DNA of 64,000 nt from Nemertoderma westbladi (taxonomy: Eukaryota; Animalia; Xenacoelomorpha): NCBI GenBank assembly GCA_032718475.1, contig JAUCBJ010008288.1:1-64000 (forward strand). Reading direction: 5' to 3'. The position numbers were made by a program, and so were the translations under genes. The notes under the pieces were generated by a model, which was not told the DNA's origin, searched no databases, and was given only the letters and a program-made list of their open reading frames with translations. The stretch's first letter is position 1. Every line of letters begins with the position of its first letter. This document shows positions 1-64,000 of the stretch, piece by piece.

Positions 1-1490
1 CACGAAGCTGAAACTGATGGTTATAGCATGCTCGGTGTACTAAATTTAGATTCTTTACATAAGTCAATACCAGAGGGATTGATAATAGGCCAATGTACAA
101 AAATTGAGAACATTGGATCTATCTTTGAATGATAACAAAAATGAAGAGGAAACAATAATTGAGATAGGAGAAAGTAATGTTTCATTGGTTACTGATGTCA
201 ATGAGAGACATAATATTATACAGGAGCAAGTTGATCTATCAGATACAGACCTAACCATAGAAGAGAAAGAAAAATTGCTTAATGTACAGCAATTTACTGT
301 ATTAAAAGAATACAATGAAGTGCTTCAACTATCAGATGATGAGCTTGGTAGAACGGAATTAGCAGAACATTCAATCGATACTGGTACTAATATTGCAATT
401 AAGAGAACACCTCACACTCTTTAAAACAGTAATTGCCAATGAAATTGACAAAACGGTGAAATTCAGTATTATACAACCATCACAAAGTCCCTTGTCTTCT
501 CCTGTACTATTAGCTAAGAAGTCAGATGGCACTCCACACTTTTGTGTCGATTACAGGAAGCTGAACAGTATCACTGTTAAGGATAACTACCCACTACCAC
601 ATATTGATGATATATTAGACGATTTACAGCCCTCGAAATATATCTCAACACTTGATTTGGCTACCGGCTATTGACAGATCCCAATGTCATATAGAGACAT
701 TTCTAAACCAACATTTAATTGTTGCTCTGGATTTTATGAATTCATAGTACTTGTCTTCGGATTATGTAACGCACCAGCTACTTTCCAACGAACTATGGAG
801 AAATTATTGAACAGCATTTCAACTGAAGAAGATAAACAATTCCATGTATTTATTGATGATATATTAGTAAAATCAATTACATTTACAGAGCGACTGAAAC
901 TTGTCTTACAACGGATTAAGAAAGTAAATCTGAAGTTGAAACAAAAGAAATGTAAGTTTAGTCAGATAGAAATAAAATATCTGGGACATGTTATTTCACA
1001 AAATGGGATTAGTCCTGTTCCAGCAATAATATCGAAAAAGTTCTAAATTACCCTGAACCTCGAAATATAAAAGAAGAGTGAATGTTTCTTGGATTAACGT
1101 ATTATTACCGGCGTTTCGTTGAAGGTTACGGAAAAATCGCAAAACCTTTATATAATTTAATCCAAAAAATTACGCTTTTTGTTTGGACAAATTAAACACG
1201 GTTAGGATTTTGGGAACTAAATAATCGACTTATCACTACACCGGTTTTACAATACCCGCACTTCAACAAAGAATTTGTACTTGAAACTGATGCAAGTGGC
1301 AATGGTTTTACCGCCATACTTTCACAGATTAGCACCATTGACAACAAATTACATCTCATTATTGCTTATGCATCAAAACATATAAACAATGATCAACAGC
1401 AATATGATGTACCACACTTGGAGTTGTGGGCTCTAAACTGGGCTTGTCAACATTTCCACCATTACTTGTATGGTCGTTTGGTAACAATAT
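1..1490 (+). pseudogene. Ty3/Gypsy pol fragment (RT and RNase H), degenerate, copy A
   Basis: FCVDYRKLN..YPLPHIDDIL..STLDLATGY, FGLCNAPATFQRTM, VFIDDIL (RT); FVLETDASG..AILSQ..IAYAS..ELWALNWAC..HYLYG (RNase H); multiple stops and frameshifts. Confidence 0.9.
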
Positions 1491-1902
1491 TAAATTTTTT
1501 ATAATATATTGTTTCTACAGAGTGATGCTGGGTTTTAGCACTATTAATTTGACATTTTTTTATTGCGATATTAGATTCACTAAAAAATTCCATGAATAAA
1601 CTTTGCGAGACATTCCTCAACTATTATTTGACAACAAACTGTCTATCTATCTATTTGGAGTAAAAATGTGAAAATTAACATGTATTATGATCAAGTGAGA
1701 TATTGTTATGATTATAAAAGCTAGTATGTTTGTTTAGTTAATAAAATAATAATAAGGTTATGAAGTCATATTATAAGATTATAAGGTTATCATTCCATAA
1801 TCGATACGCAAATAGTATGTTACAACTGGAAATACAAGTGTTAATGAATTTTTTTTGGCTTATGAAATTTCTTCAGTAAATGCGAGACTGCTGTAATCAT
1901 CT

Positions 1903-2460
1903 TGCTGCGGGATCGGTTAGCTTGAGTAACTACTATGGAAATGCTTGTATACGTGTAGTTGACATGAGGCGGAATCATACTGAGTGGTTGGTTTGGTGAC
2001 GGCAGTCATGGAGTTGGCGATCGATATAATATAATATATGCATGATGCGTATAGATGGCCACGTCGTTGTTGTCGTCGTCACCATATAATGTTAGTAGTA
2101 ACCTTTCAATATGGCACAGATGCTGCGGGATCGGTTAGCTTGAGTAACTACTATGGAAATGTTCGTATACGTGTAGCTGGAACGTGGCGGAATTTCACGT
2201 ATCATAGCGATGGACTGGTAGGCTGCTTGGTTGGTTGGATTGGCGACAGCCGTCGAAGAGTAGCACTGGCTAGCGGTGATGAGTTGGCAATCGATATAAT
2301 ATAATAGCGTAGTGGGGGGCTAGCCATGCATCGTGAAGTTAGGTTACGCGAAGATGAATATGCGATGGTTGGTTGATGCAACAACGCGAATCAATACTGA
2401 TGGGTGGTAACAGCTATCGAGTAAGGCAGGCATCGTGAGGTTAGGCTACGCCTAGGCGCA
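1903..2460. repeat. Unclassified dispersed repeat, locally duplicated; related copy at about 6255-6720
   Basis: Block tgctgcgggatcggttagcttgagtaactactatggaaat near 1903, 2121 and (diverged) 6309; shared downstream gaagatgaatatgc..gatgcaac..gcgaa segments. Confidence 0.6.
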
Positions 2461-2864
2461 AAAAATTAATTTTTTTTTTTATTATCAAATATGAAATACA
2501 CTCTGTTCCCGCTGGGTGGCTTTATCCTGAATACATTTAGAAACGCCTTCAAAGGGAACAGGAATCTTCTACCTTTGACTAAAAAATATGTCAAATTTAA
2601 TGTTGCCTATATGCTATGTACTGTTTTCAGTTAATAAGTTTGTGAAGAATTTTAAGTAAATAGTATATAAGTTAATATTGTTTCTATAGGGTGATGTTTG
2701 GTTTTAAACATATATACTGTAAGATTATTATTTTTTACTAAAAAAATAGCTGATTACAACAGTCTCACATTTACTGAAGAAATTTCATATTTTTGAATAA
2801 ATATAACAGTACTTACTCAGTTTTAAGGCTTACATTTAAATTTTCACATTTTTTACTCAAAATA

Positions 2865-3562
2865 CAGTACAGGCCACCAGAAAAAGCAGATTTCTTCCAA
2901 TGTGATCACATGTGAACACATTTGTTCAAGTCATCTGATTGGCAGGTTATGGCGAGTTATCTTCTAGATCACACAGCAGGAGGCTAACTTGCTGGGACCG
3001 ACAAAAGCTTTGTGTGCGGTGCGCCGGTATGTCTTATATCGGGTAGATGAGAGAGCCCCCCGGGCGTAACATTGCGGACATGGGCTGTATTGGTAGAGAG
3101 AGAACTACATACAAGACCACATGGAGGTTCATGGAGTGTATGGGTATATGGATGGAGGAGCCTAGACCATTGAATAATTAATTTAGTGCAGGGAGATGTC
3201 GCGCCATTAGTCTGACACCGAGAGGGCACAGAGAAACACCAGAAGATGCCTTAACATCACTACCTATAGGCCTGCCTACTAGACACTATTAACCGCACAC
3301 TATAAAGGTAAACAATATCCTTATCGCATTTCCAGCTGCAGTGAGTGACAGTTCGCGGCAAACTACAGAGAGTTTCCAGATTACTAAGCGTTTCAAAAGT
3401 ATTCAATTGTATCCTTTGGCGAAATAATTTTGGTTGTTGCCAATTCAATTATGTTCAATTATGTTCAATTGTCCCGTTCGACAACATTACATTACACTGG
3501 TACACATTTGATAAAATGTGTTCACAATTGTACAAATCTGCGTTTTCTGGTGGCCTGTACTG
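2865..3562. mobile_element. Tc1/mariner-type non-autonomous element (MITE), 698 bp
   Basis: 29-bp TIRs CAGTACAGGCCACCAGAAAA(A/C)GCAGATTT with 1 mismatch; TA on both sides (2863-2864, 3563-3564); empty site visible in the opposite IR arm near 4641-4663. Confidence 0.85.
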
Positions 3563-3770
3563 TAGATACTGTAGATAGACAGTTTGTTGTCAAAGAATAG
3601 TTAAGGAATGTCTCGCAAAGTTTATTCATGGAATTTTTCAGTGAATCTAATTTCGCAATAAAAAAATGTCAAATTAATAGTGCTAAAACCCAGCATCACT
3701 CTGTAGAAACAATATATTATAAAAAAATTTAATATTGTTGCCAAACGACCATACAAGTAATGGTGGAAAT

Positions 3771-4492
3771 AGCTACTTTCCAACGAACTATGGAGAAATT
3801 ATTGAACGGTCTTTCAACTGAAGAAGATAAACAATTCCATGTATTTATTGATGATATATTAGTAAATCAATTACATTTACAGAGCGACTGAAACTTGTCT
3901 TACAACGGATTAAGAAAGTAAATCTGAAGTTGAAACAAAAGAAATGTATTAATAAGTTTAGTCAGATAGAAATAAAATATCTGAGACATGTTATTTCACG
4001 AAATGGGATTAGTCCTGATCCAGCAATAATATCGAAAAAGTTATAAATTACCCTGAACCTCGAAATATAAAAGAAGTGTGAATCTTTCTTGGATTAACGT
4101 ATTATTACCGGCGTTTCGTTGAAGGTTACGGAAAAAATCGCAAAACCTTTATATAATTTGCTCCAAAAAATTACGCCTTTTGTTTGGACAAATTAAACAC
4201 GGTTAGGATTTTGGGAACTAAAGAATCGACTTATCACTACACCGGTTTTACAATACCCGGACTTCAACAAGGAATTTGTACTTGAAACTGATGCAATTGG
4301 CAATGGTTTTGCCGCCATACTTTCACAGATTAGCACCATTGACAACAAATTACACCTCATTATTGCTTATGCATCAAAACATATAAACAATGATCAACAG
4401 CAATATGATGCACCACACCTGGAGTTGTGGGCTCTAAACTGGGCTTGTCAACATTTCCACCATTACTTGTATGGTCATTTGGCAACAATATT
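3771..4492 (+). pseudogene. Gypsy pol fragment copy B (RT C-term and RNase H)
   Basis: Near-identical to 776-1490. Confidence 0.85.
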
Positions 4493-4933
4493 ACATTTTT
4501 TTATAATATATTGGTTCTACAGAGTGATGCTGGGTTTTAGCACTATTAATTTGACATTTTTTTATTGCGAAATTAGATTCACTGAAAAATTCCATGAATA
4601 AACTTTGCGAGACATTCCTAAACTATTCTTTGACAACAAACTGTCTATCTATCTATTTTGAGTAAAAAAATGTGAAAATTAAAATGTAAGCCTTAAAACT
4701 GAGTAAGTACTGTTATATTTATTCAAAAATATGAAATTTCTTCAGTAAATGTGAGACTGTTGTAATCAGCTATTTTTTTAGTAAAAAATAATAATCTTAC
4801 AGTATATATGTTTAAAACCAAACATCACCCTATAGAAACAATATTAACTTATGTACTATTTACTTAAAATTATTCACAAACTTATTAAATGAAAACAGTA
4901 CATAGCATATAGGCAACATTAAATTTAACATTC

Positions 4934-5185
4934 ATACCACCTGTATCAACCACCCTCCGTAAACGCAGATTAAGATTCAGCGGGCACTGCTGGCGAAGTA
5001 AAGACGAGGTCAAACCAGATCTACTTCTCTAGCAACCAACTCTTGGAAAGCGTAGTCGTGGATGACCGGCCATAACATATATAGATCAACTTGAAAGGGA
5101 TACTGAACTTGGGAGAAACGAAATTGTGACAAATATGGAGAATTGGGAAGCCTGGAAGGATCTCATTTCCACTGTAGTAGTAGTA
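4934..5185 (+). mobile_element. RTE-type non-LTR retrotransposon 3' end, degenerate
   Basis: Translates IPPVSTTLRKRRLRFSGHCWRSKDEVKPDLLL*QPTLGKRSRG*PAITYIDQLERDT..MENWEAWK, the RRLRFxGH..GRP..W C-terminal signature of RTE-like ORFs; (GTA)n at 5174-5185. Confidence 0.75.
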
Positions 5186-5199
5186 TCACAGATTCGGTA

Positions 5200-6152
5200 C
5201 ACGAAGCTGAATCTGATGGTTATAGCATGCTCGGTGTACTAAATTTAGATTCTTTACATAAGTCAATACCAGGGGGGATTGATAATAGGCCAATGTACAA
5301 AAATTGAGAACATTGGATCTATCTTTGAATGATAACAAAAATGAAGAGGAAACAATAATTGAGATAGGAGAAAGTAATGTTTCATTGGTTACTGATGTCA
5401 ATGAGAGACATAATATTATACAGGAGCAAGTTGATCTATCAGATACAGACCTAACCATAAAAGAGAAAATCCAAAAAATTACGCTTTTTGTTTGGACAAA
5501 TTAAACACGGTTAGGATTTTGGGAACTAAATAATCGACTTATCACTACACCGGTTTTACAATACCCGCACTTCAACAAAGAATTTGTACTTGAAACTGAT
5601 GCAAGTGGCAATGGTTTTACCGCCATACTTTCACAGATTAGCACCATTGACAACAAATTACATCTCATTATTGCTTATGCATCAAAACATATAAACAATG
5701 ATCAACAGCAATATGATGTACCACACTTGGAGTTGTGGGCTCTAAACTGGGCTTGTCAACATTTCCACCATTACTTGTATGGTCGTTTGGTAACAATATT
5801 AAATTTTTTATAACATATTGTTTCTACAGAGTGATGTTGGGTTTTAGCACTATTAATTTGACATTTTTTTATTGCGATATTAGATTCACTAAAAAATTCC
5901 ATGAATAAACTTTGCGAGACATTCCTCAACTATTATTTGACAACAAACTGTCTATCTATCTATTTGGAGTAAAAATGTGAAAATTAACATGTATTATGAT
6001 CAAGTGAGATATTGTTATGATTATAAAAGCTAGTATGTTTGTTTAGTTAATAAAATAATAATAAGGTTATGAAGTCATATTATAAGATTATAAGGTTATC
6101 ATTCCATAATCGATACGCAAATAGTATGTTACAACTGGAAATACAAGTGTTA
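5200..6152 (+). repeat. Duplicate of 1-1842 (Gypsy copy C plus flank) with about 890-bp internal deletion
   Basis: 5200-5467 matches 1-268, then jumps to the match of 1159-1842. Confidence 0.85.
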
Positions 6153-9100
6153 TCGGATGAATGGTTGGTTGTATGGATAGGAAATACGTGAAAGAATATG
6201 AATCATAGGGTTGTGTGTGTGTGTGTAATAATCAATAATTATTATAATAAAAAACGCGCAGTATATAATGTTAGTGGTGGTGATGGAAGCCTTTCAATAT
6301 GGCACAGATGCTGTGGGATTGGTTAGGTTGAGTAACTACTATGGAAATATTCGTATACGTGTAGCTAGAACGTGGCGGAATTTCAACACGTATCATAATA
6401 GCGTTGGGGTAGGCAGGCCGCTTGGTTGGTTGGATTGATTGGTTTGGCGACAGCCGTCGAGGAGTAGCCGTGCGTGGCTAGCGACGGTGGTGGTTAGTTG
6501 GCAATCGATTCGATATAATAGGGTAGTGTGGGGCTAGCCACGCGATGAGAGGTTTGGGTACGCGAAGATGAATATGCTATGGTTGGTTGATGCAACGACG
6601 CGAACCAATACTGACGGGAGGTAACAGCTGTAGGAGTAAGGAGGGCATCGTGAGGTTAGGCTACGCGTAGGTGATACGCAGCGATTGGTTGAAGGCAACG
6701 ACGCGAATCAATATTGATGGTGACAGATGGTCATTAAACACCTCGATTTAGCACCGGAATTTGGCATTTTTTAATTGCCTCCGAGATGTGGCCCGTAGCC
6801 CAGGCTAGGGAGGAGTTATTGGAGGGCTATGCTTCTCCTACTACTATTATACTGTATATAGTAATAGTAATTTCAATAGGATTCCGTAAATGGAAATTTA
6901 CATAACTTGAAAACTAAAAGAGCTATTAAATAGCGGTTTTCAGATTTGGAAACACCATTCAATGGTGCATTATAATAGACCATAAAAAAAATGTCGACAT
7001 ATTTTGGACCAAAATGGTGTACCCCCCCCCCCCCTTAAAATTGGTACGTAGGTCTAAATTATTCAACACACCGCAATATTGACAGGATATGAGGATGCGT
7101 TGTACAATCAATGGACATACTGTAGACATAACCCGAGATTACAATACTGTATACCATGCCCCAGAATATATACGACACTATATTCTGGGACATGGTGTAT
7201 ATCAGACGAATTAATAAGATAAGTTTTCTCAGATAAAGTTTTATCTCAGAGATAATAATGTTTTCTCAACCAATCTAAGAAATTATTCTGCTTGGAAACT
7301 TTAATGCAGAAACTTTTAAATGAAAACTTTTTAATTTTTATATATTTATAGAGCCATGACTCGACTTATCAACCTTAGTGTAACAAAGAATGCCGTAGAA
7401 TACTGGAATACTAATTGATAGATAAACCGATGGTTAAACTCGCGAGTCACTTTATCGCTCCATGTCATATGGAGACTTGGCCTGTGTTATGGGAGATGAA
7501 TGATTTAAACAAATTTCGCTTTAAATGATACATAATTTATTCCGCCACATTTACAGTATACAGTAAACAATATATGCCTTTATCATAGGCCTGCCTACAT
7601 TGTTAGTTCATCCATTACCCGACTTTTAGGCTAAAAGCGAAACAGCTTCTCATGGATTGTAAAAGATTGAAGGACTCAATGTCAATTATAGAAGATTTAG
7701 CATCATTGTAATGTATCCTTATTTATGCATCAGAAATATCGAAAGCACTTTTCGCTAGGTTTATTAAAAATTCTACACGCAGACAGACTTCTATAGGTCC
7801 TCTGTCTGCCGCTAGGGGCGAGTTAATTGACAGAAACGTAAAAGTAGCTGGTAGTTGATTGTTCAATTTTTCATGGAAACTGTGCCTATTCTAGGAAGAG
7901 TTTCCTATTTTATACATTTTAGTCCAAAGGTATCTAACTCAGGATATCTGACTCCCATACTACAAGGTGCCAATTACCTTAGCAGTAAGAGCTAACTAAG
8001 TAAATATAAGCTTTCTTGTCGAAATATGGGAATACAGTCCAGGAGGAATCATTTGAGTGGCTTTATGTCTACATCGTTACTTCCAACCATGTTTGTTCCT
8101 ATATAATTTATCTGATATGTATATTATTTCAGATAATCACTCGACAGCATGGCCACATTTTTATTTACTTTTGCCTGCGAAAGAGAGGGACCAGATTTAA
8201 AAGTGGTAAACATACTGCATATGATTATATGGATCAACCCAAGTATTTACATCAATTAGCCAAAGATGATGTTGAGCTCATTAAGACCTTATCTAATGAC
8301 TATGATTAAATGCAATTTGTTGTGGACAATTTGCAATTTGTAGCAAACATTTATATTTTATTTTAGAACTCAATACTGGATTGCAGTTCCCATAATCATA
8401 ATCAACCAAAACCATGATCATAATATGATTCTAACAATTCTAAATCATAATATGATTTATGCTAGAAGGCTGGCTATTGTTATTCATGTATGTACTTATT
8501 TCTCCTTGAAAGGCAATCGTTCATAGATACCCAATAATGTCATCAGTTGGCTACAGTTCACTGCGGATGAATGCAACACCCTCCCGATATTCAGTATAGT
8601 ATACACTCCTGATATAGGCCTAAAGTATATCATAATATACGGTATATGTGGGTTACTGTGGTTAGGTATCAGACAGATAGGACCCTAATAGTGCGACATG
8701 TAGAGACCAGTGGAGGTTTTTGAACTACAGTAGTTGGTGGTTGACAGGGCTCTGGGTGGGTGTTGAGTATATACCAGCTGGGGCAGGGGAATCATTGCTG
8801 TTGCATGCAGGTGGTGGCTGGTGACATCGTAGGCAATCTGTTAATACTATGCCGCTTGCATCTGGTGGGTCCAACTCCAGTGAATGATTTATTCCGTGAT
8901 CAATTGTTTCTGATTCTTCAACCATCTACATGCACTTAGCAGTGGTTGGATACAATTTCATCCCTTAGATTTTAAATGTTATACAATAAACAGACAAGAG
9001 GGCCTTTGCAACGCTATTTATAGTTATTTGAATCATCGGAATTGCATTCAATATCACAAAGTCCTTCAAGTAGATCCATTGCAGGATCTCCAACATCATA

Positions 9101-10316
9101 TATATAATATATAATTTTATTGACAAATGATTCGGAATTTAACGCGTAACAGACCACAAATTAAATAACCTAATCAATCAAATAATAATCAATAATAATC
9201 AAATAATATTTGTCCAACTAAATTTGACTGCCTGATACTGTATACACTCGAACTACTACTTAATTAAGTTCTTACACGTTTGAAACTATACTCATCAAAT
9301 ATTAAAATAACGACAAATTTACAAACATTCACAATAATAGCACTTACAAATTCATTACGTAATAGCACTTACAAATTAGATAAGATCATCATAAGAGCAT
9401 CAGATATGTTACAATCTGTGCTCGGATTAACTTTAAACATTGCTAATAAAACTGGTCGAGTTCTCCATAAAGGCACTCCAATAACATTTCAGTACTCCAA
9501 TAGGTTACAGTAGGTGCCCATTTCAGCGCCCACCCTTGTTAAAATTTTGTAAGAATAATCGTCAAAATGATATGGATATTTCATTGCAGACTTCAAGTCC
9601 AGACTTTTATGTTGTTGCTCTCTGAAGATTATGAATTTAAGACACAGATACCTCTACCTTTCCCCATTGGCGAGAATACCCAATTTGCGATCTTCTGTTT
9701 TAAACATTTGAATCTTGAAAGAAAAATTTATGTAGCATTGCTTTGTCTGACCTGGCAGAATAATATACTCTATTAAGTCAACTACAGTATGTAATTATTT
9801 TGGGCTGTCGTTGGGGCTCAACTCTCCCTCCATTAAATTGGTCCTTCTGACATGTGAGCGTGTGATTCCATCGTTGGTTTGATCGGTTTCGGACCAGCCC
9901 GCCGCGCCGTGTGGGTAAAAAAAATCGATTTTTGGGTTATGAGCGATTCTAAACTAAAATGTATTGGAGATTTCAAATCTGAAAACCGTTTTTTGAGTTC
10001 TCAACCCGTTTCTTGTTTTATATCTAATTCAATAGAGATGATCTAGCAAATGTCATGGGTGATAGGGAGTTGTGGCGGCGCAATTTTGTCGGCAAGCCGG
10101 CACAGCATTCTTATTTTATATGTAATATATATATAATGCAGCTGCAATGCAGCATGTCAATCGTATTAGTAGTAGTAAGTGCCGCTTATGGTGGCAGGCA
10201 AGGATAATAACACAATACGAATTTGCATCATTGAGAAACCCGCAAGACCCCCCCCCCCCTAACAACAGCACTCCTAGCAAAGCCACCCTTAGTAAGTAAC
10301 CGCAACTTTGCGGAGG

Positions 10317-10651
10317 GTTGCTCATAGCAACTGTTGATGGGGTTTGCCCATATCAAAACCCTCGCCAATAGCTACTGTAGACATGGGAGTGTCACCAATA
10401 GCAACCATCAACTGCGCGGAGAGGGGGGCGAAGTAAAGGCGTTATGTGCAGCACATTCGTACATGGGGCACATTACATTATATACAGTATTACATAAAAT
10501 ATTGAAAATGTAGCTAGAATAGAACAACAACGGATCCATTAACTCGGCGTGAAAATTTAAATAACTTTCCTTACCACCTCAGTCAGCCTCTAGTACTTCA
10601 CTGTTGCCATCAATGCCTTTTATGATAATAATCAATATATTGCCTAGCAAC
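10317..10651. promoter_or_regulatory. Cluster of three RFX X-box-like motifs upstream of LRRC9
   Basis: GTTGCTCATAGCAAC (10317-10331), GTCACCAATAGCAAC (10391-10405, fits GTNRCC-N0-3-RGYAAC), ATTGCCTAGCAAC (10639-10651). Confidence 0.55.
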
Positions 10652-11258
10652 CACACTAACAGAAAAGTGTAAATCATCTGACATTATCTATCAGCTAGTG
10701 TCTGACTGTCTGATGGCTTCAGGATACCGGTACTATCGATCTATCGTACCGGTATACATTATGGATACATTTTTATACACAGATAGAGATAGGCACGTGT
10801 ACGGAATGCCTACCGCCTTTATTGCCAAACACACTGTAAAGAAAATAAGGGTCGTCAGCATACCATCCCTACCACTACAATACAAATACTATTTAGCAGT
10901 TAGCGGTATCTGCTTCTGGTGGGATACTTTAATCACGACTATACACTATACCTGCTATATCAGTATATGCACCTCTTTGTACGTTGACGTTACTGTCTGA
11001 CTGTGGTGTGGCGTGTTGGTTAAGGTGACACAATTAACTCATAATAGTGCAGTTTGGCTGTGCGGGCCATCGTACCGTACCGTATGCGTACCCTGTCCCT
11101 GTCCTACCTTGTAGGCCTGCATACAGTGCATATATTTATCTTCTGGATATTATTGGATTTTACTGTATATGGCTGGCATTTTCATATTCATATTATTACC
11201 TAAATGGTAGCCTATCCTTTTGAAATTACGAACTGCAAGTTGTAAATAAAACAAAAGT

Positions 11259-12711
11259 ATGCTGTCGGATTCAGGAGAGGAAGAGGATAGAGCTGTAATA
11301 GTTACTGACGAGGATATCTTACAAGAGATATCTTTATCCAACGGGATTAACTACAACAAACTCATCCACGGGCATAATGTCAGAGAGATCCACACAGTGG
11401 AACTATTCTTCTCTGGAATGCCCAGAATGATCCCGCTATCTTTATTTCCTCATCTCACTACACTGCGAATCGTCAGCCAGACAATAAAGATAATAGAACA
11501 TCTCAAAGGTGTACCGAGATTGCGTGAACTTTGGTTTGCTGAATGCGAAATTACCGCCATCCAAGGGTTAAACGATTGCGTCGAATTACATCCGGCTATA
11601 CCTTTACTCAAATAAAATTACAAAAATTGAAAATTTAGATAAACTAATTCTACTAGAAGTTCTTTGGTTGAACTTTAATAAAATTAATGTCATTGAAAAT
11701 GTTCAGCATCTATTTAATCTAAAGGAGTTTAATTTAGCCGAAAATTGCATAGGAACTATCGGAGATTCGTTGTTGAATTTAGAAAGTTTAGAGAATTTAA
11801 ATTTATCTGGGAATCGTATATTATCCTTCAATCAGCTTTACTGTCTGGTCGCCCTTCCCAAACTCAAACAGTTGAGTCTCAGGGGCGGCCAGTACGCGCC
11901 GAACCCGGTATGTTCGCTTTGCAACTACTCAATCTACGTTCTCTACCATCTGCCGACCCTCCAACGTCTGGATGACATTGACGTTAGCAACGGGGTCTTA
12001 CAGGAGCTCTCAGAGCAAACCGTTAATAAAAAGAAAATATTTTATAACATGAAAATTAAAACTTTAAAAAATAGAACTTCTTCACAATTAATTAAGTTAG
12101 AAAAGGAGTTAGATAAACTTATTGAAGACCCTCGAACTAAAATATCAACTTTATCTTCTTTAATAAAGAGTTTAGAGCGAGAAATACGAGAGTTTGAGTC
12201 GCCACGTAAAGGAGAGGATTCGGACACTGAGGCGGACCAGGGATCAGTTCGCTCACCGGCCGCAGAGCGGCGTCACAAAGTTGGCGAGTTGATAAAACGG
12301 CGGGACCGATGGACGCGGCAGTTGCGGCGTTACCAGGACGACGCTATAGTGGCTAGGCGACGAATAGAGTCAAGGGCCCGCGGGGCGGAGCGCTGGCAGA
12401 CCGTGGAGTTAGAGACGGGAGGGAACGTTCGGTTCGAGTCCGCTAGAGGGGGTAGCGACGCGGACTGGTGGGAGTCGTGCGAACGGCTGGTACAGTCGCG
12501 GTTCTGTGCGGCGGAACACGCTGGGCGGGAGGTCCGGGTTGCCAGGGTTACGAGGGTCTACAACCGCGGGGTCAGGGGCCGTTTCGATGACTATATAAAC
12601 CGTGTGGTAGACGGAGGGGGGCTGGTTGGCTTGGCCGTGAAACCCAATCAGTTGAAGCGACTTATCGAGTATCTCTTCTACAGCGAGGAGGAAGGTGACT
12701 GTCTGGATGAG
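11259..12711 (+). CDS. LRRC9: LRRC9 coding exon 1 (N-terminal LRRs, coiled coil, start of central domain); apparent 1-bp insertion near 11592
   Basis: ELFFSGMPRMIPLSLFPHLTTL..LRELWFAECEI..LYLYSNKITKIENL..NPVCSLCNYSIYVLYHLP..KKKIFYNMKIKTL matches LRRC9 as recalled; donor GAG/GTTAGT at 12712, phase 0. Confidence 0.85.
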
Positions 12712-13749
12712 GTTAGTTGCTTCATTATTATTATATATTATTAGTTGGATTAATCCTTAATTATATGTTAGTGAATTCTTCCTAATTTAGCTTTATTGGA
12801 GTTAATATTGGGGAAAAAATGTATTGAACAATTATAAAGCATGGAATCAATATTGGAAGTTGAAACAAGTATAAATATTGGTCCGGATGTCAGAACAATG
12901 GTGTAGTATGTACATCCCTTTCTTGGGTTTCACTTTAACATACTTAGGATAATTAACTTATTTATACATGATATGAACAACTCTCAGTAAATTGATGATA
13001 TACATAAAAAATGCGAATTCGGCACCGCCATAGATCGAAACCAGGTCTTCTTCGGGTTTCTGAAAGATGAGAATATGAAAGATTCTAAACAATTAGTTGA
13101 TTAGTTTATCCTTAGCTTTACAGACATACATTTTATATTGCATTTCGGAACTATTCCGGAATAATTATCACGGTCGTGTTCGATAATATTTTAAAGTACA
13201 TACAGTAGTTGCAAGCCGAGTTGTAGTTATATTGCAATCCAAATCAGTTTATAATTAAATAAACATTGAAAAACTTTAAAATAAAGTTTTTCACAAGCTA
13301 ATTGAAGAATTGAACAATACTCCCTAGTACCTACTAACAACAATACAATACTACCCAACTCCGTAAATAAATGCTTTTAGATGCTAAATTTTGTGTCTTT
13401 TTATTGTTTAGTTTTGAAATCAATAAATTTTTACTAATTATAGTAATTTTTCGTAGGAAACCATTTACACCATTTTTACGTAAATTTTTACGCATCTCGG
13501 CGATTTAATATCTCGTCTCAATGTGAAATTTGTAAAATGAATGAAAGGAGCTAAGGAGCAGGTTACAGTGACATGTTTTTCTAACCATAACAATAAACTA
13601 AAGTCAATAGAACAAGTCATACTGTTTAATTTTTATGAGTGATCAGCAGATGTAACAGATTGCGTCGAAAGTTCCCAAGCCCCCCCCCCCCCCCCTCTCC
13701 TAGTAATTAGTAATAAATAGTCCTAAGATATTGTGTTTCTATCCGTCAG

Positions 13750-14648
13750 GTCCTCATTAAAGGCGTCAACTCGTCCGTCAGGTTAACCAACTCCGTCGAT
13801 ATCCCTGTCGGATGTCGGACATTCCGTCTCCTCGTCTGCAAGGTCTTCCTCGGTCGGACCATGCCGGTCTACAAGGCGGGCACGGTGACCCCCAACCTCT
13901 ACCCCAACACCGAGTCGGTGTTCCGGCCTCGCGACACCGGCGACCCCAGAAACGACTGCGATTGCGCGACGCGACAATGCGATTGGTTCGTCTTCAACGG
14001 GAGTCTCGTAGTTCCCGAGTATTTAGTCGATATCGAGGTGGACTCGCCGGACACTGATCCACCCTCGCACACCGGTGTTCAACCAGCGTTCACCGGTGTT
14101 CAACCAGCGTTCAACGGGGTTCAACCAGCGTTCACCGGGGTCCAACCAGCGTTCACACTCTCTCACAGTTGCGACGACATCAGCGCCATCCCCTCCGCCA
14201 ACCCTCCCGACGATGACGTCATCGGTCTTCCACCGGAAGTCGCCACTCGACCGCGTATCGTCAACCCCACCGAGGACATCATAAAGACCCTGGCCGGATG
14301 TACAAACCTCTCCAACCTAGTCGATCTCAACCTCCACAACAACGGGATCACTAAACTCAAACAGCTGCCCCAACTGGCGAAACTCAAGCGTTTGGTCTTG
14401 AGTTTCAACGAACTAACGCGACTCGATGATGTAGGAAGGATCGAATCGTTAGAGGATCTCGATATCAGCTTCAATAAACTCCTTACCGTCGATGGGTTGA
14501 AGACGATGGCGAGATTGAAGCGTTTGGACGTCAGTTGGAACAGGTTAACGAACACCCGGGAAGATATCGCAATAATGAGGAAATATTGTAGCAATTTGGT
14601 AACTCTTTTTTTGCACGACAACCACTGGAAGAAAGGAAATAATATTAG
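13750..14648 (+). CDS. LRRC9: LRRC9 coding exon 2
   Basis: Acceptor tccgtcAG at 13749, in frame; LLVCKVFLG..CDC..WFVFNGSLVVPEYLV then LRRs; donor AG/GTTAGT at 14649, phase 2. Confidence 0.85.
14070..14153 (+). repeat. In-frame 21-bp repeat x4 encoding (T/N)GVQPAF
   Basis: accggtgttcaaccagcgttc tandem copies inside exon 2. Confidence 0.9.
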
Positions 14649-15146
14649 GTTAGTAAATACAGTAATTCAATTATTCTATATATATTGACAGGACAGTGTT
14701 ACTATTTATTTACCATATTAACACTAAACTACTTTATTTTCTATTTATGATCACCTTAAATTTATTTAGGTTTATAAAATACTTTCAGTTTCGTTTTTTA
14801 TCCAGTACCGGTATCTACGCTCACCGCGTTATGCTAAAATATCACATGGAAAAGTAATTTGAATACAAACTATATTTAATTAAAGAAAGTAATAATTAGG
14901 TGCAAACAAAGCGCAAGAAAGCAAATGGTTCCGGTGGACCATGTTGAATACAACAGCTTTCTAACAATCGTGTGAAACCAGAAACTCCAATATCGTCAAC
15001 GAAAATAAGTAAAATTTTCCACAGCCTTTGTTCATAATTAGCAGTAACATACTATTTTATGAACAAAAATAATATGTTAAAAAGAATGTAGTTTATACAA
15101 TCAGAGATAATTGTGATGTGAAGGAAACTGATTTATTGTTTCTCAG

Positions 15147-16585
15147 ATTGAGGGTTATTGGGAGGCTGCGCGGGTTGAAAATGGTAGACGGGATTGCTGT
15201 CACTGAGACGGAGGCCCTTGCGGCCTTACAGGTAGCCTCGGGGGCGAGAATCTCCCAGTCGATGGTGCTAAACCACGGTCGGACGGCGGACAAACCCGTC
15301 CGGAGTCTATCCCTCGGGTGCGCCTCCCGGACACTCGATGAGTCCACGGCACCGATCCGACCCGAGGTGCGAGGTTTCGACCCCGGGTGGATGACCTCGG
15401 TGACTTCACTCCGCATAGAGAACCAACACCTCAGCAAGATATCGAATCTCGAGAAACTCGTCAACCTCCGCTGGCTCTCTCTCGACCACAATGACATTAC
15501 CAAAATCGAAGGTCTCGATAACCTCGTTGCCATAGAGGAGTTAAGTCTCTGCGACAATGCTCTCTCTCGTCTTGACGGTATCGCCAACCTCTCCAACCTC
15601 CAACGTCTCCATCTCTCGGACAACCTCATCCTCGGGTTGGACTCCATCAGTGTCTCGCGTCTCGTCAGCCTCGTCCATCTCTCCCTCGAAGACAACTTCA
15701 TCGAGAGTATCGACGCGGTTAGCGGCTGCCCCAACCTTGTCGAGTTGTACCTCGGCAACAACAAAGTCACCGACATCCGGAAGATTTTCGCGCTGAAACG
15801 CCTCCGAAACATCGCGATCCTCGACCTCGGAGGCAACCCGGTCTCCGAGAACGAGAACTACCGTCTCTTCATCGTCTTCCATCTCAGGATGCTGAAAGCT
15901 TTGGATGGAGTCTCTATAGCAACAGGAGATTTATCCCGCGCGAAAGAGACTTTCGGAGGGAAACTAACGCGAGACTTTGTTCTAGAACAGCTGGGACACG
16001 AAGCGAACTTACACACCGTAGAGGAACTCGACTTTCCTAACTCCTCGATTCGGTTTATCGATCTGGAAGACGGATCGACTTTCGTTAAACTCCGGAGTAT
16101 CAACCTCGAACACAATTCGTTAACGAGTCTATCCGGACTCATCCATCTCCCTAACCTACAGGTTCTCTGCCTCAACTACAATAAAATAGAGAGCATCTTA
16201 GATAAGAATTACAACGCGAACAGCAAGACTTCATTCCTACATAAACTCCAAGTGCTACACCTCGGGTACAACGGGTTGTCCAGCATCCGGGGCCTCCAGT
16301 TGTACCGACTCCGCTCGCTCCGCTCTCTCTTCCTACAGGGCAACGAGATCGCCGAGGTTGACGGCCTGGAGGGTCTGTCCCAGCTGCAGGAGTTGATCCT
16401 AGACCGCAATAAGATCCGATCCGTAGGTTCGTTCGCCTTCAACCCCTTGAAGGATCTCATCGAACTTCATCTCGAGGAGAATCGACTACGGGAGTTGGAG
16501 AATCTCGATTGTCTTCGGAATCTAAAACGTTTGTTCGTGTCCCAAAATCGGATACAGGATATTAGTGAGCTGGAAAGGCTGGAAG
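15147..16585 (+). CDS. LRRC9: LRRC9 coding exon 3 (SDS22-like LRR array)
   Basis: Acceptor tttctcAG at 15146, phase 2 matches; LxxLxLxxNxI repeats and LRRcap NYRLFIVFHLRMLKALDG; donor AAG/GTGAGT at 16586, phase 1. Confidence 0.9.
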
Positions 16586-17509
16586 GTGAGTCATTCTAAC
16601 TGGAAGTGCCGGAAGGAGAGTCATTCTAACTGGAAAGGCCGGAAGGTGAGTCATTCTAACTGGGAAGGCCGGAAGGTGAGTCGTTCTAACTGGAAAGGCC
16701 GGAAAGTGAGTCATTCTAACTGGAAAGGCCGGAAGGTGAGTTATTCTAACTGGAAAGGTCGGAAGATGAGTCATTCTAACTGGAAAGGCCGAAGGTGAGT
16801 CATTCTAACTGGAAAGGCCGGAAGGTTAGTCATTCTAACTGGAAAGGCCGGAAGGTGAGTCGTTCTAACTGGAAGTGCCGGAAGAAGAGTCTTTCTAACT
16901 GGAAAGGCCGGAAGGTGATTCATTCTAACTGGAAAGGCCGGAAGGTGAGTTATTCCTACTGGAAAGGCCGGAAGGTGAGTCATTCTAACTGGAAAGGCCG
17001 GAAGGTGAGTAGTTCTAACTGGAAAGGCCGGAAGGTGAGTCATTCTAACTGGAAAGGCCTGAAGGTGAGTTATTCTAACTGGAAAGACCGGAAGGTGAGT
17101 CATTCTAACTGGAAAGGCCGGAAGGTGAGTCATTCTAACTGGAAAGGCCGGGAGGTGAGTCGTTCTAACTGGAAAGGCCGGAGGTGAGTCATTCTAACTG
17201 GAAAGGCCGGAAGGTGGGTCATTCTAACTGGAAAGGTCGGAAGGTGAGTCATTCTAACTGGAAAGGCCGGAAAGTGTGTCATTCTAACTGGAAAGGCCGG
17301 AAGGTGAGTCATTCTAACTGGAAAGGCCGGAAGGTGAGTTATTCTAACTGGAAAGGCCGGGAGGTGAGTCGTTCTAACTGGAGAGGCCGGAGGTGAGTCA
17401 TTCTAACTGGAAAGGCCGGATGGTGGGTCATTTTAACTGGAAAGGTCGGAAGGTGAGTCATTCTAACTGGAAAGGCCGGAAGGTGAGTCATTCTAACTGG
17501 AATAGCCGG
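16570..17509 (+). repeat. 30-bp minisatellite, about 31 copies, beginning at the exon 3 donor
   Basis: Unit ctggaaaggccggaagGTGAGTcattctaa. Confidence 0.95.
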
Positions 17510-19020
17510 TAATATATGTCTATATATGTATATGATAATATTATATGTCTGATAATATATTTCGTCCCTTATCGCGACAAAAACTACGGCAGTGAAATAT
17601 GGTTCCAAAAAAACTAGGCCATTATTATTCTCTTATGTTAAGATGTTTAAAATCGCAGGTGCTCAGCTGCGAAGTAATCTCACCTGCTGTCCCCAATATA
17701 TCCGATTCGAACTTTCAACCAGTTCGACTAAAACTCGATTGAAGTTGATAACCACGGCTCTATCATCATTCAGAACTGAATCAACTGAAGAACTGAAGTT
17801 TGCATCATGTAATAGACCTGACATTGTGTGGCGAGCCACGAAGTGAGCGAAGCCTGAGCATATGGGTGCCATTGGGGCGTTGTCTGTCGTCGTAAATTTT
17901 TGATCGCTAATAACTCGGTTATTCCCTGATGAAATTAAACGAAACTTGGTATGTATGTAGTCCGTCAAAAGTTTAGAAAGAATCTGAAGTTTGGTCAAAA
18001 ACGAACGAACGCAACGAGGCACAAGAGGAGGACGAGTATTGTGTTGAAGACTTCTGACTAACGGCAGACAACTCGTTAATGGTACCCATATGCTAAAGGC
18101 TTTGCTAATTTCGTACTGCGCGAAGGCCCCACGAACGTGTTTGTGACCGTAAAGGCTCATCATCAAATCCTAAAAACGACATTTAGTGTACCGGTAATCG
18201 ACATTACCCGCTTAAATCGTGTCAAATAGCGTGGAATATTTCATATTAATAATCAAATTTGCCACTAATTTAAATATATTCCAGAATATGGCTTCTTTTG
18301 ATTCGTTGACGTTTATAATATACAGGAGTTGCCATACATTGCATTATCTGGTGTGTGTGGGTTGTTTTACCTATGGATCGTTTTAACTTATATGTTGTGT
18401 GGGTTGTTCTGGTTTACCATATCTTCTAAACGGACTGGACTGACATACAAGTCTAGTACTCCATCTTGAATATTTATGGTTAAATTTTTTTTTATTGTGG
18501 TATGTGTTGTTCTGCTCTATGGTAATGATCGTTATTTCTACCTCTTTTGGGTTTATATTGGGTTTTTTGGGGCCCTGAATGCTATAAAACATGTTGCAGG
18601 TAGGGTCACTCAGGTCTGCGTAGGGTTACTTTTCGGCCCCACCTCAATGGCGAAAATAACTAACTTGTAATTGTCGTGCAGCACCGATTCCCGTTAAGAA
18701 GCCTAACCAAAATTTAAACCGTTGGAAAATGAAAAATGTAACCATTGAATTCAACATTCAGGAAAACCTAGTAGTTGACATTATTATCGACCAATTCTGG
18801 TATTTAGGAAAAATTGTGACTATTTGTTTTTTTCGTATGCGAAAAAGCTATCCAGGAGCTTTTTGGTAAAATTCATACATCTATATTGAATTTCGAAGGG
18901 CAGGTTGTCAAAATGACCACCCCCCCCCCCCCCACCCCGGGTTGTTTCCGTAATATGGTTAATGTAAATATTGATTGTATCACAACAGTTTTTTGTTCGA
19001 CCTAATCGTTAATGCTAAAT

Positions 19021-19148
19021 ATCTGTAACTCTGTATTGCAGGTCTTCCCAGTCTCACGGAAGTGTCTTTAGTTAACAACCCAGTATCTGTAACTCTGTAT
19101 TGCAGGTCTTCCCAGTCTCACGGAAGTGTCTTTAGTTAACAACCCAGT
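19021..19148 (+). repeat. Perfect 64-bp tandem duplication spanning the last splice acceptor of LRRC9
   Basis: atctgtaactctgtattgcAGgtcttccc..aacccagt at 19021-19084 and 19085-19148. Confidence 0.95.
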
Positions 19149-19587
19149 TTCTCGTCGAATGGTCCATAGACCTATCCTTGTGTTCAGGATTCATCAACTG
19201 AAAATATTAGACGGAATAGTTATTTCCGAAGAGGAACGCCAGAGGGCGCAACTTTATTTCTCGGAGCAAAACGTCGGCCCCTCCTTTGAATCCCCTCCAC
19301 CTTCGTTGCCAGGGTTACAACACCAGCAGCATCATTCAACCTCCAACCCATCGCACAACCAACCAATCAGAGTGACCAGCGTGCAACTAGGTTCCCAACC
19401 GGGCACTCATTGGCCAGCGGCGTCGGGGCCAATTAACCGCAATCTGATTGGCTACCCGCAGTCCACCCAGGCCTTCTATCTCAACCTCCCGCGTACTGGC
19501 AGGGATGCGAGTTCTAAAAATAACCACGTGAATCATTACGAACCCGGAACAGAGATACAGAGAAACCAGAGACCGCGTAAATATTAA
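19106..19587 (+). CDS. LRRC9: LRRC9 last coding exon (LRRcap and disordered tail)
   Basis: Acceptor ttgcAG at 19105, phase 1; GLPSLTEVSLVNNPVSRRMVHRPILVFRIHQLKILDG; TAA stop; AATAAA at 19701. Confidence 0.85.
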
Positions 19588-20309
19588 TTTTTAATACTGT
19601 ATCTGCAATTTATTTTTATTAAATTAACTAATTTTTTTTAATACTACAAAGTTTTTTTATTTGATATTTTCTTATTTACAAAAATGAATTAATTTCAATT
19701 AATAAAATTTATTTAATTTAGCATTAAGTTAATATAATAATTCATATGCAAATACTATTTTTTATTTATTTGTGTGGAATTAATTTTGCACTACCAAATC
19801 GCCAGGCCGACATATTTTCTAACTTTATATCGCAGTGCGACATTATTTCTCAGTATGTCCGTCCCTACGCGTTTACTATGTATTTTCAGTATATCCAATA
19901 TATCCAGTATGTCACCGCGTTATTATTAGGTTGTTCTAGAAAGTGTAAGTGCATAACTACTAATAATTCCTCACAAATAAATAAGATTAGATTATTATTG
20001 CCTTCGTCATGTACAATTCAAATTAATAATAATATTGTAAGTAATAAATATTACTGTTTTGCTAAAGTTTGTTCCGACTTCTTCTTAAAGTTATTATTCA
20101 CACTTTATTCACATATTATGTTCTGGAATGGTTTTGTCGAAATTCCAATTACAATTAACTATCTCACGGCAGTAATGGATCTTTCATAATCTTAAGCGGT
20201 GACCGGATCGGGTCTATGAGTGTTTCATTCCCCGATCACAATCCATGAAGTTTTTGCACTGGTATAATAGACCAAGGGTAGGGCACACTTTGCACACATA
20301 GGTATACAG

Positions 20310-21414
20310 TTGGGTGTGCCGGATATCCGGATTTTGAGAAAAAAAATCCGGTTCCGGCTCCGGCCGGATTTCAATTTTTTGGTCGGATTTCAATTTCAAC
20401 GAAATGTTGACAAAATTTACAATTAATGTGAATTTAACAAAAAAACATCAAAATAATTTTCTTTTAAATTGAACCAAATTTAAACATAAGCAAATACAAT
20501 GCAATACAAAACAATTATTTTCATAGTTGCATCATATTCATTCATATTATGAATAAAGTCTGTAGCAGAGCTATTATTTTATGACTATCTACATGCTGAG
20601 CTGACTGACTACTTTTTACCAATAATATTTGTATTTGGTTGGGTTCAGCCTCACTAACACTTAATATATAATAAATAGTACATGATGCCCATATACTAAT
20701 CATAACTACTGTAGTCAATAATTATTATAGTTTCCCAGCGCGCAAGCTTTGATGTTAGCTCTAGGTATTGTTATAAATTGAGATTAAGCTTACCGCCGTG
20801 AATGACCTGTTTATATATTCAACAGGCAATTTAGAAACTCTTAGTAAATCCAATTTAACTCAGAAAGTATAAAAAACTACAGCAATTGTTACTTCGTTCT
20901 ATTTTTCAATTTGCAATTTATTTATCAAATCAATCCATTATATCAAATCGTCGTAGGTTATGGTACAAAAATATTAGTTTATCTTCGCGATCAGGAAGTA
21001 GACGAGAGCGTTTCTCCTCAAATACATTACCAACCTCTACAAATATTCGCTCGGAATAAATTGAAGACGCTGCACGCTGGTGATACTAAATATATGTACA
21101 AGTATTTGTAAATTAGGAAACGCTCTTCTCGTCCCGTTTAGTTAGGATAATTGACATACTTATCTACTTCTAAATTCATAATATTATAAAGTCAAATTCC
21201 TTATCATGACCTTGTTGATCATGATCCAGCACGTTATCTATCGACGCAGTACCTAACGCCCAAAGGACCAAATGATACCCTCCCTCCCTCCAGTTCTGTT
21301 CATGCATAAAGGTACCATATAGCTGATTCAAGGAAAAAAGTGGTCGTATATAAAAAATCCAGCTTTGGCCGGCCGGTTTGAAAGTTTGAAAATAGTCAAT
21401 CCGGCACATCCCTA
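20310..21414. mobile_element. Possible hAT-like non-autonomous element
   Basis: Imperfect TIRs ttggg-tgtgccggat and atccggcacatcccta (TAGGGATG type), CCGG-rich subterminal motifs; flanks gtatacag and gtataggc match only 5 of 8. Confidence 0.4.
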
Positions 21415-21489
21415 GTATAGGCCTTGCCTACATAAAGTAAGGCAGGTATGGCAGCCTAAATAGGTCTTTAAAATACCTGAGTGTTTAAA

Positions 21490-22070
21490 GCTCATCTATC
21501 CCATCATATTAGACATGTACCGAACAACAAGAGTCCCACAAGAAATGAAAACAAATAAGTTGGTACCAGTTCCCAAGAAGGGCAACCTAACACTCTATGG
21601 TTCTTTTCGGGGAATCTCATTGATCTCGATTGCTGCAAAGCTATACAATAGAATTCTATTAAATCGCATCAGGGATCCCATTGAGAGACTGCTCCGTGGA
21701 AATCAGAATGGGTTCCGTAAAGGTCGTGGGACCATGGAGCCAATTTTGGCACTTAGAAGGATAATTGAAGAATTATCAAAAAAGAAAGACAGGCATCTGG
21801 CTGTTATCTTTGTTGACTTCTTCAAGGCCTTTGATTCAGTCTCTCGGTCACGTATGTTCAGCATACTTTCATTATATGGGATTCCTGATGAAATTATGGC
21901 AGCAATCAGATCAGTATACGATGGTTCGACAACATTTGTGTCTACTGTTGACGGTGACACAGAACCATTTGAAGTGTTATGCGGCGTCCTCCAGGGAGAC
22001 ACACTTGCACCATTCTTGTTCATAATTGTGGTTGACAATGTTCAACGCATGTCCTTAGATCATCATAATG
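21490..22070 (+). mobile_element. RTE-type non-LTR retrotransposon RT fragment
   Basis: PVPKKG..FRGISLISIAAKLYNRILLNRI..NQNGFRKGR..FVDFFKAFDSV..GVLQGDTLAPFLF; truncated before YADD by a (TTA)n run. Confidence 0.85.
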
Positions 22071-22375
22071 CTTATTATTATTATTATTATTTTATTATTT
22101 AATCACAAATGTTTAAAACAGAGGAGAAAAACATATGGTATTAAAAAACAACTAGGTTATTGCACGAGTATAAACAGGTACAAGGGAACACTTACAGTTG
22201 TCGCCCCTCAATAAGACACAGATAGAATTGGTATGACGAATATGGCACAAAATATGAAATAAAAATAAAAACAGACTCATATTAAAAAACAGACAAAATC
22301 AATGAATCAAAAAATGATGATGGGGTGATGATAACTCCTCCTACTGGCTCCAGAAGTCGAGGAAATCCTGCTGTT

Positions 22376-23420
22376 AAAAATATCGAGTGTTGAAAAATAT
22401 CGAGATGAAAAATATCGAGAGTAAAAATTCGAGTGTTGAAAATATCGAGAGTAAAAATATCGAGTGTTGAAAAATATCGAGAGTAAAAATTCGAGTGTTG
22501 AAAATATAGAGAGTAAAAATATCGAGTGTTGAAAAATATCGAGAGTAAAAATATCGAGTGTTGAAAAATGTCGAGTGTTGAAAAGTATCGAGAGTAAAAA
22601 TATCGTGAGTAAAAATATCGAGTGTTGGAAAATATCGAGAGTAAAAATATCGAGAGTAAAAATATCGAGAGTAAAAATATCGAGTGTTGAAAAATGTCGA
22701 GAGTAAAAATATTGAGAGTAAAAATATCAAGTGTTGAAAAATATCGAGAGTAAAAATTAGAGTGTTGAAAATATCGAGAGTAAAAATATCGAGTGTTGAA
22801 AAATATCGAGAGTAAAAATATCGAGTGTTGAAAAATGTCGAGTGTTGAAAAGTATCGAGAGTAAAAATATCGTGAGTAAAAATATCGAGTGTTGAAAAAT
22901 GTCGTGTGTTGAAAAATATCGAGTGTTGAAAAATATCGAGTGTTGAAAAATATCGAGTGTTGAAAAATATCGAGAGTAAAAATATCGAGTGTTGAAAAAT
23001 GTCGAGTGTTGAAAAGTATCGAGAGTAAAAATAGCGAGTGTAAAAATATCGAGTGTTGAAAAATATCGAGTGTTGAAAAATATCGAGAGTAAAAATATCG
23101 AGTGTTGAAAAATGTCGAGTGTTGAAAAGTATCGAGAGTAAAAATATCGTGAGTAAAAATATCGAGTGTTGAAAAATATCGAGTGTTGAAAAATATCGAG
23201 TGTTGAAAAATATCGAGTGTTGAAAAATATCGAGTGTTGAAAAATATCGAGAGTAAAAATTCGAGTGTTGAAAATATCGAGAGTAAAAATATCGAGTGTT
23301 GAAAAATATCGAGAGTAAAAATATCGAGTGTTGAAAAATGTCGAGTGTTGAAAAGTATCGAGAGTAAAAATATCGAGAGTAAAAATATCGAGAGTAAAAA
23401 TATCGAGTGTTGAAAAATAC
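22376..23420. repeat. Compound tandem array of 15-bp (aaaaatatcgagagt) and 17-bp (aaaaatatcgagtgttg) units
   Basis: Directly visible; the long minus-strand ORFs here are repeat artefacts. Confidence 0.95.
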
Positions 23421-23987
23421 TGCATAAAAATGCAATACAGATCAAAATGCAATGCAAAAAAAATACTGCGGTAAAAATAATGCATTTTGCGTGAGCATTT
23501 CATTTAGAATTATGGGACAATATTGCAGTGCATGGGTTACAACAGTGCAAGTGCAAGTAAATGGCATTAATACACCTTGGGTATTGGGTACCCATTTACC
23601 AGATTTATTATACTAGCTAGTTTTTCCTATTTTTTTAATTTAAAAAATATTATAGAAAAAGTGCTAGCTATCAATTTTGATAAATATTTTTGTTCTAGAA
23701 CACATTTTTTAGTTGTAGAATTTTTAGCTGAGAATGTCTTCCTTCGTGAGGCGAAACCTACCGGACAGCCGTCAACTGATCACGGATTGCCTAACGGATT
23801 GCATGAAACCGCCTAAGTTCAGTTGCCTATTAGTTTTTTTTACATACAATTGTCCTTGCATACCTACCGGTAAGGTTTTTTACTTAACATGCTTAACAAT
23901 AAATAATATAATTATCAATTAACGATATTTATTAACACACAAATTTTAAAAAGTTATTTAAAATTTTCGAAATGAGAGTGGGTCTAA

Positions 23988-25554
23988 TACGGTAAAAAAA
24001 AATGCGTGCGAACGACTTAGTATGTCGTGCGAAGGACTTACTAAGTCGTGCGAACGACTTACTAAGTCGTGCGAACGGCATACTAAGTCGTGTGAACGAT
24101 TTACTAAGTCGTGCGAACGACATACTAAGTCGTGCGAACGACTTACTAAGTCGTGCGAACGACATACTAACTCGTGCGAACGACTTACTAAGTCGTGCGA
24201 ACGACATACTAACTCGTGCGAACGACTTACTAAGTCGTGCGAACGACTTACTAACTTTACTTTGATTGGCTAAATAGTAATAAAAGTACAACCTTTTTAG
24301 CGGGATTTTCAATTCAATCGACAGCATTTGTTGATGTCATTATTGGTTGAAAATATTATTATCAATGGCTGAACGCGCTCTGTTAACATCGACGTACTTT
24401 AACTTAGGCCTAACAGATGTCATCTGCTTTAAAACTAAATAATGAAATTTTCCTAAGCTGCGCCATCGATGTAACAGGTCTATTGCATATTGTCTGTGTG
24501 ATCTCTACGGATGAACTTCTGAAAGTCTCGAACGCGAACATTTTCTGTTCCAAAATCCCCACAAACAATCCGCGGATCACCCTTGTTCTCAGTTATCGCT
24601 TCCAGGAAGTAGCCCCCGATAAATTTACTGTCATTGTTGGTGTTATACACGTTCAACCAAATCATTTTCCGGGAATATCCATCAATGCACCCACTGGTTT
24701 CATTAGGGATGTTACGCATTACTTATTCGAATTAATTTTATTAAGAACGAGCGTAAGCGACTGAGTGAAATATGAAACGAGAGCCTGAAAGTGAAATACG
24801 GGTACGTACTTTATTTAAATCGAATATTGTGGCGGAGTCACAATATTGTACAATACTCTAAATAGTAGGACCTATCTCACCTCCCCCCAAAACCTGAGAT
24901 TTCGACTACAGCTGTTCGATACAATAGTGAGATGGGAATGTTGCTTAGCAACACAGCAACAACACCTGACACTATAATCAGCTTATCTAACAGCGCTGAC
25001 CGTAGATAATACAGCTATTTACTGAATAAGTTAAAATAAAATTAATATGTTAAAGATATTATAATTTGCTACAATATGTCGGTTGTATTGTCGGCCTAAG
25101 TTAAAGTACGTCGATATTAACAGAGCGCGTTCAGCCATTGATAATAATATTTTCAACCAATAATGCCATCAACAAATGCTGTAGATTGAATTGAAAATCC
25201 CGCTAAAAAGGTTGTACTTTTATTACCAGTATTATTTAGCCAATCAAAGTAAAGTTAGTAAGTCGTTCGCACGCGTTAGTTAAGTCGTTCGCACGACTTA
25301 GTATGTCGTTCGCACGACTTAGTAAGTCGTTCGCACGAGTTAGTAGGTCGTTCGCACGAGTTAGTTAAGTCGTTCGCACGACTTAGTATGTCGTTCGCAC
25401 GACTTAGTAAGTCGTTCGCACGAGTTAGTATGTCGTTCGCACGAGTTAGTTAAGTCGTTCGCACGACATACTAAGTCGTTCGCACGACATACTAAGTCGT
25501 TCGCACGAGTTAGCGAAAAAATTTTTTTTCTCATGTCCCTTTAGGGGCTCCGTA
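23988..25554 (-). mobile_element. IS3EU-like DNA transposon, internally deleted, with about 420-460-bp inverted arms
   Basis: Termini TACGG..CCGTA, perfect 6-bp TSD GTCTAA (23982-23987, 25555-25560); integrase-like fragment GCIDGYSRKMIWL..TNND..GDFGTEN at about 24480-24700 (-); arms contain 21-bp arrays. Confidence 0.8.
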
Positions 25555-25691
25555 GTCTAAAGTTTAGCAATTTATATAATTATGAAATGTATAGTATAAT
25601 CAACATTGCACTATAAACAGCACACTACACGAATTTTAGCTATGGTCGGAGATCTGACTAGTCAACTACTGTATCTTCCTTTATTATTATT

Positions 25692-25909
25692 CTAATTCTC
25701 CGCTTTTCTTGTTGTTATTTCATTGAGTTTTACCATGGAATCTTTCTTGTGTAGTTCGATATTTGGTTTTTGTACTAGTTGTGGGCTGTTACCATCGTCC
25801 ACTACAACACACGGAACCATTGTCTCCTTGGTTCCCTTTCTGTCTCGTCGTTTATTTACGGTGTAATTACTCCGGGTTCGCTGTATCAAATCGAATCGTC
25901 TGCGTCGAC
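25692..25909 (-). CDS. GPCR putative last exon (C-terminal tail)
   Basis: Acceptor aacgcAG, phase 1 matches the TM7 exon; reads (G)RRRRFDLIQRTRSNYTVNKRR..KAEN*. Confidence 0.6.
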
Positions 25910-25971
25910 CTGCGTTAATTAGTTAATATAATAATAGATTCGTACATATAGCTAATTCATAATATCGTTAC

Positions 25972-28900
25972 TGTAAGCGCGTATTATTTACGTTATACTG
26001 TTTCGGGATAACATTATTGATGGCAGTTTAATCTAATTAGTATATTTACGTAAGTTATCACAATAGTTAATGTTATTAACCAAGTTTACAGTCTAACTTA
26101 CTTTGTGGCTCGCCCCATAGGCAGGATCGTTATCTGCTCGCATTATTATACTGTATGTAGCCCATTGTATTATTGCAAATAGAACATATCATGTTCACTT
26201 AATAGACGTAAGATGGCGTATTGCTAGCTGATATATATAGGCATGACACAGTAGTGTTAGAACCATTATTACTACTATTATTATCATTGTTATCTGATAT
26301 CTGACTTCCGGTGGCAGTGTGACATTCAGTATTTTGATGGTACCGGTAGCGGTAATATGAATCCGTCAATGTATATGGAGTAGCCGGGCCTATTTCGGGC
26401 TGTTGGCCGGTTCAGTCTGGGATGTGATAGGGCTAGTTTGCGCTAGGGTTTCACGGGATTATTTATATTGTGGGGGGCTTATTTTATATGGTACGGTATC
26501 AAAATTAAAAATACTATAATGTTCAATGTATTGTGGTAATTATTGTGATACGTAACAAAGCCCCACAGTTTTATTTAGTGCTATTGCAAATGATATTGCT
26601 AATGTTATTGCTATTGCTATAAATTGCTGTACATCGTTTTATATTCGAGTAATATTTCCGTAATTACATTTCAGTATTTGATTGACATGACATATTAAAA
26701 CGTAAAATAAATAAGAAAGTTTTTGTATAAAACTTGAGCATTTCAAAAGCATCTAACTCTCAATTAAAAGAGGGGAAAAACAAGGGGTTTTTATTCGATG
26801 TCCATGTGACGCATTAACGCGCTCACATTTTCTAAATAAAACTGTGGGGGTTTGTTACGTATCACATGTTGGATGGGAGACGTGTGTAAAATATATAATA
26901 TATCTAAGTTCGTAGTGAGTAATGTAGGGTAGGGGCAACTAATATCTTTCATTACCTTTTCAGGATGTGGACCGGTGGCGCAACAGGGAGCTAATTTGTC
27001 AATATACTTTGTGTGTATGCTTACTTAGTATATATGTCGCGTACAGGTGTGTGTGTAGGTGTACCTGTACGTATATGTGGTCCGCATTACGTAATGACTG
27101 TATCGCTATTTAATTAAATCAATGTCATGTATGTGTCTTGCACGATTTTTCATAGCTAAGTTAGTGTTGTTGGCTTTATGCTCCATCTAAATAATTTAAC
27201 TAAAAATTGGGATCGTCAAATAAAATTTAAGTTTTGGCTTAGAAGTTAATGTATCACGATATTTTTCGCGGTCCATTCTGCAAAATTAGTATTTTATCTA
27301 CTTGAAACTTATGGTGTGTTGTGGAATGACTTCAGCCAGTTCCAATCAACATAGCATAAGTGAGTCTTCGCTTTTGGCTAAACCAATTATAATAACTTAC
27401 GTATGATCAACTTTTAATTGATCAAACAAGTGATTACTTCTAGCGCTTACTATTGATCCCAGGAACTGTAAGTCCGATAGCTGTTTTAGACTGGCATGCA
27501 ACTGACTAAGAAACTCTATAGGAAACATATTGGTGGAACGCAGAAGGAATGAACCGCTCATAAATGGACGAACGGATCGAGTTCCCCGAGTATCCTCGAC
27601 ATGTGTGGAACGACATGGCGGATATCATAGGCCCTAGTTGGAGGGACGAAATGCACAGAGAGAGGTTCAATTACCTTTACCCGGCGCCGTTATGGACTCT
27701 TGAAGCTCTAACCATACCAAGCGTTCATATTATTCGCCCATTACGACTACAAACTCGAATTCGACGTCAGGTAGTCTGGCTATGAGCCACTCGCGTTCCT
27801 CAACGAACTCTACGGGCTGGAGCTGATACTTATTAGAATGTAAATCATTTATTAATTTCCCAGTAGCATGGTATTCGTCCTGCAGTCGCAGTTCCCTTGT
27901 GACATCGCAATCGAGACGCACGAGACCCCGCCATTGGTATATATATATGGCACACTACCCTGATCACTGACACCTTAAAGAACGACTATTTTGTATTATA
28001 TTGCACTAAAGAAAGACTATTTTGTATTATATTGCACTAAAGAAAGACTATTTTGTATTATATTGCACTAAAGGAAGTCTATTTTGTATTATATTGCACT
28101 AAAGAAAGACTATTTTGTATTATATTGCACTAAAGGAAGTCTATTTTGTATTATATTGCACTAAAGAAAGACTATTTTGTATTATATTGCACTAAAGAAA
28201 GACTATTTTGTATTATATTGCACTAAAGAAAGACTATTTTGTATTATATTGCACTAAAGAAAGACTATTTTGTATTATATTGCACTAAAGAAAGAGACTA
28301 TTTTGTATTATATTGCACTAAAGAAAGACTATTTTGTATTATATTGTGTACTAAAGAAAGTCTATCTCTGTTATATTTGAATTCCACGTAAATGTATGGT
28401 ATGTTTATTTACTACATTTATTTTCTCAATACATTTTATTGATAAGATACAAACATCTAAAAATTATATTAAGTAGAGAATTTTGATTCAGATAAAGTTT
28501 AATCTTACTTAATCAGTCTTAATTTTATATTATAACTCGAAGTATCCGTTGTAGTATGTCTTACCTATATCCTAATTATAAATATATTACTTGTGCAATA
28601 TGTAAAAATAATTACGCCGTGTATATTTGTTGTAAGTCGTGAATTTGAGAAAATTCACTGGTGGTGGGTGTAAGCGCGTATTATTTACGTTATACTGTTT
28701 CGGGATAACATTATTGATGGCAGTTTAATCTAATTAGTATATTTACGTAAGTTATCAAAATAGTTAATGTTATTAACCAAGTTTACAGTCTAACTTACTT
28801 TGTGGCTCGCCCCATAGGCAGGATCGTTATCTGCTTGCATTATTATACTGTATGTAGCCCATTGTATTATTGCAAATAGAACATATCATGTTCATTTACT

Positions 28901-29536
28901 AGACGTAAGATGGCGTATTGCTAGCTGATATATATAGGCATGACACAGCAGTGTTAGAACCATTATTACTACTATTATTATCATTGTTATCTGATATCTG
29001 ACTTCCGGCGGTGGCAGTGTGACATTCAGTATTTTGATGGTACCGGTAGCGGTAATATGAATCCGTCAATGTATATGGAGTAGCCGGGCCTATTTCGGGC
29101 TGTTGGCCGGTTCAGTCTGGGATGTGATAGGGCTAGTTTGCGCTAGGGTTTCACGGGATTATTTATATTGTGGGGGGCTTATTTTATATGGTACGGTATC
29201 AAAATTAAAAATACTATAATGTTCAATGTATTGTGGTAATTATTGTGATACGTAACAAAGCCCCACAGTTTTATTTAGTGCTATTGCAAATGATATTGCT
29301 AATGTTATTGCTATTGCTATAAATTACTATAAATTGCTGTACATCGTTTTATATTCGAGTAATAATTTCGTAATTGCATTTCAGTATTTGATTGACATGA
29401 CATATTAAAACGTAAAATAAATAAGAAAGTTTTGTATAAAACTTGAGCATTTCAAAAGCATCTAACTCTCAATTAAAAGAGGGGAAAAACAAGGGGTTTT
29501 TATTCGATGTCCATGTGACGCATTAACGCGCTCACA
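25972..29536 (+). mobile_element. Non-autonomous LTR retrotransposon, 3.56 kb, no gag or pol
   Basis: LTRs 25972-26827 and 28669-29536 (TGTAAGCGCGT..ACGCGCTCACA); TSD GTTAC/GTTGC; PPT-like CTGGTGGTGGG at 28658-28668. Confidence 0.85.
27976..28362. repeat. 31-bp tandem array, about 12 copies, inside the small LTR element
   Basis: Unit taaagaaagactattttgtattatattgcac. Confidence 0.95.
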
Positions 29537-31129
29537 GTTGCCTTTTTTTTGCGAGATGACGTTTAAGACAATTTATTAGAAATCAGTTTCTAAATGTACA
29601 GTATTTTATTAATTTATTTAAAACTAGAAGTTATTATATTAAAATAATACTAGGCTGAGCTGTGAAACGTCTTTTTACGTTTTCACTATTTGTTATTATA
29701 TTTTCACGTAGCTTTTTTTGGTATTTGAAAGAGTCTGTCTCTGCAACCGACACCATAAAAACACACCGGTTGTCACCAAGTTAATGTTTTAGAAAATACG
29801 ATTTTCCTTTCCATATTCTGTTATTTCGACCCCCCCCCCCCCCCCCCCCGTTTGTAAAATCTACGTCGTAAGCCGACAGCCGTACAATAATTATTGTGAA
29901 CAAAATTGAAACTGTATAACGTGTTCGCACTGCATTCTTGTTTATTGATTTTGATACTACTGTAGCTCTGCTGTTGCTATATGTAGTATCCAGTGCAATG
30001 TATTTCAAACTTTGATATACGGTTTACTTTCGTTATGTGCATTGTTCATATTTTATGGAAATAATGGAAAGGAAATTATTAAATTGAATATTGATTTGAT
30101 TATGCCATTGTAACCGGTTACCTTCCCTAAACGTTAGGTACGATTTGTGGCTGTTGTCGCCTGAAAGCTTTCAGGGTAGCATTTACACCCATTGAACCCT
30201 TCAGAATGCAAATGACATCATATTCAACTCGAGTGATTGAGGTTGTGGATAAAAATGTATTCGATCGGAACGGGTCTAATATAATATATATCATATGATA
30301 TATTTCAACTTACAGTACTTACATAAATCTGATGGTCTCTCTCCCCGTACCGGTAACAGAGCCCCACTACTACTAACCTCGTTCTCTCTCTCCCCATACC
30401 AGTAACAGAGCCCCACTACTACTAACCTCGTTCTCTCTCTCCCTGTACCGGTAACAGAGCCCCACTACTACCAAACTCGTTCTCTCTCTCCCCGTACCGG
30501 TAACAGAGCCCCACTACTACTAACCTCGTTCTCTATCTCCCTGTACCGGTAACAGAGCCCCACTACTACTAACCTCGTTCTCTCTCTCCCTGTACCGGTA
30601 ACAGAGCCCCACTATTACTAACCTCGTTCTCTCTCTCCCCGTACCAGTAACAGAGCCCCACTACTACTAACCTCATTCTCTCTCTCCCCGTAACAGTAAC
30701 AGAGCCCCACTACTACTAACCTCGTTCTCTCTCTCCCCGTACCAGTAACAGAGCCCCACTACTACTAACCTCGTTCTCTCTCTCCCCGTACCAGTAACAG
30801 AGCCCCACTACTACTAACCTCATTCTCTCTCTCCCCGTAACAGTAACAGAGCCCCACTACTACCAACCTCGTTCTCTCTCTCCCCGTACCGGTAACAGAG
30901 CCCCACTATTACTAATCTCGTTCTCTCTCTCCCTGTACCACTAACAGAACCCCACTACTACTAATCTCGTTCTCTCTCTCCCTGTACCGGTAACAGAGCC
31001 CCACTACTACTAACCTCGTTCTCTCTCTCCCCGTAACAGTAACAGAGCCCCACTACTACGAACCTCGTTCTCTCTCTCCCCATACCAGTAACAGAGCCCC
31101 ACTACTACTAACCTCATTCTCTCTCTCCC

Positions 31130-33080
31130 TTTTTTTTTTTACTCAAAAGCCTCCATATATTATAATATTAACAAACAATAATTCGAATATAAAAACGCAC
31201 CAAAACAAGTACAAATATAACCCACCACCAGCTTATTCAAACTGTTACCTAGCAACAATACAAACAATACAAATTGGTTCAGTACCCATCACCAGTCTGC
31301 CACTCTGCCACTGCCAGTACCCAACAAACCCGCCAGACCTCTAACATCTAAGCCGTCCCGGGGTCCGAGTCCGCGTTCGCCCACACAATGGACGCGTCCG
31401 CCACCGCTGCCCGCGCCGGTCTCCTAGCGGCCGACCGAAACCCACGGAGGCACATCAGGGACGACCGGAGTAAGGCGAAATTGATGCGTCGCCGCACCCA
31501 CGCTACCGACTCCGGGTAGGGAACCTGTCGTTTCTCCGACAGCCTCAACGCCAGCCGCTTGACAAACTGCTTCGCAGCCGGCGCCATGCCCCCGAAAGCG
31601 GAAAATATGAGGGGGGTGAAGGTTGAGTGCTCAACCTCACGGATCCACTCCTCGTATCTCCGGATCTTCCTCGCCTCGTGATGGAGGTGGGCGGCGTCCA
31701 GCGACATCGCTGCGTTGGTGTCCGCCAGCGGGTTGAACACCGACACGTCGATAAACATCTTCTGGAAGCGGTTGCCCCAGAATCCGCTTACCGACACGTC
31801 GAGTCTCGCCTGCTGGTCCATCGAGGTGGACCGGAGAGTGAAGGACTCCCCCGTCAGCGGCTGGAGCATTGGCTCGACAGCCACGTTGTGGGCCACCTCA
31901 GTCAGGGAGTCGGCGACGAAATCGCGGATCTCATTGTGTCTAATTGAGGGGAACCCCCCAGTGGGACACGACAGAACGTGGGAAGGAGAAAATCGAGACC
32001 CACAGACACAACGAGAGGGAAGATTTCTTGGCGACCAACCGTACCAGAGACAAACTGCGTCACGGAACTCTTCCTTGGACAGGTGAGTGTTGTGCAACGT
32101 TAAGGGTTTGGTATTTAGCCAGACAGACGCACCTTTCTCAGTAGTTAGTCCGCACAAATTGTGCATTTCACTACTTAATTTGTCATAAACCTCCTCCTTT
32201 TTAGCTTTCGCTACAACAGAGGAGGAGGCTGCAACTAACTTCGCTACGTGCGTCTGCTCTTCCCTAACTGCCACCATTGACTCGCCCTCCATGGAGATGA
32301 ACGGGTCGCAGATCCTCCGGGAGTTCTCATATTGGGGTCGTAGATCCTCGGGAACGGGGATCCCCAGCCCCCCATCCCGAACCAGTAGCGACAGCAACTC
32401 GCGTTCCGTCGCCGATACTGCCGGCCGGTCAATGATCCGGCAGAGGCACTGTTCCACGGCCTCCTCCAACTTCCCAAAAGAATCCGTGGCCCCCGGGACG
32501 ATGCGCGCCAAGAACTGCCACCAGCAGGAGAGACCGAAGGCGAGGCCGGCGTACGCGCAGTGCGGGTCGACTGCGGCGATGGTGGCGAGGCGATCCACAT
32601 CGGCGGCGAACTCCTTCACCTTCCGCTCGGTGTACTTGCGCTGGAACTCCTCGGTCCCGATTACTCCGCCGAGGAGTTTGTTCCCCACCGAGTCGATGGC
32701 AACGCCGGTGTCCGCGAAAATCTCCTTCGCCTCCTCCAACTTCTCCGGCTTGACGGTGAGGCAGCACTTAGTCGGGTAGTACCCGTAGAGAGGCCCCCTC
32801 ACTGAGACCACGTCCCAGAAATTCCGGAGTTCCTTGAGTTTCCCCACGGCATTCCCGTCGTCCGCATACCACTTCTGAACGACAGTACAGGCGCGCATAA
32901 GCTCGGCGAGTAACGGGATGAGACCGACGCCAAACATCGGCATCGCCACCGGGTCGCCCTGCATCGAGCCCTCCTCCGAGAACATCGTCTCGCCCCCCAC
33001 GAACAAACACGACGGCTGGTCATAGCAATTCACTACGATGGTGTGAAGCGCGGGGCAGACCAGCTGGATGTTTTGCCCTG
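31130..33080 (-). mobile_element. 5'-truncated CRE-clade non-LTR retrotransposon (RT, zinc finger, restriction-like endonuclease); ORF stop at 31348
   Basis: QGDPVAM, WYADD, DGGLG, CVCGSRFSPSHVLSC, RHNEIRD, RLDV..FIDV, HEARKIRRY, FTPLIFSAFGG; poly(A) at 31130-31140; 12-bp TSD TCTCTCTCTCCC (31118-31129, 33081-33092). Confidence 0.9.
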
Positions 33081-35558
33081 TCTCTCTCTCCCCGTAACAG
33101 TAACAGAGCCCCACTACTACTAACCTCGTTCTCTCTCTCCCTGTACCAGTAACAGAGCCCCACTACTACTAACCTCGTTCTCTATCTCCCTGTACTGGTA
33201 ACAGAGCCCCACTACTACGAACATCGTTCTCTCCCTCCCCGTACTGGTAACAGAGCCCCACTACTACTAACCTCATTATCTCCCTCCCCGTACCGGTAAC
33301 AGAGCCCCACTACTACTAACCTCGTTCTCTATCTCCCTGTACCGGTAACAGAGCCCCACTACTACTAACCTCGTTCTCTATCTCCCTGTACCGGTAACAG
33401 AGCCCCACTACTACCAACCTCTTTCTTTCTCTCCCCGTACCGGTAACAGAGCCTCCCTACTACTAACCCCGTTCTCTCTCTCCCCATACCGGTAACAGAG
33501 CCCCACTACTACCAAACTCGTTCTCTCTCTCCCCGTACCGGTAACAGAGCCCCACTATTACTAACCTCATTCTCTCTCTCCCCATACCGGTAACAGAGCC
33601 CCACTACTACTAACCTCGTTCTCTCTCTCCCCATACCAGTAACAGAGCCCCACTACTACTAACCTCGTTCTCTCTCCCCCCGTACCAGTAACAGAGCCCC
33701 ACTACTACTAACCTCGTTCTCTCTCTCCCCATACCAGTAACAGAGCCCCACTACTACTAACCTCGTTCTCTCTCTCCCTGTACCGGTAACAGAGCCCCAC
33801 TACTACCAAACTCGTTCTCTCTCTCCCTGTACTGGTAACAGAGCCCCACTACTACTAACCTCGATCTCTCTCTCCCCATACCAGTAACAGAGCCCCACTA
33901 CAACTAACCTCGTTCTCTCTCTCCCCGTACCAGTAACAGAGCCCCACTACTACTAACCTCATTCTCTTTCTCCCCATACCAGTAACAGAGCCCCACTACT
34001 ACTAACCTCGTTCTCTCTCTCCCCATACCAGTAACAGAGCTCCATTACTACTAACCTCATTCTCTCCCTCCCCGTACTGGTAACAGAGCCCCACTACTAC
34101 TAACCTCATTATCTCCCTCCCCTTACTGGTAATAGAGCCCCACTACTACTAACCTCGTTCTCTATCTCCCTGTACCGGTAACAGAGCCCCACTACTACTA
34201 ACCTCATTCTCAATCTCCCTGTACCGGTAACAGAGCTCCACTACTACCAACCTCTTTCTTTCTCTCCCTGTACCGGTAACAGAGCCCCACTACTACTAAC
34301 CCCGTTCTCTCTCTCCCCATACCGGTAACAGAGCCCCACTACTACTAACCTCGTTCTCTCTCTCCCTGTACCGGTAACAGAGCCCCACTACTACCAAACT
34401 CGTTCTCTCTCTCCCCGTACCGGTAACAGAGCCCCACTATTACTAACCTCATTCTCTCTCTCCCTGTACCGGTAACAGAGCCCCACTACTACCAAACTCG
34501 TTCTCTCTCTCACCGTACCGGTAACAGAGCCCCACTACTACTAACCTCGATCTCTCTCTCCCCATACCAGTAACAGAGCCCCACTACAACTAACCTCATT
34601 CTCTCTCTCCCCATACCAGTAACAGAGCCCCACTACTACTAACCTCATTCTCTCTCTCCCCATACCAGTAACATAGCCCCACTACTACCAACCTCTTTCT
34701 CTCTCCCCCCAAACCGGTAACAGAGCCCCACTACTACTAACCTCGTTCTCTCCCTCCCCGTACTGGTAACCGAGCCCCACTACTACTAACCTTGTTCTCT
34801 CTCTCCCCATACTGGTAACATCGCCCCACTATTACTAACCACATTATCTCTCTCCCCATACCGGTAACAGAGCCCCACTACTACTAACCTCGTTCTCTCT
34901 CTCCCCGTACCGGTAACAGAGCTCCACTACTACTAACCTCGTTCTCTCTCTCCCCATACCTCATTATCTCCCTCCCCGTACTGGTAACAGAGCCCCACTA
35001 CTACTGTCCCGAAATAACATAGGGTAGTTGCGATTTCCAGACTTAAAATAAACGCGATGGTTTGTTGTTACCGCGTATGTGTTTGATAGCATTTGGGAGA
35101 GCGTTTTATAATAAGGGGTTAAGTAAAGATACTTCCTGATTCATTTATTCAACTAAGGGTATAGTATACATACATGTTTAGGCCTATTTACTGACACCAT
35201 GACAGACATACACAGCAGAAATCAACGTAGTCATAATCAAGTTAAAAATAATAATAATAACATAAACCGGTACCCACTTCATATCAGAATGACTGTAATT
35301 GGATAATTACTTACGTCATACTAAAAATAACTTAAAAGAAGAGCAAGATTCAAAAACAAACGCTTTCTTATATAACAAAATACATAATGAAATAATATTT
35401 TGTACATTCCCGCCAGCCAAGGAATAAACTAAGTAAATATGTCCTAATAAGAAAATAACACATACAGAAAATAACTCAAATTGCATAAACATATACTAAT
35501 AAACTTTGAAACATAGCACAATATATCAACTAAAATAGTTTACATAGAAAAGATAAAT

Positions 35559-38500
35559 CTATATCTCTGAGACTGATGAATCGCTATTCGAAACATCCTC
35601 GTAATATTCTTTCAGTTTCTCACGGGATCGTATTGCGGCTACATGATGGGGTTTTGTAGTGTTAACTTGCGGTGAACGAATTGGTGGGACAATTGGGACA
35701 TCCGATAGATCCACTAATGGTGAAACGGGACACTCTAGAGGGTACAAGAGTTTGATAGGGCGTTTAGAGAGTCCAGTTTGGGTCTTTACGGATACAGAAC
35801 GTATCCATCCGTCTTTACTAGGAAAGAGTTCAATGGCCTTGCCGAGAGGCCATTGCATAAGGGGTCTACGGGAACCAACTAGGACGATATCTCCTACTTT
35901 TGGGATATGTTTGGGTTCAGAAGAATTCCATCGATGGAACTCTCGTAAAGAAGTTAAATACTCATCTTTCCAACGTGACCAGCAATCAGAAATAAGTGTG
36001 ATAACACGCTGATGACGTTTAGTAAGGGATCGTCTCTCACCATAAGAAGGATCTTTATTAAAAACCTTATCGATGAGGGGTAAAGGTAACCCAGTTAGAT
36101 GACGACCATATAGGAGTTGAGAAGGTGTCAGGGGTAAGGGCTCGTCCCTATCCGCAGTAACGTAAGTAAGGGGTCTGTCATTCATGTAAGCTTCAACTTC
36201 GTAGGCTACAGTAACCAACTCTTGATAAGTAATATAAGCTCGACCTAACACTTTCTTTAGTACAATCTTAGAAATACCGATCAACCGTTCCCAGAATCCT
36301 CCCATCCAAGGTGAGGCAACTGGAATAAAAGTCCAAATCATACGTCGTGATAATAAATAATTTTGAACAGTTGCTGTATAATGTACAGTCTTTAGATCTA
36401 AATCAGCTGAAATAAAGGCGGATTGGTTGTCGCTTAGCAACCGAGACGGACAACCAGAACGAGCGGTAAAACGTCGTAATGCGAACAAGAATGATTCAGT
36501 AGAATTACCTGGCACTACTTCTAATCGTACAGCTCTAACAGTAGCGCAAGTAAACAAAGCTATGTAGGCTTTGGTGCGATCTCTGAGTAATATATGACCA
36601 GTGTAGTATAAGCCAGTAGTTTCGAATGGAACGGAACCTGAAACCCGAAACTCAGGAAGTGGTGGAGGTGGCGGTACTGGATAAGGTCGACCAATGACAC
36701 GATTACAAGTCGCACACGGACGAATAATAGAACGAACTCTGTCTTATCTGTGGAATCCACCAACGCTGGCATAACTGAACGATGGTGTCAGACAGACCGC
36801 AATGGAAATTAAACTTATGAGTGGATAATATAATCAGTTCAGTGAAAATATGTTTGCTTGGAAGTATCGCGGGGAACTTAGTTTGCCAAGGAATATTAGA
36901 ATGTTCAATACGACCTCTAGAACGTAGAATATTGTCGTCATCTAGGAATAACCATAACTGACGCTCTAACGGAGGTATTTTACCTTTCTCAGTACTAGAA
37001 TAATTAAGAGATAGTAAATAATTGCTCTCTTTACTAAATATATTGCTTTGTACGCGTCACAATAGGAATATCTCTGCTAATACGATATCGTTTACTGTAA
37101 GTGGACTAGAAAGAACTTTCCCTCCTCCGACCGGCGCAATTGTGGGATATACAAGTTTGTGATTGTTATTAGTAACACTATCCTTTAGGCGGTGAACAAA
37201 ACGCAATACCAATGCAGTAACACGTAAGAGTTTATTATAGTCACTATAATCTGATATGTTGATGACGTCATCAACATCAGAACCTGTTTCATCCAATGTA
37301 GGTAAAGAGCTAACTGTGGTATCCATAGCAACCGTTTCTTCCTTGAAAACAATTTTTTGAATTGGCCAATCAGAAACGCACATCAACCAGACCGGCCCAC
37401 AAGTCCAAAAATCGGAGGACAATAATTTGATAGCAGTAATACCTCTAGTTAGCATGTCTGCCGGATTGTCCTTAGTTGGTACATAGCGAAATATTGCATT
37501 AGGACATAGTTGGTGAACTTCATCCACACGATTCTTTACATAGACGTTATTAACACAACCATTCATTGTCCAGTGTAGAGCTATTTCACTATCTGACCAT
37601 AAAAAGATATTGGCTGGAATGAATTGGAAACTAAATACCTGTGTAATGTACACCAAAAGTCTTGCGCCAATGGATAATGCAGTGAGTTCGAGTTTGGGAA
37701 GGGAAGGGGCTTTACACTTAACGGGGACAACTTTAGCTCTAGCTATGACTAAGTCAGAGTTTTGGTTGTTCACACAATAAACAACTGCACCATATGCCGT
37801 TTTAGAGGCATCGCAAAAACAATGTAAACATGCTCCATTACTTAAAGTCAATTGACGTTTGACTGAAAATGATGAAAGTAAATTGATATCAGAAACTTGT
37901 TTTGACCACTGTGTTGCAATATCGTCTGGGATAACAATATCCCAACCGATATTTAATTTCCACAATTGTTGAATTAATATACGTATACCAATAGTCACAG
38001 GTAATAATAAACCTAACGGGTCAAATAATTTACCAGCTGAACTAACAATGCCTCGCTTAGTAAAATAAGCATCGGGTGTTTTAATTTCGCGGGATGGATA
38101 ACCCAATTTATCGTTTTCGATAAACCATTTCATGCCTAAAATAGCCGGTTCATTAGTAACTACTTTAGGTCCATCATTATTAGATTGTATAAGTTCATTT
38201 AACTTTGGAGAGTTAGTTATCCATTCCCTTAAAGGGAATCCACCCTGTTGTAATAATTTGCTACTTTGTAAATAATAATCAATTAAATCGTTCTTGTTAT
38301 CTGACATACCATGTAAGTTATCAACATATAAATTACGAATAATTATGTCAGCTATCGGCGAGTCACTTAGTTTCAAATGGTGTCTAACAGTAGCATTTAA
38401 TAAAAATTGACTACAAGTAGCACCGAATAAAAGTACTCTAAACCGATATGTAAGTATTGGACTACTTGGATCAAAGGGATCCTTAGGCCATAAAAATCTT

Positions 38501-41073
38501 GTTACATCTCGATCAGATGGATCGGGACCTATTTGTAAAAACGCTTTCTCAATATCACTGATAGAACAATATTTGTTCATTCGAAAGCGTAATAAAGCAT
38601 CACATAGCATTTGGTTTAGACTAGGACCGGTATGTAAACAATCATTTAAACTTGGAGATTTCGAATTTGCTTTCGAACTACAATTGAAAACTATTCTCAA
38701 TGGAGTAGTTGATGAAGTCGGTTTGATAACACCGTGATGAGGCAAATAATGAAATTTAACATTATTATTATCACCTAGCACATTATCGGTAAACCTACGA
38801 AAATCGACAAATTCCGCGGGCTCAATAAATTTTCGGTTTAATTGTTCCCTAATAATATTATCATAACAAGATAATAAATCGCGTGATTTACGTAATTTAG
38901 ATAATATACTTTGCAAACATTTTGCAGCTAATGAATAATTAATTGGTAAGATTGGGTGATTTGACTTCCATGGTAAACTTGCCGTGTATTTATATCCGTC
39001 GAACTGGATACTATTTTCGAATTCGATTAATGTGGAATCGTTAGAAACGTCCTTGGGTGCGTCGTAACGAATTCCGATTGAATCCAGACTCCATAACCTC
39101 TCCATACTCGCTGAGAGATCGTCTTCATCTTCGTAAAAAGGTCTCGATGTCCCAATATGAAGAGCTGTAACAACTGATGTAATGCACTCTTTATCCTCGG
39201 ATTGGGTTGAGTCAATTTGGCCCAATATTACATCCCCTAAATTAGATCGAAGTAAAGACACGCCCTCTTCTATGGAAGGAATGTTTATGAAATTAAAACA
39301 TTGGTCAACTCCTAAAACTAATCCAAGATCGGGTACGTTATCACCGCGAATTGGATCAGCTAAGTTAACGCCGCGAAGTATTAAGTGGTCGATGAGATCC
39401 GATCGTCCTGGCGTCGCTAAACGCATTGGTAGCGAGTCTACCACTGCTGCAGAAACTTCGATCAATCCGTCTGATGTAACCACTGAAAATTTAGTAATAT
39501 CATAAGGATCCATTTCGCCACAATGTGTAAAACTATTGATAGCTAAGTATGTGCGAGATATTATGGTTAAACCCAATAACTCGACGATACTCCGTAATAT
39601 AAAAGTTCGTTGTGATCCTGGATCTAATAACGTCCGAACGTTATAGGTTCGAGATCCATGATTATAGTATTCAATAGGCATTATGGCCGTTGGTAACAGT
39701 GAGGAATGTTCAGTGCAAACTGAACTAGAAACAGATGGATTCGTTTTTTTCTTTGGTAACCGATCTGATGAAGAACTACTGGAATAATGTGCGTGTAAAA
39801 CCGAGCGGTGCAATCCTCCGCAAACGTAACACCGACTAGGTCTTGGTCATTCGTTCGTAGAATGGCCAGACTGTAAACAGTTTGCGCATAGATTCAATTC
39901 ATCAGTGCGAGACTTCCGTTCGTCACTAGTTTTATAACGATTGCAATAACGGACACTGTGATCGCTATTGCAGAAATAACAACGGATTTTGTATCTCAGT
40001 TTTGGTTTTGTAGAATTCATTACACTCGAACCAAATGAACCGACCGAGCCGCCATGTGGAGACGATTCCAAATGACTACCGAAGTCGTTGTGTTTCTTTG
40101 AAGTATTATTTGGTTTACCTTTATTGAAGCTGGAAAGGTCCGTATCAAAGGCTGATAATTGTTCAATTTCCTCTTGAAGCGCTTTCCGAAGGTCTTCAAT
40201 ATTCCAATAAGTTGTTCGTGCAGCGCGATTTATATTGTCACGAATCTTGGTAGGGAGTTTTCGGAGGAGGATTTCAGCGAACACGTATCCGGCTTCTTCC
40301 ACATTTCCTCCTAAATTTCGAATTCCTCTTAGTTGGGCTTCATATGTCGCTCGGAACGTGGCTAAATCACGAGCCATAGGCTTCGGCTCATCGATGTCGA
40401 TAATTATATGTAAACGAGCCCGGAGGATTAATTGAGGTTTACCAAAGGTTTCTCGGAGTAACTCAATGGCTTCCTCGTAATCTTCGTTGGTTCGCTGGAA
40501 GTTTGCTACGAGTTTGGCAGCGTTTCCCGAAAGTTGCCCTTCTAAATACGAGAACTTCGCAGCCCCAGCGATCTCTGTTCGTGAGTGAACAGTGTCATTG
40601 AAACGATCCCAAAAATTTGGCCAATCGACTGGATTCCCTGAGAATGACGGCAGCTTCAACACGGGAAGTTTCTGCGGTTTCATCCCGATACCGATATGGG
40701 ATTCCACGTTTGGTGGGTGAACGTTACTACCCGGTAGCGACTCGGCGCGACCCTTCTCGTCTACAAACTGTTCAGCTCGTCGAATAGCCGAATAGATACT
40801 TACTAGATCTTCTTTGGAAGACGTATCAATCTCGGTAATTATACCGTCCTCGTCATTGGGATCCAATACCTGTTGAATTCTTTCACTCAAATCCGCCAAC
40901 CTCGTCCTTTGTCTCGCCGTTCCAGCAATGACGTCACGTATAGAGTCAATGTCTGGAACAGCTACCAACTCTCCCGACGTTCCGAACATCAGTCCATTTA
41001 GTTGGTCGAGTAAACGAGTAACTACGGATCGATGACCACGACGTTGATTTTTAAGAAATATTAAATCTTCCAT
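35559..41073 (-). pseudogene. BEL/Pao gag-pol polyprotein with two in-frame stops (39847, 37057) and a frameshift near 36740
   Basis: Gag LPSFSGNPVDWPNFWDRF, three Cys/His knuckles, protease LLDPGSQ, RT YLPHH..LYVDN, RNase H FCDAS, integrase SDNQ..GGFWERLIG. Confidence 0.95.
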
Positions 41074-41136
41074 AGCTGGTTAATAGTAGAATACAGTTAG
41101 GCCTAATGTGTGTCAGAAAGTTCCGGCTGTCCGGTG

Positions 41137-41155
41137 ATCCCGGGTCACTGCACCA
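41137..41155 (-). other. Primer-binding site of the 6.6-kb BEL element (tRNA-His-like)
   Basis: TGGTGCAGTGACCCGGGAT 4 nt after the 5' LTR; resembles the His PBS TGGTGCCGTGACTCGGAT. Confidence 0.7.
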
Positions 41156-41668
41156 AAATTGTCCCGAAATAACATAGGGTAGTTGCGATTTCCAGACTTA
41201 AAATAAACGCGATGGTTTGTTGTTACCGCGTATGTGTTTGATAGCATTTGGGAGAGCGTTTTATAATAAGGGGTTAAGTAAAGATACTTCCTGATTCATT
41301 TATTCAACTAAGGGTATAGTATACATACATGTTTAGGCCTATTTACTGACACCATGACAGACATACACAGCAGAAATCAACATAGTCATAAGCAAGTTAA
41401 AAAGAATAATAATAACATAAACCGGTACCCACTTCATATCAGAATGACTGTAAACGGATAATTACTTACGTCATACTAAAAATAACTTAAAAGAAGAGCG
41501 AGATTCAAAAACAAACGCTTTCTTATATAACAAAATACATAATGAAATAATATTTTGTACAACTACTAACCTCGTTCTCTCTCTCCCCGTACCAGTAACA
41601 GAGCCCCACTACTACTAACCTCATTCTCTCTGTCCCCATACCGGTAACAGTGCCCCACTACTACTAAC

Positions 41669-41787
41669 CTCGGATCATTGCCAATATGTGACTTCGATAG
41701 TTGTCATTGAGAAATATGTAAGTTAGAGTGTCGACAGTAGAATTACTCATGGCTAGCCCCTCCACCACATAGTAGGTTTGTACGCTC
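41669..41787 (-). CDS. Prokineticin-receptor-like GPCR exon (TM7 and helix 8)
   Basis: SVQTYYVVEGLAMSNSTVDTLTYIFLNDNYRSHIL resembles PROKR FYVVECIAMSNSMINT; AG/GT boundaries in phase. Confidence 0.8.
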
Positions 41788-42167
41788 CTAGAACAATACA
41801 GAACATAGCATTATCTATGACATTTCCAATAACATTTTCAGTTTTATTTATTAAGCAATGAAATTTATTATTTTGCAATTCTGTACGTGTGAGCCGGGAT
41901 ATTATTGTTCTAATCGACAATAATTGTTTTAAGGTGAAATACATACTGTATATATAAGGCATACCTACAGTAGTTGAGCCATTACATATTACGTGACACG
42001 CTGTAATGCACGCATTGCATCTAGGATTCCCCTGGTAGTTGTACAAAATGCTTCATATGTTCTCTATCTACAGTATCATCAGAAATAGTAGGCCTACACT
42101 GTTAATTACAATATAATTATTATTATGTATTTTTATTGATCAACAAACATATTTTCAGTTTTCTCAC

Positions 42168-42333
42168 CGTTTGCGTTCAGTTAACGGAGAATCAGCGACA
42201 TTTGCGTAGAATGCGTAGAAATAATAGGGACCCCAGAGAATCGCGAAAGCTGAACACAGAATCAGGAATAAACGAACCATTCGCTGTTTGGATTTCAACG
42301 CCTGTTTCGCTTGGTTGGCTGTCAATCGTTGGT
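42168..42333 (-). CDS. GPCR exon (ICL3 and TM6)
   Basis: DQRLTANQAKQALKSKQRMVRLFLILCSAFAILWGPYYFY..; phase 1 in and phase 2 out, consistent with both neighbours; missed by the ORF track. Confidence 0.8.
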
Positions 42334-42936
42334 CTAATTGATGAAAATTTAAAAAAGTGTTTCATAAGTTACAGTACAATACATACTCATATGTGAATAG
42401 CAAACACACACGGTTCCACACCTGTCTGTACTTTTACACGTAGCCAAAAAGTACCAGTATTTACCAGAAAATGGGGCAAATTCTGTTCAATTTAGATTTA
42501 AGAGAGGTAACATCCATCTGCTTATAATTAAAATTAATATAAACGAGATAAGTGTAAAGCAAAAATAAAAATAAAATTAGTTCTTAGTTAATTCCATTTA
42601 CCGGTACTACCACTTGCTTACCGGTACCACTTGCTTACAGGTACCATTTGATTTGCTAACCGGTACCACTTGCTTACCGGTAGGCCTACCATTGCTTGAT
42701 AAAGGAACCCGTAAGGGTTTTCAAATATTACTATAATTTCATTTGTATTTTTGCTTTATCGTTATCCCGTTTATATAAACTTAAATTATGTTCAATTTGT
42801 TTAAAGTTTATATAAACTGTACTTTCAATATTATAGGCCTATAATAGTCACATGCACCATAATACAAAATTTACATGATTTGTTATATTTCCTTTCCATA
42901 TTATATTCATTATAATGATTAAAGTAAGTATTTTAC

Positions 42937-43105
42937 CTGGAAACTTTTTGTCTCTTATCCAAAGTGTGTAACCAATCACCGAGTAACATACAATCATTAA
43001 AACCAGTGGAATTATGTATTGTAGAACAAAGAGACTGGTTTCGTATATGAACAAGGATTTCGGCCTTGGCCAGACCTCTGCACACACTGTGAAGTTTCTA
43101 TCATT
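42937..43105 (-). CDS. GPCR exon (ECL2 and TM5)
   Basis: NDRNFTVCAEVWP..YETSLFVLQYIIPLVLMIVCYSVIGYTLW; ttttcAG and GTaaaa. Confidence 0.85.
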
Positions 43106-43518
43106 CTGAAAAGTTAAATTTAGAAAAATTTAGATAAAACAAGAATTAAATAGTTAGAGACTTTAATAATCTTAAATTATTACTTCCAAAACATCGGATT
43201 CATAATTTGTACAAAGTATTAATGGCTTTGAGGATGTGGAATATGTTGCTAATAGACTATTTTGAATTTTTTAATATTCGTTTGGCATTTGTACTAAAAC
43301 TAAAATTAACTGTAAATTTTTTTTAATTTTAATTTTACTAAAAACAAAAATGTACATTGAAATCATTAATAATTGTCTTTTTTCAGAACATTGAAGAAAT
43401 CACCCTTAACCCACCGCTTGTTATGGAACTGGCTGGGACTTTGTTGTAGCGGGTACCGGTAAGTATGCCTAAGGATGTAACTACAATAAATTACTGGTAC
43501 CCTTTGGAGACGACTTAC

Positions 43519-43648
43519 AGTGATTAGGTTTGTATGCGAAATGACAGGACAGGCAAGTGCAGCTGAAAATATCCATATCAGTGCCAAGATCAGACAGACT
43601 CCTGCCCGTGGTATTCGCTGTTTCATTGGCCACATTGTAATGTATAAC
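43519..43648 (-). CDS. GPCR exon (ICL2 and TM4); upstream exons not found in the window
   Basis: (R)LYITMWPMKQRIPRAGVCLILALIWIFSAALACP; ttacAG and GTAAGT. Confidence 0.8.
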
Positions 43649-45693
43649 CTGTAAGAAAATAATTAATTGGTATACTAAAATTATCATTGGTCGGAGTCCG
43701 ACACGTACTACGACAGTCGGAGTCCACCACCAACTCTTACAATTTGACATTTACAATACAGAAGCGTAAAATAAGAGCTTTGGAGGTAAAACCTATTTGA
43801 GTGATTGATTTGTTTTAATTCCGGTACAAAGCTAATGGAAGTCTATGTCGTGATGCCATGATCGTCCATAATCATGAACCAAAGATATGTTCACGGTTTG
43901 GGGCCTACATGCAGCTCAATGAAGTTGAGCGTAGTGGAATTAATTTTATTGAGGGAAAAGGACGGTATGTTTGCTATGTAGACTTGAATGGGGAAGGTTG
44001 ATATGATGAGTGATAATTCCTTACCCTGGCAGTAATAGACACATATAATAAGATTATATATGTACATTATAATAGGAATAAGGCAAATTTGAATAGATCA
44101 ATGTCAAGCCACTCTACTACATAACCAATAGAATTGTTCAAGAATTCAAATAGAAATCCATTGGTTGCAGTATTAGGAATTTGGAATCATTTTATTAGTG
44201 TCTGTTAAGTGAGATGTATACATCAATGTGAGATCCGTTTGGTCCAGATAGATCAGTACAATAGTCATACTGTATATCTAACCGGTTGGTATTTGGAATC
44301 ATTTTATTAGTGTCTGTTAAGTGATGAGATGGTATACTATCAATGTGCGATGCTAGATAGATCAGTATAATAATCATATATCTAACCGGTAGGTGTACAG
44401 GATAAGCACGTACATATGGTGTATTTCACATACGGTATTATAAAGGTATTGTAAAAGCTTTTGCGGATATAATCAGTCCCCTCGCCCGCAAAGTACCGTT
44501 ATAGGTGTTTTAACGGACATAAAAGTCATTATTCTATATGGGTGCTTTGGAGGACATGGTAAGACATAAAACCCGCAATGCGTCAAATACTCTAGCACAG
44601 CTTAGCCTTGATGATTTAGATTACGACATCTAACAGCTGGTTGCTGGCATGGAAACGGCCATTGGACACATGGTTCTTTGTTTAGCTTAACAGCCAATCA
44701 GAGCGATTTTTTCAGTCGATGTGGAGATATTTGGCAGATCGTGCTAGGAGTGTTCAGTCTTACTGTTTTTTCTTGATACTGTTGTGTTGTTTCTATCTAG
44801 GCCAGGAACACCGGCTCTAGAGTCAATTCGTTACAGACTTTAGAAGAAACATTAGTAGGCTTAGATTATAGAACGTATAACTGTTATCAGTGCAACACGG
44901 CACATACATTGTCATATCATATCTTAACCTACCGTCTTAATGCTTTTTACTGTTGTTATTATTTTGTATCAGTTGGTTGAATATTATTTGGAAAACATCT
45001 ATAAAGAACCCAAATTTCCCAATTTTCTTGATACACTACAGGTTAGAGAGACAGGTTACATATAGCGATTGCGACTTATATTATCGTGGTTTGTAGTGAG
45101 TTTAATGCTATTTGATAGGCACTACATGAGTCAATTGCTGTTCTCTTTATATATGATAAAATTCATTGACGGTCGGCAGATTAGTGTGCAGCATTGTGTG
45201 TTTCCGGTAGTGTGCATGATTGTGACTGATAACTAAGCATTTCCTAAAGAATGCGCCTCATACGTGAATCATAAGCCTTACCGACTTACCGTTGTGTTTA
45301 GTATAAGTCATATCTCTGTTTACCTAGATAGAGCGCCACGTCCTAAAGGAACTGTTAATATTTCCCGAAAGTGAATAATATTAGTCAGAAATTATTTATT
45401 AACGATCAATCTAATAATACAGTAAGCTTACACTGCAATAACAATCTAAGCCCTCAGAATCCAGTCTCCCGGGTATATCCAGCGGGTGAATGGACGCGCA
45501 CTAGGCTGGCTTCTGCTAATGTTGTGTTTATTGGTATTAAATATTTGTCAATTTCTAAAGTCTATTTATAAACCAAAAGACATATAAATTTTGGCAGGTT
45601 AAACTGCAAAAGGTCTTCAAAAGCGCGTACAATAACAGTTATAGTCTTTATTGCAGTAAGCAATAAAGTTGAAAGTACCGGTCGACCGGTAAA

Positions 45694-46570
45694 CCTGAAC
45701 CGGTACTGCTGTAGGTCCGTAGGCCTAACTGCCTGAACCGGTACTGCTGTAGGTCCGTAGGCCTAACTGCCTGAACCGGTACTGCTGTAGGTCTGTAGGC
45801 CCAACTGTCCGAACCGGTACTTCCAGTATAAGTACATTAGTATTATTCGATTTTGATTATTGTATACCGGTAGGTCTTAGTATTTAATCAGGGACTGCAG
45901 CCCTGGTTTTTATTGAGATTTTACTTATTTCTGTCAGTTTTATTTACATGTAAGTTAATATTGAGCTGAAGACGTGTAAGTCTGCTCAGATTATTCAGAT
46001 AACTGTAGGCCGGACTGTTGTCGGATTGTTGTTGAGTCTGGAGAGATTGCGGCGTGTGTAGAGTTTGTCCGATAAAGTGCCAGTTAGTAAGTTGGGGCAG
46101 CCAGAGCTGTAAGGTCAATCCCCTCTTAAAGAATAAGCCGTACTACCGTGTTAGAACGCATACTAACTAACCATTTTGGAATCTGCATATACTGTAGTTT
46201 ATTTAGGCTTGACAGTATTCTGCCAGCGTTTTGGCCTGTGTTTGTTTGTGTGGTCTGTTCAGGTACCGTAATAGTTATTACTCAGATATTTTGTAGGCTG
46301 GATTGTTGTCTAGCTATTATTAGGTCTGAAGAGATTGCTGCGTGTGTAGAGTTTGTCTGATAAAGTGCCAGTTAGTAAGTTGGGGCAGCCAGAGCTGTAA
46401 GGTCAATCCCCTCTTAAAGAATAAGTCGTACTACCGTGTTAGAACGCATACTAACTAACCATTTTGGAATCTGCACATACTGTAGTTTATTTGGGCTTGG
46501 TGGTAGTCTGCCAGCGTTTGGTTTGTATTTTGTTTGAGTATTCTGTACGGGTAGCGTAATATTTATTATT
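45694..46570. repeat. Repeats in the 2.2-kb leader of the giant element: 38-bp unit x3 and an about 288-bp direct duplication
   Basis: cctgaaccggtactgctgtaggtccgtaggcctaactg tandem; about 45990-46280 repeated at offset 288. Confidence 0.85.
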
Positions 46571-47862
46571 CAGAGTTTATGCGATTATTCGCAACATTCA
46601 ATGTCCCCAAGTTTATTCCTACAGTAATTGTGCTTGTTACACATACCGTTATAGTTAAATTAACCCCGGTACTACACGGGCTGCTTGGCGTAGGTAAAGA
46701 CTGGTGACTTTGTGCTCCGGTCACTCCAGCAGATGCCGTGGTTCTTTTAACTGTTCAAGTATATTTAACTGCTGGTTATCTGTTTTTAATAAGTACTTGT
46801 ACCTAATTTAGGGTTTAGTGTACAGTGCTTTCCGAAGGTATTAGTGTGTAGGCAGTATATTTGTGTTGTAAAGTGGTTAATAGGCACGTTGGATCTGGTA
46901 GTCCGCGGTAATTAACTTCCAGGTAGGAACACTCCATGATACATAACGTAGTACCTATAGCGATACGGCTATAGGTCGTCAGGCGGTGGTATTTTCCTAT
47001 CTGGACAGTGCAATATATTTACTACTACTTATTATTTTCAAATACCGTAGTACCCTGTCCGTTGTAATAACCAGAATTCTAACCCATTGTTAGACTGGTT
47101 TGTAGACTTCTTTTAAAATTACCCTAAAATTTCATACGTAATATTTTGTTGTGTTTAATTAGAGAATTAATCTCACCGTATCGTAAGTAATTTGTAGTAT
47201 TAAGTAACTTAGGTAAATTAGAATTATCTGTTTTAGTGTCCCATAAATAGCACTTCACTGAGAGCGCACAGCTTCTGTGTAGTGACTTCCCCCAGAAATA
47301 ATAATATTTATTTCAAATATTGACAAAACCCATTTTAAACGGGTATATAAATATTATAAATCAACTCAAATGATTTATAAATAGTAGGCCTGCCATACAA
47401 CAACTAGGTCTCAATATCAGTTGGACTACTGCTTAAATAACGGTGATAAAGTAAGTTAAAGTAACTAAGTAACCTTTAAAATTCAGAAATTCAATTATTT
47501 AAATAATTGATATACCGGTATTCACAATAGGCCTATTATCTTTATTTCTATAAATTTAGGCTGAAATTATACCGGTATTCTGTAATTAATTCTAGTCCAG
47601 AATTATACTTATATACTATAAGTGTCAGCTGTATACCGGTATTCACGATAGGCCTATTATATATTTATATATATTTGTGCTAAAATTATATACCGGTACT
47701 CTGTGACAAACCTAGTTTACAATACTTCTATATATTATAAGTGTATACCGGTATTCTAATATACTGTAATAAATTACCGGTACTAGGCCAACGGTCATAC
47801 TGAATTACTAGACTTGCTTTAACTGTAACTATAGCAGTAAGCCTTCAACTGTATAGCTAAAC

Positions 47863-50800
47863 ATGTCTGACACCCAGCAAAACCTGTCAGACAGTCTAAT
47901 CGATACAACCATCTGTGACACAGATAGGAGTGTGGAGCGATTAAGAAAGGAGTTCAGCTCACCTCCTACTGAAAGAAAGGTCATCCCTCCAGTAGTAGTA
48001 TCAGACCCTAAGCTAATCCAACACCGTAGGTCTATCATCGGCACTCGGGCCCAAGTCAAACGGAACCAGGAAGCAGATGTCCAACAGCAGCAACATCCTA
48101 GTCAAGAAACTTGTTCCCAGCGACCCGATAGCTCCAGTAGTTCGGATACTGTAGAGCTGACCCCCGAACGCGGAGTGCAGATGGCGGCTACAGCCTACTC
48201 GGATCCCCTTCTCACCCTTCCTGCCGCAGTGCTAACTACTATATTGATTGCGGTGGAGGAACACCAAGCCGATTGGGCGAGAAGTAAGCGAGCGACCCAA
48301 GATAGTTATGCGGGATACGCCAGGGAAGAATTGATGTCTATTGTCGAGTCACAATGGAACTTTCCCGGACCCGGACTCCCGTTAGATTTGTCCGAAGCTA
48401 CTTGGGAAGATATACACAGGATGGGAGTAGCTAAAGACACGATGGATCCAGCTGTTTGGAAGAGGTCGGCAGCAGGATATGTGCAGGGATTCTTTGGCTC
48501 CTTAGAGCGATTAGAAGAACAACTGTTTAGACAACCCCAAAGACCTCAAGAGCAGGAAGAGCTGCTATATCAAGTACGCGAAAAAACCCTACGCACAAGA
48601 AACGGCCCAGTGGAAATCCCAGCTGGCGGAGCGACCAACCTATGAAGAATCAACTGATGCCACCTTTTCTCAAGAGGAAAGCGAAGTGACCGCAGAGAGA
48701 CCGCGAACGAGAGACGCCATCGACATCTATCTGTCAGACTATCAACGTTTCCTAGGTAGGATGAAGAATTGAGGAGACGACTGGCTGGACTTCGCCCCAA
48801 TAGTGAAGAAGCCAAGCTTGTGTTGGACTCAATCGATGAGGAAATGTTAGCTGCAAACCAAGCTAAATTTGATGAAAAACTCCGCCTCGCTAGAGTCCAA
48901 GAAGAACAAGTAAAGAAAAGACGGATAGAGGACAGAAAGGCAGTAGCAGCGGCGAAAGCGGCAGCGGCAGTGGAAGAGGCGAAAGCGGCAGCGGCAGTGG
49001 AAGAGGCAGTAGCAGCGGCAAAAGCGGCATCGGCATGGAAGCAGCCAAAGCAGCAGCAGCAATGGCATTGGCAGACGCAGAACAGAGAGCGTCTGAAGAG
49101 ACCACACAACTGGAGTTGGAAAATCTTCAAGAGACGCAAGACTGCATAAATAAACAGTTAACTGCTAGTCAAATGCAGATGAGGAGTAGATCTACTCCCA
49201 AGCGCCAAGGATACACATCATCGGAGGAAGGCGAGACCACCGATCCTGAAGGCGGAGTAAATAGATCTCGTCTAAGCAGGCGTAGAAAAACATCTCACCG
49301 TCACAAATTGCCTGATTTGCCCCCAGCGGTTAGAAGACAACTAGCTAGCACAGACTTAGGTAGTACAGAACCTACAGAACAAATTATTCAGGTCAAAAGA
49401 CTCCCTACAATAGTTGATGAGCCTGAAATAATTAGGCCTGTCGTTCCCAAAGCCACTCCTGTGCTAGAGACCCCTGTACTTCCAGAGCTTAACTCTAAAT
49501 TTCCTTTACACAGTACTACACTGCCTGTACCCGGTAGTACAGTCCATGAGAATATCCCTGTCCTGGAAGCTGAGAGAGAAATCAAAGATTTGTCTCCCGT
49601 CGTCCCACGTCAGCCCGCTACAATGTTGGCGACTCCCGCTTCGGCGGTCGAGTGGGTAGAGGAGGGACGGCGGGGGATGAGTCTCCTGCTCGGACAGATG
49701 CAGGAGACTGTCTACCAACTTAAGGGAACAGTAAGGGAAAGTAGGGCAGAATTGCAAGAAGTGCAGCAAAGCATCGCGCTAGAACGTGACAAATTAGTCA
49801 ATATACAAAAGGGTATACCAATACACCCAGTAACATTGTGTCAACCTGTTAGGTCTGAAGTATTACATGCGCAAGGTGTGGAGCCTACACGCATCTATAC
49901 TGCTAGTGAAGTAGAAACTCCTATAGCAAACCCTATTAAGGGTGATTATAAACCTGTTGTTAATGATATTCCCTATAGACCTGATAATGATCCGAGAAAT
50001 TTATATACCGATAATTCGATATTAAATAACACGATGGCCCAAGAAAGCTTTACGCGTCAGATGGTTAGAACAGAAGCCCGCCAAGCGGTCAAAGTGGGAG
50101 AGATCGTCAAATTCAATGGGGATGAGATGAAATGGTTACCTTTCAATGAATATTACAAAGATAGCATACAGAAATCTGTACTATCTAATGGAGAGAAACT
50201 TAGGTTCCTCATCAAGTGCTTGGAAGGACCTCCCAAGTTAATGGCGTTAAAGTTTATTGGACATCCAGAAGGATTAAGACAAGTTTGGGATACATTAAAC
50301 ATCAGGTATGGTAACAAGGATAACATAGCTAAGTATTTGTATGCAAAATTAGTAGCCCCCCGAAACTTCCTTAGTAGCGGGATTATAGAGTTTTCCGATG
50401 AGATTCAGGAGATCTGTAGACAATTGGACTGGTTAGGTAAGTCTCATGAATATCAGAGTTCCATGGTTATTGGAGCAGTAGTCTCTACTTTACCAAAGGG
50501 TGGAGTATGTACACGCTGGGACAAGAAAGTGTTGTATATGAATGAGCAGCAACGATGAAGCCCTACCATGGCTGATCTCATGTCCTTCTTAGATGGTGAA
50601 GTAAAACTACAACTCATCAAGCAGTCCAGAGAGAAAACATCAGAAAATAAGGTAAGTGAGAAACCCGTTTCTAGGAGAAGAGTAACACCGGTGTGCTACA
50701 CTGACGACGGCGAAAGCCAAACTTCTCAAGAAGAGGACAGCGGGAAAGACACTGATCGATCTTACTACGTTGACAAAACCTCAAAGGAAGTAAGTAAATA

Positions 50801-53800
50801 CAAGGCTCGAACCAAAGATAGGAGAGAACAGGTTGCCAAGACTCCTCCTCAGTCTCCTAACAGAATGCACGGAAGAAAGCCCGAAGAAAGAACGAGAGTG
50901 CATCAAGTTACCCAAGGTAAAGTGAGTAACATAAAACCTAACTGTGCGCTGTGCGACGGGACCCACCGTTTGAGTGCGTGTGCTGAATTTCTAAAGAAAT
51001 CCCTTGTAGACAGACGTGCAGTCATGTGGGATAAGCGGTTATGCTATAATTGCCTCAGATCAGGACACCAACGGCGAACCTGTTACTCCGACGTAAAGTG
51101 TGCAAAATGTGACGCGAAACATCACATCTTGTTACACAGTGAGTTCGAACGAAACAACCCGAGTAAGGTAAGTGAGCCCGAACTACATGTCCAATTCAGT
51201 GATGTAAATGACACTGATCAAGAATCTGAGATGGAAGGATTCTATACTGACGAATTCTCCGACGCCAACGAATCCTGTTATCTAATCATTACCGCGGTGT
51301 ATCGAGCACTTACTTATGAAAAGGACACCGACAATGAGTTCCCCCCAACTACTTTTGCCAGACAACCATCTTGGAAAGCTCCAACTTCCAATGTAGGAAT
51401 CAGAGAATTTCCTGTAGTGCAGGTAAGAGTTCACGGTCCTAACAAAAGTTACATAGTGAACGCCCTCCTTGACTCCGGCAGCACAGGAACATTCATCGAT
51501 CAAGAACTAGCCGAAGATATCTTTGCTGGACAACCCAAATTCCGGACTAAATTGAATATGTCAGGAATTATGCAGGTTTGGAAATCTACCCTAACGGCAG
51601 ACTACTATGTAGGTGTGTTGTCCACCCCCCAGGATAAACTAGGAGCACAAGGTATAAGGTCGGTAAAAATGGTGGCTATAAAGAACTTCGCTACTACCCA
51701 AGCAGACCTTTATAATTGGGACGAGGATGAGAGCATCCAACATCTTAAGATACCTCGATTCCAGACAAGATTATCCTGGAGTGCAAATACTCATCGGCCA
51801 AAATGCGCATGAGGCGCTCGAGACATTGGAGAAACGGCCTGCTCAACCGCAGCCACTGCAAACCTATGCGGTAAGAACTAGAGTAGGTTGGTACTTTACT
51901 GGCCCTTCCCACAAAACTCTCGAAGAGAGAATGCCACGAGAACGAATATACCAAGTAAACGATTGGGAAGTGGAGAGCAGTGAGGTGGACGAACTAACTG
52001 AGGGAACACCATACTCCTCAGATAATGACGACATCTACCAACTCTTCGATGAAGAGAACACAATCGACCTACTTATAGAAAACAAAACGTGGAAAAACCA
52101 GGTGAACCTATGTCAACTGATTCGCCCATCGGGACCCATTGATTACAATGACGAACTAAATGATGAGATAGAGCGATACAACGCTAGAACTCGGGACGAA
52201 CTCGCCGTACGATTCTTTACTCAAGAATTAGTAGAGCCCAATTCATACGATAAGGCCCTATCGATAGAAGAAGAAAGAGCCAAGCAAATCCAGGAAACAA
52301 CTACCCGTTTTTTAAAAGACCAAGGTAGATATGAAATCGGCCTACCATTTCGAAAACGAGAACCTAGATTTATAAATAACAGACCCTTGGCAGAGAAAAG
52401 AATCACTCAATTGCATCGACGCCTTATGGCTAATGCTTCAGCTAAAGAAATGTACCAAACTCAGTTGAAGAAATTTATAACAAAGGGATACGCGGAGTGA
52501 GTACCGGAAGGAACACCAGTGACTGAGAGAACGTATTACTTAACACATCATTACGTTCCCAAACCCAGTAAACCCCACGAAGTACGAGTCATATTCGATG
52601 GCTCCGCTCTATATATGGGCCAATCCCTCAATTCCGAGTTGTTACCAGGACCCAACTTACTCCAATCCTTGTTGGGAATACTTTTGAGATTAAGACAATA
52701 TTCCATCGCGTTCGCCTCCGATATAGTAGGAATGTTCTTACAAGTCAAGGCGCTGGATAGAGATAGAGACAGCCTGAGATTTCTGTGGTGGCCTGAAGGA
52801 GATCTCAACCAAAAACCGGTAGAGTACTGGATGACCATCCAGGCTTTTGGGATCATATCAAGCCCTTCCAACGCCTGCTCCGTGGTGCGGACCACTGCGA
52901 ATGACAACCGAGACGCCTTCTCCAAAGAGGTGATAGACAACATCAAGCGTAATATATACATGGACGACAATTTAAGGTCCCTTCCATCAGTAGAAGAAGC
53001 CATTGATGTCTCGAAAGGAACGGTAGAGTGTTTGAAAAGAGGTGGATTTCGACTGACGAAATTCACCAGCAACTCCCGTGAGTTTCTGGAAGCGATACCG
53101 GTAGAAGACCGAGGAACTAAAGACCTAGACTTAATAAAGGACGATCTTCCAGAAACCAAGACGCTTGGCTTGAAGTGGGACACTGAAAGAGATATCCTGT
53201 TTTTTCAGCTAAAACAGCGAGATAATCCAGTTCGGACCAAACGGATTTGTTTAAGTATCCTGAGCACTTATTTCGACCCATTGGGATTTATTAGCCCAGT
53301 TATATTGATTGCTCGGAGTTTAGTACAACAAATGTGGCTTGAAAACCACTCGTGGGACGATCCGCTTAAGGGAGAACTGTTAAAGAAATGGATGAAATGG
53401 GAAGATTCTCTACCTGCCATCGAGAGCTTTGTAATTTCCCGTGCATATTTTGGTCATGTTCTTCCTACGTATTCCTATCAACTCCATGTGTTTGGAGACG
53501 CCAGCGACATGGGAATAGGTATAGTAGCATATCTGCGAGTCGAAACTCCTGATGGAATCAAAGTCGCCTTGGTTACCTCTAAGGCATTGATTAACAACAA
53601 GTTAAAGGTTCCTCGAGCGGAGTTAAAAGCGGCTTTATACGCTACAGCCATCGGCCGGAACGTAACAGAACAAATCGACTATCCATTGGAGAAAACTGTT
53701 TATTGGACCGACGCTTTACTCGTGTTGGAGTATATAACCAATGAAGTCTGTCAGTTCAGCGTTTTTGTTACTAACAGGGTAGCTATTATTCTTAGTCGCA

Positions 53801-55834
53801 CAAAGATCGATCAATGGAGACATTGCCCTGGTACGATTAATCCAGCCGATATCGCCTCCAGGGGAGCAACTCCACAGGAACTGATAGATACTCCAGATTG
53901 GTTGGGTGGACCCGACTTCCTGAGCAAGGAAGAGGATGAATGGCCTCCTCACCTTACTACGGCAGAGATTAGACAAGCCAAGGGAGCGGAGACAGTCAAA
54001 CCTAAAACCCGGGCGAGTAAATCGAAGTTATTTAAACCGACTATCGATCTATCTGTATTACATACTTCCGGAAACGATGCTTCGGATCCACAATCCCTCG
54101 CCACAATTAAGTCTGTTGTGGAAATTAGAGATAGAGATTGGAAATCTGGAATACCAGACGTCTCACAAGGAATCTCACCCCTGCTGCAGAGAGCAATGCA
54201 TCACTACAGTTCCTGGAATCGGCTCTGTAAAGCCGTCACATATTTAAGGAGATGTTTTCATCATCACTACTCCAGGACGAAGACCATTAGTGATACCGCT
54301 CCATTGACATCTGCGCAAGTTCATGTTATTGAAAATTTACCCAAATATAAGAGAAAATTTAAAGGAGAAAATTAGTTACCAGGAGCATGAAGAAACCAAT
54401 AAGCAGATACTGAAACTCCTGCAATGCTATGAGGATTCCGATAAGTATTTCCTGTTGTTGAGAAATCCGCAGATGCGCTTAAGGGATCGATTCTCTAGCA
54501 CAATGATAGATGGGTTAATACGTGTTGGAGGAAGGCTCACCAATGCGCCATTATCCTTTGACACTAAATTCCCCATACTCATTAGAAATCTTGAAGTACA
54601 AATCAAGATGATTGTAGATGTTCACAGTAAACTTTATCATGCTGGTAGAGAACGAGTTCTTAGCGAAATTCGAACTCGCTATTATTTTGATAAACCCCGT
54701 AGAGCTCTGAACCAAGTTCTTAGGAACTGCATACCCTGTAGGAAAGCATTCAGTAGGCCTTTAACACAGCGAGAGGCAGAATTACCTAGGGAACGAGTAA
54801 GCTTCTATGAACCACCTTTTACTAATACTGGTGTAGATTTATTTGGCCCTATTGAAGTATATTGTGCTAGGACTATAGTCAAGAAATGGTGTGTCATCTT
54901 CGTATGCATGACTTGTAGAGCCATCCATCTCGATATGGTGAACGATCTATCTACCAACAGCTTCGTCTTAAGTTTACGCCGACAGATCGCTCGCTTCGGG
55001 ATGAGTAATACCATGAGATCGGATAAGGGAACGAACTTCATTGGTGCCAACAACGAAATCCAGGCTTACATGAAGGACTGGAACCAAAGACAGGTGGACG
55101 ATCAGCTAAGGATAACAGCGTCTAGCTGGACCTTCAACGCCGCCGACGCCCCTTGGTGGGGAGGAAGTTGGGAGAGATTAATTAGAAGTGTCAAGACCGC
55201 ATTTCACTTTATAGTGCCATGCCGCGCGTATCTCACCGACGAACTTTTGCGGACGTTAATGGAGGAAATAGCTGCCTATCTCAACGAGAGACCGCTTATG
55301 CCAGTCTCATCGAGTCCCGATTCCCTGGAAGCGCTAACACCCGCGCACTTCCTACTGAAGAAACCTGTAGCCATGCTCCCACGATCGGAGATTGCCGACG
55401 GAGACGAATACTGCCGTCGAACTTGGCAACTTATGCAGTTGCTATCCCATCGTTTCGCTGACCATTTCGAGAAACATTATCTGCCCACGCTACAACTTCG
55501 AACCAAGTGGTTTGCGCAGCAAGAAAACGTCAGCGCCGGAGATATGGTGCTTATTGTAGATTCAGACCTCCCACGTAAACGGTGGCAGACAGGTCGTATC
55601 ATCGAGACTCACATCTCGGATGATGGTTTAGTACGCTCGGTAGAACTCGTCGTCATGCGGCGTAACTTCAAGAAGCCAGGCATAATCTTTGAGACGCAAC
55701 AACTCAACCGCCCAGTTGGTCGTTTATGTTTACTGGAAAGAGACAGAGAACTCTCCGGAAACTATGGAAGACAAGACACTCTTCCCACGACCACCTCCCT
55801 AATTCCTCAAACATCTAGGGACTCCCCAACGTGA
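47863..55834 (+). pseudogene. BEL/Pao gag-pol (about 2,650 codons) with long N-terminal extension; several frameshifts and TGA stops (50556, 52498)
   Basis: KFNGDEMKWLPF gag, knuckles CALC..H..C, CYNC..H..C, CAKC..HH..H; ALLDSGS protease; YMDD RT; FGDAS RNase H; GVDLFGP, SDKGTNF, WERLI integrase. Confidence 0.95.
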
Positions 55835-57456
55835 TACGTCTGGAGTGGGTGCATGACTATATTATTTTATCTATTTTATTATATTTTATATGTGAACATT
55901 ATTATGTACTTTATTATAATCGTTTTTATTCAATTTTATTTAGGGGAAGGTTATTTTAGATTATTTGGTAGATTAGTGCAATATATTAGTGTTTATTACG
56001 TAATTACATATATAATATATATTTAGTGTGACGGCGAGAAATAATTTTTTCTGTTTCCTTACTGTCCGTATCATATTATAAATACGTGACTACAGTAAGA
56101 TGAAATGTCCGTACTTATTAAAGTACAATAAAGCCACTACTATATTCAAGTATTATTGGTAGGCAGAGTATTAGGAATGCAAAGTTCAGATCCTCGTGTC
56201 TCGGCTAAACCAAGCTCTGGGTAGACCTTGGAAACGACTTGCCTCTTCACACTGACATTGCTTCGTGCGATATTGCTCTTCTACCTTATATTAAATAATA
56301 CATATAGTAGCGTGATGTCCCTCTAACAGTAGCGTAAAAACGCAAATAAATCTGTTAAACCTTTTTGACCATCTGTAATTCTAGTCGATTAAGATATCGC
56401 GGCACCCACCGATATACTTGAAAGACAAATTCTAGAATCAGTGGTTAACGTCCCCAGACAAGTTCTGGAATAAATCGGTGCCCATTTTAAATATTAATTT
56501 AATATTTATTAAAATCTGTAAAATTCAGATCCTTTAAAATTTCTAGTCAATTAAGATATCGCAGCACTGACCGATACTCTTAAAGGACAATTTTATAGAA
56601 TTAAGGATCCTCAGTCCCCAGACATGCTCTGGAATAAAAATTGTGTCAATTTTAACATCAAATAATAAAATTCATGGGAATAAATTTAAATTCATATTTT
56701 AAATGAATTTCATAAATTGTCATTTTGTGCAATTTATAACCTTCCCAAAATTCCATTAATTAATAGATCATGGGAGCGGAGATTCATCCTATTGAGTGTA
56801 TTAGAGTGCGAGAATCTCCAACATATAGTCAATAGCCGATAAAATTAATAAAATCATGCATAAAGAGGATATTGACAATTAAAGAATTACTATTAAATAG
56901 CATTCCAGATCTGTATGCATGAGAATTACCCTAATTCTACCGCTAGCTTTCCATAATGTCACCATAGCAACACCCACGCTAGAATTAGAAGCAAGTTAAA
57001 AGAACAATAGAAAGCTTGTCCCATTGCATAGCATAGAGAATACATAGCACACTGTTAGTATCCAAGGATACAAAGTAATAACGTGACATTCTGGAAGGCA
57101 CTGACTAACGGACAAATGGCCTGTATGTGTACAATTGGTGACAGTTGTGTGGAATTTGTGCATTTATAGGTGAATGTTACTGCTAAAGTATGTTTACAGT
57201 AGCTAGTCGCAATTGTAAAAGTAGCCCAACTCTCCTATAGAAAGAACCTCAAGTGGATCCAAGCCTTTGGGACGGACAGTGGAGTGACTTGTGCCGGTTA
57301 TCGTTGTCGTGCTGTTGCTACATGTTGGCGTAAACACCGCGACGACGGTACATCGGCGCTGAGAATCCCACTGTCCGGGGGCAAAGAGAGGTAGGCAGCG
57401 ACGCCCGCTCGCCTAAACATAAACTCATTTGATATTAATAAACTCAGATAGCAGAT

Positions 57457-60400
57457 ATGACGGAGTTGATAGAAGATGATCTTGGTATTAGGGAGCGATA
57501 TACTCTACCTTTACAAGCATTTGTGGATAGCTTAATACGCGGTGAAGCCGATCCAACCATTACAGAGGACGATGGTCGTTATATCGAACCGCCGATGTCC
57601 CAAGAGCAACTTGCGCGTGAATTGGATTATCGAAAATTCACCGCTCGCTATACGAATCGTAATGGTACGTATATGGACTTCTTAACTACCGGCCATCCTA
57701 TCGATTTACATGATACGGACGATGTAGATACAGAGAGGGAAATGGTTCTATTTAAATATCATACCCAGCGGAGTCGTAACGATAAACCGAGAATAGATCA
57801 TGAAAATTCTATTCGTAATAGACTGGAAAGAGAAAACGTTGAAGAACCGGATAAACGCATCGACTTCAACGAATACCTAGAATTTTTGAGAGAAACCTAT
57901 CTCAACATCGCCAGTCAGCAGAACCTAGAGACACGATATCCTCAAGGTATACATCATGACCCTGTGGTAGAACTCAAACGGCTCTATTTCACTATGATGT
58001 ATCTTACCGCCGATCGTCCACTACCTGTTATCCCGGATAGTTTTGAACAAATGGAAGAATATTGCAAAACTGGAGAACGATCACCCGCGTTTCCTCTGCA
58101 GGACGTACGTCTTTGGTATTATTGTGACGAATGCCCTAGACCCAACCAACAAACTGAAAGACATAAACATCCGCGGAGACGTTGCGCTAAACACAGCTTT
58201 ACGCGTTACACTTACGGGAGTTTCGAGTGAAACCTGTTCGACGTACCACCTACGATCGCTCGTCTTAAACGATCACTGAATAAACCCATGATCAGAGTTC
58301 CGGAATACTCGGTCAGGCCTCCTCATTCCCTAGTGAGACCTCAAACTCTTGATCCTAACAGTATCACTGATCCTCCCGAACTATATTCCCTGTTCAAAGA
58401 CTTAGTGTTACCCGAACAATTAATCGGTGGTGCTCCGGTAGTGGGTTCGTTAGACATTCGCCCATCCTACTTAGCCGGATTGGGACGCGGGCAGCTAATA
58501 TCGCCCTTTGATCCTTACAATCGTCCAGGATTAAATCCGATGCAACCCGCCACGGAAGTCGAGGAGAGCGTTATAAGAAACGCTTTAGACGCTATTCGAC
58601 AGAAGATCGGAAAGGGAACACAAGATTGTTTAGAGAAACGTAAATTACAACAACAAGTCCAATCGGTGAAGGACTTAGCCTTGCCACAGTTCGATAGAGA
58701 AATCCAAAACCTCGAGGAGGACATCGAGCTTGGACTCACATATTCTCTACAAGAATTTTTAGATGAACGCTTACAGAGACAAGCGGAAGAAAATCTACTC
58801 GAAGAGAAACACACGAAAATGGACGAGAGAGAAGAAGCCGCTTTAGCCCAACCTGAAGCTCAAATCCTTATGACGGATCTCTACTCTAAAACCGTCCGTC
58901 ATCCCTTGATGATTCCACATTTCGGAGACAAACTCTTCGCGATGATACAACCTCAACCGGTTGATATCAGTACAGGATCGCAAAATCTTATCGCTGACGC
59001 CCCTATGTTACAGCGTCCGCCGATCGAGGCTGCTCGTGTTGATGGTATACTCGTTGAACCTCCGGACAATCGAGCGGATCTTGTCCGTCGTATGGTACAC
59101 GATGTCAACATATGCGCTAGACCTTTACAGAACTCGTTTTATGGGATTAAAGACCACCCTTATTACGTTAATCTGACTCAAAATTATATGGTAAAACCAG
59201 AAGACCCGACGCATAATTTAAAGTTTCTACCACTAATAAATCCTCTAGACATTGTCGAACTCGAACAATTGCAGAAACATCTGGATCAGTTAGTAAAGGT
59301 AAACTCATTTAGAAAACCATATAACATTTCTCGAATCGAGAAGGATATAGAACCTCCTTATAATCTCGATGGATTTATTAAAACTCGATTAGTCCATTGG
59401 AATCTAGATGTATTATTTGAAGAAGAGAAAATACAAAGATATGGAAATGTGGAGACGTATACCACTCGGCACATGAAGTATAGTGATCTCCCTGACGCTA
59501 ACCAATGCGCCACCTTGTGGCATCCAGTAGGAATGACCCTAGAGAACGCCACCAAGGAGTGGAATGAAACTCTTAATGTTATTGAGATGTATGGAGTTGT
59601 CACCTACGATAATGAAGGTAGCGTTCCGGTCGGAGAACTAGGAACTACGCGCATGATCCACATACGTGGATTAGCTGGTTCTACCCACGTGTTTACTCGA
59701 GCGTGTTCCGACGTGATTGATTATTCCTTTGAAACTCTCACCGAAACACAAAGGAATCTCCGACATGGACAATTCGAACTCGCGCAGCGTTACGTCATTG
59801 ACACCGAACACAAACCGGCCATGGGTATCGATGGATCGATGTTACCCCAGCCCGTACTCGAGATGTTGTTCAACGAAAGAATCCTTAAAATCGGCTCAGC
59901 TGTTTATGGAGATCTCCAAAACGACTTTCGGAATATGGAGAACATTCCATACCCTTTCGTTGATACTCAGCTGATTGCTCCCTGGGCAGAAGGTCGAGGT
60001 TTCTTCCGCACCATGTATGCTAATACGTCTAGCAACATTACAAAGGTGCAACGAACTTCCATCGGACATCTTGCATTTCAGGAATATGGATGGAATTTCA
60101 AAGTCGGAAATCCCATCAACTATCAACAAGTATACGGAGATCATTATTCTCGATTATACTTTGATGGACCATTGACCGCACCTGGCGCCGTGTATAGCTT
60201 CATGAGTGTTCCACTCCGTCCCTCCTTAGCTATCTACACGATCTTTGAAAACACCGCACTTGCCGGTTGGCTAGCCGATGTGTGCAGTCGTACTATACGC
60301 GCCCATCCATTAATACTTGGGACCAAACTCGCTAAGCTAGATGAACATAATAAATTCATCCGCTTCGAATGTTTCCGGCGATTTTTAACCCCGTTCCGCA

Positions 60401-61709
60401 ACGTGGATAGCCAATTTAAAGACCGCGCTTTGACCAAGCTCAGCCTAAGAAACTCAGCTGCAGAGAAGTTGGATAGCGCTGGATTCGCCATTTTCAAAGA
60501 GATTTGTATATCGAACTTGCACTCCTCTGTTATACAAAGACCTCGAATCCCCACAGGTTATTCTGTCGTGGAAATTCAGACAATAGGTCCAATTGAAGAG
60601 ACAGACACGCCCACCTCAGCTATGCACTTGGAAGACGAACCAATATGTCTAGAATCTGAGGAGATTCAGCCTATCGGCCCCGGAACAGCGACAACGATTA
60701 CATCATAGAATGGTATCAAGGTCCACAGTGTCTCACTGCGTACGATTATCGACATGCCAACTATGTTTCTAGGCAACGTTGTCGGTTATGCGCATCGAGA
60801 GACCATGATACGCCCATGGACACAAACGTCCGCTGTTCCTATTTCCAAGAACAACCGACGATGGAAATTTATTGCGCATATTGCAGACTTAACAACTTGC
60901 ATATTTTTGCGGTTTGCCCTCAATTTATGACTCAATGTCACCATTGTCAACTAAAGGGACACGCCAGTTTCGATTGCCCCTTTAATCACGATTTGGAAAG
61001 CGTAGATGAAATGATCACACTACGTTACATCAGAGCTTGGGAAGCGAACGCTGATTTACATTGTGATTCGCGCCATCGCTATTATCCTGGACGCGCTTAC
61101 GAAGGAGTTTATGCGTTCCATCCTTATCTATTCGCTTCTGTCGAACAGAAATCACGCATATCGAGTTACGAACTACTGAAGCGCGTCGGAGAATGTATTT
61201 CAACCAAGTTCGTACGCAAATTTCTTAGGAGTGTTAATCCTAGCGACCTTCATTCCTATAACTTAATCAATTATATCCGTCAGGATCCGGACTATGGAGA
61301 CTTATTTGTTAACTCACACCCCGAGTTACAGGAAGTATATCGACGGCCTTACGAATACCGAGCCCGCGAACGCGAGTTGGAAAGAACCATTAAACCCAGG
61401 AGGTTTCTGACTGCCTATGGTCCACCCACGGCTCTCGTTCAGACCACTCGTAAAGGACCCGTAAGAGCGGCTGTCCTAAAACGCGCTCTCAAGGCCGTTA
61501 GACCCCTCTCCCCAGACGTTGATGTCAATCAACCCGGTACTTCGACTGGCGGATACACCGACCATAATCCTACACCCTCTGATGCAATCATATTGCACCC
61601 TTCACCCCGGAGTTATAGCCCTCCTTGTAAAGTGGCTCGCCCCAAAGAGAAAAGGACTCTGGCCAGCTTTAAAAAACTGCGTAAACGCCGTCCGCGCAAG
61701 AAAGACTAA
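57457..61709 (+). CDS. Accessory ORF of the giant BEL element: coiled coil, DEDDy-like 3'-5' exonuclease domain, three CCHC-type knuckles, basic tail; split by one TGA and one frameshift
   Basis: 57457-58230 and 58288-60708 share a frame with only TGA 58228 between them; the 60816 frame is open from 60660; VVTYDNEG, LPQPVLEMLFNERILKIGSAVYGD..FVDTQ, PLRPSLAIYTIFE. Confidence 0.75.
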
Positions 61710-63063
61710 CTGTTTAGAGTATTTACATATATTAGAAACTGTGATTTTTGTATATTTATAGACTTGAATCCCATTTTCTGGGAGCGGTGTAAAAGCTTTT
61801 GCGGATATAATCAGTCCCCTCGCCCGCAAAGTACCGTTATAGGTGTTTTAACGGACATAAAAGTCATTATTCTATATGGGTGCTTTGGAGGACATGGTAA
61901 GACATAAAACCCGCAATGCGTCAAATACTCTAGCACAGCTTAGCCTTGATGATTTAGATTACGACATCTAACAGCTGGTTGCTGGCATGGAAACGGCCAT
62001 TGGACACATGGTTCTTTGTTTAGCTTAACAGCCAATCAGAGCGATTTTTTCTGTCGATGTGGAGATATTTGGCAGATCGTGCTAGGAGTGTTCAGTCTTA
62101 CTGTTTTTTCTTGATACTGTTGTGTTGTTTCTATCTAGGCCAGGAACACCGGCTCTAGAGTCAATTCGTTACAGACTTTAGGAGAAACATTAGTAGGCTT
62201 AGATTATAGAACGTATAACTGTTATCAGTGCAACACGGCACATACATTGTCATATCATATCTTAACCTACCGTCTTAATGCTTTTTACTGTTGTTATTAT
62301 TTTGTAACAGTTGGTTGAATATTATTTGGAAAACATCTATAAAGAACCCAAATTTCGCAATTTTCTTGATACACTACAGGTTAGAGAGACAGGTTATATA
62401 CATATAGCGATTGCGACTTATATTATCGTGGTTTGTAGTGAGTTTAATGCTATTTGATAGGCACTACATGAGTCAATTGCTGTTCTCTTTATATATGATA
62501 AAATTCATTGACGGTCGGCAGATTAGTGTGCAGCATTGTGTGTTACCGGTAGTGTGCATGATTGTGACTGATAACTAAGCATTTCCTAAAGAATGCGCCT
62601 CATACGTGAATCATAAGCCTTACCGACTTACCGTTGTGTTTAGTATAAGTCATATCTCTGTTTACCTAGATAGAGCGCCACGTCCTAAAGGAACTGTTAA
62701 TATTTCCCGAAAGTGAATAATATTAGTCAGAAATTATTTATTAACGATCAATCTAATAATACAGTAAGCTTACACTGCAATAACAATCTAAGCCCTCAGA
62801 ATCCAGTCTCCCGGGTATATCCAGCGGGTGAATGGACGCGCACTAGGCTGGCTTCTGCTAATGTTGTGTTTATTGGTATTAAATATTTGTCAATTTCTAA
62901 AGTCTATTTATAAACCAAAAGACATATAAATTTTGGCAGGTTAAACTGCTAAAGGTCTTCAAAAGCGCGTACAGGTATTACACAAACACCTTCGGTGGGG
63001 GGTGGTGGGTGGTGGTTATGAGTTTGGTGCGTTTGTGAACGTTTTATAAAACGTCAATAGTAG

Positions 63064-64000
63064 CTATTTGCGTAGCCTTAGGGGCAGTCGGATGGTTCTC
63101 CCCAAACGGGTGTGGATAACGCTTGGGGGCGCCACGTGTGGGGTAGGTGTCGGTGACTGCACATGGGCTGGCGCCAGTGGGGTGCGACTGACAGCCTCAC
63201 TCCAAGTAGCCGCAATGGCGTCGAGTTGGTGGAAGGTTTTATGCCACTTCTCATCGACGACGCGACGCAGTGAAGTGGACGGGGAGGGAATCGTGGATGT
63301 TGTGGCCATAAAGCAGTTTGGTGGGTGAGTGTCCACCGTAATGTGGGGTGTTATGGAATGCGAGTATCCCTTGCGCTATCCTGCCTGAATCGAGTTTGGT
63401 TCCATTAATTATTTCTTTACTACCTTCATGGCGGCCTCGGCACGACCGTTGCGTTGGTGCGTGGAAGGTGGGGGCTGGATGGTTCCAGGGTGACGCCCCA
63501 CTGCTGGAGAAATTGTTTTACCTCCTCTGAAACGAGTTGTGTTCCTCCATCTGAGTGGAAGATGGTAGGCACAGATGTGGTGTGCAACAGCTGTCGTAGG
63601 CAGATCATGATGGGGGTCGACGTTGTGTTTGAGTTCAGGAGGAATAACGTCAGCCATCTGGTGAACTCATCAGTGACAATGAGGTAGTGGATCTGTTCGA
63701 CCTGGACGAGGTCGGCATGGGCGTGTCAGAATGGGCGAGTCGCATCGGTGTTGCGTTGCAGTGGTTCCACCATGTGGGATGGGAGGGTTGTCTGGTAAGA
63801 TTGGCACAGCTCTACCGCCTGTTTGATGTCATGGTCGATAGAGGGCCAACAAACGGATCTCCTGTCTCGATCCTGGGTCTTGTTGAGGCCTTGGTTGGTG
63901 GCGTGTTGCTGGTGGAGGGTCTCCAGACGCATCTCCACTGGGATGTAGAGCTGTGTTACATGGAGGATGATGCCATCGTGGATCATCATTTCAGTGCAGT
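63064..64000 (-). pseudogene. Degenerate Gypsy (Mag-like) integrase fragment
   Basis: DGIIL..LYIP..H..QG..WPSIDHDI..C; HADL..YLIVTDEF; SDGGTQ..FLQQWGV..SSPH..NGRAEAAMK; TRLGR C-terminus. Confidence 0.85.

What the first reader, a model, noticed from the sequence alone, without database searches (positions are those of the whole stretch)
57457..61709. BEL/Pao retrotransposon carrying a ~1,400-aa DEDDy exonuclease and zinc-knuckle protein instead of env
Seen: the three ORF-track pieces join into one reading frame. A single TGA at 58228 separates two in-frame ORFs, and a 1-nt shift at about 60660-60705 leads into a frame reading DSAYRPRNSDNDY..CRLCASRDH..C..CAYC..H..C..CHHCQLKGHASFDC and ending in KKLRKRRPRKKD. 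All of it lies between matched LTRs with a TSD. Established family motifs: VVTY-D-N-E-G (ExoI, 59608-59616), LP..VLEMLFNERILKIG..VYG-D (ExoII, 59911), FVD, SIGHLA..GWNFK and PL....IYTIF-E (ExoIII, YxxxE instead of YxxxD) follow the order of WRN/EXD/Mut-7/RNase D exonucleases. No signal peptide or TM segment is evident, so it is not env. Inference: an element-encoded RNA-processing or anti-silencing nuclease with RNA-binding knuckles. From memory, captured DEDDy ORFs are reported in rotifer Gypsy-like elements; I do not know this architecture in BEL/Pao.
Basis: partly seen in the sequence, partly recalled or inferred. Interest (0 to 1): 0.9.

Follow-up and report, generated by a model that had tools for sequence, protein, structure and literature searches.

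The report
Giant BEL retrotransposon with exonuclease gene
An unusually long (18.5 kb) jumping gene of the BEL/Pao kind carries, where a viral envelope gene would sit, a large extra gene, broken in this copy, whose middle is related to RNA-trimming enzymes and is followed by three zinc-knuckle-like motifs; it likely acts on RNA ends, possibly to blunt the host's small-RNA defence, an arrangement we found described only for other retroelement kinds in rotifers.

Summary
Observation confirmed. An 18,524-bp BEL/Pao element (LTRs 99.2% identical, 5-bp TSD, gag-PR-RT-RH-IN) holds a 1,416-codon third gene, broken by one stop and one frame change. That damage is about what decay since insertion predicts. 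There is no TM segment, so it is not env, and it has no termini of its own. The ExoII half of the central domain is clearly related to WRN/EXD/RNase D (DEDDy) exonucleases. The ExoI and ExoIII placements are supported more weakly, mainly by one distant homologue, P0001. P0001 shares the exonuclease-plus-three-knuckle layout and the YxxxE variant, so the site reads D-E-D-E. No independent fold was obtained. The family is multi-copy in four studies. Listed variants favour third codon positions (16 of 26) and listed indels avoid the gene (1 of 12). DEDDy ORF3s are known in rotifer Juno/Vesta elements, and exonuclease-plus-CCHC in trypanosome TbRND. Our searches found neither in BEL/Pao. A new side finding: there is no tRNA-type PBS, but the 12 nt after the LTR pair perfectly with an internal LTR site, a self-priming geometry. 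Activity and target are untested. Verdict: new variant of a known kind.

The parts
44445..44449 (.). target-site duplication, left (GGTAT)
44450..45631 (+). 5' LTR, 1,182 bp, TGTA...TACA
44876..44887 (+). 12-nt LTR site perfectly complementary to the 12 nt right after the LTR (candidate self-primer; twin at 62214-62225)
   Evidence: 4 of 3,000 LTR shuffles as good; 0 of 16,060 internal 12-mers have such a partner
45632..45643 (+). candidate primer-binding site without TGG (not tRNA-type)
47857..51812 (+). upstream ORF and gag (DUF1759, knuckles) to protease; broken by stops and frame changes
51682..55834 (+). pol: RT, RNase H (Peptidase_A17), integrase (H2C2, DUF5641); broken
55835..57456 (.). 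1.6-kb AT-rich non-coding spacer (35% GC) with short internal duplications
57457..58230 (+). ORF3 piece A (257 aa, ends at in-frame TGA 58228); Cys/His cluster 58123-58194, no family hit
58231..60708 (+). ORF3 piece B (825 aa); N-terminal half without family hit
59550..60290 (+). WRN/EXD/RNase D-type exonuclease-like domain: ExoI D59608/E59614, ExoII D59911, ExoIII YxxxE from 60235
60660..61709 (+). ORF3 piece C (349 aa, other frame): three knuckles 60780-60836, 60873-60917, 60936-60977; basic tail from 61671
61780..61787 (+). polypurine-like tract GGGAGCGG
61788..62973 (+). 3' LTR, 1,186 bp
62974..62978 (.). target-site duplication, right (GGTAT)

Best explanation
This BEL/Pao element carries a real third gene whose central domain is related to WRN/EXD/RNase D-type 3'-5' exonucleases and is followed by three zinc-knuckle-like motifs; in intact family members it likely encodes an RNA-binding exonuclease that would trim RNA 3' ends, most probably host small RNAs or their precursors, and so likely weakens silencing of the element. 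Shown: position between IN and PPT, no TM segment, no own termini, homology of the ExoII region, the same layout in one distant homologue, many variant copies in four studies. Inferred: full DnaQ-like fold (about 0.9); a gene kept by selection in the family (about 0.85); expression from its own sub-genomic RNA across the 1.6-kb spacer; knuckles gripping single-stranded RNA and feeding the 3' end to a two-metal site, as in TbRND; catalytic competence of D-E-D-E (about 0.6); small-RNA pathway as the target (about 0.5). This copy itself is broken by one stop and one frame change.
For: Library-wide scans not steered by the hypothesis: the best NCBIfam hits of 59536-60300 are two RNase D models (E 0.0021, 0.016; 2 of 3 hits). 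The only hit among 1.84 billion representatives, P0001 (E 1.1e-5), aligns over ExoII-ExoIII (31% of 150 aa), carries ILSIDVE, DLKAD, YIYCEN and three knuckles, with weak PF01612 and zf-CCHC hits. A profile of just these two proteins hit 3 of 201 Bacteroidota genomes; 2 of the 3 hits are PF01612 exonucleases. Its 4 metagenome loci are of the same kind. Profile-profile against 80 bacterial WRN-like proteins: score 41.3, E 1.8e-5; best of 60 column shuffles 22.1. Selection: 16 of 26 listed variable sites are third positions (p 0.003); in piece C, 5 of 7 in its own frame against 1 of 7 in B's frame; 1 of 12 listed indels lies in the gene, which is 64% of the stretch. One stop and one frame change match 0.5 and 1.8 expected from LTR divergence. 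A contig of run X4 bridging the frame change differs in net length by a number not divisible by three (table 8). Precedents: TbRND, Exo plus CCHC knuckles that bind and trim RNA (PMC7797062, passages); mut-7, EXD1 and Maelstrom named as silencing-pathway members of this fold (PMC5408684, passages).
Against: No Pfam hit for the domain, no PDB sequence hit, and the NCBIfam scores are far below cut-offs. The two-protein profile found nothing in 198 of 201 genomes. Statistical support covers only about 74 columns around ExoII. ExoI's margin is thin (7.7 against 7.6; 7 of 100 shuffles) and MAFFT prefers another register without the Asp. The ExoIII block alone is not significant (68 of 100 shuffles as good). 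AlphaFold gave pLDDT 30 alone and 50 with a partial alignment, confident only where templated, with no ExoI strand formed. ExoIII is Glu, and in TbRND loss of that Asp leaves trace activity. Piece B alone shows no third-position excess (3 of 9), and the 26 sites come from 40 rows shown of 1,275. Other copies delete much of the gene, e.g. a 2,804-nt skip in 3 of 4 runs. Nothing here shows the substrate. The rotifer paper found no clear link of such ORFs with copy number.
Confidence: 0.45

Rival explanations
1. The domain is a catalytically dead or weak DEDD-fold RNA-binding module (EXD1/Maelstrom-like). With the knuckles it would bind element RNA or silencing factors as adaptor, chaperone or decoy, without cutting.
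For: ExoIII Asp is Glu in both family members. There are long insertions before the ExoII helix and before ExoIII. An alternative ExoI register lacks the Asp. Inactive DEDD derivatives that keep RNA binding act in piRNA biogenesis (PMC5408684 passage).
Against: All four positions stay acidic in two proteins only about 30% identical, which dead domains would not need. The alternative register scores badly (rank 71).
Confidence: 0.25
2. The nuclease serves the element's own replication: it would trim a self-primer or other element RNA or cDNA 3' ends.
For: There is no tRNA-type PBS. Instead, 12 nt directly after the LTR pair perfectly with an LTR-internal site (4 of 3,000 shuffles), a geometry in which a primer end must be made. 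3'-end processing of element RNA was proposed for the rotifer ORFs.
Against: The transcript start is unknown. Self-priming Tf1-type elements manage without such a gene (RNase H cleavage; recalled). Copies deleting the domain exist. The other BEL element in the window shows no long ORF after its integrase.
Confidence: 0.2
3. The ORF is neutral cargo: a recently captured host gene or a nested insertion decaying without function.
For: It is broken in this copy. There are many internal deletions in other copies. No single contig links pol to ORF3 in another copy (pieces are short).
Against: There are no flanking repeats or termini in 55801-61800. It is intronless and ends 78 nt before the LTR. It has no close cellular homologue. 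Third-position bias and indel avoidance; damage no greater than in gag-pol.
Confidence: 0.08

Closest known systems
DEDDy ORF3 of bdelloid rotifer Juno and Vesta LTR retrotransposons and Athena/Terminon elements (PMC5408684: first fifth of the text and passages read)
   Same: A non-env third ORF after pol with RNase D/WRN/mut-7-type exonuclease homology, no TM, and an altered acidic motif; function untested there too.
   Different: Those are Juno/Vesta LTR clades and Penelope-like elements, with DEED. Here the carrier is BEL/Pao, the motif reads D-E-D-E, the gene is about 1,400 codons and has three knuckles ('CCHC' occurs 0 times in that paper). Sequence relationship to the rotifer ORFs was not tested.
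Trypanosoma brucei RNase D, TbRND (PMC7797062: passages read)
   Same: A DEDD exonuclease followed by tandem CCHC knuckles that hold single-stranded RNA. The top Atlas lead for P0001 is a euglenozoan PF01612 + zf-CCHC cluster (score 0.86, lead only).
   Different: A cellular mitochondrial enzyme with canonical DEDD and four knuckles on a short linker. Here three knuckles (one canonical) lie about 160 residues downstream and there is a long unique N-terminus. Common origin was not shown; convergence is likely.
WRN-exo / EXD2 / Mut-7(Nibbler) subgroup of PF01612
   Same: LP...LKIG....D and hDT/L motifs, Leu-Gly helix pair, PL-x6-Y-x3-acid spacing; profiles prefer this subgroup to Pol I exo.
   Different: Below family cut-offs; two insertions; YxxxE.
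Belpaoviridae / Semotivirus (PMC8742986: whole text; PMC3118150: passages)
   Same: LTRs, gag, PR-RT-RH-IN order, Pao-specific Pfam domains, PPT, TSD.
   Different: 18.5 kb against 4.2-10 kb (ICTV) and the 15-kb upper bound used in the 2011 survey; a non-env third gene; no tRNA-Arg/Gly-type PBS at the LTR.

Membership tests
BEL/Pao (Belpaoviridae) | Paired LTRs with TG...CA and target duplication | tested here: met
BEL/Pao (Belpaoviridae) | gag then PR-RT-RH-IN with Pao-type domains (DUF1759, Peptidase_A17, DUF5641) | tested here: met
   E 5e-13, 1.1e-36, 9.2e-21, all over cut-off
BEL/Pao (Belpaoviridae) | RT tree placement among BEL/Pao clades | not tested
   no reference set held
BEL/Pao (Belpaoviridae) | Typical, not defining: 4.2-10 kb and 18-nt tRNA-Arg/Gly PBS | tested here: not met
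   18,524 bp; no TGG within 30 nt of the LTR; host tRNAs not available for a direct match
env gene | Transmembrane anchor and signal peptide | tested here: not met
   maximum 19-residue hydropathy 1.21; signal peptide by inspection only
DnaQ-like DEDDy exonuclease (PF01612) | Score over the Pfam or NCBIfam cut-off | tested here: not met
   no Pfam hit; TIGR01388 17.4 bits against cut-off 299
DnaQ-like DEDDy exonuclease (PF01612) | ExoII Asp in homologous context | tested here: met
   invariant in 41 of 41 rows
DnaQ-like DEDDy exonuclease (PF01612) | ExoI DxE on the first strand | tested here: inconclusive
   best-ranked site is D59608 but 7 of 100 shuffles are as good; P0001 favours it; AlphaFold formed no strand there
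DnaQ-like DEDDy exonuclease (PF01612) | ExoIII YxxxD | tested here: not met
   YxxxE in the window and P0001; block placement itself weak
DnaQ-like DEDDy exonuclease (PF01612) | DnaQ-like three-dimensional fold | tested here: inconclusive
   pLDDT 30 and 50; Foldseek has no E <= 0.001, top rows are DEDD nucleases but the test is circular
DnaQ-like DEDDy exonuclease (PF01612) | Two-metal 3'-5' exonuclease activity | not testable with these tools
   needs an assay
CCHC zinc knuckle | CX2CX4HX4C spacing | tested here: inconclusive
   1 of 3 canonical, 2 variant; Pfam zf-CCHC_3 E 0.18; P0001's knuckles hit nucleocapsid structures at E about 1e-4
Self-priming LTR elements (Tf1/Sushi type) | PBS complementary to a site within the LTR | tested here: met
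   12 of 12 nt at offset 0; 4 of 3,000 shuffles
Self-priming LTR elements (Tf1/Sushi type) | That site is the 5' end of the transcript (criterion recalled) | not testable with these tools
   no raw RNA reads listed

The most novel reading that the evidence does not exclude
A lineage of giant, self-priming BEL/Pao elements that gave up tRNA priming and env and instead encodes an active D-E-D-E exoribonuclease with tandem zinc knuckles. This would be a transposon-borne counterpart of TbRND/Nibbler that trims or destroys host piRNAs/siRNAs, i.e. an enzymatic suppressor of small-RNA silencing encoded by an animal LTR retrotransposon.
Probability: 0.22. Interest if true: 0.85.

Novelty: new variant of a known kind. 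Interest (0 to 1): 0.6.

Why it matters
It extends exonuclease third genes, described in rotifer retroelements, to the BEL/Pao superfamily with a different build (knuckles, YxxxE, about 1,400 codons). It also shows BEL/Pao elements above the size limits used in surveys, so such elements would have been filtered out. The exonuclease domain is unbroken in this copy and the family is multi-copy, so the open question raised in PMC5408684 (are these ORFs active, and on what?) can be tested directly. If it acts on small RNAs, it would be an enzymatic counter-defence of an animal retrotransposon. The candidate self-priming site would be a separate addition for BEL/Pao.

Tried and rejected
No whole genome is held, so copies could not be collected or dN/dS computed. 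No RNA holder listed. Homologue searches: none for the exonuclease region at lengths 453-1,444; only itself for P0001 at 356-1,134; none for the two-row profile at 125-555; longer and shorter lengths not searched. No relatives in viral contigs, in metagenome contigs with P0001, in genome contigs, plasmids or phages. PHROGs gave only unrelated weak hits. The context of P0001 (one 9,449-bp ENA contig) could not be read, so it is not known to be element-borne. The Atlas did not complete for the window's own protein. Single-sequence AlphaFold is junk. The second model was given rows for the central part only, so that the ends would be untemplated; they did not fold confidently, and its Foldseek result is circular. 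The bacterial WRN-like set was reached through hits of my own profile, so searches are not fully independent of it. Pol I (26) and RNase D (2) profiles did not rank ORF3 in their top rows. Programmed readthrough or frameshift was considered: damage matches neutral decay, gag-pol is equally broken, and only weak CCC-type heptamers lie in the overlap; not excluded. Whether other copies share the stop at 58228 is open (not among the rows shown). Run X5 has no cover in the last bin (LTR), not interpreted. A crude coiled-coil scan was uninformative. A literature search for ExoIII Glu variants found nothing pertinent in 10 listings.
Full report
The element. Self-comparison finds two LTRs, 44450-45631 and 61788-62973, 99.2% identical, with 6 substitutions and one 4-nt indel, TGTA...TACA ends and GGTAT on both flanks. 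Between them lie gag (DUF1759, E 5e-13), protease, RT/RNase H (Peptidase_A17, E 1e-36) and integrase (H2C2; DUF5641, E 9e-21) in the BEL/Pao order, themselves broken by two stops and several frame changes. The element is 18,524 bp. ICTV gives 4.2-10 kb for Belpaoviridae (PMC8742986, whole text), and the 2011 survey took 15 kb as the upper bound (PMC3118150, passages).

The third gene. After a 1.6-kb AT-rich spacer, three frames of 257, 825 and 349 aa span 57457-61709. They are split by one TGA (58228) and one frame change (overlap 60660-60705) and end 78 nt before the 3' LTR. They are not chance ORFs. There is no TM segment and no terminal repeat in 55801-61800 beyond short spacer duplications, so neither env nor a nested element is indicated. 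LTR divergence predicts about 0.5 new stops (assuming 4.5% of substitutions) and 1.8 indels in a gene this long; one of each is seen, and gag-pol is damaged alike.

Is the middle an exonuclease? Direct family and structure-sequence searches are blank, except NCBIfam, whose top two of three hits are RNase D models at E 0.0021 and 0.016, far below cut-off. One homologue exists among 1.84 billion representatives: P0001, 648 aa, E 1.1e-5. It aligns over the ExoII-ExoIII half, has a clear ExoI (ILSIDVE), the same YxxxE, and three downstream knuckles that align with piece C (E 7e-4 pairwise). Atlas leads for P0001 are PF01612 clusters, the best a euglenozoan exonuclease + CCHC cluster at 0.86, below the tool's 0.9 bar. 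A profile of only these two proteins retrieved 4 of 149 metagenome candidates, of the WRN type. It also hit 3 of 201 Bacteroidota genomes, two of them PF01612 proteins; the third is not an exonuclease by inspection. Profile-profile comparison with 80 bacterial WRN-like proteins scores 41.3 over 74 columns against at most 22.1 in 60 shuffles; Pol I and RNase D sets score much lower. So the ExoII region is firm. ExoI is best placed at D59608/E59614 (rank 1, but 7 of 100 shuffles as good). The rival register chosen by MAFFT ranks 71 and fits P0001 worse. ExoIII is not significant alone but is chosen by the ordered chain and matches P0001. AlphaFold did not settle the fold: pLDDT 30 alone, and 50 with rows for the centre only, confident just there, with helices where the pre-ExoI and ExoIII helices should be but no ExoI strand. 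Foldseek lists DEDD nucleases on top, none at E <= 0.001, and the test is circular.

Family and selection. Six of 7 listed runs, from four studies, hold part of the stretch. On 55500-62100, 45,756, 12,327, 545 and 228 contigs were laid, with cover in 30, 30, 30 and 29 of 30 bins and likeness spread from under 90 to over 99%: a diverse multi-copy family. Of the 40 variant rows shown (of 1,275), 26 fall in ORF3 and 16 of them at third positions (p 0.003): A 8 of 10, B 3 of 9, C 5 of 7 in its own frame and 1 of 7 in B's frame. Of 12 indel rows shown (of 73), 1 is in the gene. One X4 contig bridging the frame change differs in net length by a number not divisible by three. Large internal deletions also exist. 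Contigs are short, so linkage of pol to ORF3 in other copies is inferred, and the state of the stop in other copies is open.

Priming site. No TGG follows the 5' LTR. The first 12 nt (45632-45643) are the exact reverse complement of LTR position 427-438; 4 of 3,000 dinucleotide shuffles do as well, and 0 of 16,060 internal 12-mers have such a partner. The predicted pairing (0.78-1.0) comes from a fold started at that site and so is favoured by design. Self-priming is described for Tf1/Sushi, Tcn1 and some plant copia groups (PMC6317226, passages; PMC3601003, passages). One search listed no paper on it in BEL/Pao; I read passages of 3 of the 12 listed. The transcript start is unknown.

How it most likely works. 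By analogy with TbRND, whose CCHC knuckles hold RNA while a two-metal DEDD site trims the 3' end (PMC7797062, passages), the protein likely binds single-stranded RNA and trims it. The nearest animal relatives of this fold (mut-7, EXD1, Maelstrom; PMC5408684) work in small-RNA silencing, and the gene looks accessory rather than essential, so counter-silencing is my leading target (overall 0.45). A non-catalytic binder (0.25), processing of the element's own primer or RNA (0.2) and neutral cargo (0.08) remain. All function is inference.

What is known. DEDDy ORF3s are published for rotifer Juno, Vesta and Terminons (PMC5408684, first part and passages; PMC6431247, PMC5718144 and PMC6338049, passages; the last calls DnaQ-like domains well-known accessories, citing the rotifer work). 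Seven searches turned up no report in BEL/Pao; PMC13524379 (passages) has 0 mentions of exonuclease. Repbase, GyDB, subscription papers and all supplements were not seen and may hold such entries. Unchecked scan notes report exonuclease ORFs in LTR elements, Gypsy where named, of other genomes and none for BEL/Pao, suggesting repeated capture rather than a one-off.

Verdict. Real feature; BEL/Pao member with atypical size and priming site. ORF3 works like a DEDDy exonuclease-knuckle protein but fails strict membership (YxxxE, below cut-offs, fold unproven). New variant of a known kind, interest 0.6.

Noticed in passing
window 45632-45643 with 44876-44887 and 62214-62225: The 12 nt directly after the 5' LTR are the perfect reverse complement of a site at LTR position 427, and there is no TGG-type PBS: candidate self-priming (4 of 3,000 shuffles). 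A 9-bp hairpin (about 45646-45668) and a palindrome follow.
   Followed up: partly
window 44450-62973: The element is 18,524 bp, with a 2.2-kb AT-rich leader (45632-47856) holding a 298-bp duplication (45990-46286 / 46277-46574, 88%) and short tandem repeats.
   Followed up: partly
window 47857-48645: A 262-aa frame upstream of the gag frame with no Pfam hit; probably the gag N-terminus in another frame.
   Followed up: no
window 58123-58194: Cys/His cluster (C-x2-C ... H ... C-x2-H) in ORF3 piece A, a possible further metal-binding motif.
   Followed up: no
window 57825-60630 and others: Other copies carry large internal deletions of ORF3; the 2,804-nt skip is seen in 3 of 4 runs.
   Followed up: no
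window 35559-41079, minus strand: A second BEL/Pao element (DUF1759, Peptidase_A17, DUF5641) with no long ORF after its integrase; it runs into 49-bp repeats.
   Followed up: partly
window 31348-33162, minus strand: A 604-aa ORF that by eye looks like a non-LTR RT with a C-terminal endonuclease (label recalled; no Pfam hit at 0.001), sitting inside a 49-bp tandem array (30187 to about 35000).
   Followed up: no
window 11572-19587, plus strand: Host leucine-rich-repeat gene in a few long ORFs (LRR families over cut-off).
   Followed up: no
L003:466-1612 (also L001, L002, L004): WRN-type exonuclease genes in eukaryote-like, apparently fungal and intron-split, metagenome contigs.
   Followed up: partly
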